DNA from: Sideroxydans sp.
GTDB lineage: Bacteria > Pseudomonadota > Gammaproteobacteria > Burkholderiales > Gallionellaceae
Direction of reading: 5' to 3'
NCBI GenBank assembly: GCA_043744345.1
Contig: JAYTUW010000043.1
Location: 6,535 to 70,534 of the forward strand
Length of the DNA stretch: 64,000 nt
This document shows, one piece after another, positions 1-64,000 of this stretch. Numbering within the stretch: position 1 is the first letter of the stretch; every line of letters starts with the position of its first letter. The position numbers and the translations under genes were made by a program. The notes under the pieces were generated by a model. It ran no database searches, was not told where the DNA came from, and saw nothing but the letters and a program-made list of their open reading frames with translations.

Positions 1-1
1 G

Positions 2-559
2 CCCGGCTTCACCACCAAGAACGAGATTTCTTCCGTATCCGGCCGTGGTGTCGGCATGGACGTGGTGAAGACCAACATCCAGAAGCTCAACGGCACGGTC
101 AACATCCATTCCGAAGTGGGCAAGGGTTCGACCTTCTCCATCTCGTTACCGCTTACGCTGGCGATCCTGCCGGTGCTGGTGTTGCGCCTGGCCGACCAAT
201 CCTTTGCCGTACCGTTGTCTATGGTGCGCGAAATACTGCCGGTCACGCAGGGAGAACTGCAACAGATATCCGGCAAGGCAACCATGGTGGTGCGCGGCGA
301 AGTGTTGCCGGTGCTGCCGCTGGCGCAATTGATCGGCTGGGGCAGCAGCGAAAATTCGGAGGTGGGCGTGCTGATGCAGTTCGGCAACAACAGTTTCATC
401 CTGACCGCCGATGGTTTTGTGGGACATGAGGATGTGGTGATCAAATCACTGGATACCTTCCGTCCAAAAGGAGTGGCGGGTGTCACCATGTCCAGCGAGG
501 GCGATATCGTCCTGATCCTTGATATCAAAGAACTGCTGGGGGATGTGCGTGGCCGCTGA
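2..559 (+). CDS. cheA: Chemotaxis histidine kinase CheA, C-terminal fragment (5' end upstream of window)
   Basis: The frame is open from base 2. The translation PGFTTKNEISSVSGRGVGMDVVKTNIQKLNG carries the GRGVGMD G2 box of the HATPase domain. A CheW-like P5 domain follows (ADQSFAVPLSMVREIL...IVLILDIKEL). MCP, cheR and cheB genes follow directly. Confidence 0.85.
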   Translation, partial: PGFTTKNEISSVSGRGVGMDVVKTNIQKLNGTVNIHSEVGKGSTFSISLPLTLAILPVLVLRLADQSFAVPLSMVREILPVTQGELQQISGKATMVVRGEVLPVLPLAQLIGWGSSENSEVGVLMQFGNNSFILTADGFVGHEDVVIKSLDTFRPKGVAGVTMSSEGDIVLILDIKELLGDVRGR

Positions 560-592
560 ATAAGTATTTAACGCTGTGTGAAGGAGAAAAAT

Positions 593-2257
593 ATGTTCGC
601 CAGCATGTTGTTGAAGAATAAATTTTTGGTGCTGCAAGGCGTATCGGTGTTCATGTTCCTGGTCATGGCGGTATTCAGTATTGTCGAACTGCATGGGACC
701 GTGGATGACCAGAAAGAAAATATCCAGCGGCTGGATGCGGATATTCAGGCGATGGGCCAGATCGATACGATGGACATCGCGATCCTCAAGCAGGCCAAGT
801 CAGCCAAAGACACCTGGCTGCGCGGCTCGGACGAGGAGAAAATCAAAAAATACCGCGGCGAATTCGTCGCCGAGCAAACCCGCTTTGAGGAGAACCAGCG
901 CGGTGCAATTGCCATGCTGAAGCAACTGGCGGTGGGGCACGAGCAGGATTTTGCCGAGTACCTCAGTCAATTGGACAAGATCGGCACGGCCCATCAGGAA
1001 GTTTCCAGAAAATATCTCGCCCAAATTGACGCGCACCGGGGCAACGGGGCAGATTCGGATGCCAAGGTGGCAGGCATTGACCGCGAGGTGTTGACGCAAC
1101 TGAAAACACTGCGCGAGAAATTCGTCGAGTTCACCCAGAAAAAGGCCGATGAAAAGATTGCATTGGCAGAAGCCGATTACAGTCACCGTCGCAATATCAT
1201 CGTCATCTGGGTTATTTTTTCATTGACGCTCACGGTGGTTATGTCGCTTCTCATCGTGCGCCAGATCATGCGTCAACTGGGCGGGGACCCCAAAGAAGTC
1301 GCGGAAATGGTGGATACCATGGCCGCAGGCGATTTTTCCAGACAACCCGCGAGACCGCCGGTTGCGGATAGTCTGCTGGCAAACGCCTACCAAATGCAGG
1401 CAAAGCTGCGCGACATGATCGGAACCGTGAAGCAGCAAGCCATTCAAGTTGGCGACATGGCGCACAGCCTGGCTGCTTCCGCCAACCAGATCTCGGGAAA
1501 CGTCAATCAGGAGTCGGATGCGGTCTCTAGCATGGCTGCCTCTATCGAGGAGTTGAGCGTGTCCACCACCCATATCAGCGACCAGGGAGGCAATGCCAAG
1601 AACATCGCCAACAGTTCACGCGCTGCGGCGGCAGCGGGCACGCTGGTGGTGAACAAGACCGTCACCGGTCTGATGGAAACTGCGCGCGAGATCGGGGAGG
1701 CCTCCGGGGAGGTTTCCAGGCTGGGCGAGGATGCCTCGCGTATCAGCAACGTGGTCAACGTCATCAAGGAGATTGCCGACCAGACCAACCTGCTGGCGCT
1801 CAATGCAGCCATTGAGGCGGCGCGGGCCGGTGAACAGGGTCGCGGGTTTGCAGTGGTGGCGGACGAAGTGCGCAAACTGGCGGAGCGTACCGCGGCGGCG
1901 ACCAGTGAGATCAATCAGATGTCGAGCAAGATCGGCGATGTGGCCGGGCATGCCTTGAGCGGCATGGACAAGGTTGTGAAAACGACGCAACAGGGCGTGG
2001 GGGACGCAGAAACGGCGCAGACCTCCATCAAACAGATTGAGGCGAGCTTCGACCAGGTGGTGGGCGTGATTGACGATATCGCGGCCGCTTTGCAGGAGCA
2101 GAGTGCGGCGGCCACCGAATTGGCCAAGAGCACAGAGCGTGTTTCGCAAATGTCGGAAGAAAACTCCGGAGCCGCGCAGAGCTTGCTGAGTTTGGCCAAT
2201 GAACTGGAAGGCAAAGCGCTCGAAGTGCGTCAGGCGGTCGAGGTGTTCAAGGTGTGA
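593..2257 (+). CDS. Methyl-accepting chemotaxis protein (transmembrane, helical periplasmic sensor, HAMP)
   Basis: The ATG at 593 follows AAGGAG; the track ORF starts at an upstream GTG at 578. Two hydrophobic segments flank a ~190-aa helical region. A HAMP-like segment ([23 protein letters not shown]) is present, as is the signalling hairpin [41 protein letters not shown]. Confidence 0.9.
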
Positions 2258-2470
2258 GCATAACAATGTTCACATGCGGGGTATCGGGGTGGCGGGGTTG
2301 TATGGCTCCGGCAATCGGTTCATGCTGGGAACCGGCATTAGTGCAAAAGGGGATATTGAACTGGCATGTTGAATTGCAAGAAGCGACGGCAATGAACGTC
2401 GCCTGCAATAAAAGTGAATCGGCATTTGGCGGCATCCAATAAAAGCCGACACTTGAGAATAGGAGGCATC

Positions 2471-4105
2471 ATGAACAATCTGAAACTATCCCAGAAATTT
2501 CTGGTGTTGGTGTTCGCCAGTCTGACGGGCTTTGTAGTGGTATGCGCTGCCTCTTTCTGGGCGCTATCCGAGCTCAAGGTAAACGGCCCGCTGTATCAAC
2601 GCATTGTTCAAGGTAAGGATCTGGTTGCCGACATTCTCCCGCCTCCCGAATACATCATCGAATCGTATCTGGTTGCAACCGAGCTGCGCGACGTCAATGC
2701 ATCTGAGCAGCGTGAGAAATCCATTTCCAGACTGGCGGATTTGCGCAAGGATTACAACGAGAGACACGAATACTGGCTGAAGCAATCCCTGGAGCCCAAT
2801 CTGCAAAAGGCGCTACTGTCCGATGCGCACGGGTTTGCGCTGGAATTTTACAAAAAACTGGATGAACAATACCTGCCTGCGGTGCGGGCCGGCGATAAAG
2901 ATCGCGTGAAAGCCGTGATGACTGAACTGCAGGCGAGTTACGAAAAGCATCGCCAGGTTATCGACCAGGTTGTCACCATGACGAATGCACGGAATACAGA
3001 AGACGAATCCAGGGGGGCGGAACTCATCCGGCAAGTGAATGCGCTGCTGCTGACGGTATCGATCCTGACTGCGTGCCTGTCGATCGGACTGGCCATCTAT
3101 ATCAGCCGCAATGTATTGCGCCAGCTTGGCGGCGATCCGCATGAAGTTGTGGCGGTCGTCAACGCCATGTCCGGGGGCGACTTCTCGCAGCATCCGGAAG
3201 CGCCCCCCATCGCCGGGAGTTTGCTGGCAGACGCGTACCGGATGCAGGAAAAGTTGCGGGGCATGATCTCCTCCGTGAAGCTGCAGGCCAACCAGGTCGG
3301 CGACATGGCGCATAGCCTGGCAACCTCCGCCAACCAGATTTCGGAGAACGTCAATCACGAATCCGATTCCGTATCCAGCATGGCAGCCGCCATTGAAGAG
3401 TTGAGCGTTTCCACCACGCATATCAGCGACCAGGGCGCGAACGCCAAGCGCATCGCCGCCAATTCGCGCAGCAATGCCGAGCAAGGCGCACAGGTGGTGA
3501 ACAAGACGGTGGCCGGGCTGTTGGATACGGCGCGTGAAATCGAGGCGGCTTCGGCCGAGGTGTCGCGCCTGGGAGACGATGCATCGCATATCAGCGATGT
3601 AGTCAAGGTCATCAAGGAAATTGCCGACCAGACCAACCTGCTGGCCCTGAATGCGGCCATTGAAGCAGCGCGCGCCGGTGAGCAGGGGCGCGGCTTTGCC
3701 GTGGTGGCGGACGAAGTGCGCAAGCTGGCCGAGCGCACGGCCAATGCCACCAGCGAGATCAGCCAGATGTCGGGCAAGATCGGCGAAGTGGCCGGTCATG
3801 CACTGAGCGGGATGGATAAAGTGGTGAAAACCACACAGCAAGGCGTGGGCGATGCGGAATCCGCACAAAACTCGATCAGGAATATCCAGACCAACTTCGG
3901 CGAGGTGACCGAGGTGATCGACGATATTGCGATAGCGCTGGTGCAGCAGAACGCCGCCGCAACCGAATTGGCGAAGAGCACCGAAAGTGTGTCGCAGATG
4001 TCGGAGGAGAATTCCGGTGCCGCGCAGAGCCTGCTGGAGTTGGCAAAAGAATTAGAAGGAAAGGCCGGCGAAGTGCGGCAGGCAGTCGAGGCATTCAAGG
4101 TTTAG
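2471..4105 (+). CDS. Methyl-accepting chemotaxis protein (paralog of the preceding MCP with a different periplasmic sensor)
   Basis: The ATG at 2471 follows AGGAGG. There are two TM segments and a HAMP segment ([23 protein letters not shown]). The cytoplasmic domain is nearly identical to that of the MCP at 593-2257, but the N-terminal sensor region is unrelated. Confidence 0.9.
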
Positions 4106-4108
4106 CCC

Positions 4109-4131
4109 GTCCCCCTTCGCCGAAGGGGGAC
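4109..4131 (+). terminator. GC-rich hairpin 3' of the second MCP (terminator-like, no clear U-tract)
   Basis: GTCCCCCTTCG-C-CGAAGGGGGAC is a perfect 11-bp inverted repeat starting 4 nt after the stop codon. The downstream sequence is not T-rich, so its function is uncertain. Confidence 0.35.
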
Positions 4132-4176
4132 GCGAATCGGGCATTTAACGGCAGTAGCTATGTAACAGGGGGAAAT

Positions 4177-5304
4177 ATGTTTTGCGGAAAATTAAAACAA
4201 GAGCACCAGACGGTATCACTGCGCCTGGTGGAGACAGAGCGCGACATCGAGTCGATGCGCAACGAGCTGGTGCAACTCAAAGCAGAACGGGACTCCTTGC
4301 GTGCCGAGGTCAAAGCGGCAAGGACAGAGTGTGAAGTGGCGCGCGAGATATACGCCGAAATGCAGAACTTCGGCGTGTCATTTGTGGCGCTGCAGCAATC
4401 GCAGGCTGCCGCCGCAAGTTCGCTGCGCGAGGAGAAGAAAAATGCAATCGAGGCGGCCAATGTGTCGGTCAGCAATCGTGAGGCCGTGATTAAGATTGCC
4501 GGAAGCCTGGAGTCGCTTTCCGGCGATACATTGCAGACGTCGCAGAATGTGAAGAGCCTCACCGAGCGTGCCGCGCAGATCGGCAGCATCGTGCAGCTCA
4601 TCAAGGAGATTGCCGACCAGACCAATCTGCTGGCGCTCAATGCGGCCATCGAGGCGGCGCGCGCGGGCGAGCAGGGAAGGGGCTTCGCCGTGGTGGCGGA
4701 CGAAGTGCGCAAGCTGGCCGAACGCACGGCCAAGGCGACCAGCGAGATATCCACCATCGTGGTCGCCATTCAGGGCGAGACGGATCGCACACAGAAGCAA
4801 ATGCACGAATGGGCGGCCAAATCCCAGGTGTTCAGCGGCGATGTGGGAAGCGTAATGGAGAACATGAAGCATCTGCTGGATCTGGCCCAGACCATGGAAG
4901 GAACCATCTCGGCGGCGGCGTTGCGCAGTTTTGTTGAAGTCGCCAAGATCGACCACATCCTCTACAAATTCGAGATATACAAAGTGTTCATGGGCATCTC
5001 CGACCGCACGGCGGAGAGCTTTTCTTCGCATACCGCCTGCCGCCTGGGCAAGTGGTATTTCGAGGGCGAGGGCAAGGACTGCTATGCGAGACTGGACGGC
5101 TATGCCGCCGTGGCTAACCCGCACCAGACATTCCACCAGAATGGCAAAGATGCAGTCGAGGCATTCCGTAAAGGCGAGCCGCTGCGCGGCATGGAACTGG
5201 TCGCCAAAATGGAGACGGACAGCATGGCCGTGCTCAACGCGCTGGAAAGAATCGCTGTGGCGGGAGAGCACGATGGCAGTTTGCTTTGTCATTCGCCGGG
5301 CTAA
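4177..5304 (+). CDS. Soluble MCP-like chemoreceptor with C-terminal CZB (chemoreceptor zinc-binding) domain
   Basis: No hydrophobic TM segment is visible. The MCP hairpin tip [41 protein letters not shown] is present. The C-terminus carries the full CZB pattern H-x2-Y ... C-x-L-G-x-W ... H-x3-H (DHILYKF...[13 protein letters not shown]...[10 protein letters not shown]). Confidence 0.8.
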
Positions 5305-5329
5305 TTGACCATCGGCAAAACCGGAGGCT

Positions 5330-5700
5330 TATTGGGCGAGTCTTGCAAAGGGGCCGCTCAAATGGCGAGTCGCCCAAGCCATCCACACCCACCACTTCCC
5401 CCTTTGTAAAGGGGGGTAGCTGTTGTTTCATATTTCAGCTCCGCGTTGAAGATCGCATCGCTCAAACTTGACGAGTCCCCCGCCCAAGCCGTCCACACCC
5501 ACCACTTCCCCCTTTGTAAAGGGGGACTGGAGGGGGATTTAAAAACGTGGAACATCCTCCTCCCTCAAATCCCCCCTGGCCCCCCTTTTGCAAAGGGGGG
5601 TTGCTGTTGTTTCAAATTCCAGCTCCGCGTTGGAAGATTGCTTCGCTCAAACCTTGGCGAGTCCTCCGCCAGCACACACCACCCCCCTCAAGAATAGGGA
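5330..5700. repeat. Intergenic cluster of ~110-bp direct repeats containing CCCCCTTTGTAAAGGGGG-type palindromes
   Basis: CGCCCAAGCC(A/G)TCCACACCCACCACTTCCCCCTTTGTAAAGGGGG occurs at 5371-5416 and 5481-5526. GCTGTTGTTTCA.ATT.CAGCTCCGCGTTG.AAGAT.GC.TCGCTCAAAC occurs at about 5419-5477 and 5603-5664. Degenerate copies lie at both edges. The cluster fills the MCP-cheR spacer. Confidence 0.8.
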
Positions 5701-5739
5701 GGGCGAATCACCATGCATATTTCACGCTAAGATAGCGGC

Positions 5740-6582
5740 ATGGACAATGCCCGCCCGCGCGAATTCGAATTCACCGACCAGGACTTCCAGCGCATCCGCA
5801 AGCTGATCTACGAGCACGCGGGCATCTCGCTGGGCGAGAACAAACAGGAGTTGGTATACAGCCGTCTGGCGCGTCGCCTGCGTGCGCACGGTGTGTCGAC
5901 TTTCGCCGCCTATCTGGACAAACTGCAGCGAGGGGATGCTGCAGAGTGGGAGGCGTTCACCAACTCGCTCACGACCAACCTCACCTCGTTCTTTCGAGAG
6001 CCGCACCACTTTCCCATTCTCGCCGAGCATCTGCGCAAACAGGAGGCGTCTCGCCAACTCACGCTGTGGTGTTCCGCCTGCTCGACCGGCGAGGAGGCCT
6101 ACTCGATGGCGATGACCGCCGTGGAGACCCTGGGGAATTGCGAAAACAGAGTGCACATCATCGCTTCCGATCTGGACACCAAAGTGCTGCAGGCGGCACG
6201 TGAAGGCCTGTACAAGGCCGATGCCGTGGCTAAATTGCCAGCGCAGCAGGTGGACCGATTCTTCACGCGCGGCACCGGTGCACAGGCCGGGTTTGTGCAG
6301 GTCAAGCCGGAACTCAAACGCATGATCGACTTCCGCTGCGTCAATCTGCTGGATGCCATGTGGCCCGTGCATGCGCCGCTGGATGTCATCTTCTGCCGCA
6401 ATGTGATGATCTATTTCGACAAGGCGACCCAGCTGGCCATCCTCAAAAAGTTTGCCCCGTTGCTGCGGGAGAACGGGCTGCTGTTTGCCGGGCATTCAGA
6501 GAGCTTCTATCACGCGAGCAGCATATTCAAGTTGCGCAGCCATACCGTGTATGAGTTGACCGCGCAGGCGAAAGGAAAGTGA
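5740..6582 (+). CDS. cheR: Chemotaxis protein methyltransferase CheR
   Basis: The N-terminus [42 protein letters not shown] is typical of CheR. A SAM-binding core is present ([25 protein letters not shown]). Confidence 0.9.
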
Positions 6583-7160
6583 TGGGCGAAAAGATCATCG
6601 TGGTCGGCTCGTCCACGGGGGGGACGGATGCGCTCAAGGTGTTCCTGTCCGGCATGCCGGAACATGCACCCGCCATCCTCATCGCACAGCACATGCCGGA
6701 GTTGTTCACCAAGTCTTTCGCCGAGCGTCTGGATCATCTTTGTACGATGCATGTGACAGAGGCGCTGCACCATGAGGATATCGTGGCGGGGCATGTCTAT
6801 CTGGCGCCCGGGCACTCGCATCTGTCGCTGGAACGCGGTGCCGGAAAGTGGCGTACCGTGCTCAGCCAGGATCCGCCGGTCAACCGTCACCGTCCCTCGG
6901 TGGAAGTGCTGTTTCTTTCCGCAGCCAGACTGCTGGGCAAGGACGCCATCGGCGTGATGCTCACCGGCATGGGCAAGGACGGTGCCGCAGCCATGCTGGA
7001 GATGAAGAAGGCGGGCGCTTACAATTTTGCGCAGGATGAAGCGAGTTGCGTGGTATTCGGTATGCCGCGCGAAGCCATCGCGCTGGGGGCGGTGGACGAG
7101 GTTGTGCCCTTGAAGAACATGGCGGAGCGGGTGCTGGCAAGGCTCTCCCTGGCTAGATAG
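6579..7160 (+). CDS. cheB: Chemotaxis methylesterase CheB, catalytic domain only (no receiver domain)
   Basis: This 193-aa protein starts in an ATGA overlap with the cheR stop, which leaves no room for a REC domain. Esterase motifs are present: [12 protein letters not shown] (Ser), IAQHMP (His), LTGMGKDGA (Asp) and GMPREA. Confidence 0.85.
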
Positions 7161-7236
7161 ACCCCATTTCCCCCGCTGTTCAGCGGATTGGATTTCACGA
7201 TATTGCCGATAATCGCCATGAGCAAAGGAGTTTGCC

Positions 7237-8388
7237 GTGGCCGAACAAGACAGTGACCTGGAAAAAACGGAATCGCCCTCGCAGCGGCGGTTGGACCAAG
7301 CCCGTGAAGAAGGGCAGGTCGCGCGTTCGCGCGAGCTTTCCACCTTTGCCGTGCTGATGGCGGGCGGGGCGGGGGTCTGGCTCATGGGGTCAGCCCTGGC
7401 GGGGCAGCTCCTTTCGGTGGTCCGCGAAGGGCTGACACTGGATACCGGTCTGGCCTTCCATTCCGATCAATTATTGCAGCGCCTGCATGACCTGAGCATG
7501 GCGACCCTGCTTGCTTTTCTGCCCTTGTTTGTCCTGATGCTCGCCGTTGCCGCGTTCTCGCCGTTGCTGCTGAACGGCTGGCTGTTCACGTTGAAACCGC
7601 TGCAGCCCGATCTGAACAAACTCAATCCCCTGAACGGCATCGCGCGCATGTTTTCCATCAACAGCCTGATGGAGCTGGCCAAAGCCATCGCCAAGACCCT
7701 TGTGGTGGGCGGCATCGGTGCCTGGGTGATCTGGCACAACAAGCAGGCTGTGCTGCAGTTGGTGAGCGAGCCCATCGCTTACGCCATTCCTCATCTGGGC
7801 AGCCTGGTGTGGGGCAGCTTTGCCGCCATCATGGGCGGATTGCTGTTGATCGTGGCGGTGGATGTGCCGTTCCAGTTGTACGAGCACAACAAGAAACTGA
7901 AGATGACCAAGGAAGAGGTGCGCCAGGAAGCCAAGGAGACCGAGGGCGATCCACAGGTCAAGGCGCGCGTGCGCAGCATGCAGCGCGAGATGGCGCGCCG
8001 CCGCATGATGGCAGAAATCCCCACCGCCGATGTGGTGGTGACCAACCCGACGCACTTCTCCGTGGCACTCAAATACAGCGAGAACAAGATGCGCGCGCCG
8101 GTCGTGGTCGCCAAGGGTTCGCACCTGATGGCGGCGAAGATCAAGGAGATCGCCAAAGAGCACAATATCCCCATTCTCGAAGCCCCGCCGCTGGCGCGCG
8201 CCCTGCACAAACACTGCGATTTGGGCGAAGCTATTCCGGAAGCATTGTTCAACGCGGTGGCCGAAGTGCTGGCCTACGTTTACCAGTTGCGCCGGTACAA
8301 AAAAGTGGGCGGTGCCTATCCGGAAGAGCCGGGCGAGTTGCCCGTCCCCCGCGAACTCGACCCCGGTGTGCAAACGCTGGCAAGCTGA
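7237..8388 (+). CDS. flhB: Flagellar export apparatus protein FlhB
   Basis: GTG start 7 nt after AAAGGAG. The N-terminus MAEQDSDLEKTESPSQRRLDQAREEGQVARSRELS and the NPTH autocleavage motif (VVVTNPTHFSVAL) are present. Confidence 0.95.
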   Translation: MAEQDSDLEKTESPSQRRLDQAREEGQVARSRELSTFAVLMAGGAGVWLMGSALAGQLLSVVREGLTLDTGLAFHSDQLLQRLHDLSMATLLAFLPLFVLMLAVAAFSPLLLNGWLFTLKPLQPDLNKLNPLNGIARMFSINSLMELAKAIAKTLVVGGIGAWVIWHNKQAVLQLVSEPIAYAIPHLGSLVWGSFAAIMGGLLLIVAVDVPFQLYEHNKKLKMTKEEVRQEAKETEGDPQVKARVRSMQREMARRRMMAEIPTADVVVTNPTHFSVALKYSENKMRAPVVVAKGSHLMAAKIKEIAKEHNIPILEAPPLARALHKHCDLGEAIPEALFNAVAEVLAYVYQLRRYKKVGGAYPEEPGELPVPRELDPGVQTLAS

Positions 8389-8645
8389 TCCGGCGGGAGT
8401 GGTGTGCCCAAACTGCCACAGCTATTGGCCATTCCGCCCGGACGGCGTAATCTCCACCCGAAATCCTGAGTAATCTTGCGCGTCTGCAGACGGCAGCCGA
8501 AATCGCGCCGAGTCACCCCGGGAATTTCGGCTGGATACCGCCGATTAAGGTGTGTTGGGTGGTTGAACATCTGCAAAGCCAGGGAACGGATGCCGAATTG
8601 GGGCGGGCGTTTCCGGCGTGGTGAAATCAAACGGGGAGAATCGAA

Positions 8646-9761
8646 ATGCAAGTCGACTCAATGCACTGGACAGCCCCGACGGGCTGGGAGTCCATTCCGG
8701 CATTCGCGGCGGATGCCGATCTTGTTTTGGTGTTTGCCGACACGGACTATTTTCAGACTGGGGCCTGTTATACCGAATTGCGCGGAATATTCCCGAAAGC
8801 GCATATCGCCGGTTGTTCCTCATCCGGCAGCGTGCTGGGGGGGCAGATCAGCGACGGGGATGTGGTGGCGACGGCGATCAGGTTGGAGCATTCATCCATG
8901 CGCATGGCAACGGTCGATATAGACTCGGACGCGGATGCGCGCGAACTGGGTACACAATTGATGAAAGAACTGGTCGCGCCGGACTTGCGCCACGTCTTTG
9001 TGCTCTCCGACGGTTTGCAAGTGAACGGCAGTGATCTGGCTCAAGGGTTGAACCGGACCGGCGTTCCGGTGACCGGCGGGCTGGCGGGTGACGGCACGCG
9101 TTTCGGCAAGACCTGGGTGATGGCGGATGCACCTGCAAAATGCGGGCGCATCACGGCGCTGGGGTTCTATGGTGATGTCACCGTCAAAAGTGGTTGCTTT
9201 GCCGGGTGGAAAGAGTTTGGTGCCGAACGTATCGTCACCAGATCAAAGGGTAATGTGTTGTACGAGATCGACGATGGTCCCGCGCTGGACCTGTACAAGA
9301 AATACCTCGCCGAGCAGGCAGTGAACCTTCCCGCCAGCGGTTTGCGCTATCCCTTGAGCATCCGCTCAAGTATCGCGGAAAAGCCATTGATCAGGACGTT
9401 GCTTGCGGTCGACGAGGCCGCGCGCAGCCTGACCTTCGCGGGCGATGTCCCGCAGGGCTATCTGTGCAAACTGATGCGCACCGACCTTGACAGCCTCATC
9501 GACAACGCGGGGTTGGCAGCCGAAGCGGCACAACCGGCCAAGCCGGGCACGACCGGGCTGTGTCTGGTCGTGAGTTGTGTGGGGCGGCGGTTGGTGATGG
9601 GGCAGCTGACCGAAGAGGAGCTGGAAATCGTTCAGGACAAGCTGGGCGCATCCACCGCCATCACCGGTTTTTATTCATACGGCGAACTGGCACCGTTCAG
9701 TGACGTGTTGCAATGCCAGTTGCATAACCAGACCATGACGCTCACCACCCTGTACGAATAA
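8646..9761 (+). CDS. Stand-alone FIST-domain (FIST_N + FIST_C, NosP-like) sensor protein
   Basis: N-terminal FIST signature: ADLVLVFADTDY...FPKAHIAGCSSSG. C-terminal FIST_C signature: ITGFYSYGELAPFS...CQLHNQTMTLTTLYE. No output domain is present. The gene is flanked by spacers of 257 nt and 223 nt. Confidence 0.8.
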   Translation: MQVDSMHWTAPTGWESIPAFAADADLVLVFADTDYFQTGACYTELRGIFPKAHIAGCSSSGSVLGGQISDGDVVATAIRLEHSSMRMATVDIDSDADARELGTQLMKELVAPDLRHVFVLSDGLQVNGSDLAQGLNRTGVPVTGGLAGDGTRFGKTWVMADAPAKCGRITALGFYGDVTVKSGCFAGWKEFGAERIVTRSKGNVLYEIDDGPALDLYKKYLAEQAVNLPASGLRYPLSIRSSIAEKPLIRTLLAVDEAARSLTFAGDVPQGYLCKLMRTDLDSLIDNAGLAAEAAQPAKPGTTGLCLVVSCVGRRLVMGQLTEEELEIVQDKLGASTAITGFYSYGELAPFSDVLQCQLHNQTMTLTTLYE

Positions 9762-9984
9762 TCCAGGCCAGGCGGCGGCGCGGCCGTGGCCGAACGGAAG
9801 CTGCCCCGGACGAACCGCAAGCAGTCGTCAGAATGTGCCAGTGGCAATGCACCGCATACCCCGACCGGCCAAATAGCCGCACAAATCCCCCTCTATTCAC
9901 CTCATCGGTTTGACAGCCGTTCCTGATAATACGCACAAGAGAAGTGGTCCTTGCGGACCGCGGAAATGAAACCCAGAGGTGCGT

Positions 9985-12069
9985 ATGTCCATGCTTGAAA
10001 TGTTGAAGTCCGCGATGCTGCGCGGCGGTGTAAGGGGGTTGGCCGGCCCCATCCTGATCGTGATGATCCTGTCGATGATGGTGCTGCCGCTGCCGCCGTT
10101 CCTGCTCGACATCCTGTTCACTTTCAATATCGCGCTGGCCATCATGGTGTTGCTGGTGGCGATGAACACGACCAAGCCGCTGGATTTTGCCGTGTTCCCC
10201 ACCGTGCTGCTGATCTCCACCCTGTTGCGCCTGTCGCTCAATGTCGCCTCCACCCGCGTGGTGTTGTTGGAAGGCCATACCGGTCCGGCGGCGGCGGGCA
10301 AGGTGATCGAGTCCTTCGGGCATTTCCTGGTCGGCGGCAATTATGCCGTGGGCATCGTGGTGTTCGTGATCCTGGTGGTCATCAACTTTGTGGTCATCAC
10401 CAAGGGCGCCGGACGTATCGCCGAAGTGGGCGCGCGGTTCACGTTGGACGCGATGCCCGGCAAACAGATGGCCATTGATGCCGACCTGAACGCGGGCCTG
10501 ATCGGCGAGGACGTGGCGCGCAAACGCCGCGCCGAGATCGCGCAGGAAGCGGATTTCTACGGCGCCATGGACGGTGCCTCCAAGTTCGTGCGCGGCGATG
10601 CCGTCGCCGGCATCATCATCATGCTCATCAATATCGTCGGCGGACTGGTCATCGGCGTGATGCAGCACAATCTCGATTTGGCCACGGCGGCACACAACTA
10701 CACCCTGCTCACCATCGGTGACGGACTGGTGGCACAGATTCCAGCGCTAGTGATCTCCACCGCGGCCGGCATGGTGGTTAGCCGCGTTTCCAGCGAGGAC
10801 AACATTGGCCAGCAACTGGCCAAGCAACTGATCTCGAGTCCGCAAGTGCTGATCCTGACCGCGACCATTATCGGCATGCTGGGCGTGATTCCGGGCATGC
10901 CGCATTTCGCGTTCCTGCTGCTGGCCGGGGCGATGGGCTGGTTCGCATTCTTTCTGTTACAGCGCACAAAGCTCGATGAAGAAAAGGCTGCAGCCGAGGA
11001 GAACCCGGTTGTCGCGCCCAGCACCGAGGCACCGGAGGCCAGCTGGGAAGATGTGGCTCAAGTGGATGTGCTGGGGCTGGAGGTCGGCTACCGGCTGATC
11101 GCGCTGGTGGACAAGGCGCAGGATGGCGACCTGTTGCGCCGTATCAAAGGAATACGCAAGAAATTCACGCAGGACATGGGTTTTCTGCCGCCCGCCGTGC
11201 ATATCCGTGACAATCTGGATCTGCGTCCCAACGGTTATCGCATCACACTCAAAGGTGCGGAGATCGGCAGCGGCGAGGCTTATCCCAATCTGTTCCTTGC
11301 CATCAATCCCGGCAATGTGAGCGGCACGCTGCCCGGCACACAGACCAAAGACCCCGCGTTCGGACTGCCCGCCATCTGGGTGGACGCCGGGGTGCGCGAA
11401 CAGGCCCAGGTCATGGGTTATACCGTCGTTGATGCGGGCACCGTGGTGGCGACGCACATGAGTCATCTTATCCACCTGCATGCGGCAGAATTGCTGGGCC
11501 GCCAGGAACTGCAGCAACTGCTGGATCATCTCGGCAAGATCGCGCCCAAGCTGACCGAAGACCTTATTCCCAAGCTGCTGTCGCTGGCGACCGTGCAGAA
11601 GGTGATGCAGAACCTGCTCGACGAAGGAATGCACATCCGCGATATGCGCACCATCCTGGAGACGCTGGCAGAGCATGCGCCGCAGACGCAGGACGCGAAC
11701 GTGCTGACCAGCCTGGTGCGCGTGGCGCTGGGAGCGGCCATCGTGCAGCAGTACTACCCGTCGGCACAGGAGCTGCAAGTCATCGGCATGGACAAGGAGC
11801 TGGAATACGTGCTGGCACAGGCCCTGCAGGCGGGCGGGTCCGCCATCGAGCCCAGCCTCGCCAATACCCTGCTGCGCGAGGCGCGCAATGCGACGCAGAC
11901 GCAGGAACAATTGGGCCTGCCCACGGTATTGCTGGTGCCGGGCCACATCCGCGACCTGTTATCGCGCTTCCTCAAGCGCTCGTTACCGCAACTCAAAGTC
12001 ATTTCACAAGAAGAAGTACCGGGGTTCAAGACGGTACGGTTTACATCCATGGTAGGGGGTAGAGCATGA
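9985..12069 (+). CDS. flhA: Flagellar export apparatus protein FlhA
   Basis: Matches the FlhA family (GPILIVMILSMMVLPLPPFLLDILFTFNIALAIMVLL, FHFLVGGNYAVGIVVF, and a large cytoplasmic C-domain). The start could instead be GTG 9979, ATG 9985 or ATG 9991. Confidence 0.93.
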   Translation: MSMLEMLKSAMLRGGVRGLAGPILIVMILSMMVLPLPPFLLDILFTFNIALAIMVLLVAMNTTKPLDFAVFPTVLLISTLLRLSLNVASTRVVLLEGHTGPAAAGKVIESFGHFLVGGNYAVGIVVFVILVVINFVVITKGAGRIAEVGARFTLDAMPGKQMAIDADLNAGLIGEDVARKRRAEIAQEADFYGAMDGASKFVRGDAVAGIIIMLINIVGGLVIGVMQHNLDLATAAHNYTLLTIGDGLVAQIPALVISTAAGMVVSRVSSEDNIGQQLAKQLISSPQVLILTATIIGMLGVIPGMPHFAFLLLAGAMGWFAFFLLQRTKLDEEKAAAEENPVVAPSTEAPEASWEDVAQVDVLGLEVGYRLIALVDKAQDGDLLRRIKGIRKKFTQDMGFLPPAVHIRDNLDLRPNGYRITLKGAEIGSGEAYPNLFLAINPGNVSGTLPGTQTKDPAFGLPAIWVDAGVREQAQVMGYTVVDAGTVVATHMSHLIHLHAAELLGRQELQQLLDHLGKIAPKLTEDLIPKLLSLATVQKVMQNLLDEGMHIRDMRTILETLAEHAPQTQDANVLTSLVRVALGAAIVQQYYPSAQELQVIGMDKELEYVLAQALQAGGSAIEPSLANTLLREARNATQTQEQLGLPTVLLVPGHIRDLLSRFLKRSLPQLKVISQEEVPGFKTVRFTSMVGGRA

Positions 12070-13322
12070 ACGCCAGAAAATTTATTGCTGCCAGTTCGCG
12101 CGACGCGCTGAAACTGGTGCGGGTCGAACTCGGCGAGGACGCCGTGATTCTTTCCAACCGCAAAGTGCCGGAGGGCGTGGAGATCGTGGCGGTGGCCGGT
12201 GCCGAGCTGGCGCACCTGAGCGAGACCCGCACGCCCGACAGTGCAGCCAAGCCGTCTCGTCCCGGCAAGTTGTCCGCGCAGGGGGCGAACCAGGCCGCCG
12301 CGCTGGGGGCCAAGGTGTTGGCGGCGAATACCCAACGCGAAACGGTAGTCGTGCGCGAATCCGCGGGGACGACTGCAGAACAGCAATCCCTCCTGTCCGA
12401 GATCAAGACCATGCGCAACCTGATGCAGGAACAGATGGCGCGCCTCTCCTGGTCCGACATGCAACAACGCGATCCCGAGCGCAGCGGTCTGCTGCGCGAC
12501 ATGCTCAATGTCGGGTTCAGCCCGTTGCTGTCGCGCCAGTTGACCGAAAAGATGCCCGCCAAGGGCGGCCTCGACTGGTTGCGCCGCACCCTGGGCCACA
12601 ATCTGCGCGTGGCGAGCGTGCAGGAAGACGTGGTGGCACGCGGCGGCATCTACGCGCTGGTCGGCCCCACCGGCGTCGGCAAGACCACCACCACCGCCAA
12701 GATGGCGGCGCGTGCCGTGGTGCGCTACGGCGCGGACAAGGTGGCGCTGGTCACCACCGACAGCTACCGTATCGGTGCCCACGAACAACTCAAGATTTAC
12801 GGCAAGATCCTCGGCGTGTCGGTGCATGCCGTGCGCGATACCGAAGACCTGAAACTCACCCTGTCCGGACTCAAGCACAAGCACCTGGTGCTGATCGACA
12901 CCATGGGCGTGGGACAGCGCGACAGCCGCGTGGCCGAGCAGGCGCAGATGTTCGACACGGTGGGCGTGCAGCGCCTGTTGCTGTTGAATGCCACCAGTTC
13001 CGGCGGCACGCTGGACGATGTGGTCAAAATGTACGGCGGCAGCGGCGTGATCGGCTGCATCCCGACCAAGCTGGACGAAGCGGTGACGCTGGGCACGGTG
13101 CTGGATGTGGTGGTGCGCCACAAATTGACCATGCACTACATCGCCAGCGGCCAGCGCGTGCCCGAAGACTTGCACGAAGTGAATCTGGAATATCTGCTGC
13201 ATCGCGTATTCAAGGACGCGGGCAAGGCGAATCCGGCATTCGCCATGCCCGAGGCGGAATTGCCCACGTTCATGGCAGGGATGGGTAGCGCACACACGAC
13301 ACGGGGGCAATATGCGATCTAA
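12066..13322 (+). CDS. flhF: Flagellar placement GTPase FlhF (SRP-type)
   Basis: The ATGA overlaps the flhA stop. The N-terminus is MNARKFIAASSRDALKLVRVELGEDAVILS. The GTPase G1 motif GPTGVGKTTT and the DTMG motif are present. Confidence 0.9.
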   Translation: MNARKFIAASSRDALKLVRVELGEDAVILSNRKVPEGVEIVAVAGAELAHLSETRTPDSAAKPSRPGKLSAQGANQAAALGAKVLAANTQRETVVVRESAGTTAEQQSLLSEIKTMRNLMQEQMARLSWSDMQQRDPERSGLLRDMLNVGFSPLLSRQLTEKMPAKGGLDWLRRTLGHNLRVASVQEDVVARGGIYALVGPTGVGKTTTTAKMAARAVVRYGADKVALVTTDSYRIGAHEQLKIYGKILGVSVHAVRDTEDLKLTLSGLKHKHLVLIDTMGVGQRDSRVAEQAQMFDTVGVQRLLLLNATSSGGTLDDVVKMYGGSGVIGCIPTKLDEAVTLGTVLDVVVRHKLTMHYIASGQRVPEDLHEVNLEYLLHRVFKDAGKANPAFAMPEAELPTFMAGMGSAHTTRGQYAI

Positions 13323-14202
13323 TGATCAGGATCAGGCAGCGGGTCTGCGCCGCCTGTTGGCACGCTCCAGTTCACGCGTGGTCACGGTGGTCGGCGCGCG
13401 CGACGGTTTGGGCGCGACCAGCATCGTCGTGAATCTGGCCGCCGTGCTGGCGGGCTCGGGCAAGGATGTGCTGGTGCTGGACGAGAACCTGTCGCACGAC
13501 AATGTCGCCAACACATTGGCGCTGAAATCGCGTTACGACATGATGCATGTGGTGCGCGGCGACAAGGCCTGGCAGGAGGTGATGCTGCAGTCCGCGCAGG
13601 GTGTGCGCGTACTGCCTGTGGCCAGGGCGATGCAAAGCCTGCCTTCGCTGAATGAGACGCAGCGCGAGTGCCTGATGGATTCGCTGACGGCCGCGGCCAA
13701 GGACGTGGATGTTGTGCTGGTGGATGCGGCGCGCGACGGACATTCGGTTTGTGCCAGCCTTTCGGGCGACGAACCGCTGCTGCTGGTGTTGAACGCCACC
13801 GCCAGCGGTATCACCGAAAGTTATGCCTTGCTCAAGCAGATGGCGTTGCATAATGGCAGGCAGGCATTCGATATCGTGGTCAACAAGGTGGGCAGCGAGC
13901 GCGAGGCGCTGGCGATATTCGACAATATGTCGCTGGTGGCGCGGGTGCACCTGCAAGTGCGTTTGGAATATCTGGGTTATATTCCGGTTGATGAAAAGCT
14001 CAAACGTGCGACACAATTATGCCGTCCGGTGATCGAGGCGTTTCCGGCGGCGCCAGCGTCGTACGCGATACGCGAGGTTGCGCAGGGTCTGATGCGTGCG
14101 CCGAGCGCGGTGGATGAAGGGCAGGATGTACTGGGCAGCGTGATGCAGCGTGTGATGCGTCAGGCGCGCCCGGCAAACAACAGAGTGGCGAGCCTCCCAT
14201 GA
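13312..14202 (+). CDS. flhG: FlhG/FleN-like MinD-family protein with degenerate Walker A
   Basis: The position (flhF-flhG-fliA) and the MinD/ParA-like fold pattern fit FlhG. The N-terminal DQAAGLR matches the DQAxxLR FlhF-activator motif. The expected KGGxGK[ST] P-loop reads GARDGLGATS. Confidence 0.75.
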   Translation: MRSNDQDQAAGLRRLLARSSSRVVTVVGARDGLGATSIVVNLAAVLAGSGKDVLVLDENLSHDNVANTLALKSRYDMMHVVRGDKAWQEVMLQSAQGVRVLPVARAMQSLPSLNETQRECLMDSLTAAAKDVDVVLVDAARDGHSVCASLSGDEPLLLVLNATASGITESYALLKQMALHNGRQAFDIVVNKVGSEREALAIFDNMSLVARVHLQVRLEYLGYIPVDEKLKRATQLCRPVIEAFPAAPASYAIREVAQGLMRAPSAVDEGQDVLGSVMQRVMRQARPANNRVASLP

Positions 14203-14942
14203 GAATCGCCGGCAATCTAAAGACCAAGGCCATGTATACGCCGAACGGATTGAACGACAAAGAAGAGTGTCTGATGGAGTATGCGCATCTGGTGAAGCGC
14301 ATCGCCCATCACATGATGCTCAAGCTTCCGGGCAGCGTGGAAGTGGATGACCTTATCCAGGCGGGGATGATGGGGCTGCTGGATGCCGCCAGCCGTTACG
14401 ACGAGTTGCGCGGCGCGCAGTTCGAGACCTATGCCGCACAGCGCATTCGCGGCGCGATGCTGGACGAGTTGCGCGGGGCCGACTGGTTGCCGCGCAGCAT
14501 GCGCCGCGACATGCGCAAGATAGAGACAGCAGTCAGTCGTCTGCAGCAAAAACTCGGAAAATCGCCGAACGAAACCGAGATCGCAAAGGAAATGGGCATC
14601 TCCCTGATCGAATACCAGCAACTGCTGCAGGAATCGCGCGGCGCGCAACTTTTTTACTATGAAGACTTTCACGGCGACGGCGACGAGGATTTCTTCGACC
14701 GTTTCGTTATCGACAGCAACAGCAACCCGCTGGATCTGCTGCAGGACGGGCGCTTCCGCGATGCCCTCATCCAGGCCATCGAACGCCTGCCCGAACGCGA
14801 AAAACAACTGATGGGCATGCACTACGAACAGGACATGAACCTGCGCGAGATCGGTGAAGTGATGGGCGTGTCCGAATCGCGCGTGTGTCAGTTGCATACG
14901 CAGGCCGTGGCGCGCTTGCGTGCCTCGATGAAAGGTTACTGA
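14199..14942 (+). CDS. fliA: Flagellar sigma factor FliA (sigma-28)
   Basis: Sigma-70 family regions 2 to 4 are present (YAHLVKRIAHHM, DDLIQAGMMGLLDA, EKQLMGMHYEQDMNLREIGEVMGVSESRVCQLH). The start is either an ATGA overlap at 14199 or the internal ATG at 14232. Confidence 0.9.
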   Translation: MRIAGNLKTKAMYTPNGLNDKEECLMEYAHLVKRIAHHMMLKLPGSVEVDDLIQAGMMGLLDAASRYDELRGAQFETYAAQRIRGAMLDELRGADWLPRSMRRDMRKIETAVSRLQQKLGKSPNETEIAKEMGISLIEYQQLLQESRGAQLFYYEDFHGDGDEDFFDRFVIDSNSNPLDLLQDGRFRDALIQAIERLPEREKQLMGMHYEQDMNLREIGEVMGVSESRVCQLHTQAVARLRASMKGY

Positions 14943-15691
14943 TGGACAAGCTTAGCCTGTTCGGGTTGCTAGTCGCCCTGACCGGCATCCTCGGTGGCCA
15001 GATGCTGGAGGGCGGCTCGGTTGCCGTGTTGATGCAGGCGGCCGCGTTCCTCATTGTGTTCGGCGGCACGATCGGAGCGGTGATGCTGCAACACCCCATG
15101 AAAGTCTTCATGGCCGGCCTTAAAATGGCGGGCTGGGTGTTTGTCACACCGCAGGTCGATACCCAAAAACTGGCGTACCAGATCACGGCCTGGGGCAGCG
15201 TGGCGCGCAAGGACGGTATTCTTGCGCTGGAAGCCCAACTGAACAGAATTGACGATCCGTTCGTCCGCAAGGGATTGCAGATGCTGGTGGACGGCAACAG
15301 CGCGGAAAAGATACGCGAGGTAATGGATGTCGACCTGCAAACGTATGAGACGCTGCGCTGGCAAGCGGCACGGGTATGGGAATCGGCCGCCGGATACGCT
15401 CCCACCATCGGCATTCTCGGTGCGGTGCTGGGGCTGGTGCATGTGATGCAAAGCCTGGCCGAACCGGCCAAACTGGGGGCCGGTATCGCCGTTGCATTCA
15501 TCGCCACCATCTACGGCGTGGGTTCCGCCAATCTGTTGTTCCTGCCCATCGCGGGCAAACTCAAAATCATCATTCAGGATCAGGTGAATATGCGCGAGAT
15601 GCTGATTGACGGGCTGTGCATGGTCGCCAACGCCGAGAATCCCCGCTTCATCGAGAACAAGCTGAAAGGCTACGTCGAAGAGGCCAACTGA
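14942..15691 (+). CDS. motA: Flagellar stator protein MotA
   Basis: The ATG overlaps the fliA stop. The translation MDKLSLFGLLVALTGILGG plus the conserved C-terminal TM pair (GILGAVLGLVHVM, AFIATIYGVGSANLLFLPIA) fit MotA. The track ORF has a 5' extension, which was rejected. Confidence 0.9.
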   Translation: MDKLSLFGLLVALTGILGGQMLEGGSVAVLMQAAAFLIVFGGTIGAVMLQHPMKVFMAGLKMAGWVFVTPQVDTQKLAYQITAWGSVARKDGILALEAQLNRIDDPFVRKGLQMLVDGNSAEKIREVMDVDLQTYETLRWQAARVWESAAGYAPTIGILGAVLGLVHVMQSLAEPAKLGAGIAVAFIATIYGVGSANLLFLPIAGKLKIIIQDQVNMREMLIDGLCMVANAENPRFIENKLKGYVEEAN

Positions 15692-16479
15692 TGGCGCGTC
15701 GCCCAAAAAGACCCGAGCACGACAATCACGAGCGCTGGATGGTCTCCTACGCCGACTTCATCACCCTGCTGTTCGCATTCTTCGTCGTCATGTACGGCAT
15801 CTCCTCGGTGAACGAGGGCAAATACAAAGTCTTCGGCGCCGCCATCAACAAAGCCTTCGGCACCAAATCCAGCGCAACGGAAGGCGGCTCCATCCATTTG
15901 ACCGAAGAAGAGATCTATTTCAAATCGCTGGTGGACAGACGCAACGCGCGCCTCGCGGACAAACAGCGCAAACAGAACGAGCGCATGAAGAACCTCGCCA
16001 ATACGCTGAACGATGCCATGGACAAGTTCGTGAAGAACGGCCAGATGAACGTGTCGCAAACCGGCCGCGGCGTGGAGATCGAAATCAACGCCAGCGCCCT
16101 GTTCAACCAGGGCGAAGCCGACATCCAGCCGGAAGCGAAGAAGACATTGGCCGACGCGGCCAAAGTGCTGGTGGAAAATGAATACGCCATCGAGGTCGAA
16201 GGCCACACCGACAACCTGCCCATCAGCACCGCCAAGTTTCCCTCCAACTGGGAGCTGTCATCGGCGCGCGCCAGCAGCGTGGTGCGCCTGTTCATCGACC
16301 AGGGCGTCGTCGCGAAGCGGCTGAGGGCGGTGGGCTCTGCCGACAACCAACCGGTGCTGCCCAACGACAGCCCGGAAGCCCGCGCCCGCAACCGGCGCGT
16401 GACCATCACGGTGTTGACGCCAGAGGCGGAAGCCGTACCGGCATCGGTGACGGATACATCAGGTGCGGCTGGGGAATAA
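15691..16479 (+). CDS. motB: Flagellar stator protein MotB (OmpA-like C-terminus)
   Basis: The ATG overlaps the motA stop. The plug/TM region is ERWMVSYADFITLLFAFFVVMY (conserved Asp). The peptidoglycan-binding domain reads VEGHTDNLPI...SNWELSSARASSVVRLF. Confidence 0.9.
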   Translation: MARRPKRPEHDNHERWMVSYADFITLLFAFFVVMYGISSVNEGKYKVFGAAINKAFGTKSSATEGGSIHLTEEEIYFKSLVDRRNARLADKQRKQNERMKNLANTLNDAMDKFVKNGQMNVSQTGRGVEIEINASALFNQGEADIQPEAKKTLADAAKVLVENEYAIEVEGHTDNLPISTAKFPSNWELSSARASSVVRLFIDQGVVAKRLRAVGSADNQPVLPNDSPEARARNRRVTITVLTPEAEAVPASVTDTSGAAGE

Positions 16480-16586
16480 ACGACTGAAGACTGCTGGATG
16501 GTTGGGGAGGTCGTGGTCTGTCCCAGATTATTTCTGCGCTAGGGTTAGCAGAGCGGTTAAGAAGGGTGAGGAAAAACGAAGGGGGG

Positions 16587-16660
16587 TGCAATATTCTATA
16601 TTGCAAGACCCGACCCCAAGGTGTTGTGCGACCCCAAGGTGTTGTGACCCCAAGGTGTTG
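16587..16660. repeat. Palindrome TGCAATAT-TCT-ATATTGCA followed by three tandem copies of GACCCCAAGGTGTTG(TG)
   Basis: Read directly. The palindrome is at 16587-16605. The tandem units start at 16612, 16630 and 16646. All lie in the motB-orphan spacer. Confidence 0.85.
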
Positions 16661-16882
16661 CTGAATTTCGATTTGAGGTATGTGCTCAAGCGGATGGAAC
16701 CCGGGCATGAGCATGAACACGATAAGGGGGATAGAAGAAACGGGCTGGAAAGAAATAGTTTACCTACCGCTCTTTAGTTGGCTCGCATGGTCTTGGCGGG
16801 CCTTGCGAGCCGCCTCCTCACACTCTCTACCACGTAGCAGTACACGATTTCGTTTCAATCGCACGGTATTGAAGGGATATAT

Positions 16883-18658
16883 ATGATCGAGACCAATAGC
16901 GCTTACGTTCTTCGCCAACTTTTGTTGCCATTACTCGTGTTTGGAATTTGTGGTGGCGCTTATGCAGGTGCGGATCCTGCTCCCGCAGATTGGTTACCTT
17001 CGTTTAACAAGGTTAAGTTCGATGCGAATGACATCGTTTTCGCTGCAGGGGACACACAGATTCGTTTGCCCAACGGCCAGTGGGATAGCGCTATCAGCTC
17101 ACCGATTAACATATTGTCGGAAAGGCGCGATTCTTATGCGCCAAAGGTGAAAGCTTGTTCCATCCCACAAGAGGTACTTTCGAAGTATAAGAATGAATAT
17201 AACCCGAGCGAGATTTGGTATTGCGACCTCCCGGAGAAGATTTGGTTTGCAAGCGGTGGCTATTGCGGCGAGGGCGATGACAATCCTAAATTGAATCAGG
17301 GGCACTTGTATTCGTACACTCCGTCAAACGGAGAAGTTGTGCAGCATCCCGGTTTTTTGCCTATGTGCGCTGAGCTGGCGGGTTTAGATCGCATTAACAA
17401 CTTACTGGTAGGTGTGACCGTTTATCAGGGAGAATATGGACAAGGCGCAGGCGAGGTGATCTTCCTTGATTTGAATGATTTGAAAGCTCCACCAAGAATA
17501 TTGAGGAATCCAAAATCGTCCGGTGCAGTAGTTGGCATGTCTCCTTACGACAAGCAATGCGATTGCCTGTGGTTTGCCACCCAGGAGGGCATAGAACGCC
17601 TAACCGTTGGTGGCGGCAAATGGGAGCAGCGGTATTTAGATTTTGAGATATCGCCTGAGAATCGGCTCATATTGACGCTTTCGCTCCAAAAGCCAAGTCA
17701 GGCAAAGTTTTGGATGGGCCGAGCGATACACAACTACCCGATTGAAGATCCGCGCGGGTTTGCCAACGCGTGGAATAGAAGCCCAACCCCTCAATATACA
17801 GAGCATCCACGCACCGGGCCATTGATTCTTCCCTTCTACATTGCGGCAATCGAGCGCACGAAAGACTGGGAAAAGGATTGGACTTATGGCGAACTGATCA
17901 GGATCGTGGCGATGCACCAAGATCCAGAAAGCAAGCCAGCAGCTCGTGCTTATATTGAAATGCAGCTAAAGCAACCCATAAAACTGAGCAGAAAGGGTGA
18001 GCTTATGTCAGCTGCCAAGAGGCTAGGGGTTAATGCCAAAAGTTTGGAGGGCGCATATTTCAACGACTTGCTGATTGAATATTTTTCCGGCTCGAAGACA
18101 AAATACTCCCATGAGAAAGATGTTGTCAGGTACGCCTTTGAACATCCGGAATATCTCCCCAAACTCAGAGAGTATTATCAGGCAAACACCATTTCGTTTG
18201 ATATCGAAAGGTCTTTTCTTGATACAGTTAAGTCATATAGCATGTGGCAAGGTTATTCAGTCATGGCTGCGACTATTGATGCAGGGCTGAAGCGCATGAG
18301 GCATCGCTCTGATTTGTTCCAGATGTGCGCAACAGACGACACTCCAAGAAATGAAAAGAAGTTGTCCGCTATTCTGCAGGCACGGCTGGAAACGGATACT
18401 CAGGCAAAACTGACGAATGAGGCAGGTTGGGGTGAGCACAATTGTATCAATGCTTCCTTCTACTGGATCAATTACGGCGGACCTGACCAAGTTCGAAGAA
18501 GAATCGATCTTATGCTTGCAACTGCCGCTGAGCATAATGAATATAGCTCTATCATCTTTGAGGCTTTGAATCGCAAGTACTCGACACCGTATAAAAGTAT
18601 CGATGAATGGAGGCGTTGGTGGAATTCTTATGCGCAACCCGCCAATTCATCGCATTAG
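16883..18658 (+). CDS. Secreted hypothetical protein (591 aa) with no family recognised, in an AT-richer insert
   Basis: This is a long ORF with AAGGGA 6 nt upstream of the ATG. It has an N-terminal signal peptide (LLLPLLVFGICGGAYAGADP). Codon usage is clearly AT-richer than all neighbouring genes. Motifs such as IWFASGG and CLWFATQEGIERL are faintly propeller-like. The C-terminal half is helical and rich in W, Y, E and K. Confidence 0.7.
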   Translation: MIETNSAYVLRQLLLPLLVFGICGGAYAGADPAPADWLPSFNKVKFDANDIVFAAGDTQIRLPNGQWDSAISSPINILSERRDSYAPKVKACSIPQEVLSKYKNEYNPSEIWYCDLPEKIWFASGGYCGEGDDNPKLNQGHLYSYTPSNGEVVQHPGFLPMCAELAGLDRINNLLVGVTVYQGEYGQGAGEVIFLDLNDLKAPPRILRNPKSSGAVVGMSPYDKQCDCLWFATQEGIERLTVGGGKWEQRYLDFEISPENRLILTLSLQKPSQAKFWMGRAIHNYPIEDPRGFANAWNRSPTPQYTEHPRTGPLILPFYIAAIERTKDWEKDWTYGELIRIVAMHQDPESKPAARAYIEMQLKQPIKLSRKGELMSAAKRLGVNAKSLEGAYFNDLLIEYFSGSKTKYSHEKDVVRYAFEHPEYLPKLREYYQANTISFDIERSFLDTVKSYSMWQGYSVMAATIDAGLKRMRHRSDLFQMCATDDTPRNEKKLSAILQARLETDTQAKLTNEAGWGEHNCINASFYWINYGGPDQVRRRIDLMLATAAEHNEYSSIIFEALNRKYSTPYKSIDEWRRWWNSYAQPANSSH

Positions 18659-18779
18659 CAGCCAACACAATAGATGCATGCGCAATCGATGGGGCAGACT
18701 CGATTGATTCCCCATAGATCGACATCCGGCGCACAGCCGAAAAGACCAATTACTTTGGAATGACTTGCGGAGCTGTCGC

Positions 18780-19253
18780 TCAGACGCTACCCAGCGTCCT
18801 GCTGCCGCTGATCTGGTTCGGCTGTCCGTCCGCGCCATACAGCCCCGCGGCACTTTGCGACGCGCTGTACAGCACACCCAACGCTTGCTGGTTGTAACGC
18901 AGTTTGATCTGGATGAGTTCGCCGTTGGTCTGGTTCAGGCGTTGCACGTGGGTTGCCAGTTGGCGTGCTTCCAGCCAGATCGGCAATGCTTGCGGCGCGT
19001 TTTGCTTCAGCCATTCCGCCATGTCTTTGGTGCCTTGCGGTACGTGGCGCTGGCGGGCAGAGGAGAGCGTGGAAATCTTGCTGGCCAGCTGGATCTTGGC
19101 TTCGGCGAGGGGCAGCAGTTCTTCGCTGTGCTGGCCGAGCAGGATGCGCTGTTCGTCTTCAAGCAAAACGACGAATGCCCGCAGGGTGGCGCATTCGTCG
19201 TTCAGGCTGGACTGAAATTCAGTCGCGATGCTGTTTGTCGGTTTTGCGGTCAA
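18780..19253 (-). CDS. flgN: Flagellar export chaperone FlgN
   Basis: Its position after flgM (with ATGA overlap), its size and its helical FlgN-like sequence (ECATLRAFVVLLEDEQRILL...QRLNQTNGELIQ) support the call. Confidence 0.8.
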   Translation of the reverse strand: MTAKPTNSIATEFQSSLNDECATLRAFVVLLEDEQRILLGQHSEELLPLAEAKIQLASKISTLSSARQRHVPQGTKDMAEWLKQNAPQALPIWLEARQLATHVQRLNQTNGELIQIKLRYNQQALGVLYSASQSAAGLYGADGQPNQISGSRTLGSV

Positions 19254-19567
19254 CGTTGGTTGGCGGTAATCAGATCGCGCACGGAGTCGATCAAACGATC
19301 GGCCACTACACCCGAATTCACCTTGAACCGCCCCTCACTGATAGCTTGCTTGATCTCGGCCACCTTGTGTGTGTCGACCAGCGGGGTGCTGGCGATGCTG
19401 CCCTCGATGCTGCGCAACTGTGCCGTGGTCGTGCCCAGATGCACGCTGGTTCCGCTGTCTTCGGTAGCGGCGGTCTTGTTGCCCGTGGCTCGCGCGGTTT
19501 GGTTGCGCGAGCTTGCTTCTCCAACGGTGGAGGCTGGCGACGGACTGTTGGTTTTTTCGATTTTCAT
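19250..19567 (-). CDS. flgM: Anti-sigma-28 factor FlgM
   Basis: This 105-aa protein has a disordered N-terminal half. The conserved C-terminus reads VDTHKVAEIKQAISEGRFKVNSGVVADRLIDSVRDLI. Confidence 0.85.
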   Translation of the reverse strand: MKIEKTNSPSPASTVGEASSRNQTARATGNKTAATEDSGTSVHLGTTTAQLRSIEGSIASTPLVDTHKVAEIKQAISEGRFKVNSGVVADRLIDSVRDLITANQR

Positions 19568-19603
19568 TGGGGTATCCCCTTCACTCTGACTCGGTTATAC
19601 ACA

Positions 19604-19630
19604 TCATCGGCAGGCGTCTGGAAAACTTTA
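19604..19630 (-). promoter_or_regulatory. Sigma-28 (FliA) promoter of flgMN
   Basis: The minus strand reads TAAAGTTT-N11-GCCGATGA (consensus TAAAGTTT-N11-GCCGATAA). The -10 element ends 36 nt upstream of the flgM ATG. Confidence 0.65.
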
Positions 19631-19673
19631 GGGCGCTTCGTTGAATGTGTCCATTATATAAGCGATAGCTGCA

Positions 19674-20363
19674 TCACGGGCGCACATCCACACAGCCGTC
19701 TGCCGCTGCAATGCCGGAAATCACCTGGCCCGAAGCCATGCGTACCTGCACGGCCTGACCTTCCGCACCGCTGTTAAGAGCCTGTCCCGCTGAACGGACG
19801 GAAAATCCGGTGCTATTCACCCGGACCTGGGTCGTTTGCCCCTGGGTCACGACGAAGGGGGCGCGCAACATGTCCTGGCGCAACACCTGTCCTGCTCCGA
19901 TGCCGAATTTGAGGGTTTTGCCGATGGCCTGGGCAGGATCGGTGAGGATGCCGGGCTGTCCCAGCTCGCCGCTTTGCAGGCTGAAATCACCCGAGCCCAA
20001 TACCGAGTTCTGTGCCAGTGGCCGGTTGGCGACCAGCAAGGTGGCGCTGACGCGGATGGTGGCCTGCACGAAGATGGACCAGCCCGGTTTCTCGTTGCAG
20101 CGCACACCGATACTGGTCTTGCCGATCTGCTGGGCCCCTGCCGGGGTGTAGGCCTCCGGTGCGGCACAGGCGCGCAGGGTCACGCGCGGGTCGATCTCGC
20201 CGATCTGGATGCTGACTTTGCCGGGCAACGTCCGGGTCTGCTGTTGGGCGTAAGCAAGTGCTATCTCGCGTATTCGCGCATGGCTCTGCGTCGCGGCGGC
20301 CTGGGCGGGCGGGCACAGCAGAAGTGTCGCAAGTAGCGCTAAAACAAGGTTTTTCATGTCCAT
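19674..20363 (-). CDS. flgA: Flagellar P-ring assembly chaperone FlgA
   Basis: It has a signal peptide (LLATLLLCPPAQA) and an SAF-like C-terminus (GQVLRQDMLRAPFVVTQGQTTQVRV...GQAVQVRMASGQVISG). It is divergent from flgB. Confidence 0.85.
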   Translation of the reverse strand: MDMKNLVLALLATLLLCPPAQAAATQSHARIREIALAYAQQQTRTLPGKVSIQIGEIDPRVTLRACAAPEAYTPAGAQQIGKTSIGVRCNEKPGWSIFVQATIRVSATLLVANRPLAQNSVLGSGDFSLQSGELGQPGILTDPAQAIGKTLKFGIGAGQVLRQDMLRAPFVVTQGQTTQVRVNSTGFSVRSAGQALNSGAEGQAVQVRMASGQVISGIAAADGCVDVRP

Positions 20364-20498
20364 ATTGTGGAACTGAAAGGGGTTTTCTAAAGGCGGAAAT
20401 AAAACGGGTTTCCACTCTTAATCGCGGGATGGGGGGTGACGCCCGGTGATTAGTATGCAAGACGTGAGGAAAGCCTCGAATCGGGGCGGGAGGGCAAG

Positions 20499-20903
20499 AT
20501 GAGCGGCAGGATAGACGATATGTTCCGGTTACACCAGACAGCCCTGAACCTGCGGGCTGCGCGGCAGGAATTGCTGGCGTCCAACATCGCCAATGCGGAT
20601 ACGCCGAACTACAAGGCGCGCGATATCGATTTCGCCAGTGCCCTGCAAGGCGCGATGACGGGCAGCGGCGACAAGTTGTCGGTGGCGACGACTTCGGCGG
20701 CGCACCTGTCGGGCGCAACGGGTTCGAGTGTCATGGGTGCGCCGGTGATGTACCGCAATCCCGTGCAGCCGAGTGCGGACGGCAACACGGTGGATATGGA
20801 TGTGGAGCGGGCCCAGTTCGCCGACAACGCGTTGCGCTACGAGGCCAGTGTTCGATTCGTGAGCGATGAAGCCAAGGATGTCCTGGCGGCGTTGCAAGGC
20901 TGA
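20499..20903 (+). CDS. flgB: Flagellar proximal rod protein FlgB
   Basis: The N-terminal rod motif is LRAARQELLASNIANADTPNYKARDIDF. Confidence 0.9.
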   Translation: MSGRIDDMFRLHQTALNLRAARQELLASNIANADTPNYKARDIDFASALQGAMTGSGDKLSVATTSAAHLSGATGSSVMGAPVMYRNPVQPSADGNTVDMDVERAQFADNALRYEASVRFVSDEAKDVLAALQG

Positions 20904-20910
20904 ATTAAAG

Positions 20911-20967
20911 ATTGTTTTTCTCGTTTGCCCTTTCTCCCGCTTGCGGGGGAAAGTTGGATAGGGGGAC
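20911..20967. repeat. ~55-bp palindromic intergenic element (copy 1, flgB-flgC spacer)
   Basis: The sequence ATTGTTTTTCTCGTTTGCCCTTTCTCCCGCTTGCGGGGGAAAGTTGGATAGGGGG has a near-identical copy in reverse orientation at 24973-25027. Confidence 0.85.
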
Positions 20968-20990
20968 GGGAGGAATAAAGGAGAAACAAA

Positions 20991-21395
20991 ATGTCACTAT
21001 TCAATATATTCAATATTTCCGGTTCCGCGATGACGGCGCAATCGCAGCGCCTCAACGTGGTGGCGAGCAATCTTGCCAACGTCGACAGCGCTACCGGGCC
21101 GGACGGCAAGCCCTATCACGCCAAGCAGGTTGTGTTCAGCACCGTACCCACTGCGGGGCAGGTCGGGTCGGGGGTGAAAGTTTCGGCAGTGGTCGAAGAC
21201 ACCTCGCCGATGAAAGTGGTTTATGACCCCAAGCATCCCCTGGCGGATGCACAGGGCTACGTGACCATGCCCAATGTCAATCCGGTGGACGAGATGGTGA
21301 ACATGATCTCGGCATCGCGGTCTTACCAGAACAACGTCGATGTCATGAACACGTCCAAGACATTGCTGCTCAAGACGCTCACCATCGGACAATAA
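20991..21395 (+). CDS. flgC: Flagellar proximal rod protein FlgC
   Basis: The N-terminus is [33 protein letters not shown]. The C-terminus is [19 protein letters not shown]. Confidence 0.93.
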
Positions 21396-21407
21396 AGGAG
21401 ATAGAAC

Positions 21408-22067
21408 ATGACCACGGTAACTTCCTCCACTGCCACGCAAACGGCTGCCGCCGCGGCAACGGCGACATCGCAGGCGGGCTTGACCCAGGATCGCTTCCTG
21501 AAACTGCTGGTGACACAGATGAAGAACCAGGATCCGCTCAACCCGATGGATAACGCGCAGGTCACTTCGCAGATGGCGCAGCTCTCCACGGTGACGGGCA
21601 TCGACAAATTGAACGCGACGGTGCAGGCGCTGAGCACCAGCATGGCATCGGCGCAATCCCTGCAGGCCGCTTCCATGATCGGTCATGCGGCATTGGTACC
21701 CGGCAAGGAGATTGATCTGCTGAAAGGCAGTTCGGATGCGGCGGTCGAATTGACGCAACCGGCGGACAAGGTCACGGTGACGATCTCGGATTCCAAGGGC
21801 AACGTCGTGCGCACCCTGCAGTTGGGTGCGCAGGATTCCGCGGGGATCGTCGGATTCAAATGGGATGGAATGAACGACAGCGGCACGGCGGTGGCGGACG
21901 GCGCATACAAATTCACCGCCACGGCCACGCTGGATGGCAAGAGCACCAGCCCGACGACGTTGTCATATGGTTTGGTGAACAGCGTGTCGCTGACTTCCAG
22001 CGGTGCCCTGTTGAATATGGGTTCGCTCGGTGAAGTGGGGCTGGATGCAGTCCGGCAGATTTTGTGA
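21408..22067 (+). CDS. flgD: Flagellar hook capping/assembly protein FlgD
   Basis: The motif FLKLLVTQMKNQDPLNPMDN is present, followed by a FlgD Ig-like C-terminal half. Confidence 0.9.
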   Translation: MTTVTSSTATQTAAAAATATSQAGLTQDRFLKLLVTQMKNQDPLNPMDNAQVTSQMAQLSTVTGIDKLNATVQALSTSMASAQSLQAASMIGHAALVPGKEIDLLKGSSDAAVELTQPADKVTVTISDSKGNVVRTLQLGAQDSAGIVGFKWDGMNDSGTAVADGAYKFTATATLDGKSTSPTTLSYGLVNSVSLTSSGALLNMGSLGEVGLDAVRQIL

Positions 22068-22115
22068 TGTGTTTCGCGCCAACAGCGTGTGCAAGCTACT
22101 AATTAGGAGGATGTC

Positions 22116-23339
22116 ATGGGTTTCCAACAAGGTCTGAGCGGTCTGAATGCAGCAGCCAAGAGTCTGGATGTAATCGGCAACAACATCGCCAACGCCAGCA
22201 CCGTCGGCTTCAAACAATCACAGGCGCAATTCGCCGATGTGTACGCCAACTCGCTGGCCGGCTCCGGCGGCGGGCAGGCCGGTATCGGTGTGCGGGTGGG
22301 GACGGTGGCGCAACAGTTCACCCAGGGCAACATCACCACCACCAACAACTCGCTGGATATGGCGATCAGCGGCGGCGGTTTTTTCCGCATGAGCAATAAC
22401 GGTTCCATCACCTATTCGCGCAACGGACAGTTTGAGCTGGACCGCAGCGGCTATGTCGTCAACAGCCAGGGCTATCGTGTGACCGGTTACATGCCGAATG
22501 CGGCCGGGGTGATCGTTCCGACGGCTCCCGCGGATATCCTGATCTCCACCGCCGACCTGTTGCCGAACCCGACAACGACTGTCTCGGCCGGACTGAATCT
22601 GAATGCCAACGCGGCGATCATCCCGGCGGTTCCCGCTTTCGATCCGACCAATCCGGCAACTTTCACCAATTCCACTTCGTCGACGATCTATGACAGCCTC
22701 GGGGGCAGCCATGTCGCTTCGTTATTTTTTGTAAAGACCGGGGTCAATGCCTGGAATTCCTATCTGACTGTGGACGGGGTCAACACGCAGGCAGGCAATG
22801 CGCCGTTGACGGCAATGACCTTCAACACCAACGGCACGCTGGCGACACCGGCAATAGCGGTGACTTCGGCCCCGTTCACGCCGGCCGGTGCGGCAGCGCA
22901 GACGTTGAGTCTTAACTTTGCCTCCACATCGCAGTTTGGCAGTGCGTTCGGTGTGAATGCCCTGAATCAGAACGGCTTCACGTCGGGCCATATGACCGGA
23001 TTCAGCACGGGGGCGGACGGCGTTATCGCAGGTCGCTATTCCAACGGCCAGACCCGTACATTGGGTCAGGTGGTACTGGCTAACTTCAGCAATGCCCAGG
23101 GTTTGCAGCCATTGGGCGGCAACCAGTGGGCAGAGACAGCCACCTCAGGCAATCCGCTGGTGGGAACACCGGGATCGGCCAGCCTGGGGGTATTGCAGAC
23201 TTCCGCCGTGGAAGATTCCAACGTGGACCTGACCGCGGAGCTGGTGAACATGATCACCGCACAGCGTGTGTATCAGGCCAACGCGCAGACGGTGAAGACG
23301 CAGGACCAGGTGCTGCAGACTATCGTGAACCTGAGATAA
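22116..23339 (+). CDS. flgE: Flagellar hook protein FlgE
   Basis: The N-terminus is MGFQQGLSGLNAAAKSLDVIGNNIANASTVGFK. The C-terminus is VDLTAELVNMITAQRVYQANAQTVKTQDQVL. Confidence 0.93.
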   Translation: MGFQQGLSGLNAAAKSLDVIGNNIANASTVGFKQSQAQFADVYANSLAGSGGGQAGIGVRVGTVAQQFTQGNITTTNNSLDMAISGGGFFRMSNNGSITYSRNGQFELDRSGYVVNSQGYRVTGYMPNAAGVIVPTAPADILISTADLLPNPTTTVSAGLNLNANAAIIPAVPAFDPTNPATFTNSTSSTIYDSLGGSHVASLFFVKTGVNAWNSYLTVDGVNTQAGNAPLTAMTFNTNGTLATPAIAVTSAPFTPAGAAAQTLSLNFASTSQFGSAFGVNALNQNGFTSGHMTGFSTGADGVIAGRYSNGQTRTLGQVVLANFSNAQGLQPLGGNQWAETATSGNPLVGTPGSASLGVLQTSAVEDSNVDLTAELVNMITAQRVYQANAQTVKTQDQVLQTIVNLR

Positions 23340-23367
23340 GAATCTGCATCTGCATTAGGAGAACGAC

Positions 23368-24111
23368 ATGGACAGGCTGATCTACACCGCGATGACCGGT
23401 GCCTCGCACACCCTGCAGCAGCAGGCATCGGTGTCGCAGAATCTGGCCAACGTCAACACACCGGGGTTCCGCGCCAGCATAGACGCATTCCGCGCGGTGC
23501 CGTTGGTCGGTGCGGGTTTGCCGACGCGCACTTTCGTGGTCGATTCGACAGCGGGTACCGATTTCTCGGCGGGCGTCATGCAAACCACCGGGCGCGATCT
23601 CGATGTGGCCATCGACGGCAAAGGCTGGATCGCGGTAGAGGATGCCAACGGCAACGAAGCCTATACGCGCAACGGCAGTTTCAAGGTGCTGCCCAACGGC
23701 ATCCTGCAGACCAACAGCGGAATGAACGTGATGGGTGATGGCGGACCGATCACCATTCCGCCGGATACTGCGGTGAGCATTGCCAAGGACGGCACCATCT
23801 CGACCGTCCCCAGCACCAGCCAGAAGAACACGGTGATCGTGGTCGGTCGGCTCAAATTGACCAATCCGCCGGAAGAGCAACTGGTGCGCGGCGAGGATTC
23901 ACTGTTCCGCACCAAGGACGGCAACCCGGCAGATGCCGATGCCAAGGTGACCGTGATGTCCGGCAGTCTGGAAGGAAGCAACGTGAACACCGTCGAAGCG
24001 ATGGTCAACATGATCACGCTGGCCCGCCAGTTCGACATGCAGATGAAGATGTTGCAAACGGCTGACAACAACGCCAAAACAGCCAGCGGCCTTCTGTCGA
24101 TCAGCGGCTGA
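23368..24111 (+). CDS. flgF: Flagellar proximal rod protein FlgF
   Basis: The N-terminus is MDRLIYTAMTGASHTLQQQASVSQNLANVNTPGFR. The C-terminus is EAMVNMITLARQFDMQMK. Confidence 0.9.
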   Translation: MDRLIYTAMTGASHTLQQQASVSQNLANVNTPGFRASIDAFRAVPLVGAGLPTRTFVVDSTAGTDFSAGVMQTTGRDLDVAIDGKGWIAVEDANGNEAYTRNGSFKVLPNGILQTNSGMNVMGDGGPITIPPDTAVSIAKDGTISTVPSTSQKNTVIVVGRLKLTNPPEEQLVRGEDSLFRTKDGNPADADAKVTVMSGSLEGSNVNTVEAMVNMITLARQFDMQMKMLQTADNNAKTASGLLSISG

Positions 24112-24132
24112 TAATTTAAAAGGATACTCATC

Positions 24133-24915
24133 ATGATTCGCTCCCTGTGGATTTCCAAGACTGGTCTTGAAGCGCAACAGACGCAGATGGACGTGATCTC
24201 CAATAACCTGGCCAACGTCAGCACCAACGGATTCAAACGGTCGCGCGCGATATTCGAGGATCTGCTGTACCAGAACATCCGCCAGCCCGGCGCGCAGTCG
24301 TCGCAGCAGACACAGGTGCCTTCGGGACTGCAGATCGGTACCGGTGTTCGCCCCGTCGCGGCTGAGCGTGTGCACACCCAGGGCAATCTGCAACAGACCA
24401 GCAACCTGCTGGATGTGGCGGTTCAGGGTTCGGGATTCTTCCAGGTGCTGATGCCGGACGGAACGACGGCCTACACACGCGACGGCTCCTTTCAGCGCGA
24501 CAACCAGGGACAGATCGTGACTTCCAACGGCTTCGTGGTGCAACCGGCGATCACCATCCCGGCCAATGCCACCACGGTCACCATCGGCCAGGACGGTGTG
24601 GTCACGGTCACGCAACCCGGCGTGGCCGCGCCGGTGCAGGTGGGCAGTCTGCAACTCGCGACGTTCATCAATCCGTCCGGTCTGGAGAGCATGGGGCAGA
24701 ACCTGTACCTGGAAACGGCCTCGTCCGGCACACCCAGCACCAACGTGCCGGGCACCAACGGCGCGGGTACGCTGAGCCAGGGCTATGTGGAAACATCCAA
24801 CGTGAACGTGGTGGAAGAACTGGTGAACATGATCCAGACGCAGCGCGCGTACGAGATCAATTCCAAGGCGATCTCCACCTCGGATCAGATGCTGCAGAAA
24901 CTGTCGCAGATGTGA
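24133..24915 (+). CDS. flgG: Flagellar distal rod protein FlgG
   Basis: The N-terminus is [35 protein letters not shown]. The C-terminus is [25 protein letters not shown]. Confidence 0.95.
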
Positions 24916-24972
24916 TGCAATGAAAAGCGCGCTTGAAAATGCAATTGGAATAGTCGGCTTTCTGCTCGGGAA

Positions 24973-25027
24973 CCCCCTATCCAACTTTCCCCCGCAAGCG
25001 GGAGAAAGAGCAAACGTGAAAAGCAAT
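24973..25027. repeat. ~55-bp palindromic intergenic element (copy 2, inverted, flgG-flgH spacer)
   Basis: Its reverse complement, ATTGCTTTTCACGTTTGCTCTTTCTCCCGCTTGCGGGGGAAAGTTGGATAGGGGG, matches 20911-20967 at all but a few positions. Confidence 0.85.
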
Positions 25028-25048
25028 CTTCAATTGTTGAGGCTAATC

Positions 25049-25726
25049 ATGCGTAACCCAATCGGAACAATCTGGTTGTTGGCAGCAGCGGCGCTGCTAA
25101 CTGCCTGTGTGCCTTCCACCAATATCAAGCAACCCTTGACGGCGCGTCCGCTACCGAGAGACGCGCAGTTGGCGGAGCGCAACGGATCCATCTACCAGCC
25201 GGGCGTGAACGAACGCCCGCTGTTCGAGGACAGGCGCGCGCGCAATATCGGCGACGTGCTGATCATCAATATTGTCGAGACGACCTCGGCTTCCGGCAAG
25301 TCCGGGCACACCGACGACAACAGCGGCAGCATCGCGCTCAGCACACCGCTGGTGGTCGGCGGCGCGGCAGGACAGACCATACAGACATCGTTTGGCGCAG
25401 CCGGCAGCAGCAGCGTCAAATCTTCCGGCAAGAGCGACAGTTCGGGCAGCAACACCTTTTCCGGTGCGATCACCGTGACCGTGACCGAGGTACTGGCCAA
25501 CGGCAATCTGCGCGTGGCGGGTGAGAAGCAGGTGGCGATCAAGCTGTCCGAGGAGTATGTGCGCTTCTCCGGCGTGGTGAATCCGGCCACCATCAGCGGC
25601 AGCAATACCGTGCAGTCCACCCAGGTGGCGGATGTGCATGTCGAATACAAGGGGGCCAACAACATCGACACGGCGGCGGTGGCCAGTATGTTCAACCGCA
25701 TCTTCTTCTCGGTGTTGCCCTTTTAA
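25049..25726 (+). CDS. flgH: Flagellar L-ring lipoprotein FlgH
   Basis: The internal ATG gives MRNPIGTIWLLAAAALLTAC, which contains a lipobox. The track ORF's 5' extension runs through the repeat element and was rejected. The FlgH core motifs IGDVLIINIVE and ITVTVTEVLANGNL are present. Confidence 0.88.
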   Translation: MRNPIGTIWLLAAAALLTACVPSTNIKQPLTARPLPRDAQLAERNGSIYQPGVNERPLFEDRRARNIGDVLIINIVETTSASGKSGHTDDNSGSIALSTPLVVGGAAGQTIQTSFGAAGSSSVKSSGKSDSSGSNTFSGAITVTVTEVLANGNLRVAGEKQVAIKLSEEYVRFSGVVNPATISGSNTVQSTQVADVHVEYKGANNIDTAAVASMFNRIFFSVLPF

Positions 25727-25862
25727 CGATCAAGGCGCAGGAGACAGCTGAAATGAATCGAATCTGCACCCTGATCGTTCCCTCACCCCCGTCCCCCCTC
25801 TCCCGGTGGGAGAGGGGTACAGTCTGTCGCTACGCGGGTTTTATGTATTACGAGGTGTCGTC

Positions 25863-26963
25863 ATGAAAATCAGATCATTCGCTTTTGCACTGTTGATGCT
25901 CGTTTCCCTGGGCGCGGCAGCGGAGCGCATCAAGGACCTGGCGACCGTGCTGGGCGTGCGCGACAACCAGTTGCTGGGCTACGGCATTGTGGTCGGTCTG
26001 GACGGTACGGGCGACCAGACCACGCAAACGCCGTTCACGGTGCAGAGCATTGTCACCATGCTGTCCCAGATGGGTGTGACGCTTCCGCCCGGCACCAGCC
26101 TGCAACTGAAGAACGTGGCCGCTGTCACCGTCACGGCCACATTGCCGCCGTTTGCCCGTCCCGGGCAGGCGTTAGACATCACCGTGTCGTCCATCGGCAA
26201 CGCCAAGAGCCTGCGCGGCGGTACGCTGCTGATGACACCCCTGAAGGGCGCCGACGGACAGGTGTATGCCATGGCGCAGGGCAATATGCTGGTAAGCGGA
26301 GCCGGTGCTGCAGCGGCAGGTTCCAAGGCTCAGGTCAACCATTTGAGCGTGGGGCGCATCCCCGGCGGCGCGACGGTGGAACGTTCCGTGCCGACTGCAC
26401 TGGGACAGGGTGACTACATCTATCTTGAATTGCATACGGCCGATTTCACGACCGCAGCACGTCTGGCGGACGTCATCGATCGCGAGATGGAGCCGCCAAA
26501 CGAGATCGCGTCGGCGCTGGACTCCCGCACCATACAAGTCAAGGCGCCGCTGGGTAATGCTCGCGTCGTGTTCATTTCGCGTATCGAGAACCTGCTGGTG
26601 GATGCGGCATCAGGCAGTGCCAGGGTCATTGTCAATGCGCGCACCGGCTCAGTGGTGATGAACCAGCATGTCTCGCTGGACGACTGTGCTGTTGCGCACG
26701 GTAATCTCACGGTGGTGATCAGTGCCGAAAATACAGTGAGCCAGCCCGCCCCGCTTTCGTCGGGGCAGACTGTGGCCGTCACCAATGCCACCATTGAGAT
26801 CAAGGCGGACAAGGGCAATCTGCTGCTGCTGAAACGCGGCGTGGATCTGGGTGATGTGGTCAAGGCACTCAATTCCATCGGTGCGACTCCGCAGGATATG
26901 CTGGCGGTCCTGCAGGCGATGAAAGCGTCCGGCGCTTTGCGTGCCGAGCTTGAGGTTATCTAG
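25863..26963 (+). CDS. flgI: Flagellar P-ring protein FlgI
   Basis: The signal peptide is MKIRSFAFALLMLVSLGAAA. It is followed by ERIKDLATVLGVRDNQLLGYGIVVGLDGTGD. Confidence 0.93.
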   Translation: MKIRSFAFALLMLVSLGAAAERIKDLATVLGVRDNQLLGYGIVVGLDGTGDQTTQTPFTVQSIVTMLSQMGVTLPPGTSLQLKNVAAVTVTATLPPFARPGQALDITVSSIGNAKSLRGGTLLMTPLKGADGQVYAMAQGNMLVSGAGAAAAGSKAQVNHLSVGRIPGGATVERSVPTALGQGDYIYLELHTADFTTAARLADVIDREMEPPNEIASALDSRTIQVKAPLGNARVVFISRIENLLVDAASGSARVIVNARTGSVVMNQHVSLDDCAVAHGNLTVVISAENTVSQPAPLSSGQTVAVTNATIEIKADKGNLLLLKRGVDLGDVVKALNSIGATPQDMLAVLQAMKASGALRAELEVI

Positions 26964-26974
26964 GGCCTTTTATC

Positions 26975-27859
26975 ATGGCGCTCCCGGGAACAGATATCGG
27001 AAGTCTGGCGGCCGACAGTCAGAGTCTGGCAAAACTGCGCATGCAGGCCAAACAGACACCGGACCAAGCGCTCAAGGCGGCGGCGCAGCAATTCGAATCC
27101 GTGTTTTTGAACATGATGCTGAAAAGCATGCGCGAAGCGACGCCGCAGGAAGGCATGTTCGATAGCGAGCAGACGCGGATGTTCACCGGCATGCTCGACC
27201 AGCAACTGGCGCAGACCATGTCGTCGCGCGGTGTGGGGCTGGCCGAGGTGATGGTGCGCCAGCTCAGTCATAACCAGCCTGCAGCAACGCCCACCACGGC
27301 ACCCGCCGCACCCGCGGCAAAGACGGTTGCTGTGCCGCAAGTCGCAACTCCGGTATCGAAGCCGGAAGCCACCGGCGGCATGCCGTCCCCCTACAAGTCG
27401 GACGTACAACAGGACTTTGTCGACAGGATGCGCCCGCATGCGGAACGCGCCAGCCTCAGCACGGGTATTCCAGCGCACCTCATCATGGGTCAGGCCGCGC
27501 TGGAAAGCGGCTGGGGCAAGCGCGAGATCAGGATGGCTGACGGCAGCGACAGCCACAACCTGTTCGGCATCAAAGCGGGCAAAGATTGGAATGGCAAAGT
27601 GGCGGAAGTGACCACCACCGAATACCACAATGGTGTCGCGAACAAGCAGGTGGAACGCTTCCGTGCGTACGGCTCCTATACCGAAGCATTTCAGGATTAC
27701 GCGAAATTCCTGAAAGATAACCCGCGCTACGGTGAGGTTTTGGGCAAGGGTGACGCGAAGGGCTTTGCACAGGGCTTGCAGCAAGCCGGATACGCCACCG
27801 ATCCGCAATATGCGAAGAAACTGGTGGGTGTGATCGGAAGCGTCAGGGCCAGAGCCTAA
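26975..27859 (+). CDS. flgJ: Flagellar rod assembly protein / muramidase FlgJ
   Basis: The N-terminal rod-binding motif is AAQQFESVFLNMMLKSMREA. The C-terminal glucosaminidase domain reads GIPAHLIMGQAALESGWGKRE...NLFGIK. Confidence 0.9.
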   Translation: MALPGTDIGSLAADSQSLAKLRMQAKQTPDQALKAAAQQFESVFLNMMLKSMREATPQEGMFDSEQTRMFTGMLDQQLAQTMSSRGVGLAEVMVRQLSHNQPAATPTTAPAAPAAKTVAVPQVATPVSKPEATGGMPSPYKSDVQQDFVDRMRPHAERASLSTGIPAHLIMGQAALESGWGKREIRMADGSDSHNLFGIKAGKDWNGKVAEVTTTEYHNGVANKQVERFRAYGSYTEAFQDYAKFLKDNPRYGEVLGKGDAKGFAQGLQQAGYATDPQYAKKLVGVIGSVRARA

Positions 27860-27883
27860 AGTTTGGTGGATTATTGCCGATAG
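27857..27883 (+). promoter_or_regulatory. Sigma-28 (FliA) promoter of flgKL
   Basis: The sequence TAAAGTTT-GGTGGATTATT-GCCGATAG has 15 of 16 consensus positions with an 11-nt spacer. It ends 40 nt upstream of the flgK ATG. The TAA of the -35 element is the flgJ stop codon. Confidence 0.7.
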
Positions 27884-27923
27884 ATTCACCAAGTAGAGCT
27901 GCCGAGCGGCAAAAGGACGGGAC

Positions 27924-29876
27924 ATGAATATCTATGGTATCGGAGTAAGCGCACTCAACGCGGCACAGGCGGGTATTGCCACGACCACGCACAATATCGC
28001 CAATGCCAGTACGCCCGGCTATAACAGGCAGGAGATTATTCAAACCGCCGAGTTGCCGCAAAATACAGGCGCCGGATATTTCGGCCAGGGTGTCAATGTG
28101 ACCAACGTCCTGCGCCGCTATGACCAGTTCCTCGGCGCGCAAGTCCTGGAAGCGCAGACTCAGGCATCCAACCTGAGCGCACAATTGGGACTGTCACAGC
28201 AGGTGAGCAACCTGCTGGGCGATTCCAGCGGCGGATTGACGCCGGTGATGCAGGATTTCTTCAGTGCGGTCAACGCGGTCTCGAACGCGCCGCAATCCGT
28301 TCCGGCACGGCAAACCATGATCGCCAGTGCGCAATCGCTGGTGGGCCGCTTCCAGACGCTGGACCAGAATCTGAACCTGATACGCGACGGTCTGAACGGG
28401 CAGATTTCGAACAGCGTGACGACGATCAACGGTATCGCCAAGCAGATCGCCAGCATCAACGACAAGATCGTGCAACTGCAGGCCAATACGCCCAACCAGC
28501 CGCCCAATGATCTGCTGGATCAGCGCGACCAACTGGTCAGCCAGCTCAGCCAGGAGATACGTGTCACGACACTCAAGCAATCCGACGGCTCGATGAACGT
28601 GTTCATCGGCAGCGGGCAGTCGCTGGTCATCGGCAACCAGGCATCCACCCTTAAGACAGTCACTTCCACCACGGATCAGACCGCGCTGGAAGTCGCCTAT
28701 TTCAATGCGAGCGCCGGCACGACGAGTACCATTCCCCAAAATTCATTGCAGGGCGGCAATCTGGGGGGCTATCTCAGTTTTCGCCAGGACGTGCTCGACC
28801 CGGCAGTGAATGCGATGGGTCGCATCGCGATGGGTGTCGCCGACACCTTCAATCAGCAACAGCAACAGGGCATAGACCTGAAGGGGGCGCTGGGCGGCAA
28901 CATGTTCAACCTGGCTGCGCCGCGTTCGACGCCCGCGTCTGACAATGTTGGCAATGACGTGCTCACGGCTACAGTCAACAGCACCTCTGCATTGACTGCC
29001 CGCGATTACAGTGTGCGGTTGGAAGCAGGAGGCTATAACGTTTACGACTCCGTCACCAATACCGCGATTGGAGGACCTTACTCTGCAGTTGCTCTGGCGG
29101 CACCGGGCGGGGTTGCGATTCCCGGAACCGGAATCACGCTGCAACTGTCCGCCGGTACGCCTGTTTCAGTTCCGAATGTGAACGGAGATTCCTATCTCGT
29201 TCGTCCCACCGCGAACGGTGCGAGCGCCATGTCGCTCAGCATCACCGATCCGACCAAGATCGCGGCGGCATCCCCGGTCCGCTCCAATTCCACGACCGCC
29301 AATCTGGGGTCGGGCGTCATTTCCGCGGCAACTGTCGTTCCGGGTTTGCCGTTGAATGCGAACCTGCAGCAACCGATCACCATCACGTTTAACAATCCGC
29401 CGACGACTTACACAGCCTCCGGAACCGGCGCACCGGCCGGTCCTCAACCTTATATCGCTGGTGCCGCGATCACCATCAATGGCTGGACGACACAGATCAG
29501 CGGTAAACCGTCTGCAGGTGATACGTTCACCGTCAAGCAGAACACCAATGCCACCACGGACGGGACCAATATCCTGCTGATGGCTGCGTTGCAAACAGCC
29601 AACACATTGGTGAATGGCACGGCAAGCTACCAGGGGGCATACGGGCAGTTGATCGGCCAGGTGGGCAGCCAGACGCGCGAACTGACCGTCACCAGCCAGG
29701 CACAAACCAATCTGTTGGACCAGGTGACCAAATCCCAGCAGTCGATATCCGGCGTCAATCTGGATGAGGAAGCCGCCAATCTGCTGAAATACCAGCAGGC
29801 ATACCAGGCGGCGGGCAAGGCGATACAGATTGCCAATTCCATGTTTGAAACTATTTTGAGTCTGAAACTGGGGTAG
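27924..29876 (+). CDS. flgK: Hook-filament junction protein FlgK
   Basis: The N-terminus is MNIYGIGVSALNAAQAGIATTTHNIANASTPGYNRQ. The C-terminus is GVNLDEEAANLLKYQQAYQAAGKAIQIANSMF. Confidence 0.93.
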   Translation: MNIYGIGVSALNAAQAGIATTTHNIANASTPGYNRQEIIQTAELPQNTGAGYFGQGVNVTNVLRRYDQFLGAQVLEAQTQASNLSAQLGLSQQVSNLLGDSSGGLTPVMQDFFSAVNAVSNAPQSVPARQTMIASAQSLVGRFQTLDQNLNLIRDGLNGQISNSVTTINGIAKQIASINDKIVQLQANTPNQPPNDLLDQRDQLVSQLSQEIRVTTLKQSDGSMNVFIGSGQSLVIGNQASTLKTVTSTTDQTALEVAYFNASAGTTSTIPQNSLQGGNLGGYLSFRQDVLDPAVNAMGRIAMGVADTFNQQQQQGIDLKGALGGNMFNLAAPRSTPASDNVGNDVLTATVNSTSALTARDYSVRLEAGGYNVYDSVTNTAIGGPYSAVALAAPGGVAIPGTGITLQLSAGTPVSVPNVNGDSYLVRPTANGASAMSLSITDPTKIAAASPVRSNSTTANLGSGVISAATVVPGLPLNANLQQPITITFNNPPTTYTASGTGAPAGPQPYIAGAAITINGWTTQISGKPSAGDTFTVKQNTNATTDGTNILLMAALQTANTLVNGTASYQGAYGQLIGQVGSQTRELTVTSQAQTNLLDQVTKSQQSISGVNLDEEAANLLKYQQAYQAAGKAIQIANSMFETILSLKLG

Positions 29877-29879
29877 ATC

Positions 29880-31097
29880 ATGCGCATCAGCACAAGCCAA
29901 ATCTATAACGCGAACATCACCTCCCTGAACACGCTTCAGGTGCAGCTCGCGAACACGACACAACAGATGGCGACCGGACAACGGATACTGTCGCCCGCGG
30001 ATGATCCTGCCGGCGCGGCACGCGCGGCGGAACTCACCCAATCCGAATCGGCCAACACCCAGTACTCGACCAACCGTACTGCGGCCGTCAATACACTGTC
30101 GCTGTCGCAGGGCGTCCTCGAAAGCGTGACTTCGATGCTGCAGGACCTGCAGACAACCGCGTTGACCGCGGGCAACGGCACGATATCCGATGTGAGCCGC
30201 AAGGCTTTGGCAACGGATGTGCAGAGCCGTTTGCAGGATCTGCTGGGTCTGGCCAACAGCACGGACGGTGCGGGCAGCTATCTGTTCTCGGGCGCGCAGG
30301 GCAATGTGAAGCCGTTTGTCGATACCGCAGCCGGTGTGGTGTATCAGGGCGACGACGTGCAGCGCAAACTCCAGGTGTCCGCCTCGCGCCAGATATCCAG
30401 CACCGACTCGGGAGCCGATATCTTCGTGCGCATCCGCAACGGCAACGGGACATTCAAGACCAGCCAGACCGCAACCAATACCGGCAGCGGCGTCATCAGT
30501 CAGGGCACTGTGACCAACCAGGCGCTGGCTACCGGCGACAACTACCAGGTTGCATTCACCGTGGCACCGCCCACGACCTTCACCGTGACCGATCTGACGA
30601 CAGGTCTCCCGGTGACAGGCATGAACAATGTGCCCTATGTGAGCGGGCAGTCCATCAGTTTCGAGGGCATACAGTTCGAGATCAAGGGTACCCCTGCCAA
30701 CGGCGATACGTTTACCGTCGCGCCCAGCAACAACCAGAGCATATTCGACACCCTGACCAAGCTCGTGGCGACCCTGAACTCGCCTCTCCCGACCGGCAAT
30801 GCAACTGCGGCGGCACAATACACGCAGGGGCTGAACGAGGCCTTTGCTTCATTGAACCAGGATCTGACCGCCGTGCTGGGCGTGCGCGCCACGATGGGTT
30901 CGCGGCTGAACGAGCTCGATGCCCTGCAATCGGCGGGCGATCAGGTGGGGTTGCAGCTCAAATCCACCCTGTCAAAGATCCAGGATACTGATTACACCAA
31001 GGCCATGACCGATCTGACCCAGCAGAAGTTGATCCTGCAGGCGGCACAGCAGTCGTTTGCGCAGGTGTCCAAGCTGTCGCTGTTCAACTACATGTAA
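29880..31097 (+). CDS. flgL: Hook-filament junction protein FlgL
   Basis: The flagellin-like N-terminus is MRISTSQIYNANITSLNTLQVQLANTTQQMATGQRILSPADDPAGAA. The C-terminus is DYTKAMTDLTQQKLILQAAQQSFAQVSKLSLFNYM. Confidence 0.9.
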   Translation: MRISTSQIYNANITSLNTLQVQLANTTQQMATGQRILSPADDPAGAARAAELTQSESANTQYSTNRTAAVNTLSLSQGVLESVTSMLQDLQTTALTAGNGTISDVSRKALATDVQSRLQDLLGLANSTDGAGSYLFSGAQGNVKPFVDTAAGVVYQGDDVQRKLQVSASRQISSTDSGADIFVRIRNGNGTFKTSQTATNTGSGVISQGTVTNQALATGDNYQVAFTVAPPTTFTVTDLTTGLPVTGMNNVPYVSGQSISFEGIQFEIKGTPANGDTFTVAPSNNQSIFDTLTKLVATLNSPLPTGNATAAAQYTQGLNEAFASLNQDLTAVLGVRATMGSRLNELDALQSAGDQVGLQLKSTLSKIQDTDYTKAMTDLTQQKLILQAAQQSFAQVSKLSLFNYM

Positions 31098-31112
31098 CGC
31101 GACTCCATTCAC

Positions 31113-31146
31113 GGCGGCGCGCAATGATTTCGCGCGCCGCTTTTCT
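31113..31146 (+). terminator. Rho-independent terminator after flgL
   Basis: GGCGGCGCGC-AATGATTT-CGCGCGCCGC is followed by TTTTCT, starting 16 nt after the flgL stop. Confidence 0.7.
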
Positions 31147-31238
31147 ATTGTGGTGCGGTGCATTCTCGGAACACTCCGGTCCTGTCACAAGCAGTTAGAA
31201 TACATGCATGAGTATTCGGGGAACTCATCTGTACACCT

Positions 31239-32630
31239 ATGGGTAGCCAGCAACGCGAAGAAGCCGAAGTGCTCTTTTATCGGGGTGTCAGCCTGATGGA
31301 AGGCGGTGACGCGGCTAATGCCGAAGCCTGCTTCGGGCTGGCCGTGAAGCTTGCCCCCGATTTTTCCGAGGCGTATGCGAATCTGGGTTTGCTGCTGGAA
31401 AGACGCGGCGCTACTGAAATGGCGGAGATGTGTTACCGCCTGTCCATCGAAATCGAACCGACTTATTCCGAATCTCATTTGAACCTGGGCGCGCTTCTGG
31501 CGAACATGAAGCGCTTTGCCGAAGCCGAGGCCGCCTATAAACAGGCCATCGCACTCAATCAGGACTCTCCCGTGGCATGGTCGAATCTGGGTGTGCTCAA
31601 TGCCTGCATGAAGCGCGAAGCGGAAGCCGAGCAGTGCTATCGCACGGCGCTGGCACTGGACGAAACTTACGCAATGGCCAAGTACAACCTGAGCTACCTG
31701 CTGTTGCGGCAAGGCCGGTTCGAAGAAGGCTGGGCCTGCCTTGAGGCGCGCGACTGGTACACACCCTGGGCTGTGCGTTTGACTTGCCCGCGCTGGCAGG
31801 GGGAAGCACTGGGCGGCAAGTCCATACTGATCGGCTATGAGCCCGGTCACGGCGACATGATCCAATACTGCCGTTATGCCGCAGGGCTCAAGGCACGCGG
31901 TGCGGGTGCCATCACGCTGGTCTGCCATCCGGCTTTGAAGACATTGTTCACCACCTTGGCAGGCGTGGATGCCGTTCTTTCCTTCGATGATCCGATACCG
32001 GACGGACTCGATCTCTGGACGCCCCCGCTCAGCATCCCGCACTTCTGCAAAACGCGTCTCGATTCCATCCCGGCGACCATCCCGTATCTGCAGGCAGAAG
32101 CGAGCCGCATCGAAAAGTGGGCCGCTCTGCTCCCCCGGGACGGACTGCGTGTCGGTCTGGTGTGGAAGGGCAATCCGAACTTCGAAAATGATGCCGACCG
32201 GTCGCTGCCATCGTTGGCGGTGTTGGCTCCGTTGGCTGCTATCGCTGGCGTGAATCTCATCAGTCTGCAAAAAGGCGCGGGGGAAGACGAAGCCATGCAT
32301 GCCCCCGCCGGATTGCGTCTCATCTCCCTGGGAACGCAGCTGGCAGACTTTGCGGACACGGCTGCCGTGATCGCCAGTCTGGATCTGGTGATCTGCGTCG
32401 ACACGGCCGTGGCCCATCTGGCGGGTGCATTGGCCAAGCCCTGTTGGGTCATGCTGCCGGACTACAGGACGGATTGGCGCTGGCTGATGGAGCGCACCGA
32501 TTCGCCCTGGTATCCCGGCGTCATGCGACTGTTTCGCCAGAAGACGATGGGCGACTGGAGCCCGGTTGTGGCTGAAGTGGCGGACTCGCTCAAGGCACTC
32601 GTGGCAGCGAAGAAGGCCGGTCATGGGTGA
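31239..32630 (+). CDS. TPR-repeat protein fused to a GT9 (heptosyltransferase-like) glycosyltransferase domain
   Basis: The N-terminus has ~4-5 TPR units (AEACFGLAVKLAPDFSEAYANLGLLL...). The C-terminus shows a GT9 pattern (VGLVWKGNPNFENDADRSLP, DLVICVDTAVAHLAGALAKPCWVML). Confidence 0.75.
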   Translation: MGSQQREEAEVLFYRGVSLMEGGDAANAEACFGLAVKLAPDFSEAYANLGLLLERRGATEMAEMCYRLSIEIEPTYSESHLNLGALLANMKRFAEAEAAYKQAIALNQDSPVAWSNLGVLNACMKREAEAEQCYRTALALDETYAMAKYNLSYLLLRQGRFEEGWACLEARDWYTPWAVRLTCPRWQGEALGGKSILIGYEPGHGDMIQYCRYAAGLKARGAGAITLVCHPALKTLFTTLAGVDAVLSFDDPIPDGLDLWTPPLSIPHFCKTRLDSIPATIPYLQAEASRIEKWAALLPRDGLRVGLVWKGNPNFENDADRSLPSLAVLAPLAAIAGVNLISLQKGAGEDEAMHAPAGLRLISLGTQLADFADTAAVIASLDLVICVDTAVAHLAGALAKPCWVMLPDYRTDWRWLMERTDSPWYPGVMRLFRQKTMGDWSPVVAEVADSLKALVAAKKAGHG

Positions 32631-33912
32631 GCATCCGAATTTCAACAATGCCCTGCGCAAACACCTGGATGGCGATCTGCCGGCTGCCGAAGCGCTTTAT
32701 CGCGGGATGCTGTGTGACGATCCGGGCGATGCGCGTGCCCGGCACTACCTCGGATTCCTGCTGCAGCAGACAGACCGGCTCGAAGAAGCGTACCGGCAAC
32801 TGGCAAGCGCCATCGAACTGGATGACCGGCATGCGGAGTGGCATTTCAATCTGGGTATTGTGCTGGCCAGGCAAGGCAGGGTGTTGGAATCCATTGCCGG
32901 GTTTTCCCGGGCCATCGCGATCGACCCGGACAAGTATTTCTACTGGACCAATCTGGGGGCTGCATACGAAACCTGCGGGGAAGTAAAGCAAGCCGAGCAA
33001 TGCTTCAGAACAGCGGCCGGTATCGATCCCGATTGCGCGGACGCCTTCTATCTGCTGGCCGAGTTATGCCTGAAACAGGAGCGCTATGACGAGGCGCGAC
33101 ATTTCAATTACAGCGGCATCGCCGTGGCTCCGGCGGGGTACAAGTCGCTGACCGCGCTGGGGCAGGCCTACTACGAACTGGGCCGGATCGACGAAGCGAT
33201 CGCGTTGTTCGAGAAATGGCTGATCGTGGAGCCGGACAATCCGGTCGCTTTGCATCTGTTGGCGGCCTATCGCGGAGAGCAGGTGCCGGCACGGTGCAGC
33301 AACCACTATATCGAACAGACGTTTGACGCCTTTGCGGGGAATTTCGAGAATGTGCTGGGCAGGTTGAAATACTGCGGTCCGCAACTGGTGCGGGAGCAAC
33401 TGGCCGCGCTGCAGGCGACCGGTTTGTCCGCGCTGGATCTGGGCTGCGGGACCGGCATGGTGGGCGAGGCGGTGCAACCCCACGCGCGGCGGATAGTGGG
33501 TGTCGATCTCAGCCGGACCATGCTGGAGCATTCCGCCGCCAAGCAGGTATATCAAGAGTTGCACAGATCGGATATTGCGGAATTCCTGGCCGTCTCCAAA
33601 GAGCAGTACGACCTGATCACCTGCATGGATACGTTTATCTATATCGGCAGGCTGGATGAATTGATGCCCCGGTTGTTCAGTAATCTGAGCGCAGGCGGCC
33701 GCTTGTTGTTTAGCACCGAGAAACTGGAAGGGCCGCGAGTGCAGGATCATCTGTTAAACGTCAGCGGCAGATACAGTCATCACCCAGACTATCTGATCGA
33801 GAGGCTGACCGGCGCGGGATTCGAGATCGAGAGCATGAAGGATGTGGTGATTCGGATGGAATCCGGCAGCCCAATCCGGGGGCAATTTGTTTGCGCGCGA
33901 CGTGCGGACTGA
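32623..33912 (+). CDS. TPR-repeat protein fused to a class I SAM-dependent methyltransferase (COG4976-like)
   Basis: The ATG at 32623 overlaps the upstream stop by 8 nt. The TPR half is followed by ALDLGCGTGMVGEAV...VGVDLSRTMLE...YDLITCMDTFIYIGRL...GGRLLFSTE. Confidence 0.8.
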   Translation: MGEHPNFNNALRKHLDGDLPAAEALYRGMLCDDPGDARARHYLGFLLQQTDRLEEAYRQLASAIELDDRHAEWHFNLGIVLARQGRVLESIAGFSRAIAIDPDKYFYWTNLGAAYETCGEVKQAEQCFRTAAGIDPDCADAFYLLAELCLKQERYDEARHFNYSGIAVAPAGYKSLTALGQAYYELGRIDEAIALFEKWLIVEPDNPVALHLLAAYRGEQVPARCSNHYIEQTFDAFAGNFENVLGRLKYCGPQLVREQLAALQATGLSALDLGCGTGMVGEAVQPHARRIVGVDLSRTMLEHSAAKQVYQELHRSDIAEFLAVSKEQYDLITCMDTFIYIGRLDELMPRLFSNLSAGGRLLFSTEKLEGPRVQDHLLNVSGRYSHHPDYLIERLTGAGFEIESMKDVVIRMESGSPIRGQFVCARRAD

Positions 33913-34065
33913 AGCCGTGATGTACCTGTGAGAGCACGCGCACAGTTTGACCGCACTGGGTGTGGGATAACGCTACAGTGTGACTTTCCGTATCGATGTA
34001 TCTCCGGAATTTTTCGGGACGCTGGCCGGATGCGTTCAAATCGTTGCCAACTTGAAAGGAATATC

Positions 34066-34506
34066 ATGATCAAATTCAACCTGAAGCGACTGGGCGGAGC
34101 AACTGTGGAATTCGATCCGAAGACGGTCGTCGAATTTCCCGCAGGGATTCCCGGCTTTGAAGCTTGCAAGAAGTTCAAACTTTTTCATGAGGAAGGCAAG
34201 CCGACCCTGTTCTTTTTGCAGTCGCTGGAAAAACCCGAGGTGCTGTTCTCCCTGGGTGATCCCGGATTGCTGAATCTATCCTACGAAGTGACACTGTCGG
34301 ATGCCGAGCAGAAGATGCTGGAAGCCGCGCCAGGCGATGAGCTGGTTCTGGTGGTGATCGTGTACCGGGATGACAATGCGGAAAACAAGGCGGCGGCTGT
34401 CAAAGCCAACATGTTCGCGCCCATCATCCTCAATATCACCAAACGCCGCGGCCTGCAGAAGGTATTGAAGGAACTGGATGCCCAGGTGGCCATCAGGGGC
34501 GCTTAG
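34066..34506 (+). CDS. fliW: Flagellar assembly factor FliW
   Basis: The ATG follows GAAAGGA. The sequence VEFPAGIPGFEACKKFKLF...LFFLQSLEKPEVLFSLGDP...LVVIVY...ANMFAPIILNITKRRGLQ is typical of FliW. Confidence 0.85.
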   Translation: MIKFNLKRLGGATVEFDPKTVVEFPAGIPGFEACKKFKLFHEEGKPTLFFLQSLEKPEVLFSLGDPGLLNLSYEVTLSDAEQKMLEAAPGDELVLVVIVYRDDNAENKAAAVKANMFAPIILNITKRRGLQKVLKELDAQVAIRGA

Positions 34507-34518
34507 GTTCTTGCAGTC

Positions 34519-35328
34519 TCAATCTTCCGACCCGCCGCTAGCAGCCGACCGGAGCAGAGCGGCGTGTATGGCAAGATCGGCTTCCGGCAGGAACCGGATG
34601 CCCGTGCGTGCGACCAGTTCCTCGTAACTGATCGGCTTTCCCGGACGCGCAGTCGCTGTGTTATCCAGCCAATGCGCCCAGGCTTGACCTGTTGCAGGGT
34701 CGTAAACCAGCTTGAACAAGTGTTGCGGTACCCACACATGGTCGTCACCGATGGTAGGCACTGTCCCGTCGAACACCGGTCCCGTGATCACGTAGACGTC
34801 TCCCGGCGCGCGCATGATGTACTTTCGCGTCGCTTTCTCGATACCCGCCCACGCAATGCGATTGTTGACCGGATCCTGCGGCACGATATTCGCCAGGGAG
34901 AAGCTTTGCGCCATTGCCTCGCCGCTAGCCATGTCGCCCGCGGGCGCCATGTGTCCACGGTCAAATCCCGAGTTTCTATAGTCATCCAATCGCGCGCGGT
35001 CTGCGCCGGGCAATCTGGCTTCTTCATAAAATTCGTCGGTACGCCGGTTGTCACGCGCTTCCAGTAATGTCTGGCGGTTCAGTCTTTCCGCGACAAAGAT
35101 CGGCGTGTGTGTCTTTCCCGAATGCAATACCGCGAATGCATCGAAGCACAGCGCGCGCGGTTGAGGTTCTTCCAACAGCTGAATGACGGGAGTGCGGCCG
35201 TCGGCGAACAGGTGCAGGCAGGATTCAAATCCGTTGCCGGCTGCGAAGGCGGAGTTGGCTGCGATTCCAAGAATCAGGGACAGACCCGCCAACCACGGCT
35301 GGCGTGTTTTGTGAAAACGATGATTCAT
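34519..35328 (-). CDS. Secreted DNA/RNA non-specific endonuclease (Endonuclease_NS family)
   Basis: It has a signal peptide (LAGLSLILGIAANSAFA) and the catalytic DRGH motif (GFDRGHMAPAGD), with N at SLANIVPQ. Confidence 0.85.
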   Translation of the reverse strand: MNHRFHKTRQPWLAGLSLILGIAANSAFAAGNGFESCLHLFADGRTPVIQLLEEPQPRALCFDAFAVLHSGKTHTPIFVAERLNRQTLLEARDNRRTDEFYEEARLPGADRARLDDYRNSGFDRGHMAPAGDMASGEAMAQSFSLANIVPQDPVNNRIAWAGIEKATRKYIMRAPGDVYVITGPVFDGTVPTIGDDHVWVPQHLFKLVYDPATGQAWAHWLDNTATARPGKPISYEELVARTGIRFLPEADLAIHAALLRSAASGGSED

Positions 35329-35503
35329 TGAGCGGTATTGAACGGGGCTAAAGTAACGAGTGAAGCAAAAGGTGCAGTAGCCGGATTGAAATTACGCGGA
35401 AATACCAGACTCAGAGCTTTACGAGGCGCGCATGATACGCGAAACTGTGTTTAAACCGGTGTGATGCCCCTGCTATCAAGACGGGTTAGGGTGAGTATTG
35501 AAG

Positions 35504-35543
35504 CAGGGTCGCAGGTGCGAATGAATTCGCACCTGCGACCCTG
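35504..35543. repeat. 40-bp perfect palindrome (19-bp arms) in the nuclease/isochorismatase divergent spacer
   Basis: The sequence is CAGGGTCGCAGGTGCGAAT-GA-ATTCGCACCTGCGACCCTG, ending 32 nt upstream of the 35576 ATG. Confidence 0.9.
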
Positions 35544-35575
35544 ATAACTGTGTATCAAGGTAAAGAGGAGAAAGT

Positions 35576-36142
35576 ATGTCTGTCAAAAATAAATTCTTGT
35601 TGGATCCGGCAAAGTCCGTGCTGGTCGTGATTGATGTGCAGGAAAGGCTCAGCGCCGCCATGGATGCGAATGTACTCGCACAGCTGACCAGGAACGCCGG
35701 CATCCTGCTGGAGAGTGCGAACGAACTGTCCGTGCCGGTGATCTTCACCGAGCAGTACGTCAAGGGATTGGGGGCGACGCTGGCCGTGCTCAAGGAAAGG
35801 GTACCCGCCGCATCCTGCCATGAAAAGATGACCTTCAGCTGCTGCGGCAGTACCGATTTCATCAAGCAGTTGAAGGACAGCGGCAGGACGCAGATTGTTA
35901 TCACCGGCATGGAGACGCATGTGTGCGTGCAACTGACCGTGATGGACCTGCTGGTGGAAGGTTTTGATGTGCATGTCGTCAATGACGCCGTGATGAGCCG
36001 CAGCAACGACAACCGGCAGACGGCAATGGAAGCCATGACGCTGGCCGGTGCCGTGCCCACTTGCACGGAAACGGTCGTGTTTCAGTGGTTGAAAGTCGCG
36101 GGCACGGAATCGTTCAAGAAACTTTCGAAGCTGGTCAAATGA
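35576..36142 (+). CDS. Isochorismatase-family hydrolase
   Basis: AGAGGAG precedes the ATG. The motifs VLVVIDVQERL (Asp) and ITGMETHVCVQLT (Cys) fit the cysteine-hydrolase fold. Confidence 0.85.
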   Translation: MSVKNKFLLDPAKSVLVVIDVQERLSAAMDANVLAQLTRNAGILLESANELSVPVIFTEQYVKGLGATLAVLKERVPAASCHEKMTFSCCGSTDFIKQLKDSGRTQIVITGMETHVCVQLTVMDLLVEGFDVHVVNDAVMSRSNDNRQTAMEAMTLAGAVPTCTETVVFQWLKVAGTESFKKLSKLVK

Positions 36143-36210
36143 AGTGACGCAAGGGAGGCGGGGGTTCTTGGCGCATTCCTGACGCCCCGCCAGTTGATAC
36201 TGTGCCCAGG

Positions 36211-37152
36211 TTAATGCTGATGTCCCAGTCGCACCTCGATCTGCGGATGCAGGGCAACCAGCGCTTTCATGTTCTTGAGGCTTTTCAGGTTGCGTTCGTG
36301 ATCCGCCGTGAAATCGCCCGGTTCCACCGTATGTTCCCAACCCCAGCGCGTGTGGCAGGCATCGCCCGTCAGCAATACCGGCCCTTTTGTGGTCCGGATC
36401 AAATAGGCAACGCTTCCCGGCGTATGTCCCGGCACACTGATCACGAATACCGAACCGTCTTCAAACACATCGATGATGCCCTCGAACTTATTTTGCGGGT
36501 CAGGCTGAAAGCGCCATTCCTGCAGCGGCTGTTTGTTCTTCAATAACGTATCGGTCGCTCCGCGCACGAACATATTCTGGAAGCTCGTTTCCGTGGATTC
36601 CGTGGCACCGATATACAACGGTACTTCATTGCCGATATCCGGCATACCGGCAATATGGTCGAGGTGCAGGTGTGTAAAGAACACGCCGGACAATTTGCCA
36701 TCCATCTCCTGCAATATTTCACCCGTACTTTTCCGGATGCGGATTTTTTCGAGGTGCATGAATTTCCGGATTATCCAATTCACACCCTCCTTGCCTGGGT
36801 CATCCACCAGTTTTTGCGACATGCCCGTGTCCACAATGTAGTTGCCGCGTTGCGGGTGTTTCAACAAATGCGCGTAGATCTGAATTGGTTCCTCGCGGTC
36901 TTTCAACCCGGCCTGCATTGCCGCCGGACTATCCAGATTCACCAAGCCTGCGAGCGCAACCGACCAATCCGCGCTGTTGATCGTATCCAGCTGGATCGGT
37001 CCGGGCTGGTCGATCAGCCTTTCCATTTCGGCGCTGCCGGAAGGCTTGCCCAGGGCGGGTTTGCCTGTTGAATGGCTGGAAAGGCTGCATCCCTGCAGTG
37101 TAAGTACAAGCGCGCAGCAGAATACCGCGAGTGGAATAGGTTTCGTTTTCAT
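36211..37152 (-). CDS. MBL-fold metallo-hydrolase, probable lipoprotein
   Basis: The HxHxDH motif (FFTHLHLDHIAGM) and later His/Asp ligands (VPGHTPGS, TGDACH) are present. The internal start gives MKTKPIPLAVFCCALVLTLQGCS, which contains a lipobox. Confidence 0.8.
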   Translation of the reverse strand: MKTKPIPLAVFCCALVLTLQGCSLSSHSTGKPALGKPSGSAEMERLIDQPGPIQLDTINSADWSVALAGLVNLDSPAAMQAGLKDREEPIQIYAHLLKHPQRGNYIVDTGMSQKLVDDPGKEGVNWIIRKFMHLEKIRIRKSTGEILQEMDGKLSGVFFTHLHLDHIAGMPDIGNEVPLYIGATESTETSFQNMFVRGATDTLLKNKQPLQEWRFQPDPQNKFEGIIDVFEDGSVFVISVPGHTPGSVAYLIRTTKGPVLLTGDACHTRWGWEHTVEPGDFTADHERNLKSLKNMKALVALHPQIEVRLGHQH

Positions 37153-37342
37153 GAGGTCCTCCAAAATTTCACTCATACTCACACATCCATATATCATCCG
37201 GCAATTGGCAAAATACTGATGAAGTCATCCATTATTGGATAGAGGGCAAGAATAAGCTTTTCAAGCCGTGTGGGAGCGCCAAGCACTCTGCAATGGCTTC
37301 ATGCTTTATTGATATCCGATCGAGAGTAATCCGGGAACGAAA

Positions 37343-38221
37343 ATGAATCTGCGATGGGATGATCTGAAACTGTTTCTGGCGGTTCACGAACAAGGCAGCC
37401 TGAGCGGAGCAGCCCGCATGCTGAAACTTGGCCAACCGACCTTGAGCAGGCGTATCGCCGAGCTGGAAGCGTGCGTGGGCGAAGCGCTGTTTGAGCGGCA
37501 AAGCCAGGGTACACGCCTTACCGCTGCCGGACTCAAGCTGTTGCCTGCCGCACAGAGCATGGCCGAATGGGCCAATGAAGCCGAGCTCAGCGTCAAAAAA
37601 CAAACCTGGCTGCCGGAAGGCAAAGTGCGTATCGCGGCCCCGCCCGGCATCGCCTATGAAGTGGTTGCACCGCTGGCAGCCAAGATATGCCAGCAACATC
37701 CGCAGATTCAGATCGAGGTCTTGTCCGGCGTGGAGATTTTAAATCTGGGACGCGGGGAAGCGGATTTATCATTAAGGACTGAGAAACCGACCGATGCCGA
37801 TCTGGTGTGCGTAGACCAAATCTCCAGCGCCATGCGCGTGTACACCAGCAAAGCCTATGCTGCAAAGCTGCCACCAAATCCCGGCCTCGCCGATCTGGAC
37901 TGGATATGCTGGGCCGCGCCCTACGACGAGTTGCAGATCAACCGGGAATTGCGCGCGGTGATACCCAACTTCAAACCCGTCTTTACTTCTGACGACTACA
38001 TCGTGCAGTTTGCCGCGTGCAGGGCCGGTGTGGGTGCGATGATATTGCCGCAGATATTGCATCAGCATGCGGGACTGCATGAGTTGCAAGCGCTGGATAT
38101 CGATCTGGGGCCGGATGCTGTCGGCTTCCTGTATGTCGTGTGCCACAAACGACACCGCCATCTGCCCAAGGTGAGATTGGTGATCGACTTTATTTCAAAA
38201 GAGTTCGATGGTTTGCGCTAG
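37343..38221 (+). CDS. LysR-family transcriptional regulator
   Basis: The N-terminal wHTH reads WDDLKLFLAVHEQGSLSGAARMLKLGQPTLSRRIAELE. An LysR substrate-binding domain follows. The gene is divergent from the MBL gene. Confidence 0.9.
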   Translation: MNLRWDDLKLFLAVHEQGSLSGAARMLKLGQPTLSRRIAELEACVGEALFERQSQGTRLTAAGLKLLPAAQSMAEWANEAELSVKKQTWLPEGKVRIAAPPGIAYEVVAPLAAKICQQHPQIQIEVLSGVEILNLGRGEADLSLRTEKPTDADLVCVDQISSAMRVYTSKAYAAKLPPNPGLADLDWICWAAPYDELQINRELRAVIPNFKPVFTSDDYIVQFAACRAGVGAMILPQILHQHAGLHELQALDIDLGPDAVGFLYVVCHKRHRHLPKVRLVIDFISKEFDGLR

Positions 38222-38283
38222 CGAAGCGCACTCCGAGGGTATCAGCGCTTCTGCGACTCATATCATCACAGAAGCGGAGCACT

Positions 38284-38724
38284 TCAGTGGCTGAAGCCGG
38301 GCATCTTCGGCATCTGCGGCCATTCCACCGCGTCCAGCATGTTCTTTACCACCAGACCGAGTTCGGTATCGCCCTCAATGGATAACTCGCGGTTGAAGAA
38401 CAGGGTGTCCGGGTCTTCCTGGCGGGCGATCATCTGCATGAAGGCGGAGAGGTTGGCACGGAAGGACAGGTCGGGTTTCGCGGGCGCTTTGAACAGCGGA
38501 CGGAACAGTCCATTGCGATAAGTGAAGTTCGCCTGCCCGCCGGTGTCCAGCACTTCGACGAAGAAGGTGCGACCTTCGAGCAGGTCCAGGCTGTCCTGCG
38601 GCAGCAGTTTCATCTTCAGCGCAGCGTTCAGACCGGCGATCAGCGTCACTGAATGCGGCCACTGCGGCAGGCGACTGCCGATGCGCGAGACCAGTGCAGG
38701 CAATTTGAATTTCGGGATGTTCAT
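38284..38724 (-). CDS. ubiT: SCP2-domain ubiquinone biosynthesis accessory factor UbiT (YhbT-like)
   Basis: The C-terminus EDPDTLFFNRELSIEGDTELGLVVKNMLDAVE matches the YhbT/UbiT SCP2 signature. The gene lies downstream of two U32 genes. Confidence 0.8.
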   Translation of the reverse strand: MNIPKFKLPALVSRIGSRLPQWPHSVTLIAGLNAALKMKLLPQDSLDLLEGRTFFVEVLDTGGQANFTYRNGLFRPLFKAPAKPDLSFRANLSAFMQMIARQEDPDTLFFNRELSIEGDTELGLVVKNMLDAVEWPQMPKMPGFSH

Positions 38725-38762
38725 TCTTTCACTCCTTTCGGTTTGCAGAGTCTCTGGCAGGG

Positions 38763-38809
38763 GCCAGCTTGCTGGCGAATCTTTCTGGCATTTTCGCCAG
38801 CAAGCTGGC
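38763..38809. repeat. Perfect 17-bp-stem hairpin in the ubiV-ubiT spacer
   Basis: GCCAGCTTGCTGGCGAA, a 13-nt loop, then TTCGCCAGCAAGCTGGC, lying 3 nt from the ubiV stop. Confidence 0.9.
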
Positions 38810-38811
38810 TC

Positions 38812-39705
38812 CTACACGCTGTGTTGTTGCTGGTGATGCTGCGCGATGCCCGCATCACCGAACCAGTAGCCGTCCACCAGCCCGTCTGCGCACCAGTCGT
38901 GCATGTCGGGGCTGACCTTCTGTCCGTTGCGTGCCGCATCGAAGGCGGCGATGATGCCCGCCGTATGCTGCGGCTGCGGACTGACGCGAATGATGTCTAT
39001 GCCCATCTGCAGCATGTCCGGCACTTCGTTGAGCAGATTATAACTCTGTGCCGACATGGTCTGGATACCGTTGATGGTCAGGAACGGCTGGCCCTCGCGC
39101 GTCTTCAGCGTGATGCCTTCCGGGTGCTCCATGCACTTGAACTGGCAGTCGTCCTTGTTCAGGTCGTAATGGCGCGCGGTGAAGCAGCGCGCCGAGAACG
39201 CCAGCGGGATCTTGCCGTACACGAAGACCTCTGTTTCCATTCCGGCGGGGCGGCTGTTGTGCAGCGTCTCGACCAGCTTGCGGTCGGCTTCCAGCGGCGG
39301 CACCCAGCGTTGCATGCCGTAGCGCGCGTAGGTCGCCAGCGTGGCCTCGTTGTAGATATTGAGGTGCGGCCCGGCGACAAAGGGGCGGCCGGCGGCGATG
39401 TTTACCGCGCCCAGATCGTTGGCTTCGACTTTGCAGTTGCCTTCGTCCATCAGGCGGCGCAGCGCTTTCAGGTCGCTTTCCGATTCGAGCAGCGCCTGTG
39501 CCGACACCACGACTTCTTTGCCCGCGTCGGCGAGGGTGCGGGCCAGCGCGATCCAGTCGGCCACGCGCAATTGCTGGCGGCGCGAGCACACTACTTCGCC
39601 GACGTAGATGATGTCGAGTGCGGGGTTCTGCGCCATCTCGGCGTAGAAATCGAGCACGGTCTGTTTCGGCCAAAAATACAGCAACGGTCCCAGAGATAAT
39701 TTCAT
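38812..39705 (-). CDS. ubiV: U32-family O2-independent ubiquinone hydroxylase subunit UbiV (YhbV-like)
   Basis: The internal ATG gives [25 protein letters not shown]...[13 protein letters not shown], closely matching the E. coli UbiV N-terminus as I recall it. The track's 5' extension crosses a hairpin region and was rejected. Confidence 0.8.
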
Positions 39706-39723
39706 TACTAAAACCCCGCACCA

Positions 39724-39783
39724 CAGAGACACAGAGACACAGAGAACTTCCTCTCCGGTTGTCTCTGTGTCTCTGTGTCTCTG
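39724..39783. repeat. Perfect 22-bp-stem hairpin built from (CACAGAGA)n in the ubiU-ubiV spacer
   Basis: CAGAGACACAGAGACACAGAGA, a 16-nt loop, then TCTCTGTGTCTCTGTGTCTCTG. A second small hairpin, GGGGCTGAAGCCCC, follows at about 39812-39825. Confidence 0.9.
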
Positions 39784-39853
39784 CACCCGCAAGGGGTAGG
39801 CCGTGGTTGTAAGGGGCTGAAGCCCCAACAACGCACGCTCTGGTAAATGTTTT

Positions 39854-40867
39854 TCATCGCCACGGCCTGCTGTAGGCACCCAGCGTCGCCTGACTGCCTT
39901 CCGAGACCTTGGCCAATTCGGCCTGCCAGGCCTGCTTCACTATGTAGCGATCACCATCACGGGCGAGCGCATCCAGCGCCGCGCGCATGGCCTTGGTGAC
40001 CTGTGCCACATAGGTGGGGCTACGCTGCCTGCCCTCTACCTTGATGGCCGCCACGCCTATCCCGGAGATCTCCGGGAGTATCTCCAGCACGTTCAGGCTG
40101 GTCGGTTCTTCGAGTGCGTAATAGGTGGAACCGTTCACCTCGAAGCGGCCTTTGCACAGCGTGGGATAACCGGCCGGTTCGTTGTCACCGAAGCGGTCGA
40201 TGAGGATGCCGTTCAAACGCGTGGACATCATGCCCGGCGATTTCTCCCATTTGACGTACTTGGCCGGTGAGCAGGCGCCCACTGTATTGGGCGATTCGCC
40301 GGTGGCGTAGGAGGAAAGCCAGCAGCGGCCTTCGTTCATCACGCACAAGCTGCCGAATCCAAACACCTCGATCTCGACCGTGGTGTTGTTGATCACGTTT
40401 TCGACTTGAGCCAGCGTCAATACGCGCGGCAGCACGGCACGGCGCACGCCGAATTCGCGCTGCGCAAAATTCACCGCCTCGTAACTGGTGGCCGAGCCCT
40501 GCACCGAAAGATGCAGGCGCAGATCGGGATGGCGCTTGCTGGCGTAATCGAGCAGCCCGACATCGGCCAGAATTACCGCATTTACGCCCAGCGCGGCGGC
40601 GCCATCCACAGCACGGTGCCAATCGGCCACGCGACCAGGCTGGGGGAATGTGTTGATCGCCATCAGCACTTCGCGCTTCTTCGCGTGCGCATAGCTGATG
40701 CCATCGCGCAGTGCCTTGTCGTCGAAGTTGAGACCGGCGAAGTTGCGCGCATTGGTGTCGTTCTTGTAACCCAGATAGACAGCGTCCGCGCCGTTGTCGA
40801 TGGCCGCCTTCAGGGCGGGCAGACTGCCGGCGGGGCAGATGAGTTGCGGGATGTTGGCGTGCGACAT
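39854..40867 (-). CDS. ubiU: U32-family O2-independent ubiquinone hydroxylase subunit UbiU (YhbU-like)
   Basis: It contains [40 protein letters not shown] and the Fe-S Cys cluster region [36 protein letters not shown]. It ends in GAYSRPW, like YhbU. Confidence 0.85.
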
Positions 40868-40921
40868 GAAAAGTCTCTTGAAGCAAAGGTGGCAAGTATA
40901 GCCACCCACGACCCAAGGCTA

Positions 40922-40935
40922 TTGATTATCGTCAA
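40922..40935 (-). promoter_or_regulatory. FNR/ANR-type box upstream of ubiU
   Basis: TTGAT-TATC-GTCAA matches 9 of 10 positions of TTGAT-N4-ATCAA. It is centred about 61 nt upstream of the ubiU ATG, which is compatible with a class II (-41.5) site and a short leader. Confidence 0.5.
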
Positions 40936-41009
40936 TCCGGGGATGCCATAGGCGACAAGCCGGAATGGTTTTGGCCGACTGCAGAGGTGCGTTCCGGCCC
41001 GGGGGGCGG

Positions 41010-41465
41010 TCAGCCGAACAGCTTGCCGAACAAGCCTCTTCTGTTCTGTCCTTCCATCTCTTCCGGCAGCGATAGATCGCCGACGACGGAGACGTAGTCC
41101 ATATCGTCATGCTTGATATGGCCGAACAACCAGTTGAACATCATCGCGTGCAATTCACCGGAAATGTCCTCACCGAGTCTGAAGCGTTCCTGATAATCGT
41201 TCAGGCGTTTGATGAAAATCTCATGCACATTCCGGTGCGCTTTCAGGAAGGGATAGTTCGCTTCTTCGAGCAGCCGCTCTTCATATTTGAAATGCGAAGC
41301 GGTATAGCCCACCAGTTTGTCGATCACTTTGGCGACGAGCGAATTGTTGACCCCGCCGGTCTTGGCATCGTCGAGCTGGTTGATGTATTCGACGATCATC
41401 TTGTGCTGCTTGTCGATCGTTTCGATGCCGGTGTTCAGATTTGAAGTCCAGATTGTCTTTGCCAT
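41010..41465 (-). CDS. Bacteriohemerythrin (hemerythrin-like metal-binding protein)
   Basis: The N-terminus is W.SNLNTGIETIDKQHKMIVEYIN. The His/Glu/Asp ligand pattern is HFKYEERLL, HRNVHEIF and LFGHIKHDDMDY. Confidence 0.85.
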   Translation of the reverse strand: MAKTIWTSNLNTGIETIDKQHKMIVEYINQLDDAKTGGVNNSLVAKVIDKLVGYTASHFKYEERLLEEANYPFLKAHRNVHEIFIKRLNDYQERFRLGEDISGELHAMMFNWLFGHIKHDDMDYVSVVGDLSLPEEMEGQNRRGLFGKLFG

Positions 41466-41713
41466 GTCATTTCCTGTTCGTGGGGCCTGTCCGGATTTCT
41501 GCCGCTTTATCCTGCAGAAAATCAGGCCATTTTAGCTGTGTGTAGTCAGAAGCTGCAAATCCCGTGCCAGGAGTGTGGGAACGCAGCGTGCCATCACAAC
41601 AGCCTTGCAAGCTCCAAGTGCCTGTTCAAATGACGTATTGGAGTCAGCGGACGTCGAAATCATGACCAAAACCGTACAACTGCATGCTGGATGCCGATTT
41701 TGCTTTCTGGAAC

Positions 41714-41977
41714 TTATTCCGGCTTATGTTCGGTCGGGTGGCCCGGGCGAAATCCGGAGGCTTGGTTGGCCAGCATCCGTTCGCGCAACTCATGCATCTT
41801 GGGCGAGGTGGGCGGGCGCTCATCCTCATACGGCGACCTGGAGATGGGGCATGTATCGGAAGCGCGACGAACGGGGTGGAATGCGTAGCCGGATAGCGCC
41901 GTTTCCATCGCGGAGTTTTCCCTCATGGGCAGGCGGTTTGCCGGTTCGGAATGGGACAGATCGTGTGCAAGTTTCAT
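41714..41977 (-). CDS. Hypothetical small protein (87 aa)
   Basis: The internal ATG is preceded by a strong AGGAGG with 5-nt spacing. No family was recognised and the composition is unremarkable. Confidence 0.4.
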   Translation of the reverse strand: MKLAHDLSHSEPANRLPMRENSAMETALSGYAFHPVRRASDTCPISRSPYEDERPPTSPKMHELRERMLANQASGFRPGHPTEHKPE

Positions 41978-42427
41978 GATGTCCTCCTGCTGCACAAGTG
42001 CGGGAAGCAAGTTGGTCCCACACTGGAATTTAAGGCTACTCCGGGCTACTCCACGGGTCAATATTCGACACCGAGTACACACGACAAGGGTAGGGATGGC
42101 ACGCGCGATGGGGCTTTAACTTGCATCATCTTATCAGCGGGATGCGGGCGATAAGCGAACAAAAACTCAACATCGGACCCTGTTTGCGGATGTCACGAGG
42201 AGTGCTTGAAGCCGTTTAATTTTGCAACAGTTTGAAGGTGATCTGCAGCGCTCGTGGCTCGGCATTTTACGTTGTCTTGACTGCGCCTTCCCGCTTCCTT
42301 CACACATGGATTGTTAGCATGAAACCGTTATAGGCAATGTATGCGTTGTCACACATTCGAGCCGCAAAGAGGCGGGTGGAGAGGATGTGCTGTGCATGGC
42401 GTCAATAACTGCAAAAGGAGATCAATC

Positions 42428-42733
42428 ATGACGATCACATTGACTGCTCCCAAGCCGCATTCTGCGCCGGACTTACCACCCGGGATCGCGCAGGATGTCT
42501 CTTTCATTCACGAGAACTTCCCCAACATCGGGCACAAGATCATGCAAGCCTGGGGGACGGGTGAATTACACCGCTATCTCGGCACGCTGATCTTCGACGA
42601 GCGTGGCGGTCGTCATGGTTTCCCCGAACCGATTGTCTCGGCCCTGTTCAGGGTGCACGAAACCGACAGGAGGATGGTTCCCGAGGCCGCCAAAGGAGAC
42701 ATATGGGATGTCGTGCTGGACCGTCTGGCGTGA
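42428..42733 (+). CDS. Hypothetical small protein (101 aa)
   Basis: The ATG is preceded by AAAGGAG. The sequence has a plausible globular character (IMQAWGTGELHRYLGTLIFDERGGRHGFPEPIVSALFRVHE). No family was recognised. The gene is convergent with fliR. Confidence 0.55.
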   Translation: MTITLTAPKPHSAPDLPPGIAQDVSFIHENFPNIGHKIMQAWGTGELHRYLGTLIFDERGGRHGFPEPIVSALFRVHETDRRMVPEAAKGDIWDVVLDRLA

Positions 42734-42750
42734 CTGCCCGCACGGGCGGG

Positions 42751-43539
42751 TTAGTGACCGCCCAACTGCAGCAAGACGCGTGACACGGTATCCAGACCCC
42801 GGTGCGTGAAGTATTCCATCAGCGGGGCAAGGTAAGGGATGGTCAGCAGCAGGGCGGCGAATCCCACGGCAAGCGTGATGGGGAAGCCGACCGCAAAGAT
42901 GTTGAGTTGCGGTGCGCTGCGCGTGAGTATGCCGAGCGCCAGGTTGGTGATGAGCAGCACACCAATCAGCGGCAGGGAAAATTGCAGCGCGTGACTGAAC
43001 ATGCTGCCGCCCCATTCGGCCACGGTGCGAAAAGCGTTCGCGGAAGGCACATTCGCCCCGATCGGAAAATCGCGAAAACTGTCGGCCAGCGCGGCCAGCA
43101 TGTAGAGATGCCCGTCGACGCTGATGAAGGCCAATGCCGCGATGATGCCCAGGAACTGCGCAATCACGGGGGTAAAGGTTGCGTTCTGCGGATCGTAAAA
43201 ACTGGCGAAGCCCAAACCCATCTGCATACCCGCCAGATCACCCGCCATTTCCACCGCACTGAAAATCAGCCGGATCGAGAAGCCGATGATGACACCGGCG
43301 ACAATCTGCTGCACCAGCACGAACAATCCTTGCGCCGAAGCCGGGTCGATATCGGCGGGGATGTCCAGGGTGGGTGCAATGACCACCGCAATGATGACAG
43401 CCAGTCCGACCTTGATACGGGCGGGAACTTGTTTGGTGCCGAAGATGGGAGCGCTGGCGATGAGCGCCAGAATGCGGGCGAGCGGGAAGATGAAGGCGGC
43501 GAGCCAGGCGGAAAGCTGGGCGCTGGTGAAGCTGATCAC
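42751..43539 (-). CDS. fliR: Flagellar export gate protein FliR
   Basis: This polytopic membrane protein begins MISFTSAQLSAWLAAFIFPLARILALIASAPIFG and follows fliQ. Confidence 0.9.
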   Translation of the reverse strand: MISFTSAQLSAWLAAFIFPLARILALIASAPIFGTKQVPARIKVGLAVIIAVVIAPTLDIPADIDPASAQGLFVLVQQIVAGVIIGFSIRLIFSAVEMAGDLAGMQMGLGFASFYDPQNATFTPVIAQFLGIIAALAFISVDGHLYMLAALADSFRDFPIGANVPSANAFRTVAEWGGSMFSHALQFSLPLIGVLLITNLALGILTRSAPQLNIFAVGFPITLAVGFAALLLTIPYLAPLMEYFTHRGLDTVSRVLLQLGGH

Positions 43540-43543
43540 GACA

Positions 43544-43813
43544 TCATCCCGCCAGGTAAGGGATGCTGCTATACAAGCGGGTCATATAGTCGAGCAAAAT
43601 GCCGATCATCCACGGACCCGAAATGATGAGCACGCCGAACATCCCAACCAGCTTGGGAATAAAGGACAGGGTCATCTCGTTGATCTGTGTCGCGGCCTGA
43701 AAAATACTGACGATCAGGCCGATGATGAGCGCGGTGAGCAGCATTGGCGCGGAAACCATCAGTGTGATCTCCAGCGCCTGTTGGCCGATGGTCATTACGG
43801 ATTCGGGGGTCAT
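43544..43813 (-). CDS. fliQ: Flagellar export gate protein FliQ
   Basis: This 89-aa protein contains MTPESVMTIGQQALEITLMVSAPMLLTALIIGLIVSIFQAATQINEMTLSFIPK. Confidence 0.95.
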   Translation of the reverse strand: MTPESVMTIGQQALEITLMVSAPMLLTALIIGLIVSIFQAATQINEMTLSFIPKLVGMFGVLIISGPWMIGILLDYMTRLYSSIPYLAG

Positions 43814-43825
43814 TTGAATATCTCC

Positions 43826-44575
43826 TCAGGTGTAGAAGCTCGACACAAGCGAGCCGATCAGCAGGTTCCATCCATCTGCCAATACGAACAGCATGATCTT
43901 GAACGGCAGCGAGATGACGGAGGGCGACAGCATCATCATCCCCATGGACATCAGCACGCTGGCCACCACCATGTCGATGATCAGGAACGGGATGAACACC
44001 ACGAAGCCGATCTGGAATGCGGTCTTCAACTCGCTGGTGACATAGGCCGGAACCAATATCTTGAGCGGTACATCGTCCGGGCTTTCCAGCGCCTCGCTGT
44101 TGGAGATGCGCACGAACAGGGCCAGATCGGACTCGCGCGTCTGGCGCAGCATGAATGCCTTGAGCGGGATGCTGCCTTTGTCATAGGCCTGCTGCAGCGA
44201 GATCTTGTTTTCGCTGTAGGGCAGATAGGCATCGGTGTACATCTTGTCGAGCACGGGGGCCATCACGAAAAAGGTCAGGAACAGCGCCAGTCCCACCAGA
44301 ACCTGATTGGGCGGGGAGGAGGGGGTGCCCAGCGCGGAACGCAGCAAACCCAGCACGATGATGATGCGGGTGAACCCGGTCATCATCAACAGGATGGCGG
44401 GCAGGAAAGTGAGCGACGAGATCAGGATCAGCGTTTGCAGGCTCAGCGTGTAAGTCTGCCCGCCGCCGGGGGTGGGCGTGCTGTTCAGCGCGAGTACGCC
44501 GCTCTCGGCGGCGATCGCCGGGACGCTCATCGCCAGCAACAGCAGGACAGCTGTGACCTTCTTAACGGACATCAC
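43826..44575 (-). CDS. fliP: Flagellar export gate protein FliP
   Basis: It has a signal peptide and the conserved FliP core ([65 protein letters not shown]). Confidence 0.95.
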
Positions 44576-45056
44576 GCTTCTCCATCACCTGCTTCAACCA
44601 GCCCTGGAACTTGTTCTCCGTACCTGTTGCTCCGCTGGCAGCGCTGGGCAAAGTTCCTTTGGGCATGCTGTGCAACGCGTTCACCTGTCCGGGAGCGACA
44701 CCAACGACCAGCCAGGTATCGTTCACCTCCACCAGCACGATGCGTTCGCGCTGGCCCACGGCGACACCGCTGATGACCTTGAGCGCATTGCCCGCGCCCT
44801 GTTGCGGCAGGTTGATGCGTTTGAGTATCCAGCCCACCACGAACACGGCGGCCAGGACCAGCAGCAGGCTGAAAATCACCTGCAGTACACTGCCCGAAGA
44901 TAGCGTGGCGGCGGGCGGAGGCACATAAGCCTGGCGAGCTTCATCCGCGGCGAGGGCGAGCGGGGAGATGAATGCTGCCGGGATCGAAATAATCGCGCAG
45001 CGAAACGGTTGCTTCCTCTCCCGCAAGCGGGATGTAGGCGGGGTTTCGGGAAGCAT
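44562..45056 (-). CDS. fliO: Flagellar export protein FliO (start uncertain)
   Basis: It has a single TM segment ([22 protein letters not shown]), then KRIN...[27 protein letters not shown], which is typical of FliO. It overlaps the fliP start. The 5' part of the track ORF runs through three hairpin repeats. The true start may be the ATG at 45056 or a downstream GTG. Confidence 0.65.
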
Positions 45057-45216
45057 GCTTCCCGCCGCCGAAGTCGGATGGGGATGCAGCCCCATCCGTG
45101 GGGCGCGGAGCGGGATTGAGGTGAGGGACGAGAGCGCTACAGATTTCAAGATAAGAGGGTATTTAGCCGCGCTCGTCAAGGCAGCAAGAAGGCGTGTTTG
45201 CATGTTGTTTATCCCG

Positions 45217-45615
45217 CTATTTGTTGATGCGGCGCAGGCGCTCCGACGGGGTAATGATGTCGGTGAGGCGGATACCCAGTTTGTCGTTCACCACCACCAC
45301 TTCGCCCTGCGCGATGAGGAAACCGTTGATCAGCACGTCCAGCGGCTCGCCCGCCATGCCGGCCAGTTCGACGACAGAGCCCTGCGCCAGCTGCAGCAGG
45401 TTTTTGATCGGCATCTTGGTGCGACCCAGCTCCACGGTGAGTTGCACCGGAATGTCGAGGATCATGTCCAGGTCGTTGTGGGCGGTAGCGCCGCCCGCCG
45501 CACCGAATTGCTCGAATACTGCCGGTTGTGCCGGCGCCGGATCGACCGCGGCCTGTTCGGCCATGGCCGCACCCCAGTCGTCGGCGCTGATTTGTTCTTT
45601 GGTGTCTTCAGCCAT
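45217..45615 (-). CDS. fliN: Flagellar C-ring protein FliN
   Basis: The internal ATG follows GGAGGGAAG. The SpoA domain reads LDMILDIPVQLTVELGRTKMPIKNLLQLAQGSVVELAGMAGEPLDVLINGFLIAQGEVVVVNDKLGIRLTDI. Confidence 0.9.
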   Translation of the reverse strand: MAEDTKEQISADDWGAAMAEQAAVDPAPAQPAVFEQFGAAGGATAHNDLDMILDIPVQLTVELGRTKMPIKNLLQLAQGSVVELAGMAGEPLDVLINGFLIAQGEVVVVNDKLGIRLTDIITPSERLRRINK

Positions 45616-46612
45616 GATTCTTCCCTCCGTTGAGCGGCTCGCCCGAATCCGCAACCATCATTCTTTCCACCCTGAGCGCGTACTGCCCGTTTGACGCGCC
45701 ATATTTGCATTCCATCACCGGTACACCGTCGACCTGCACCTGGATGTCGTCTTCCACTTCCAGCGGGATCACATCGCCGCTGCGCATTTTTAAAACGTGT
45801 TCCAGGCTCATTTTGCTGTGGCCGAGTATGGCAGTGAGCTCGATCTCGGCCGACTGGATCTGCTTTGAAAGCATGTGCAGCCAGCGCTTGTCGGCGATGA
45901 AATGGTCGCCCTGCATGGTGCTGTAGAGCAGTTCGCGGATCGGTTCGATCATCGCGTACGGCATGCAGACATGGATGGATCCGCCGACGCCGGTGAACTC
46001 AACCTCGAAGGTTGTCACGACGACGACTTCGTTCGGCGTGGCGATGTTGGCGAACTGCGGATTGACCTCCGAGCGCACAAATTCGAAATCGAGTTTGTAA
46101 ACCGGCTCCCAGGATTTTCCGTAGGTCTGGAACAGCACGTCCAGCAGTTTCTGGATGATGCGGTGCTCGGTCTGGGTGAATTCGCGGCCCTCGACGCGCG
46201 TGTGAAAGCGCCCGTCACCGCCGAACATGCTGTCCACCACGGTGAACACCAGGTTGGGGTCGAAAATGAACAGCGCGTTGCCGCGCAGCGGCTTGACCTG
46301 CACCAGGTTCAGGTTGGCCGGAACGGGCAGATTGCGGATGAACTCGGAGAACTTCATGACCTTCACCGGGCCGACCGAGACTTCGGAGGAGCGGTGGATG
46401 AAGTTGTACAGCGCGATGCGGAACAGGCGCGCGAAACGCTCGTTGATGATCTCCATGGTGGGCATGCGCCCGCGCACGATGCGTTCCTGCGTCGCCATGT
46501 TGTAAGGACGCACCTCCCCTTCCGCCAGATCCGTCTTGGCTTCTTCGGCTTCGCCCGTGACGCCCCGCAGCAGCGAGTCGACTTCGTCTTGGGAGAGGAA
46601 TTCCTTGCTCAT
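45608..46612 (-). CDS. fliM: Flagellar C-ring switch protein FliM
   Basis: The N-terminal CheY-P binding motif is LSQDEVDSLL. FliM middle and C-terminal domains follow. Confidence 0.95.
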   Translation of the reverse strand: MSKEFLSQDEVDSLLRGVTGEAEEAKTDLAEGEVRPYNMATQERIVRGRMPTMEIINERFARLFRIALYNFIHRSSEVSVGPVKVMKFSEFIRNLPVPANLNLVQVKPLRGNALFIFDPNLVFTVVDSMFGGDGRFHTRVEGREFTQTEHRIIQKLLDVLFQTYGKSWEPVYKLDFEFVRSEVNPQFANIATPNEVVVVTTFEVEFTGVGGSIHVCMPYAMIEPIRELLYSTMQGDHFIADKRWLHMLSKQIQSAEIELTAILGHSKMSLEHVLKMRSGDVIPLEVEDDIQVQVDGVPVMECKYGASNGQYALRVERMMVADSGEPLNGGKNHG

Positions 46613-46627
46613 GGCATCAACTCGTCT

Positions 46628-47257
46628 TCACTGGATGATGAACGAGGTGAACAGCACGTCCACCACACCTTTGGTTTTTGGGGCCGCAGCCGGGGTCTCC
46701 TGGTGCGCAACCGGAGCAGAGGCGGCTTCGGCTGCCACCGGTGCGGAGGCGGTCGCGGCGACAACCGCGGCGTGCGCCGGGGCGCTGCCCAGACCCAGAA
46801 CGGAATCGACTTCAACGATGATCTCGGCGATCAGTTTCTTCTTGCCCTCCTGGGTCTGCAGTTCGGAGGGAAACTTGCTGGAAAGCAGGAACAGCAGCTT
46901 GCTGCGGATCTCGGGCATCGCTGCCTTGATTTTTTCTTCCAGTTCCGGCTCCAGGATCTTCAGCGTAATGCCGGCCTGCAGATACTGGTCACCTTCCTCG
47001 CGTTGCAGGTTGACCGTGAAGTTCTCGCCCAGCGGAACGAATTTGGCTTCATGTACCGGTTCGTGTTTTGTCTCTGCGGCGTGCTCGTCGGCCGGGGCGC
47101 TGCCTTTGGTGAAGAACCATGCCGCTCCGCCGCCTGCGATCAGGAGCAGCAGAACGATGACGATCACCAGCATCTTTTTGCTTTTGGGTGGCGCAGCGGC
47201 CGCTGTCTCTTCTTTGGCAGCCGGTGCGGCAGGTTTGGCAGGAGGTTTCGTCGCCAT
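46628..47257 (-). CDS. fliL: Flagellar basal-body-associated protein FliL
   Basis: It has a single TM segment (MLVIVIVLLLLIAGGGAAWFF) and the FliL core FVPLGENFTVNLQREEGDQYLQAGITLKI...LSSKFPSELQTQEGKKKL. It also carries an Ala/Pro-rich C-terminal tail. Confidence 0.85.
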   Translation of the reverse strand: MATKPPAKPAAPAAKEETAAAAPPKSKKMLVIVIVLLLLIAGGGAAWFFTKGSAPADEHAAETKHEPVHEAKFVPLGENFTVNLQREEGDQYLQAGITLKILEPELEEKIKAAMPEIRSKLLFLLSSKFPSELQTQEGKKKLIAEIIVEVDSVLGLGSAPAHAAVVAATASAPVAAEAASAPVAHQETPAAAPKTKGVVDVLFTSFIIQ

Positions 47258-47348
47258 TTCGCAATTCCTTTTGGTTAGTTGGCATTATGGAGTTCGTCTA
47301 TCGCCTGCCATCGTTGGAATAAAGCCGGAAACCGACCCTATTTCACTA

Positions 47349-48470
47349 TCAGGCGAATGTGTCCACTATACCGTTATGGCGTGAGATTGGGGAAACCCGG
47401 GGGGCGCTATTGCCCGTCAGCGGCGTGTCGCGAATATCATTTGAGTTCGGTGTGAACGAGCGTTGCGCACCGGATTGATTCGGGTCGCGCGGAGCCTGGT
47501 CGCTGACCGTGGCATTGCCCAGCATGATGCCGTTGTCGGCCATCATGTCCCGCAATCTGGGCATTGCCTGCTCGATCGCGTCACGCACCGCCGCATGCGG
47601 CGACGTGAACAGGGCAGTTGCCTGATCGCCGCTGACCTTGATGACCACGTCGAGTGGCCCCAGTTGCGGCGGATTCAGATGCAGTTCGGCTGTCTGATCC
47701 TTGTTGGAGGAGGCCAGCCAGGTGATCTTCTGGCTGAATTCATCGGCCCATTTGTCCTGCGTGACGGGGGTGTTGACCGTCAGCTGCGCGGGCGGGATGA
47801 CTGCTGCGGCGATGTTGGCCGCGGAATTTTGCACGGCGGCAAGCGCGGCAGCGTTGGGCTGCGGCGTGACGACAACGGCCGCTGAGGCTGTTTCGCGCAC
47901 GGCGGACAGTTCAAGCGGCGTGGGCGCCCGATTTGCCGATTCGGTGAGGGCTGCGGCGAATGTCTGCTCCCGGACCTGAACGCCGGGATTCACAGCCGCA
48001 TCGCCTTTCGGCGTCAGATCAGTCTTGATCACGGTGGTGGCATCTGATTTCTGCAGGGGGTTCCCCCTTTTTGCCGACAGGGCATCGGTGGTGATTGCGG
48101 GCGCGTCAGACTTGGCGGCGGTCGATGCTGAAGTTGAAGCCGTGGCGGTGTTCATGACTTGGGGAAGCATTGCGGCAAGTATGTCCGCGGGCAATGTTGT
48201 CGCGGTGTCCGCGGGAATGACATCGGGTTTGGCCGGGTCGGCAGCATCGGCTTTGTCGGTTTTTACATCCGCGACGAGCGGATTCAGCAGAAACGGGGAA
48301 AGTTTGCCGTCTGCTTTGGCATCCCTGGCGTTCGGATCATTGATCTGGCGTGCCAGCACCTCGCCGAAAGGCTGGGCGTTTTGTGAATCGGCGTCGGCGG
48401 CGCTATTGACCGCCTGTTTGGAAACCGCCGCTGCCTGCGGTGTGCTGCTCATGATGGGAAGGTTGGTCAT
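47349..48470 (-). CDS. fliK: Flagellar hook-length control protein FliK
   Basis: The N-terminal part is low-complexity and rich in Ala, Thr and Pro. The conserved C-domain reads LHLNPPQLGPLDVVIKVSGDQATALFTSPHAAVRDAIEQAMPRLRDMMADNGIMLG. Confidence 0.8.
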   Translation of the reverse strand: MTNLPIMSSTPQAAAVSKQAVNSAADADSQNAQPFGEVLARQINDPNARDAKADGKLSPFLLNPLVADVKTDKADAADPAKPDVIPADTATTLPADILAAMLPQVMNTATASTSASTAAKSDAPAITTDALSAKRGNPLQKSDATTVIKTDLTPKGDAAVNPGVQVREQTFAAALTESANRAPTPLELSAVRETASAAVVVTPQPNAAALAAVQNSAANIAAAVIPPAQLTVNTPVTQDKWADEFSQKITWLASSNKDQTAELHLNPPQLGPLDVVIKVSGDQATALFTSPHAAVRDAIEQAMPRLRDMMADNGIMLGNATVSDQAPRDPNQSGAQRSFTPNSNDIRDTPLTGNSAPRVSPISRHNGIVDTFA

Positions 48471-48487
48471 GTCGTATGCTCCTGTGA

Positions 48488-48949
48488 TTACTGGTCGCCG
48501 TTCTTCTCCGCCGTGCGATAGGCAGCCAGGCGGCCGGTGTGTTCGTCCTGGATCTTTTGCTCGCTTTTGGCTTCAATTTTCTTTTCCGCCTCGACATGGC
48601 GTTGTGCCAGCGTGTCGAAGGATTTCATCTTGCGCGTCGTGTCCATCAGTTCGCTGCGGCCGGTCTGCACACCCGCCTTGGTCTTATCGATCACCGAAGT
48701 CTGCTGCCGGATAGCCTGGTCAAGGCGTCCGATGAAATCCTGGAAGTTCTTCATGTCGACCGGGGACATCCCCGCCTTGGCTTCTTCCTGGAACTTGACC
48801 TGGTAATCCTTGCGGTACTGCTGCAGCGCGTCCAGCTTCTCCTGGGCGGTCTGGTGCTGCTGGTTGAGCTGGCCGAGCTTCTTCGTGGCGGCATCGTTCT
48901 TCTGTTGCGCCAGATGGACCAGGGGTTGCAGTGAGAACGGCTTGATCAT
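48488..48949 (-). CDS. fliJ: Flagellar export chaperone/stalk FliJ
   Basis: This coiled-coil protein is 153 aa (LVHLAQQKNDAATKKLGQLNQQHQTAQEKLDALQQYRKDY) and lies between fliI and fliK. Confidence 0.8.
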   Translation of the reverse strand: MIKPFSLQPLVHLAQQKNDAATKKLGQLNQQHQTAQEKLDALQQYRKDYQVKFQEEAKAGMSPVDMKNFQDFIGRLDQAIRQQTSVIDKTKAGVQTGRSELMDTTRKMKSFDTLAQRHVEAEKKIEAKSEQKIQDEHTGRLAAYRTAEKNGDQ

Positions 48950-48959
48950 TTATCGACTT

Positions 48960-50357
48960 TCATTCAGTGGGAAACAGCTCGGAGAATTTCTCCATGCTCG
49001 AAACATAGGGTTCGGATTCGTACATTCCCTGCTTGAGGAAATGCTCCATGTAAGGGTAAAGGACGATGGCATCATCCAGCAACGGGTCGCTGCCTTTGAC
49101 ATAGGCACCAACGCTGATCAAGTCGTGGTTGCGCTGGTAATGCGCATACAGGTGCTTGAAGCGCTGCACCTGCTGGAAATGCTGCGGGCTGACCAGATGG
49201 TTCATGGCGCGACTGATCGAGGACTCGATGTCGATGGCCGGATAATGCCCGGCTTCGGCCAGACGCCGCGACAGCACGATGTGGCCGTCCAGGATGGCGC
49301 GCGCACTGTCGGCGATGGGATCCTGCTGGTCGTCGCCCTCGGTCAGCACGGTGTAGAACGCGGTGATCGAACCGCCGCCTTCCGCGCCGTTGCCCGCGCG
49401 CTCCACCAGTTGCGGAAGCTTGGCGAATACGGAAGGCGGATAACCCTTGGTGGCGGGCGGCTCGCCGATGGCCAGCGCGATCTCGCGTTGCGCCATGGCG
49501 TAGCGGGTGAGCGAATCCATGATCAGCAGCACGTTCTTGCCCTGGTCGCGGAAATATTCGGCGATGGTGGTGGCGTAGGCCGCGCCCTGCAGGCGCATCA
49601 GCGGGCTGGTGTCGGCGGGCGCGGCGACCACGACAGAGCGTGCCAGTCCGGACTTGCCCAGAATGTCGGTGATGAATTCTTTCACTTCGCGGCCGCGTTC
49701 TCCGATCAGCCCGACCACGATCACGTCGGCGCTGGTGTAGCGCGCCATCATGCCCAGCAGCACGCTCTTGCCGACGCCGGAACCGGAGAACAGGCCCATG
49801 CGCTGGCCGCGACCGACGGTGAGCAGGCTGTTGATGGCGCGCACGCCGACATCCAGTTCGTCCTTGATGGCGGCGCGTTCCAGCGGGTTGATGGGGCGGC
49901 TTTGCAGCGGCGCGCTCTTGCCTTCCAGCAGGGGGCCGAGCTGGTCCAGCGGGCGACCGGCACCGTCCAGCACCCGTCCCAGCAGATGTTCGCCGACCGG
50001 CAGGTGCCGCGCCAGATCGGCGGTGCGGCGGCGCGGTTGCTGGCGCTGGCCGATGGTGGCGGGTACGCGCAGCGGTTCGGACGGTGTCACGCGAGCCCCC
50101 GGGACCAGCCCCTGCACATCGTTTTCCGGCATCAGGAACAGCCTGTCGCCCGCGAAGCCGACCACTTCCGCCTCGATGCGGTTGTTCGGCAACTCAATCC
50201 AACAGGTGCTGCCCACCGCCATGCGCAGGCCGACCGCTTCCATCACCAGCCCGGTGACCTTGGTCAGATGCCCGGTGACCTGCAAAGGGCTGCTCTGCGC
50301 GACCATGTCGCGGTTCAGGTGCAGCAGGTCTTGCCAGCGCTGTTGGTGGATGTTCAT
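48960..50357 (-). CDS. fliI: Flagellum-specific ATPase FliI
   Basis: The Walker A motif [13 protein letters not shown] and an F1-like fold are present. The ATG at 50357 forms an ATGA overlap with the fliH stop. An alternative start lies at 50372. Confidence 0.95.
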
Positions 50358-50980
50358 TCCTGTATCAACCATTTAGTGTCCTGCCCCAGGGCCGCGACCA
50401 CGCGGTTCCAGCGCGTTTCCAGCGACGCGTCGATCTGGCTGTTGGCGGTCTCGATACGGGCACCGCCGCGTTCCACGCGCGCGTCCTCGAAGATCTTCCA
50501 GCCGGAATGCGTCAATTGTTCCCCCATGCGTTCGCGCACCAGCGCGGCATCCTCGGGATTCAGCACCAGATGCGCGCTCTGGTTGACGTGCGGCAGCGTG
50601 CCAATGGCCTCGCGCACCACACCCAGCAACAGTTCCGGCTCCACCTTGAGCGCCTGGTGCAGCACCTGGCGCGCGATATCCAGCGACAGGGCCAGCAGCT
50701 CGCTCGCGACCTGTTCGTCCATCTGCTGTTCGAACGCGCTGATCAGTTCGGCAAAGCGCTGATTCTCCTGCAGCGCCCGTTGCAGACCTTCCGCCCGACC
50801 GGCCTGGTATCCCTCGTCGCGTGCCTGGCGCTGTATTCCTTCGATCTGCGAAGCGGTGGGAAGTGCCACCCCGCCCGGCCGAAATACGGTGCCCGAGTCG
50901 AAGTTCGGTGCCTCCCAACGCTGCCAGGCGGTGAGGTTTTCGGGAGCCGCTTCCGTGGTGGCGGTGGCGAGGTCAGACAT
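50354..50980 (-). CDS. fliH: Flagellar export regulator FliH
   Basis: It lies between fliG and fliI. The FliH-like C-terminal half reads [16 protein letters not shown]...[29 protein letters not shown]. Confidence 0.8.
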
Positions 50981-51962
50981 ATTCTTCCTCTCCCTTGCCG
51001 CCCAGCATCAACTGACCCTCGTCGGCCAGACGGCGCACGACCTTGAGGATTTCCTTCTGTTCGGATTCCACTTCGCTGAGTTTGACCGGACCCTTGGCTT
51101 CCAGATCCTCGCGCAGCATCTCGGCGGCACGTTGCGACATGTTTTTGAATACCTTCTCGCGCAGTTCCTCGCTGGCACCCTTGAGGGCGACGATGAGGGA
51201 TTCGGACTGGACTTCGCGCAGGATGAGCTGGATGCCGCGGTCTTCCACTTCCAGCAGGTCTTCGAACACGAACATTTCGTCCATCATCTTCTGCGCCAGA
51301 TCGGCATCGTGGCCGCGCACCGATTCCAGCACGGCTTCCTGGTTGCCCATGTAGTTGAGAATCTCGGCGGCGGTCTTGATACCGCCGCGTATGCTCTTCT
51401 TGCCGACCGCGTTGCCCGCGAGCAGCTTGACCAGCACGTCGTTCAATTCCTGCAGCGCGGTGGGTTGCACGCTGTCCAGCGTGGCGATACGCAGCATCAC
51501 GTCGTTGCGCAGGCGCTCGGTCAGCAGTGCCATGACGGCGGCCGCCTGTTCCGGCTCCAGGTGCACCATGATGGTGGCGATGATCTGCGGGTGTTCGTTG
51601 GCGATCAGGTCCGAGATGGACGAGGGGTCCATCCACTTCAGGCTCTCCAAACCGCTGGTGTCGCTGTTGTGCAGGATGCGGTCGAGCAGGCCGGCGGCCT
51701 TGTCGTCGCCCAGTGCCTTGGTGAGCATGTCGCGGATGTATTCGCCGGAGTCCATGCCGATGGTGGTCTTTTCGGCCGCGACCTGGTGGAACTCGTCGAA
51801 AACGTTGGTGATCTCGTCGCGCGACAGGTTCTTGATCGCGACCATGGCCGAGCTGATCTTCTGCACCTCTTTCGGCTCCAGATATTTCATCACCTCGGCG
51901 GCCTCCGCGGCGCCCAGTGTCATGAGCAGGATCGCGCTCTTGTTGATGCCTTCGTCGCTCAT
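50973..51962 (-). CDS. fliG: Flagellar rotor/switch protein FliG
   Basis: It contains GINKSAILLMTLGAAEAAEVMKYL and the C-terminal torque helix region MSQRAAEMLREDLEAKGPVKLSEVESEQKEIL. The ATGA overlaps the fliF stop. Confidence 0.95.
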   Translation of the reverse strand: MSDEGINKSAILLMTLGAAEAAEVMKYLEPKEVQKISSAMVAIKNLSRDEITNVFDEFHQVAAEKTTIGMDSGEYIRDMLTKALGDDKAAGLLDRILHNSDTSGLESLKWMDPSSISDLIANEHPQIIATIMVHLEPEQAAAVMALLTERLRNDVMLRIATLDSVQPTALQELNDVLVKLLAGNAVGKKSIRGGIKTAAEILNYMGNQEAVLESVRGHDADLAQKMMDEMFVFEDLLEVEDRGIQLILREVQSESLIVALKGASEELREKVFKNMSQRAAEMLREDLEAKGPVKLSEVESEQKEILKVVRRLADEGQLMLGGKGEEEYV

Positions 51963-53578
51963 TCTTTGTTCACCCACTGTTTGACTACCGTGGCGACGAT
52001 CTTGGGATCGTCTTTCGCCAATTGCTTGGCGAGCTGCAGGTTGTCGTCATAAGAGTTGCCGGCTTGCTGCGCGGCGTAGGCGCCGGTCGCGCCGCCCTGG
52101 TGGTGGACGGTCTGGCTGGCTGCCCAGTCCTGTTCCTGCGCGGCGCTTTGCGTGATGATGGTCTTGAACGCGGGTTTGATGACGCCGAACAGCAGGAAGC
52201 CGATGCCGCCCGCGATGACCAGATATTTGAAGATGTCCTTGGCCAGCGCGATGGTGTCGGGCTGTTTCCAGATCGGGGTGGTCGCGATCACTTCCTGTGT
52301 CTCGTTGAAGGCGCTGTTGAGCAGGTTCAGGCTGTCGCCGCGCTTGGCATCGAAGCCCACAGTCTCTTTCACCAGCGCGGTGATCTGGGCTTTTTCGGCG
52401 TCGGTGTAGGGACGTGTGGATACTTTGCCGTCCTTGTCGGTGCTGCTGGGGTTGTTCACCACCACGGCGATGGACAGGCGCTTGATGCTGCCCACCGGCG
52501 CCTTGGTGTGCTGGATGGTGCGGTCCACTTCATAGTTGGTGGTCAGTTCTTTATGGGTGTTGCTGGCAGAGTCTGCCGCAGCCGCGACCGCGCTGGAGGG
52601 CGAGACGATGGGCGCGGTGGCCGGAACGGGCGGCTGGTTGGAAAGCGCCCCCGGTACCCCCCCGGTCGTCGTGGTGCCGTTCAGCGTCTCCAGTGTCTGC
52701 AGGCTGCGTACCGCGGCCTGGTTGGGCGGCTGGTTGGGACGGAAAGTCTCCGCAGTCTGTTCGGTCTGCGCGAAGTCGAGGTTGGCGGTGACCTGCGCGC
52801 GCACGTTCATCACCCCGGTAATCGGGATCAGGATGTCCTCGATGCGCTTGACGTAATCCTGCTCGATCTGGCGCACGTATTTGAGCTGGGTCGCATCCAT
52901 CAGCTGTTCGGCGCGGCTGTCGCGGGCCGAACTCAGCAGGGTGCCGGACTGGTCCACCACGGTGACGCCCTGCGACGGCATGTTGGGGACGCTGCTGGAG
53001 ATCAGGTGCACGATGGCGCTGACCTGTCCGTCGTCCAGGGTGCGTCCGGCGTGCAGCGAGAGCACCACCGACGCGCTGGGTTTTTGCTGTTCTTTCACGA
53101 ATACAGTCGATTTCGGGATGGCCAGATGCACCCGGGCGGCCGCGACCGAGGCCATGGTTTCCACCGAGCGTGCCAGCTCACCTTCCAGCGCGCGCTGGTA
53201 ATTCACCTGCTCCAAAAATTGGCTGGTGCCGAATTTCTGGTTTTCCATCAGTTCAAAACCCACCGTGCCGCCCTTGGGCAGTCCCTTGGCAGCCATTTGC
53301 AGGCGCACTTCGTGTACCCGGTCGGCGGGCACCATGAGCGTGCCGCCCTCCGAGAACTTGTAGGCGATGTTTTGTTGTTGCAGGGATTCGATCACCGAGC
53401 CGCCGTCGCGTTCGGACAGGTTGGCGTAGAGCACGCGGTAATCCGGCGTCTGCCCCCACATGAATAACCCTGCCAGCAATGCGACCGTGGCGGCCACGGC
53501 GACAATCACGCCAAGCTTCTGCTGGTTGGGCATGCCGAAGAGCAGTTGGGTCAAAGAAGTGTTTGTATTTTCAGCCAT
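51959..53578 (-). CDS. fliF: Flagellar MS-ring protein FliF
   Basis: The internal start gives MAENTNTSLTQLLFGMPNQQKLGVIVAVAATVALLAGLFMW. YscJ/FliF ring-building motifs follow. The track's 104-codon 5' extension overlaps the fliE promoter region and was rejected. The start coordinate was derived by residue counting in the track ORF. Confidence 0.88.
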   Translation of the reverse strand: MAENTNTSLTQLLFGMPNQQKLGVIVAVAATVALLAGLFMWGQTPDYRVLYANLSERDGGSVIESLQQQNIAYKFSEGGTLMVPADRVHEVRLQMAAKGLPKGGTVGFELMENQKFGTSQFLEQVNYQRALEGELARSVETMASVAAARVHLAIPKSTVFVKEQQKPSASVVLSLHAGRTLDDGQVSAIVHLISSSVPNMPSQGVTVVDQSGTLLSSARDSRAEQLMDATQLKYVRQIEQDYVKRIEDILIPITGVMNVRAQVTANLDFAQTEQTAETFRPNQPPNQAAVRSLQTLETLNGTTTTGGVPGALSNQPPVPATAPIVSPSSAVAAAADSASNTHKELTTNYEVDRTIQHTKAPVGSIKRLSIAVVVNNPSSTDKDGKVSTRPYTDAEKAQITALVKETVGFDAKRGDSLNLLNSAFNETQEVIATTPIWKQPDTIALAKDIFKYLVIAGGIGFLLFGVIKPAFKTIITQSAAQEQDWAASQTVHHQGGATGAYAAQQAGNSYDDNLQLAKQLAKDDPKIVATVVKQWVNKE

Positions 53579-53741
53579 GCTTTTCTTCCGGATGGAAACA
53601 AGGGGTAGTCCCTCACGCTGGGCATTATCTGCCCGCCGCGCAAGATTGGTAAGCCGAAAAGCGGGGGAAATCGGGTGCTTTTCCCAAGCTAGACCGGCGA
53701 TTCCCGCGCGTAGAGTGCTGTCATGGAAATGGAGGTGAATC

Positions 53742-54068
53742 ATGAGCATGAACGTGAGTAATGTGGACAGCCTGCTGGCCCAAATGCGCGCGGCGATGGT
53801 GGCCGCACAGGGGCAGCCGGTGCAAACCCCGGCCGCCACCGGCGGGGTGGATTTTGCCAATGTGCTGAAATCCTCGCTGGATGGCGTCAATCAGGCGCAA
53901 CACCAGGCCGAAGACCTGCAAAAGGCTTTTGTGCTGGGCGACGACAAGGTCAGCCTGAGTGATACCATGATCGCCATGCAGAAAGCGAACATCTCGTTCC
54001 AGACGGCCGTACAGGTGCGCAACAAGGTGGTGGCGGCCTATAACGACATCATGAACATGCAGGTCTGA
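53742..54068 (+). CDS. fliE: Flagellar hook-basal body protein FliE
   Basis: This 108-aa protein contains FANVLKSSLDGVNQAQHQAEDL...LSDTMIAMQKANISFQTAVQVRNKVVAAYNDIMNMQV and is divergent from fliF. Confidence 0.92.
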   Translation: MSMNVSNVDSLLAQMRAAMVAAQGQPVQTPAATGGVDFANVLKSSLDGVNQAQHQAEDLQKAFVLGDDKVSLSDTMIAMQKANISFQTAVQVRNKVVAAYNDIMNMQV

Positions 54069-54146
54069 TCTCGGGAACTGCTTTGGTGCTCAATCCGCGG
54101 GTGTGTAGCCGGATTCATTTGAAGCAAGACTTTGAGTGGCGTAAAA

Positions 54147-56675
54147 ATGACTATTGGGGCTTTTTCGCAACAGACTGCGCAGGCGAGCGAACAGGCTTTG
54201 CGCGAAGCGGTCAGTCAGCATGATGCAGGCAACCTGCATGAGGCTGAAATGCGTTTTCGGGCTATTTTGCAACGCGATCCGAATCATCCCGAAGCGAACT
54301 ATTTCATGGGCGTATTGGCGATGCGGCAGAAGCAGGTCTCTTTAAGCCTGCCCTATTTCCTGGTTGCTTTGAATGCGGATCCGGCACGTGGCTATTACTG
54401 GCTGAGTTATGTCGAGGCGCTGTTTCAGACCGGACAACTGGAAGAGGCACGCCAGATTCTGGCATTGGCCCGACAACATGGTTTGGAAGGTGAAGAAACA
54501 GAGGCTTTGGCGGTACGTTTGGACGGCAAGGAGGGCGTCGTCGAAAGGCCGGCAGTCGCCGAACCGTGGCCTCCTTCGCATGCAGGCCAGATGGATATCC
54601 CGAATACGTCCGAAGCAAAGACCCCGAGCCCGGACAGATCCGGCAATCAACCGCAACAAGCTCCTTTCCCTGAAGAAATAGACGCGCTGGTGGCGCTGTT
54701 TAACCAGGGACGCTTTTCTGAAGCCATAACTGATGCCCGATCCATGACGGAGGATCATCCCGAACACTGGGTAGGCTGGAAGATGTTGGGCGTGGTATTT
54801 CAGCAGCTGGGCCGAGATGAGGATGCATTACTGCCGATGCAAAAAGCGGCGGCACTGTCACCAGGTGATGCCGAGGCACACAATAACCTGGGCATCATCC
54901 TGCAGAATCTGGGACGACTGAATGAGGCGGAGGCCAGCTACCGGCGCGCACTGAGGATCAACCCGGATTATGCGCATGCGCAAGGCAATCTGGGGGCGAC
55001 GCTGCAAGCTTTGGGTCGCATGGCCGAGGCCGAGGCCAGCTACCGACGGGCGTTGCAGATCAACCCGAATTACGCCAAGGCACGCGGTAATTTGGGCGCA
55101 GTACTGCGTGCCTTGGGCCGACAAGACGAGGCTGCAGCCAACTACCGAAGCGCTCTGCAAATCAACCCGAATGACATAGAAGTGCATTTCAATCTAGCCG
55201 CTCTCCTGAGGGATATGGGGCAACTAGATCAAGCCGAAAACCAATATAGGCAAGTACTGAAGCTCGATCCGGACTACGCCGAAGTACATTTCGACTTGGG
55301 TAATCTGCTTCAGGATAGCGGGCGTCTGGCCGCGGCGGCGGAGAGCTACCGGCAAGTGCTCAGGATAAAACCGGATTTCACCGAGGCACACAACAACCTG
55401 GGCGCCATATTGCTGGAATCGGGTCGGCTGGATGAGGCTGCGGCCAGTTTTCGGTGTGCGCTGGAGATCGATCCGAGACATGCCAAGGCACACAACAACC
55501 TGGGTGCCGTACTGCTGGAAACGGGTCGGCTGGATGAGGCTGCGGCCAGTTTTCGGCGTGCGCTGGAGATCGATCCGAGTCATGCCAAGGCACATAACAA
55601 CCTGGGCGCCGTACTGCTGGAAATGGGCCGACTGAATGAGGCTGCGGAGAGCTACCGGCGCGCGCTGGAAATCAAGCCGGATTATGCAGAGCCTTGTTTC
55701 AACCTGGGTCATGTGCTCTGCGATCTGGATGATCTCGATCGGGCTGCCGCTGCCTATCAAAAAGTCATGGACATCTCACCCCTAAACACCGGCTTGGATG
55801 CGGAGGTCTATTTGGCCATATTGCATTACTTGAAAGGCAATCTGGTGCAATGCCGAAACATGCTCAACGTGTCCCGGACGATCATGACGCAGGTCAATGA
55901 CAAGCGAAAGAATGTTTGCGGTTATTGGTTCTACCTCGACAAACTGTTATCGGGTCAGACGCAAGCTATTCAAAGCGGCCCTCAGCCTGCGGAGGCTGAA
56001 ACGCTATATGTGATCGGAGAAAGTCATTCTTTGAGTGCACACGGCGTGGAGGTTCGCTACAACAAACGGAAGATGCATGCCAGAGCAGAATGGATTTCCG
56101 GATGCAAGCAATGGCATTTGGGCAATGGCAAAAACAACAAGTACAGGCAAAAATTCGGGGCAGTCATGGCCAGGATACCGCGCTCATCCACCGTTTTGCT
56201 GGAGATTGGCGAAATAGATTGTCGGCACGACGAAGGTATCATCAAGGTATGGGAAAAACATCCAGAAAAAGAATTGGATGAAATTGCCCGTGTCACGTCA
56301 ACCGCTTACCTTAACCATGTGGCCGGGACCGGAAAACACTATGGGCATAGAATCATCATCGCCGGGGTGCCCGCGCCCAACATTGCTTCAATTGCGATAA
56401 CGGCGACCGCAGCCGGGCGGCTTGTTCATTTGATCCGGAAATTCAATGCAACTTTAAAGGAACTGGCGTTAGATTCAGGCATGGGTTTCTTGGACGTGTA
56501 CGCGCTGACTGATCGCGGAGATGGTATGGCGGACGGACAATGGCACATCGACTCTTACCATTTGCTGCCCGGTGCCGTGATAGAAGCTTTTGACAAGTTC
56601 TGTTTGCCGGGAATTGAGCCGGTAACCGGTCAACACAGCGAATGCGCCAGCGACCGAACCGATCAGACTGAATGA
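54147..56675 (+). CDS. TPR-repeat protein with C-terminal SGNH/GDSL-like domain (tentative)
   Basis: It has the shared N-terminal module, then ~11 TPR units, then a ~290-aa C-domain. That domain carries GESHS (56016-56030), IGEIDC and DSYH (56550-56561), resembling SGNH blocks I, III and V. An alternative GTG start lies at 54132. Confidence 0.7.
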   Translation: MTIGAFSQQTAQASEQALREAVSQHDAGNLHEAEMRFRAILQRDPNHPEANYFMGVLAMRQKQVSLSLPYFLVALNADPARGYYWLSYVEALFQTGQLEEARQILALARQHGLEGEETEALAVRLDGKEGVVERPAVAEPWPPSHAGQMDIPNTSEAKTPSPDRSGNQPQQAPFPEEIDALVALFNQGRFSEAITDARSMTEDHPEHWVGWKMLGVVFQQLGRDEDALLPMQKAAALSPGDAEAHNNLGIILQNLGRLNEAEASYRRALRINPDYAHAQGNLGATLQALGRMAEAEASYRRALQINPNYAKARGNLGAVLRALGRQDEAAANYRSALQINPNDIEVHFNLAALLRDMGQLDQAENQYRQVLKLDPDYAEVHFDLGNLLQDSGRLAAAAESYRQVLRIKPDFTEAHNNLGAILLESGRLDEAAASFRCALEIDPRHAKAHNNLGAVLLETGRLDEAAASFRRALEIDPSHAKAHNNLGAVLLEMGRLNEAAESYRRALEIKPDYAEPCFNLGHVLCDLDDLDRAAAAYQKVMDISPLNTGLDAEVYLAILHYLKGNLVQCRNMLNVSRTIMTQVNDKRKNVCGYWFYLDKLLSGQTQAIQSGPQPAEAETLYVIGESHSLSAHGVEVRYNKRKMHARAEWISGCKQWHLGNGKNNKYRQKFGAVMARIPRSSTVLLEIGEIDCRHDEGIIKVWEKHPEKELDEIARVTSTAYLNHVAGTGKHYGHRIIIAGVPAPNIASIAITATAAGRLVHLIRKFNATLKELALDSGMGFLDVYALTDRGDGMADGQWHIDSYHLLPGAVIEAFDKFCLPGIEPVTGQHSECASDRTDQTE
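55389..55694 (+). repeat. Three tandem 102-bp near-identical TPR-coding repeats inside the 54147-56675 gene
   Basis: The units start at 55389, 55491 and 55593 (HNNLGA(I/V)LLE.GRL(D/N)EAA.S(F/Y)RRALEI.P..A.A). Units 1 and 2 differ at only a handful of nucleotides. Confidence 0.9.
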
Positions 56676-56682
56676 CTTCATA

Positions 56683-58563
56683 ATGGGATCGCCCTTCATG
56701 ACAAAAGATTCTTCTCCACAACAAAATGTATTGCAGGCGGTAGAGCAGGCATTTGTTTATGCCGAAGCGCAACACCGAGCTGGCAAGTTGCAGGAAGCGG
56801 AACAGCTATACCGGGCCATACTGCAACTCAGCCCGGCTCATCCAGAGGCGAATCACAACATGGGTGTTCTGTCGGTCCAGTCCGGGCAACCCGCCTCCGG
56901 GTTGCCGCATTTCATGGCTGCACTGGAAGCCGATCCCGCGCGCGGGCAGTACTGGCTGAGCTATATCGACGCGCTGTACCGGTCGGGACAGACGGAAGAT
57001 GCGCGGCAGGTGCTGGCGCTTGCCAAACAGCAGGGGCTGCAGGGCGAAGAGATAGACGCGCTGGTCGGCTTGCTTGAAGCTCAGACTCAATCCGCTATAC
57101 CTAAGGACACAGGCGGCAGCCCGCCTGCTGCGGTTAAACCGGGATGCGCACACAACGGCGGCGAACCCTCGACGCAGGAACGCAACCAGATCGTCAAACA
57201 GTTCAATGAAGGGCGCTATGCAGAGGTGGTCCCCCTCGCCAGGGAGCTTACTGAGCGTTATCCGGGGAGCGGATTCGGGTGGAACGTGTTGGGTGCGGCG
57301 CTCAAACAGACGGGACAGACCGCGGACGCGCTGCTCCCCATGCAAAAAGCGGCAGCGCTGTCGCCGGGTGACTCCAATGCGCTGTGCAATCTGGGGGCCA
57401 TTCAACAGGATCTGGGGCAGTCGCAAGAGGCGGAAGCAAACCTCAAACGCGCGCTGCAGATCAATCCGTCCAATGCGGATGCGCATTGCAACCTGGCTTT
57501 GGTCCTGCAGTGCCTGGGGCAGTCGGTCGAGGCCGAAGCCGGTTACCGGAGGGCACTACAGCTCAAGCCGGATCTGGCGGTCGCGCATTGCAATCTGGGC
57601 ATGACCCTGCACAGCCAGGGCCGGATGGCCGAGGCCGAAACCAGTTACCGGAACGCGACACGCATCAGACCGGACTTTGCCGCCGCACATTCCAATCTGG
57701 GGATCACCCTGCAAAGCATGGGACGGCTGGAAGAAGCCGCGGCGAGCTTGCGCCAGGCCCTGCAGATCCAGCCGGATTTTGCCGATGCACACAGCAGCCT
57801 GGGCATCACCCTGCAGCAACTCGGGAAGCCGGAAGAGGCACTTTTCCATTTCCGCGAGCGGGTCAGACTGACGCCCGGAAATGTGGTGGCGCAACATCAG
57901 ATCGATTCGCTGACCGGCAAGACTACCGAGCGCGCGCCGGACCAGTATGTTGAAAAAGTCTTCGACAATTACGCGGAAAGGTTCGATACCCATCTGCAAA
58001 AAGTGCTGCTATACGATATCCCCGGCAAGCTGGTCACGCTGCTCCTGCGGCACATGCCTGCGGGCGAAAAGAAAAATGTGCTTGACCTGGGTTGTGGCAC
58101 CGGTCTGATCGCGACCGAGATCGCTCCCCATGCGCAGCAACTGGTCGGGGTCGATCTTTCCGCCAAGATGCTGGAGAAAGCCCGCGCGCGGAATCTGTAT
58201 CAGCGTCTGGAGCGTTCCGACCTGCTGGGCATGATGCAGGGTGAGAAGGCCGCAAGCCACGACTTGGTCATCGCCGCAGATGTGTTCGTGTATGTGGGTC
58301 GGCTGGAAGAGATTGTTGCCGAAGTTAAGCGCCTGCTGACACCCGGCGGTATGTTCGCCTTCTCCACCGAAGCCCTGGAAGACGCGCAGGGAGAGGATAT
58401 CGGCTACCGGCTGGAACCCACGGGACGTTATTCCCACGCGGTTGCCTACCTGTCGCGGCTTGCAGCCGCAAACGGATTCAGGGTGCTGGAGTCGGTTCCC
58501 ACCCGCATCCGTACCGAGCATGGCAAGCCGGTCAATGGTCATATGGCTGTGTGGCAGAACTGA
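56683..58563 (+). CDS. TPR-repeat protein fused to a class I SAM-dependent methyltransferase (COG4976-like)
   Basis: The shared N-terminal module and TPR units are followed by VLDLGCGTGLIATEI...VGVDLSAKMLEKA...HDLVIAADVFVYVGRL...GGMFAFSTE. The C-domain is paralogous to that of 32623-33912. Confidence 0.8.
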   Translation: MGSPFMTKDSSPQQNVLQAVEQAFVYAEAQHRAGKLQEAEQLYRAILQLSPAHPEANHNMGVLSVQSGQPASGLPHFMAALEADPARGQYWLSYIDALYRSGQTEDARQVLALAKQQGLQGEEIDALVGLLEAQTQSAIPKDTGGSPPAAVKPGCAHNGGEPSTQERNQIVKQFNEGRYAEVVPLARELTERYPGSGFGWNVLGAALKQTGQTADALLPMQKAAALSPGDSNALCNLGAIQQDLGQSQEAEANLKRALQINPSNADAHCNLALVLQCLGQSVEAEAGYRRALQLKPDLAVAHCNLGMTLHSQGRMAEAETSYRNATRIRPDFAAAHSNLGITLQSMGRLEEAAASLRQALQIQPDFADAHSSLGITLQQLGKPEEALFHFRERVRLTPGNVVAQHQIDSLTGKTTERAPDQYVEKVFDNYAERFDTHLQKVLLYDIPGKLVTLLLRHMPAGEKKNVLDLGCGTGLIATEIAPHAQQLVGVDLSAKMLEKARARNLYQRLERSDLLGMMQGEKAASHDLVIAADVFVYVGRLEEIVAEVKRLLTPGGMFAFSTEALEDAQGEDIGYRLEPTGRYSHAVAYLSRLAAANGFRVLESVPTRIRTEHGKPVNGHMAVWQN

Positions 58564-58568
58564 GCGGT

Positions 58569-61001
58569 ATGGCGGCTTCGGCACACGGAAAAAGTCCTGC
58601 CAGCCGGGAGATTGATGAGCTGGTGGCACTGTTCACACAGGGCAGGAGCAGCGAGGCCGAGACCCTTGCGCGGAATATGACACAACGCTTCCCGACTCAC
58701 TGGGTCGGCTGGAAGATGCTGGGCGTACTGTTCAGCCAGGCGGGGCGCATTCAGGAGGCTCTGGTTCCCATGCAAAAAGCAGTCGCACTGCTGCCCCATG
58801 ACGCGGAAGCACATAACAACCTGGGCATCACCCTGCAGGCGCTGGGCCGCTTGGGGGAATCCGAGTCCAGCTACCGGCGGGCGCTGGCGATCAATCCGGG
58901 ATATGCACAGGCATACTGCAATCTCGGTACCGTACTGCAGGATGCGGGACGTCCCGACGCGGCGGAAGCGGCCTACCGGCGAGCGCTGGCGATCAATCCC
59001 GGCTATGCGAAAGCGTACAACAATCTGGGTGCGGTGTTGCACGACACGGGCCGCCCCGACGCATCCGAGGCCTGTTACCGGAGTGCATTGCAGGCCGATC
59101 CCGGAAATGTGGAAGCACACAACAACCTCGGAATCGCGCTGGGTGAATTGGGGCGACTGGACGAAGCGGAAGCCTGTTGCAGGCGCGCGCTGCAGATCGC
59201 TCCGGATTACGCCGATGCCCACTACAGCCTGGGTAATGTGTATGCAGTTTCGAATCGCCTGGACCAAGCGGCAGCCTGCTACCTGCAGGCGCTTCAGCTC
59301 AAACCGGATCTTGTCAACGCCCTCGATAGCCTTGCATTGCTGTCCGCAGCACAGGGAGATCCGGCGGCGGCTTTGGAGAGCATCAGGCGATCCATGCAAA
59401 TCAGGGAAACAGCCGAGTCCAGAAATATTTTCGTGGCGTGCGTCAGGGGTTTGCACTTGACGCAGGACGACGCTGTGCTCCGTGGCGAGCTGGTGCGTGC
59501 CATGGACGAACCGTGGGGGCGTCCGGCCGAGTTGGCACCGGTCTGCCTGCAGGTCATCCAGCTCGGAGCGCATCTGAAGCCGCTTCTGCAGACGGTTCAG
59601 AACGCCTGGCCGAGGCGACTTTCGCAAAATGAGTTGTTTGGCGATCGCGGCCTTGCCGCCATGGAGTCCGACAGGTTGTTGCGGTCCGTTCTGGAGGCAA
59701 CTCCCGTGTGCGACATCGGGATGGAGCGACTGCTGACGCTGGCGCGGTATGCGCTGCTTGAACAGGCCGCTGCCGCGGGCGACGTGCAGGACGCCGGATC
59801 GGTCTTCTGGAGTGCGTTGGCGCGCCAGTGTTTTATCAATGAATATGTCTTTGACTGCACCGGTGAAGAATCGAAACGCGCTCAGGCGCTGTGCGAAGCC
59901 CTGGCTGCCGCGATGATCGCCAACCGGCCTGTGCCCGAGCTTTGGATCTTCGCCGTGGCCGCCTATTTTCCCCTGCATACATTGGACTTTGCCGGCCAAC
60001 TCCTGGACATGGAGTGGTCCGAGAGTGTGAAGGCATTGCTGCTGCAGCAAGTAATCGAGCCGCGGGAAGAATCCGGGTTGCGGGCGACGATCCCCAGCGT
60101 GACGCGCATAGATGACGAGGTCTCGCTGCGTGTCCGGGATCAATATGAGGAGAATCCCTACCCGCGCTGGGTCCGGTTGGCTCCGGCGGGAGAGGCGAGG
60201 AACATCGTAAGTTACCTGTGCCGGAAATTCCCCGCTGCCGACTTCAACCGCGAGCCTAAGCAGGGCAGGGTCGATATCCTTGTGGCGGGTTGCGGCACGG
60301 GACAGCACTCGATCAGCGCGGCGCTGCGAACACAGGCGGCGGACGTGTTGGCAATCGACCTGAGCTTGAGCAGCCTGGCCTACGCCAGGCGCAAGACACT
60401 TGAGCTCGGGCTGGGTTCGGTGGAATACGCACGTGCGGATATATTGGAGCTGGGTTCGCTGCAGCGCAGTTTCGATGTGATCGAATCCTCCGGTGTGTTG
60501 CACCATCTCGCTGATCCGTGGGCGGGATGGAAGGTGCTGCTGTCATTGCTCCGGCCCGGCGGTTTCATGAAGCTGGGTTTTTACAGCGAGGCCGCGCGCC
60601 GCGATGTTGTTCGCATACGGTCTTTCATCGCTGAAAAAAATTACGGCGCGACAGCCGCGCAGATCCGGCAGTGCCGCCAGGAACTGGCCGGACTGGATGC
60701 GTCCGAAAATTTTGGTGCCATATTGAGTTCGCCCGATTTCTTCAGCATCAGCGCCTGTCGCGACCTGCTATTCCATGTGCAGGAACATCGCATGGCGTTG
60801 CCGGAGATTGCTGCTTTCCTGCGCGAGAATGGATTGCGCTTTCTCGGGTTTGATATTGATGCGGAAGTCATCCAGGCCTACCGGCGCCGTTTTCCCGGAG
60901 ACCGCGCTGCCGTCGATCTGGAACAGTGGCACATTTTTGAGAGCGAGCACGGTGATACTTTTTCCAATATGTACCAGTTCTGGGTGCAAAAAGCGGATTG
61001 A
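58569..61001 (+). CDS. TPR-repeat protein + unassigned middle region + class I SAM-dependent methyltransferase
   Basis: It starts with the second shared module (SREIDELVALFTQGR...GWKMLGV...MQKAVALLP). About 7 TPR units follow, then a ~280-aa region ending in QYEENPYPRW, then DILVAGCGTGQHS...DLSLSSLAYARRK...FDVIESSGVLHHL...RPGGFMKLGFYS. An alternative ATG lies at 58551. Confidence 0.75.
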   Translation: MAASAHGKSPASREIDELVALFTQGRSSEAETLARNMTQRFPTHWVGWKMLGVLFSQAGRIQEALVPMQKAVALLPHDAEAHNNLGITLQALGRLGESESSYRRALAINPGYAQAYCNLGTVLQDAGRPDAAEAAYRRALAINPGYAKAYNNLGAVLHDTGRPDASEACYRSALQADPGNVEAHNNLGIALGELGRLDEAEACCRRALQIAPDYADAHYSLGNVYAVSNRLDQAAACYLQALQLKPDLVNALDSLALLSAAQGDPAAALESIRRSMQIRETAESRNIFVACVRGLHLTQDDAVLRGELVRAMDEPWGRPAELAPVCLQVIQLGAHLKPLLQTVQNAWPRRLSQNELFGDRGLAAMESDRLLRSVLEATPVCDIGMERLLTLARYALLEQAAAAGDVQDAGSVFWSALARQCFINEYVFDCTGEESKRAQALCEALAAAMIANRPVPELWIFAVAAYFPLHTLDFAGQLLDMEWSESVKALLLQQVIEPREESGLRATIPSVTRIDDEVSLRVRDQYEENPYPRWVRLAPAGEARNIVSYLCRKFPAADFNREPKQGRVDILVAGCGTGQHSISAALRTQAADVLAIDLSLSSLAYARRKTLELGLGSVEYARADILELGSLQRSFDVIESSGVLHHLADPWAGWKVLLSLLRPGGFMKLGFYSEAARRDVVRIRSFIAEKNYGATAAQIRQCRQELAGLDASENFGAILSSPDFFSISACRDLLFHVQEHRMALPEIAAFLRENGLRFLGFDIDAEVIQAYRRRFPGDRAAVDLEQWHIFESEHGDTFSNMYQFWVQKAD

Positions 61002-61041
61002 GTTCGTACATAATCATGAATCGATGCCAGGGAAAGCCAAC

Positions 61042-63747
61042 ATGAGCAATGACCAGTCGCCCAACGCCGATCCGGAATTTCAACAGGCCGTGGCCGAGCA
61101 CCAGTCGGGACGATTGGAGGAGGCCGGGAATCTGTACTTGTCCGTTTTGCGCCGCATGCCGGGCCATGCGGATGCGAACCACAACATGGGTGTGCTGGCG
61201 GTGCAGATGCTGCAGCCGGCAGCCGGACTCGGGTATTTCATTGCGGCGCTGGATGCCGATCCGTCGTGCAGCCAATATTGGCTGGGTTATATAGACGCCC
61301 TGCACCAGTCCGGGCGGACGGAAGAAGCACGACAGACGCTGGCACTGGCACGGCAGCAGGGCTTGCAAGGCGAGGAAGTGGATGCGTTGGCGCAGCAGAT
61401 CGAACCCGTCGGCACGGCCGCTGCCGCACCGGGAGCGAATCCCTCCAACCGCGAGATTGATGAGTTGATGGCCTTGTTCACACAGGGCAGATACGACGAG
61501 GCGGCACGTGTTGCCCGCTCGCTGACGGAGCGATTTCCAGATCACGGGTTTGGCTGGAAAGTCCTGGGTGTCGCGCACAAACAGATGGGGCGCAATCAGA
61601 AAGCACTGCCAGCCATGCAAAAAGCGGCAGAACTGTCTCCGCGCGATGTCGAGGCACACTATAACCTTGGTGTCACCCTGCAGGCACTGGGACGTCTTGA
61701 AGCGGCAGAGGCAAGTTATCGGCAGGCGCTATTCATCAAAGCGGATTATGCGGATGCACACAGCAATCTGGGCGTCGTCCTGCAGGCGCACGGGCATCTG
61801 GAACAGGCCGAAGCCAGTTACCGGCGCGCACTGCAACTCAAACCGGGTAATGCCGCAGTGCTTAGCAATCTGGGAGTGGTGTTGCATGAACTTGACCGGA
61901 TGTCCGAGGCGGAAGCCAGCTTCCGGGAGGCTTTACAGGTCGATCCGAACAACACCGAATCGTTCAGCAATCTGGGCAACACGCTGCTGGCGCTGGGGCG
62001 GCTGGATGAGGCGGAAACTTGCTACCGGCAGGCGCTGCAGATCAACCCCGTCTATACCGATGCGCTTTACAATCTGGGTAACGCACTCAAGGATCTGTTC
62101 CGGCTGGACGAGGCCGAAGCCAGCTATCGGCAGGCGTTGGCGGTCGACCCCGAAGATGCGCAAGTGTATTGCAACCTGGGCGCGCTGCTGCACGATCGGG
62201 GGCGGCTGGATGAGGCCGAAACCTGTTACCAGCAGGCGTTGAAGTTCAAGCCGGACTATGCCGAGGCCTACAAGAATCTGGGTGCCAACCTCGAGAACCA
62301 GGGACACTTTGCCGAGGCAAAAGCGAGCTACCGCAAGGCATGGGAACTGGGCTTCAACGGCGCACGCATCCAGGAAGCCTTGATGTTGCCGGCGATCATG
62401 GGCACACGCCAGGAAGTGCTCGATAGCAGGGCCGCGTTCGAACGCAATCTGGATAAATTGATCGCGGACAAAGTTGTCGTGGACGACCCGCTGAAGGACG
62501 TGGGTGAAGCCAATTTCTATCTGGCCTATCAGGGGCAGAACGACCGGGCACTGCAAATCAAGGTTGCGAAATTCTACGAGCAAGCCTGCCCGTCACTTTT
62601 GTATCGCGCACCCCATTGCGACGAAGCGAAGGCGGCGGATGACAGCACGATACGCCTGGGATTCGTGTCCCGCTTCTTCTCCAGCCATTCGGTGTCGTTG
62701 TGTTTCAGCAAGATCATCGAGGTGATGTCGCACCGGGACAATTTCGAGGTATCGCTGATTTCGCACCATCCCATCGACGACAAGATCTATTCGGGGTTTG
62801 CGGGCAAGCGCATACATCTGCCCAACAGCCTGACCCGTGCGCGCGAGATACTCGCGGGGGAGCGGCTGGATATCCTCGTCTATCTGGACATTGGCATGGA
62901 GCCGCTGAGCTATTTTCTGGCATTCGCGCGCCTGGCACGGGCCCAGTGTGTGCTGGGCGGACATCCGGTGACGACAGGTGTAGGCAACATGGATTACTTC
63001 CTGTCGGCAGAAGTCATGGAGCCGCCGAACGGGGATGAGCACTACAGTGAGAAGCTGATCCGCCTGCCCAGATCGTTGATCTACTTCGCGCGGCCGGTCA
63101 TGCCGGCCGTGCTGAAGTCTCGACATGAACTGGGTTTGCCTGATGGGAGCCGCCTGTACATGTGCCCGATGAAACTGCAGAAGATTCATCCCGATTTCGA
63201 CGCGGCGCTGGCGGGGATACTTGAACGGGACAGCAACGGGACAGTCGTGCTGTTTGAAGACGACACCTGGCCGTACTGGCGGGAGACCCTGCAAAGACGT
63301 TTTGAAAAGACGATTCCGGAGGAAGTGCGCGAACGCATTATTTTCCTTCCCTGGCTCAGGAGTTCACTTGACTTCCTGAGTGCCATTGCAACTGCCGATG
63401 TGTTGATCGACCCTTTCCACTTCGGCATCGGTTCGACCGCGGCGATCTCTTCAGTCACAGGGACACCGCTGGTGACAAAAGCCGGTGAGTTCATGCGCGG
63501 GCGGGTCGGCGCGGGATATTGCAAAATGCTGGACGTGCCGGAATGCATAGCGAAAGACACCGCGGACTACGTTGGCAAGGCGGTCGGGATCGCCAACGAC
63601 CGGCAGTTGCGGGACGCGATCAGCGCCAAGATCATCAAAAACAACCCGGTGCTGTACGAGAACCTGGAGCCGGTCGAAGATTTTGTTGATTTCATCCACT
63701 CGATCGCAGTGGGCTGGTATACCGCCGGGGCAGGGAATGACCACTGA
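61042..63747 (+). CDS. TPR-repeat protein fused to a GT41/SPINDLY-like (O-GlcNAc-transferase-like) glycosyltransferase domain
   Basis: Both shared N-terminal modules and ~9 TPR units are present. The C-domain shows the COG3914-type pattern (GGHPVTTGVGNMDYFLS, HYSEKLIRLP, MCPMKLQKIHPDFDAALAGIL, IDPFHFGIGSTAAISSVTGTPLVTKAGEFMRGRV). An alternative ATG lies at 61024. Confidence 0.8.
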   Translation: MSNDQSPNADPEFQQAVAEHQSGRLEEAGNLYLSVLRRMPGHADANHNMGVLAVQMLQPAAGLGYFIAALDADPSCSQYWLGYIDALHQSGRTEEARQTLALARQQGLQGEEVDALAQQIEPVGTAAAAPGANPSNREIDELMALFTQGRYDEAARVARSLTERFPDHGFGWKVLGVAHKQMGRNQKALPAMQKAAELSPRDVEAHYNLGVTLQALGRLEAAEASYRQALFIKADYADAHSNLGVVLQAHGHLEQAEASYRRALQLKPGNAAVLSNLGVVLHELDRMSEAEASFREALQVDPNNTESFSNLGNTLLALGRLDEAETCYRQALQINPVYTDALYNLGNALKDLFRLDEAEASYRQALAVDPEDAQVYCNLGALLHDRGRLDEAETCYQQALKFKPDYAEAYKNLGANLENQGHFAEAKASYRKAWELGFNGARIQEALMLPAIMGTRQEVLDSRAAFERNLDKLIADKVVVDDPLKDVGEANFYLAYQGQNDRALQIKVAKFYEQACPSLLYRAPHCDEAKAADDSTIRLGFVSRFFSSHSVSLCFSKIIEVMSHRDNFEVSLISHHPIDDKIYSGFAGKRIHLPNSLTRAREILAGERLDILVYLDIGMEPLSYFLAFARLARAQCVLGGHPVTTGVGNMDYFLSAEVMEPPNGDEHYSEKLIRLPRSLIYFARPVMPAVLKSRHELGLPDGSRLYMCPMKLQKIHPDFDAALAGILERDSNGTVVLFEDDTWPYWRETLQRRFEKTIPEEVRERIIFLPWLRSSLDFLSAIATADVLIDPFHFGIGSTAAISSVTGTPLVTKAGEFMRGRVGAGYCKMLDVPECIAKDTADYVGKAVGIANDRQLRDAISAKIIKNNPVLYENLEPVEDFVDFIHSIAVGWYTAGAGNDH

Positions 63748-64000
63748 AGCCTATTCACAACAGGCCGTACTGCAGGCCATAGAGCAGGCCTTGGTTCAGG
63801 CCGTAGCCGAACACAAAGCCGGACAGTTGGAACTGGCCGCCAAACTCTATCAGGCGATTCTGCAACTCGATCCCGGGCATCCGGAGGCGAACCACAACCT
63901 GGGCGCGCTGGCGGTGCAGATGAAACAGCCAGCCAACGGATTGGCCTATTTCATGGCTGCCCTCGAGGCTGATCCCGCGCGCAGGCAGTACTGGCTGAGC
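63737..64000 (+). CDS. Fifth TPR-family gene, N-terminal fragment (runs off the window)
   Basis: It is not in the ORF track because no stop is reached. The ATG at 63737 overlaps the upstream stop. The translation MTTEAYSQQAVLQAIEQALVQAVAEHKAGQLELAAKLYQAILQLDPGHPEANHNLGALAVQMKQPANGLAYFMAALEADPARRQYWLS reproduces the shared N-terminal module. Confidence 0.65.
   Translation, partial: MTTEAYSQQAVLQAIEQALVQAVAEHKAGQLELAAKLYQAILQLDPGHPEANHNLGALAVQMKQPANGLAYFMAALEADPARRQYWLS

Follow-up and report, generated by a model that had tools for sequence, protein, structure and literature searches.

An orphan FIST gene between flhB and flhA of Sideroxydans sp. is very probably the remnant of a nosR-nosP-nosK-type cassette

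The 64-kb stretch of Sideroxydans sp. DNA analysed here (the window) contains a chemotaxis and flagellar locus in the order cheW, three MCP genes, cheR, cheB, flhB, FIST, flhA, flhF, flhG, fliA, motA, motB and then flg genes, in which a stand-alone FIST gene separates the two export genes flhB and flhA (Table 1). The FIST gene is preceded by a Shine-Dalgarno sequence, GGAG, at 8635-8638, 7 nt 5′ of its ATG, and its GC content equals that of the surroundings. Additionally, the order cheB-flhB-FIST-flhA recurs, 100% identical, in separate assemblies of two other sequencing runs (L170 and L171), and because these were assembled independently, the arrangement is not an assembly artefact. The initial annotation had described a 371-residue protein made only of FIST_N and FIST_C, and the open reading frame, the independent assemblies and Pfam all agree with this. 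Both quoted signature motifs are present, FIST_N (PF08495) covers residues 25-210 (E 1.1e-46, 159.6 bits against a cut-off of 23.2) and FIST_C (PF10442) residues 213-350 (E 4.9e-33, 114.5 bits against 28.5), so that both domains exceed their Pfam gathering scores in N-to-C order, and no further Pfam domain was detected in the protein.

Table 1. Features of the flhB-flhA region, in window coordinates
Feature	Coordinates	Strand	Description
flhB, left flank of the insertion site	7237..8388	+	383 aa; Pfam Bac_export_2, E 9e-132
Cassette-proximal conserved motif	8419..8453	+	CAGCTATTGGCCATTCCGCCCGGACGGCGTAATCT; weakly sigma-70-like: TTGGCC 8425-8430, 17 nt, TAATCT 8448-8453
Probable relic of a decayed HD-GYP response-regulator gene (nosR-like)	8460..8543	+	codons about 228-268; six-frame alignment
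Perfect 10-bp inverted repeat with 20-nt loop, inside the probable nosR relic	8494..8533	+	arms CAGCCGAAAT (8494-8503) and ATTTCGGCTG (8524-8533), exact
FIST gene (nosP-like auxiliary sensor)	8646..9761	+	ATG start, 371 aa, FIST_N + FIST_C; intact, cis partners absent
Pseudogene relic of a nosK-like hybrid kinase gene	9765..9847	+	last ~28 codons (Hpt tail); collinear with kinase 3′ ends of L090, L028 and L022
Conserved flhA upstream region/leader	9865..9984	+	kept with or without cassette; stem-loop 9944-9961
flhA, right flank of the insertion site	9985..12069	+	694 aa; Pfam FHIPEP, E 1.8e-271

The best 120 of thousands of homologues are 70-83% identical to the FIST protein, and the named sources among these are Gallionellaceae or other Nitrosomonadales; all 80 positions that are conserved at ≥95% in 85 diverse FIST proteins are kept, as are the invariant C311, C357 and H360. 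The earlier description as NosP-like holds for the FIST_N/FIST_C architecture but not for the NosP equivalog model (NCBIfam NF041558), against which the protein reaches only 61.3 bits over residues 23-348 (E 8e-17) where the cut-off is 450; by this profile it is a NosP homologue, not a NosP equivalog. An AF2 model (pLDDT 76.5, pTM 0.77) adopts the FIST fold, and its top PDB matches by Foldseek are the FIST domains of FBXO22 (8ua3 and 8s7d; E 1e-7, probability 1.00, TM 0.45-0.50, 12% sequence identity), while sequence and profile searches found no solved bacterial FIST or NosP structure. C311, C357 and H360 sit in the least-confident loops of the model, and we take these loops as a lead only to a candidate cofactor site. 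According to reviews, the ligand-binding mechanism of FIST domains is poorly understood and the haem-binding residues of NosP are not defined (PMC8846402).

FlhA homologues are 694 residues long and 93-98% identical in Sideroxydans and Sideroxyarcus, the window FlhA being 93% identical to that of Sideroxydans lithotrophicus ES-1 and 95% to those of Sideroxyarcus MAGs, identities that place the source of the window in this part of the Gallionellaceae. Since the homologues have this length we place the flhA start at the ATG at 9985. With that start, the spacers noted earlier measure 257 nt (8389-8645) before FIST and 223 nt (9762-9984) after it, as had been reported. The window flhB shares 84% nucleotide identity with flhB of two close relatives (L172 and L173). 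Over the last 120 nt before flhA, identity is 84% with L090, 87% with L173 and 82-86% with L172 and L174, where the site is empty; this segment contains a stem-loop (−12.3 kcal/mol, z −3.3), and the flhA leader of L028, of different sequence, folds too.

No terminator was predicted after flhB, the terminator counts of the scan did not exceed those of shuffled sequence and none fell in the spacers, so that co-transcription of FIST with flhB is possible. The sigma-70 promoter scan likewise gave counts not above shuffles and no call in either spacer. As a sigma-28 promoter for FIST, GCCGATTA at 8540-8547 resembles a −10 box, yet a TAAA at the proper distance is lacking and the window has no match to the complete pattern, and this candidate was rejected. 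A known RNA element was rejected as well; the only Rfam match was a spurious GRIK4, inside the FIST ORF and below gathering, with nothing relevant in the spacers.

Characterised NosP sensors work with a co-encoded kinase (see below), and the lack of an adjacent kinase or c-di-GMP enzyme had been pointed out at the outset. Indeed, the annotated or searched parts of the window yielded neither a histidine kinase gene nor one for a c-di-GMP enzyme; the large ORFs at 54-64 kb encode TPR, methyltransferase and GT41 proteins, and no trans partner kinase for FIST was found within the 64 kb of genome visible.

The homologous loci show a different situation. We examined 80 loci from species-representative genomes and 80 from metagenomes, plus look-ups (loci are given as L numbers), and classified the neighbouring genes by tblastn against domain exemplars. 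Among unique loci that encode a FIST homologue of at least 64% identity and have downstream room, the FIST stop is followed within 60 nt by a PAS/kinase gene in the same direction in 64 of 68, with a gap of 2-15 nt (modal 9 nt); three of the remaining four have a slightly displaced kinase-like gene, and only L006 lacks one altogether. The same coupling occurs at 44-64% identity (74/87 loci, from Campylobacterota, Planctomycetota, Zetaproteobacteria and others). In close relatives the downstream gene encodes a cytoplasmic hybrid kinase of 1100-1370 residues, to which Pfam assigns 4-5 PAS domains, HisKA, HATPase_c, two REC domains and Hpt. The upstream gene often encodes a 352-residue REC-HD-GYP response regulator. 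Of the 53 close homologues with sufficient room, 15 have such a gene, among them the nearest relatives L009, L090 and L130, and 14 upstream regulators retain intact HD, HHExxDG and GYP motifs. Occasionally the cassette also includes a di-haem cytochrome c peroxidase and a DAHL-domain hybrid kinase. Protein fusions gave no Rosetta-stone support: the long proteins tested were FIST with a Ser/Thr kinase (P0152), a triple FIST (P0122) and FIST with a tail lacking a Pfam match. No fusion to a histidine kinase was among them, and we do not count them as evidence.

The cassette is found repeatedly at the site occupied by FIST in the window. The complete order flhB-cassette-flhA is seen in L020, L022, L028 and L103, cassette-flhA in L021, L090 and L109, and flhB-cassette in L004, L023, L026, L106, L130 and L132. 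The initial annotation named, as an outcome that would speak against it, the gene lying at random genomic positions in relatives, and this is largely what is seen, as only about one in five of the close FIST homologues with enough flank is flagellar (about 7/36 beside flhB and 6/35 beside flhA), the other ~80% lying elsewhere in the genome, with the L007 copy adjoining transposases; the flagellar site nevertheless recurs in several Gallionellaceae lineages. In a neighbour-joining tree without support values, the window FIST clusters with L009, L090 and L110.

Among the nearest relatives, the flhB-flhA junction exists in three states. It is empty, with a spacer of 133-254 nt, in L172 (FlhA 97% identical), L175 (96%), L176 (95%), S. 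lithotrophicus ES-1 (93%) and Sideroxydans sp. CL21 (93%), so that the statement that flhB and flhA are normally adjacent stands for five of the closest relatives; the 133-nt spacer of ES-1 looks pristine. It holds the full cassette in L090 (FlhA 94%) and L130 (FlhB 91%), the latter locus ending inside FIST. It holds an orphan FIST in the window and in L173, a Sideroxyarcus MAG (GCA_030652215.1; FlhA 95%), where the spacers are 160 and 165 nt. FIST is thus absent from the junction in five of the nine closest loci (FlhA 93-98% or FlhB 91%), and conserved presence or position does not mark it as a flagellar gene; since these five relatives do without the cassette, the FIST gene is dispensable in this clade. 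The junctions of L173 are unlike those of the window, with, by eye, perhaps about 20 nt of kinase tail left against about 85 nt, and the L173 FIST is 83% identical to the cassette-bearing L090 and L009 against 77% to the window FIST. On both grounds, the two strandings are independent. We found no description of this variable site, or of two independently retained orphans, in the literature searched.

The spacers of the window indicate how its orphan state arose. The relics surfaced only through collinear nucleotide alignment with the nearest relatives combined with shuffle-calibrated six-frame alignment; profile-HMM and blastx matches of the spacers to the partner genes were weak and singly non-significant. 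Downstream, homology to L090 extends 5 nt beyond the FIST stop, and the following segment aligns with the tail of the kinase gene, is frameshifted by the loss of 1 nt between 9795 and 9796, and carries CAA in place of TAA/TGA at 9845-9847, exactly at the stop position of the relatives. Its translation EAAPDEPQAVVRMCQW (9797-9844) matches the kinase C-terminus EAALDELVAAIRAYQW, which is followed by the stop, with a score of 41 that 1 of 300 shuffles reaches, and in local nucleotide alignment 1 of 500 shuffles was as good. The relic is also collinear with the conserved intergenic region after it. As the kinase-tail segment is equally divergent among intact orthologues, the deletion is not datable from this relic.

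Upstream, the alignment places a probable relic of a nosR-like gene. In frame +3 the segment reads EILSNLARLQTAAEIAPSHPGNF against EVLNASNSSLLKVAAEIAHTHHEKF of NosR, a part of the HD-GYP domain that leads into the HHExxDG/GYP motifs. Smith-Waterman alignment in six frames gives a top score of 44, which 7 of 300 shuffles reached (p about 0.02, moderately significant), and the nucleotide identity is 50-54%, with indels, against 69-83% among intact orthologues. The long spacers therefore seem to hold decayed remains of both lost partners, a probable one in the case of nosR; where most close homologues have a kinase gene the window has only the relic of about 28 codons, and of a regulator only this probable decayed fragment.

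The 10-bp-stem hairpin remarked on earlier is exact and lies within the probable nosR relic. Its arms correspond to nosR codons, the left to AAEI and the right to KFDG, and it is conserved in no relative. The local fold (−20 kcal/mol, z −1.9) is equalled by 11 of 200 shuffles, no T tract accompanies it and no terminator was called, and it is one of about nine distinct perfect inverted repeats of at least 10 bp in the window (45 overlapping matches against 2.5 in shuffles). By these comparisons the hairpin arose incidentally from decaying coding sequence and is no conserved element of the operon. That the upstream spacer as a whole is a structured RNA was rejected (z +0.97).

Between flhB and the probable nosR relic lies a short motif that is common to the flhB-nosR spacers of L028 (87% over 31 nt) and L130 and to the orphan locus L173. 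It is missing from the empty-site spacers of L174, L176 and L177, and L172 has only a weak resemblance, read by eye. The motif is plausibly the former promoter of nosR or the cassette, now 5′ of FIST, a function that we infer only, because the consensus scan made no call there.

Based on these findings, we propose that the window FIST gene is very probably the stranded remnant of a nosR-nosP-nosK-type cassette; the window state clearly derives from a full cassette. The earlier idea, that a sensor has newly entered the export-gate operon and gives it a direct input not described before, is not supported, given the cassette at the same site in relatives and the relics in the spacers. The ancestor would have been a three-gene operon in the flhB-flhA gap, encoding a REC-HD-GYP regulator, FIST and a hybrid kinase. 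The FIST protein would bind a ligand, which is haem/NO in characterised NosPs, and modulate the autophosphorylation of the adjacent kinase; the kinase in turn would control the HD-GYP regulator, presumably a c-di-GMP phosphodiesterase with intact catalytic motifs, and through it c-di-GMP levels and motility. Two deletions in the window lineage would then have taken out regulator and kinase, leaving short decayed relics, the upstream cassette motif and the intact FIST ORF. The FIST protein is probably still made, to judge from the good Shine-Dalgarno sequence, the promoter-like motif and the lack of a predicted terminator after flhB, and it may now act in trans on a paralogous NosK-type kinase elsewhere, so that any effect on the flagellum would be indirect, via two-component and c-di-GMP signalling. 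Because several Gallionellaceae lineages have the cassette at the flagellar position, regulation of motility via c-di-GMP stays plausible. The parts of this explanation do not carry equal weight: the domain architecture, the cassette of relatives at this site, the relics and a purifying selection that is relaxed but continues are observed, and expression of FIST and its action in trans are inferred. Whether the window FIST still functions, in trans, we regard as evenly poised, and for the whole explanation, a stranded NosP-type sensor still signalling through a kinase encoded elsewhere, we consider the balance to tip slightly in favour.

The main rival, which we hold to be rather unlikely though well short of negligible, is that FIST is a non-functional relic heading for loss, with an ORF that has simply not had time to be disrupted. 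Pseudogene relics do lie on both its flanks, the cassette is wholly absent in five close relatives including ES-1 and CL21, and amino acid change in the window copy is significantly accelerated. The window FIST has 29-34 lineage-specific amino acid changes against 12-15 in L009 and L090, and the Tajima test gives p 0.007-0.05 for most outgroups and 0.11 for one, without significance against L110; no acceleration was seen for the window FlhA. Of the sites at which eight relatives do not vary, each orphan has changed 10 and the embedded copies 1-2, a 5-10-fold excess in the orphans.

The pairwise dN/dS of the window FIST against relatives is about 0.10. Counting only nucleotide positions at which the other eight sequences agree, the ratio of nonsynonymous to synonymous changes (N:S) and omega are 17:10 and 0.06 for the window copy and 13:2 and 0.17 for L173, as against 5:5 and 0.03 for L090, 5:6 and 0.024 for L009, and 2:7 and 0.009 for L110, all three embedded; pooled, the orphans have 30:12 and the embedded copies 12:18 (chi-square p about 0.01), an excess that weighs against continued function. 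By these estimates, purifying selection on both orphans is relaxed relative to the embedded orthologues (omega 0.06-0.17 versus 0.01-0.03) and is still strong, and a terminal-branch omega so far below 1 speaks against decay. The 1113 nt of the window FIST contain no frameshift or stop and remain 72-80% identical to relatives, while the adjacent nosR relic, with indels, has dropped to about 50%. This relic has decayed almost to saturation, which suggests that FIST was maintained after the loss of its partner, in a comparison that spans about 25 codons. Besides, every family-wide invariant residue is retained, and it was precisely this ORF that another lineage independently kept while both partners were lost.

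A second rival holds that FIST is a ligand sensor acting directly, without a kinase, on the export gate or on FlhF/FlhG or chemotaxis proteins. Two independent orphans kept between flhB and flhA, the possible co-transcription with flhB and the recurrence of the cassette at the flagellar site in several Gallionellaceae lineages would be in keeping with it. Nothing, however, supports contact with flagellar proteins or action on the export gate, some 80% of the close homologues with sufficient flank are encoded away from flhB and flhA, nearly all of them have a kinase gene tightly linked to FIST, and close relatives have the same flagellar locus without FIST. We therefore consider this reading very improbable, and a kinase-independent job of the protein, such as ligand-dependent binding to the C-terminal domains of FlhA or FlhB (FlhA-C, FlhB-C), to FlhF or to FlhG, has an equally slim chance of being real. 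Least credible of all, to the point that we would set it aside, is a horizontal insertion of FIST alone between flhB and flhA with a chance likeness of the spacers to the partner genes, for although empty sites such as the 133-nt spacer of ES-1 look pristine and FIST dS between genomes is about twice flhA dS, compatible with an imported allele, the sequence after FIST is collinear with the kinase tail to its stop position and then with the same intergenic region, and the closest genomes hold the full cassette at the same site. An imported whole cassette that later suffered deletions fits all of this, and import of FIST alone does not.

The stranded-remnant explanation would account for both the odd gene and its long spacers, as a NosP-family sensor left by the decay of a nosRPK-like cassette and not a new flagellar component. 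In Gallionellaceae, which are iron-oxidising Betaproteobacteria, the flhB-flhA junction appears as a variable site that is empty, holds a full cassette or holds a stranded sensor, and the two orphans are a naturally occurring test of whether such an auxiliary sensor can go on working without a cis-encoded kinase. The full cassette of the relatives, with its catalytically intact HD-GYP regulator in a flagellar locus, is a candidate for coupling a redox- or NO-type signal to motility in these microaerophiles. Were the improbable alternative true, a kinase-independent FIST at export genes would give flagellar assembly a small-molecule input of a new kind.

The fold, the domain architecture and the cassette can each be set beside known systems. 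Eukaryotic FBXO22 has the same FIST fold but is a ubiquitin-ligase substrate receptor and offers no functional parallel. NosP/NahK of Pseudomonas aeruginosa (PA1975/PA1976), NosP-NahK-NarR of Legionella and NosP-HqsK of Vibrio cholerae use the same stand-alone FIST_N + FIST_C auxiliary sensor, which works via a co-encoded kinase to c-di-GMP or phosphorelay control of the biofilm/motility switch (PMC8846402; PMC13654575); the window FIST differs from NosP/NahK and NosP-HqsK in being distant in sequence and in having no adjacent kinase, and its haem/NO binding is putative. The proposed indirect effect on the flagellum agrees with findings in V. cholerae, where c-di-GMP falls and flagellar genes are induced in response to NO (PMC12704800), and flagellar protein levels are changed in an hnoX/nosP mutant (PMC13654575). 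The closest parallel in gene order is nosR-nosP-nosK of Burkholderia pseudomallei (BPSS1648-1647-1646), where NosP binds NosK and inhibits its autophosphorylation, more so with an NO donor, NosK phosphorylates the HD-GYP regulator NosR, and nosP and nosK deletion mutants have altered swimming motility and biofilm (PMC12570481). The relatives of the window share its order of a REC-HD-GYP regulator, a stand-alone FIST and a cytoplasmic kinase directly 3′, whereas the window keeps the FIST gene alone. Although resembling the B. pseudomallei system, the cassette of the relatives differs from it in three respects: (i) its kinase is a multi-PAS hybrid of 1100-1370 residues with two REC domains and Hpt, in contrast to the small sensor-less kinase of B. 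pseudomallei, (ii) the HD-GYP motifs of its regulators are intact whereas those of the B. pseudomallei system are degenerate, and (iii) in Gallionellaceae it sits inside the flhB-flhA junction, some versions adding the cytochrome c peroxidase and the DAHL kinase.

The region immediately upstream of flhA is strongly conserved, as AAATCCCCCTCTATTCAC ... GATAATACGCA, at sites that carry the cassette of HD-GYP regulator, FIST gene and hybrid kinase, at sites with an orphan FIST gene and at sites where the flhB-flhA junction is empty, and it may represent a regulatory leader of flhA. Its stem-loop sits right ahead of the ribosome-binding site, and the folding is good in both the window (z -3.3) and the cassette-bearing locus L028 (z -3.8) with differing stem sequences, while the corresponding region of another cassette-bearing locus, L090, folds weakly. 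Upstream of flhB, a sigma-28 -10 consensus was found, and no TAAA -35 box matching it was detected at the canonical spacing.

Features of the window, with their positions
Feature	Window position	Remark
Repeat-filled intergenic gap, 435 nt	5305-5739	between MCP-CZB gene and cheR
cheB, 193 aa	6579-7160	methylesterase domain alone
Sigma-28 -10 consensus GCCGATAA	7205-7212	25 nt upstream of flhB start
flhA upstream region	9865-9984	conserved; stem-loop 9944-9961
Perfect palindrome, 19 nt, 2-nt loop	35504-35543	inverted repeat
Inverted-repeat pair, 21 nt, 95%	38759-38813	near-perfect inverted repeat
(CAGAGACA)n palindrome, 22-nt arms	39722-39783	long inverted repeat
Four large TPR proteins in a row	54132-63747	adjoin flagellar genes

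In the neighbouring chemotaxis genes, the gap ahead of cheR is occupied by 51-nt and 45-nt direct repeats of 90-98% identity, and the palindrome CCCCCTTTGTAAAGGGGG occurs three times therein (at 5398, 5508 and 5581), with the repeat units centred on its copies, so that these units look REP/MITE-like. Because the MCP-CZB gene and cheR lie only about 10 nt apart in L172 and L174, two close relatives with an empty flhB-flhA junction, the gap in the window looks like an insertion. The window CheB lacks the N-terminal receiver domain, and the same short CheB (190-193 aa) was called in every close relative examined, so the short form is conserved in this chemotaxis cluster. Farther downstream, class I methyltransferase domains are present in two of the four TPR proteins and a GT41 (O-GlcNAc-transferase-like) domain in one, and the TPR-protein cluster may constitute a flagellin-modification island.

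When the window was compared with L090 and with L173, a Sideroxyarcus MAG (GCA_030652215.1) carrying an orphan FIST gene, the synonymous divergence of FIST (1.2-1.4) was about twice that of flhA (0.54-0.74) in the same genome pairs. This suggests that the FIST alleles are older, or that the cassette was exchanged between lineages by recombination, or that codon constraint is stronger on flhA. The cassette itself is enlarged at three relatives' loci (L004, L022 and L026), where genes for a DAHL-PAS hybrid kinase and for a cytochrome c peroxidase of the di-haem CCP/MauG type are added between the HD-GYP regulator and FIST, leaving one FIST gene flanked by two hybrid kinases; this arrangement hints at peroxide/redox sensing. 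The database matches show that some members of the FIST family are giant proteins in which three or four FIST units follow one another in tandem, namely P0122 (1230 aa) and P0121 (2378 aa), and that in another member, P0152, FIST is fused to a Ser/Thr protein kinase.

What the first reader, a model, noticed from the sequence alone, without database searches (positions are those of the whole stretch)
16480..18779. AT-richer ~2.3 kb insert between motB and flgN carrying a single 591-aa secreted orphan
All surrounding genes are GC-rich with GC-ending codons. The ORF at 16883-18658 and its flanks are visibly AT-richer, with many AAA, AAT, TTT and ATA codons. The protein has a Sec-type signal peptide and several Cys residues. 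Weak propeller-like motifs (IWFASGG, CLWFATQEGIERL) occur in the first half. The second half is helical and rich in W, Y, E and K, and I cannot place it in any family. No integrase, transposase, tRNA or obvious target-site duplication flanks the insert. A foreign periplasmic protein sits precisely between the stator genes and the flgNMA operon. It could be an acquired periplasmic motor or basal-body accessory, comparable in role to the lineage-specific MotX/MotY, FlgT and PflA/B proteins. It could also be unrelated cargo.
Basis: partly seen in the sequence, partly recalled or inferred. Interest (0 to 1): 0.7.

Follow-up and report, generated by a model that had tools for sequence, protein, structure and literature searches.

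The report
Foreign secreted-protein gene between motB and flgN
A 2.3-kb piece of foreign DNA carrying one intact gene for a secreted protein of an unnamed, very rare family has landed in the tiny gap between two flagellar operons of a Gallionellaceae-type bacterium, and the evidence says it is passenger cargo and not a new flagellar motor part.

Summary
ORF 16883-18658 (591 aa) lies in a 2,300-bp motB-flgN gap. That gap is 4-12 bp in the two closest relatives, with a median of 18.5 bp in 38 relatives. It is the lowest-GC stretch of the window (GC3 0.51 vs 0.745±0.043; CAI 0.50 vs 0.70). An independent assembly reproduces both junctions at 100% identity. The insert also holds a relic of the 3' end of a second gene, which precedes the orphan's ortholog in two other contigs.

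The protein has a conserved Sec signal peptide, eight invariant cysteines, a β-propeller-like N-domain and an α-solenoid C-domain (AF2 pLDDT 83.5). It matches no Pfam, NCBIfam, PADLOC, PHROG or PDB entry. Its family is tiny (54 representatives among 1.84 billion proteins) but under purifying selection (dN/dS 0.13-0.18).

None of 80 related motB loci carries a homolog. None of 12 homolog loci is flagellar, and most homologs are AT-rich outliers in variable regions. The insert has no σ28 promoter. A Foldseek hit to the Campylobacter PflA/PflB scaffold is not significant (E 0.035, TM 0.21).

Verdict: horizontally acquired stand-alone envelope protein. Its flagellar position is most likely incidental.

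The parts
15616..16479 (+). motB (stator), left flank of the insert; intact
   Evidence: Pfam MotB_plug 1.5e-20 and OmpA 1.2e-21. 88% identical to the L008 MotB.
16480..18779 (.). The ~2.3-kb foreign insert (whole motB-stop to flgN-stop interval)
   Evidence: The spacer is 4-12 bp in the closest relatives and has a median of 18.5 bp in 38 relatives. It is the lowest-GC 2.3-kb stretch of the window. L096 reproduces it at 100% identity.
16611..16662 (+). Tandem triplication of an 18-nt unit (CGACCCCAAGGTGTTGTG), at the breakpoint of the gene relic
   Evidence: the repeat finder family D3. TRF gives 2.9 copies at 94% identity. There are 3 matches against 0.18 expected, and none in other loci.
16655..16777 (+). 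Relic of the last ~35-40 codons of a 370-aa secreted-protein gene (…LNFDLRYVLKRMEPGHEHEHDKGDRR…*), which lies upstream of the orphan's ortholog in L007 and L088
   Evidence: blastn: window 16659-16751 is 80% identical to L007 1984-2082. tblastn E = 1e-6. The L007 ORF 969-2081 ends …LDFNLRYVLKQTEHGHEHEHEHNKGDRRKER. L088 shares the same upstream gene end.
16776..16815 (+). Stable hairpin just after the relic's stop codon; no T-run, so not a canonical intrinsic terminator
   Evidence: MFE -24.5 kcal/mol, z = -2.66, 1 of 200 shuffles as stable. Inverted repeat I20.
16837..16882 (+). Leader and ribosome-binding region (GAAGGGA 6 nt before the ATG), co-transferred with the gene
   Evidence: Nucleotide homology to L007 starts at window 16837, 46 nt upstream of the start codon. 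Sequence read.
16883..18658 (+). Orphan gene, 591 aa: Sec-exported two-domain protein of an unnamed family
   Evidence: ORF. 23 clusters at 90% identity and 54 representatives at 50% identity. dN/dS 0.13-0.18. No hit in Pfam, NCBIfam, PADLOC, PHROGs or PDB sequences.
16883..16966 (+). Signal peptide (aa 1-28, predicted cleavage AYA|GADP)
   Evidence: Hydrophobic maximum at aa 7-25 and the only such segment. The AxA|G motif is conserved across the alignment. C23 is not conserved, so there is no lipobox. pLDDT is <50 here.
17000..17683 (+). N-terminal all-β, propeller-like domain (aa 40-267) with 6 invariant Cys and the GGYCGEGDDxP motif
   Evidence: AF2 secondary structure. Foldseek hits to Kelch, WD40 and hemopexin propellers have probability ~1.0 but low TM. 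The family profile weakly hits an FG-GAP propeller protein.
17699..18631 (+). C-terminal all-α solenoid domain (aa 273-583), ~17 helices, invariant ARLETDxQA motif and Cys482/Cys521
   Evidence: AF2 full-length and domain-only models (pLDDT 83.5 and 85.7). Foldseek gives only generic TPR/ARM/HEAT-type matches with E >= 0.035.
18659..18779 (.). Right-hand non-coding end of the insert
   Evidence: Homology to L007 stops at 18679. Homology to L008 resumes at ~18757. There is no significant fold and no terminator.
18780..19253 (-). flgN, right flank; intact. It is transcribed with flgM from a sigma28-type promoter at ~19630 (-)
   Evidence: Pfam FlgN 1.5e-21 and FlgM 2.8e-13. Promoter TAAAGTTT-N11-GCCGATGA matches 15 of 16 positions.

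Best explanation
This is a small horizontally acquired islet, not a flagellar component.

How it arrived (inferred). A ~2.3-kb fragment from a donor of about 50% GC integrated by illegitimate recombination, not site-specific recombination. It landed in the 4-12-bp spacer between the convergent stop codons of motB and flgN. That position disrupts neither operon, so the insertion could be tolerated. The fragment is a truncated piece of a larger donor region. It carries the last ~40 codons of an upstream 370-aa secreted-protein gene, a hairpin, the native leader with its ribosome-binding site, and one complete gene.

What the gene encodes. The gene is functional. The product is exported by Sec, cleaved after Ala28 and oxidised in the periplasm (eight invariant cysteines, probably four disulfides). 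It folds into a β-propeller-like head joined to an α-solenoid. Both are classic ligand- or protein-binding scaffolds, and no catalytic signature is detectable. It most likely acts on its own as a periplasmic or cell-surface binding or scaffold protein whose role does not depend on the flagellum.

Shown here: the insertion, its foreign composition, the relic of the second gene, gene integrity and purifying selection, the two-domain fold, the absence of flagellar linkage in relatives and homologs, and the absence of a sigma28 promoter.

Inferred: export and disulfides, the binding/scaffold role, the recombination mechanism, and that the gene is expressed.
For: - Empty sites: the spacer is 12 bp (L008) and 4 bp (L009), with a median of 18.5 bp in 38 relatives, against 2,300 bp here.
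- Composition: GC3 z = -5.6, CAI 0.50 vs 0.70, the lowest-GC stretch in 64 kb.
- Independent assembly: L096 is 100% identical across both junctions.
- Relic of the L007/L088 upstream gene inside the insert.
- No mobility genes, tRNA, terminal repeats or significant TSD. No viral, phage or plasmid homologs.
- Homologs sit in 12 different non-flagellar, mostly non-syntenic neighbourhoods. Neighbours include a PIN toxin, a transposase-HTH fragment, GmrSD/HEPN, an integrase, an antitoxin and an AAA_14 ATPase. In 5 of 7 contigs the homolog is 6-13 GC points below its surroundings.
- 0 of 80 motB loci carry a homolog.
- Purifying selection: dN/dS 0.13-0.18 in all pairs. The window copy keeps all 78 family-invariant residues.
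- AF2 pLDDT 83.5, pTM 0.70, with a β domain plus an α-solenoid.
- Family members carry extra binding modules (DUF3857, Sel1 repeats, a Cys-rich tail).
- No sigma28 promoter in the insert, whereas flgM and flgK have 15/16 matches.
Against: - The position immediately after the stator gene, with no predicted terminator between motB and the ORF, allows read-through co-expression with fliA-motAB. A periplasmic β-domain + α-solenoid architecture is what PflA has, and the top (non-significant) Foldseek hit of the C-domain is a chain of the C. jejuni motor scaffold.
- The biochemical function is not established by anything here. 'Binding scaffold' is an inference from fold class only.
- No promoter-like site was detected upstream of the ORF, so expression is unproven.
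- Most homolog contigs are short (2-25 kb), so distant flagellar linkage cannot be fully excluded.
Confidence: 0.7

Rival explanations
1. Envelope-protection cargo. The protein is a periplasmic or surface 'shield' or immunity-like binder. It would neutralise an incoming envelope-targeting toxin, bacteriocin or phage receptor-binding step, and would travel between strains through variable or defence-type islands.
For: - Several homologs sit beside island or defence-type genes: a PIN toxin plus a transposase-HTH fragment (L001), GmrSD_N plus a HEPN-like gene (L006), an integrase 2 kb away (L003), an antitoxin (L004) and an AAA_14/DUF4143 ATPase (L095).
- The gene is a compositional outlier in most hosts, with a patchy, tiny distribution.
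- It is secreted and disulfide-bonded.
Against: - No PADLOC or PHROG match.
- No conserved partner (toxin or otherwise) across loci.
- 591 aa is large for an immunity protein.
- The L007 upstream genes have no recognisable toxin domain.
- The neighbours listed are individually common and were not tested for enrichment.
Confidence: 0.12
2. Acquired flagellar motor accessory. In this reading a periplasmic scaffold, working like PflA/PflB, MotX/MotY or FlgT, is co-transcribed with motAB and contacts the MotB periplasmic domain or the basal body.
For: - It lies directly downstream of motB on the same strand with no predicted terminator.
- Export to the periplasm is predicted.
- It has an N-terminal β domain plus a C-terminal α-solenoid, as in PflA (PMC12222027).
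- The best Foldseek hit of the C-domain is 9hmf_K, the C. jejuni periplasmic scaffold.
Against: - That hit has E = 0.035, TM 0.21/0.13 and rmsd 17.6 Å. It sits among dozens of generic TPR/ARM/HEAT hits of similar score.
- There are no TPR, Sel1, MotY or FlgT Pfam matches even at E <= 1, and no PDB sequence match.
- 0 of 80 related flagellar loci have it. 0 of 12 homolog loci are flagellar.
- No sigma28 promoter.
- A stable hairpin lies between motB and the ORF.
- Relatives with 4-12-bp spacers have the same flagellar gene set without it.
Confidence: 0.07
3. Non-functional passenger. In this reading the ORF is intact only because the insertion is recent. It is silent or decaying in this host and does nothing.
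For: - No promoter-like site upstream.
- Its upstream partner gene is already truncated to a relic.
- Composition is not ameliorated.
- One homolog (L004) carries an in-frame stop.
Against: - The 1,776-bp frame is fully open with all 78 family-invariant residues.
- dN/dS of the window copy against four relatives is 0.13-0.17 in both domains.
- Its native leader and RBS were retained.
- Pairwise dN/dS cannot exclude very recent loss of constraint.
Confidence: 0.06

Closest known systems
Small genomic islets carrying horizontally acquired ORFan genes (single-gene insertions without mobility genes)
   Same: A compositionally foreign, single intact gene. It is absent from the orthologous site in close relatives and has a patchy distribution in variable neighbourhoods. 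There is no integrase or tRNA, and it was inserted at a convergent intergenic gap.
   Different: Nothing essential differs. Unusual details are the precision of the site (a 4-12-bp spacer inside a flagellar regulon) and the retained relic of a second donor gene.
PflA / PflB periplasmic stator scaffold of Campylobacter and Helicobacter (PDB 9hmf; PMC12222027)
   Same: Periplasmic. It has an N-terminal β domain followed by a long α-helical repeat domain (PflA), and the gene is next to a stator gene here. The top Foldseek hit of the C-domain is 9hmf_K.
   Different: The hit is not significant (E 0.035, TM 0.21/0.13). PflA/B are canonical TPR proteins, while this protein has no TPR or Sel1 Pfam match. 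PflA's β domain is a sandwich, not propeller-like. Homologs of this protein are never in flagellar loci, and related flagellar loci lack it.
MotX/MotY and FlgT (Vibrio T-ring/H-ring proteins)
   Same: Secreted, lineage-specific, and periplasmic by prediction.
   Different: No match to the MotY_N/OmpA, Sel1 (MotX) or FlgT domain families at E <= 1. The fold class differs.
β-propeller + α-solenoid ('protocoatomer-type') proteins: clathrin heavy-chain terminal domain plus linker (1bpo, 5ods), IFT-A subunits, GATOR2
   Same: The same order of fold classes. These are the best whole-chain Foldseek hits (E 1e-5 to 1e-3, probability 0.9-1.0).
   Different: TM-scores are only 0.11-0.18 with rmsd >19 Å. 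The β domain here is only ~230 residues with long strands. The protein is Sec-exported and disulfide-bonded, whereas coat proteins are cytoplasmic. There is no sequence similarity. The resemblance is architectural only.
DUF3857 (PF12969)-containing bacterial proteins
   Same: Three family members (P0014, P0016, P0025) carry a C-terminal DUF3857 domain, and one also carries nine Sel1 repeats.
   Different: The window protein lacks these extensions. DUF3857 is itself of unknown function.

Membership tests
Horizontally acquired genomic islet | Absent from the orthologous site in close relatives | tested here: met
   The spacer is 4-12 bp in L008 and L009, with a median of 18.5 bp in 38 relatives. 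0 of 80 loci have a homolog.
Horizontally acquired genomic islet | Composition and codon usage deviate from the host | tested here: met
   GC3 0.507 vs 0.745 ± 0.043 (z = -5.6). CAI 0.50 vs 0.70 ± 0.04. It is the minimum-GC 2.3-kb window.
Horizontally acquired genomic islet | Homologs patchily distributed in non-syntenic contexts | tested here: met
   12 loci have different neighbours. Only the pairs L007/L088, L004/L005 and L001/L002 share flanks.
Classical mobile element (IS, integrative element, integron cassette, prophage) | Integrase or transposase, terminal inverted repeats, target-site duplication, tRNA or att site | tested here: not met
   No such ORF. No terminal IR or TSD. No tRNA. 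No viral, phage or plasmid homologs.
PflA/PflB-type flagellar periplasmic scaffold | TPR-repeat superhelix detectable by sequence | tested here: not met
   No TPR or Sel1 Pfam family even at E <= 1. A real TPR protein in the same window (54132-56675) scores 7e-83.
PflA/PflB-type flagellar periplasmic scaffold | Significant structural similarity to PflA or PflB | tested here: not met
   9hmf_K has E = 0.035, TM 0.21/0.13 and rmsd 17.6 Å. That is not distinguishable from generic solenoids.
PflA/PflB-type flagellar periplasmic scaffold | Physical association with stator or basal body and a motility phenotype | not testable with these tools
   This needs deletion, cryo-ET and pull-downs.
Flagellar regulon gene (any class) | Conserved linkage with flagellar genes across genomes | tested here: not met
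   0 of 80 flagellar loci contain it. 0 of 12 homolog loci contain a flagellar gene.
Flagellar regulon gene (any class) | Sigma28 (FliA) promoter upstream | tested here: not met
   No site in 16300-19000. There are 15/16 matches upstream of flgM and flgK. Read-through from motAB was not testable.
MotX / MotY / FlgT | Sel1 repeats (MotX), MotY_N + OmpA (MotY), FlgT_N/M/C domains | tested here: not met
   Pfam scan at E <= 1 returned 0 families.
β-propeller superfold (WD40, Kelch, FG-GAP, hemopexin ...) | Recognisable blade repeats and a closed propeller | tested here: inconclusive
   Foldseek probability is ~1.0 to many propellers, but TM is low and rmsd is 10-15 Å. The profile weakly hits an FG-GAP protein at E = 1.3e-4. 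There is no Pfam repeat hit.
Sec/SPase I-exported protein | N-terminal n-h-c signal peptide with an AxA cleavage site and no lipobox | tested here: met
   MIETNSAYVLRQLLLPLLVFGICGGAYA|GADP. The pattern is conserved family-wide, and C23 is not conserved. This is a heuristic; no dedicated predictor was available.
Known anti-phage defence systems (PADLOC) | Match to a defence-protein model | tested here: not met
   0 families at E <= 1 for the protein, two long homologs and the two L007 upstream proteins.

The most novel reading that the evidence does not exclude
The protein is a newly recruited periplasmic stator or basal-body scaffold. It would be a β-domain + α-solenoid module analogous to PflA, captured by horizontal transfer and co-transcribed with motAB by read-through. 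That would be a snapshot of the very first step by which flagellar motors acquire lineage-specific periplasmic accessories.
Probability: 0.06. Interest if true: 0.7.

Novelty: new member of a known kind. Interest (0 to 1): 0.25.

Why it matters
As it stands, this is a clean, well-bounded example of a single foreign gene slipping into a 4-12-bp gap inside a conserved flagellar regulon without disturbing it. It shows that position next to motB is not evidence of motor function.

The modest value lies in the protein. It belongs to an undescribed, extremely rare but selectively maintained family of secreted, disulfide-bonded two-domain proteins (β-propeller-like plus α-solenoid). The fold is confidently predicted and has no close solved relative. 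The family appears to hop between Gallionellaceae-type groundwater bacteria.

If the flagellar reading were true against the odds, it would illustrate how motor accessories are first acquired.

Tried and rejected
1. Target-site duplication, or a relic of the ancestral motB 3' end at the right junction. By eye GGAATGA-TTG…GAGC looked shared with L008, but the local alignment score is reached by 74 of 500 shuffles. Rejected.
2. Terminal inverted repeats. Only short chance-level pairs were found.
3. The 18-nt triple repeat as a mobile-element or recombination signature. It is unique to this locus.
4. RNA genes or a riboswitch in the 400-bp upstream gap. There is no Rfam hit at E <= 1.
5. Phage or plasmid vehicle. 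There are no homologs in IMG/VR, INPHARED or PLSDB.
6. A conserved partner gene. All-vs-all comparison of neighbour ORFs across 13 loci found none beyond three syntenic pairs. L090's upstream 400-aa gene is not related to L007's 370-aa gene.
7. Toxin or LAS-peptidase identity for the L007 upstream genes (a guess from motifs). There are no Pfam, NCBIfam or PDB hits.
8. A second-iteration profile search with divergent members. It gave no new relatives or names.
9. The metagenome scan gave only two extra short loci. The context of a 34%-identity member was a 2-kb contig with no information.
10. Literature on DUF3857 was uninformative.
11. Enlarged motB-flgM or flgA-flgB gaps in other lineages hold native-GC genes, so they do not indicate an insertion hotspot.
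12. Model coordinates are not exposed, so disulfide pairing and blade number could not be measured.
Full report
**1. What is in the sequence**

The window is a flagellar and chemotaxis regulon of a betaproteobacterium. The gene order is flhA, flhF, fleN, fliA, motA, motB on the + strand. Then come flgN, flgM and flgA on the - strand, followed by flgB-E and further genes on the + strand. MotB is 88% identical to that of a Sideroxyarcus MAG and 84% identical to that of a Nitrosomonadales MAG, so the host is a Gallionellaceae-type organism.

Between the motB stop (16479) and the flgN stop (18780) lie 2,300 bp.

**2. The compositional anomaly is real and large**

- The interval has GC 0.487. This is the minimum of all 2.3-kb windows across the 64 kb (mean 0.590, sd 0.026).
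- The ORF has GC3 0.507 against 0.745 ± 0.043 for 34 bona fide genes of the window (z = -5.6).
- Its codon adaptation index is 0.50 against 0.70 ± 0.04, and the lowest native gene scores 0.585.

**3. It is an insertion, and it is not an assembly artefact**

- I fetched 80 related motB loci from species-representative genomes and located fliA, motA, motB, flgN, flgM, flgA and flgB in each.
- In the two closest relatives the convergent motB and flgN stop codons are 12 bp (L008) and 4 bp (L009) apart.
- Among 38 relatives where both genes are detectable, the median spacer is 18.5 bp, and 36 are <=150 bp.
- None of the 80 loci encodes a homolog of the ORF.
- Homology to L008 is lost near the end of motB and resumes at about 18757.
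- L096, a contig assembled independently from a public read set, is 100% identical to window 15745-20954. It spans both junctions.

**4. Anatomy of the insert**

No integrase, transposase, tRNA, Rfam family, terminal inverted repeat or significant target-site duplication is present. An apparent relic of the ancestral motB end at the right junction is not significant, because 74 of 500 shuffles score as well.

The insert is not purely one gene. Positions ~16655-16777 encode …LNFDLRYVLKRMEPGHEHEHDKGDRR…*. This is homologous to the C-terminus of a 370-aa signal-peptide-bearing protein whose gene lies directly upstream of the orphan's ortholog in contig L007, and also in L088. The nucleotide match is 80% identical and the tblastn E-value is 1e-6. 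The insert is therefore a truncated fragment of a larger donor region.

Other features, from left to right:
- An 18-nt tandem triplication (16611-16662) sits at the truncation point and is unique to this locus.
- A stable hairpin without a T-tract follows the relic (16776-16815; z = -2.66).
- The 46 nt upstream of the ATG, including a GAAGGGA Shine-Dalgarno-like sequence, are shared with L007.

**5. The protein**

There is no hit in Pfam or NCBIfam (at E <= 1 or 10), PADLOC, PHROGs or PDB sequences.

The family is very small. It has 23 clusters at 90% identity among 5.8 billion sequences. It has 54 representatives at 50% identity among 1.84 billion in an exhaustive HMM search. A second iteration with divergent members adds nothing. 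Only one member carries an organism name, a Gallionellaceae MAG.

The family alignment shows a conserved Sec-type signal peptide with AxA|G cleavage. There is no lipobox, because Cys23 is not conserved. Eight cysteines in the mature part are invariant, as are the motifs GGYCGEGDDxP and ARLETDxQA.

dN/dS is 0.13-0.18 in all measurable pairs, including the window copy and both domains. The gene is therefore real and under purifying selection. One homolog (L004) has an in-frame stop.

**6. Fold**

AlphaFold2 with the family alignment gives pLDDT 83.5 and pTM 0.70. The model has an all-β domain (aa ~40-267) followed by an all-α domain of ~17 helices (aa 273-583). The C-domain modelled alone reaches pLDDT 85.7.

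- Foldseek against the PDB finds β-propellers (Kelch, WD40, hemopexin) for the N-domain.
- For the whole chain it finds 'propeller + solenoid' proteins (clathrin terminal domain plus linker, IFT-A, GATOR2). E-values are 1e-5 to 1e-3, but TM-scores are only 0.11-0.19 and rmsd exceeds 10 Å. BFVD gives the same picture.
- The C-domain alone has no hit below E = 0.035.

The best C-domain hit is chain K of 9hmf, the Campylobacter jejuni motor periplasmic scaffold. It has TM 0.21/0.13 and rmsd 17.6 Å, and is followed closely by nucleoporins, importins, AP complexes, 14-3-3 and NprR. [quoted passage not shown] This protein has no TPR or Sel1 Pfam signal, whereas a real TPR protein in the same window scores 7e-83. 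I therefore treat the 9hmf hit as generic solenoid similarity.

Some family members carry extra C-terminal modules: a Cys-rich ~95-aa tail, DUF3857, or Sel1 repeats. Some have only one of the two core domains, which fits a modular binding protein.

**7. Where homologs live**

I examined twelve homolog-bearing loci: L001-L007, L088-L090, L091/92 and L095. None contains a flagellar gene or any ORF similar to the window's flagellar genes.

The neighbours differ from locus to locus:
- a PIN toxin and a transposase-HTH fragment;
- GmrSD_N and a HEPN-like gene;
- a phage-type integrase 2 kb away;
- an antitoxin;
- an AAA_14 ATPase;
- HU-family genes;
- citrate synthase and an aminotransferase.

In five of seven contigs the homolog is 6-13 GC points below its surroundings. 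The two contigs holding the closest homologs (L006 and L007, 78-80% identity) are themselves ~50% GC, so they look donor-like. There are no homologs on viral contigs, phages or plasmids.

**8. Regulation**

A sigma28 consensus scan finds two 15/16 matches in the window, upstream of flgM (19630, -) and flgK (27857, +). It finds none in or near the insert. No sigma70-like promoter or intrinsic terminator is predicted between motB and the ORF. Read-through from motAB can therefore be neither shown nor excluded, though the hairpin at 16776-16815 could impede it.

**9. Interpretation**

The best-supported explanation is a horizontally acquired islet. A truncated donor fragment integrated by illegitimate recombination into the neutral 4-12-bp gap between two convergent operons. 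It brought one functional gene for a Sec-exported, disulfide-stabilised two-domain protein (β-propeller-like plus α-solenoid). That protein most likely acts as a stand-alone binding or scaffold protein of the cell envelope, and its flagellar neighbourhood is incidental (confidence ~0.7).

Rivals:
- an envelope-protection or immunity-like cargo of variable islands (0.12);
- a recruited motor accessory (0.07);
- a silent passenger (0.06).

The experimental half of that criterion (deletion phenotype) remains open.

**10. Novelty and score**

The event, an ORFan islet, is of a well-known kind. The protein family is undescribed and structurally without a close relative, but its architecture is generic. 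Interest is 0.25. The most novel reading not excluded is a first-step capture of a PflA-like periplasmic motor scaffold, with a probability of about 0.06.

Noticed in passing
window 19603-19630 (-) and 27857-27884 (+): Two near-perfect sigma28 (FliA) promoters (TAAAGTTT-N11-GCCGATGA / GCCGATAG, 15 of 16 positions) lie upstream of flgM-flgN and of flgK. They are useful internal positive controls for class-III regulation in this organism.
   Followed up: partly
window 16611-16662: An 18-nt unit (CGACCCCAAGGTGTTGTG) is tandemly triplicated exactly where homology to the truncated 370-aa gene begins. It is unique to this locus, and its origin (slippage at the breakpoint?) is unexplained.
   Followed up: yes
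L007 1-2081 (and L088 1-366): The donor-like contig has two further unannotatable genes upstream of the orphan's ortholog: a >=321-aa protein and a 370-aa secreted protein ending in a His/Glu-rich tail (HGHEHEHEH). Neither matches Pfam, NCBIfam or PDB. They may form an uncharacterised secreted-protein cluster.
   Followed up: partly
L004 1721-3433: The 80%-identical homolog in this contig is interrupted by an in-frame stop at 2885-2887. It is either a pseudogene or a sequencing error.
   Followed up: no
P0008, P0010, P0011, P0015, P0017, P0018, P0020 (alignment A1 columns ~660-860): About a third of family members carry a conserved ~95-aa C-terminal extension with eight cysteines (…CSKEM.VC…C.S…C…C…C.GFRKD.GGTEAGAKC…CNEDG.PY.V..H). 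It has no Pfam match and may be a new small disulfide-rich domain.
   Followed up: no
L053, L054, L064, L083 (between flgA and flgB); L023, L029, L045, L073, L082 (between motB and flgM): Other betaproteobacterial lineages have native-GC genes of 550-650 aa, or 2-6 kb of extra genes, at junctions of the same flagellar cluster. So these operon boundaries vary in gene content between lineages. The genes were not identified.
   Followed up: partly
window 54132-58563 (+): Two large TPR-rich proteins lie at the far end of the flagellar region: an 847-aa protein, and a 626-aa protein with a C-terminal SAM-methyltransferase domain. The first is in a mildly low-GC patch (0.53-0.56). They may be flagellin-modification or regulatory proteins.
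   Followed up: no
window 33928-34506 and 41010-41465: FliW (a flagellin/CsrA partner) and a stand-alone hemerythrin gene lie in slightly AT-richer patches. The stretch 41466-43285 has no ORF of >=150 aa and no Rfam or tRNA hit.
   Followed up: no
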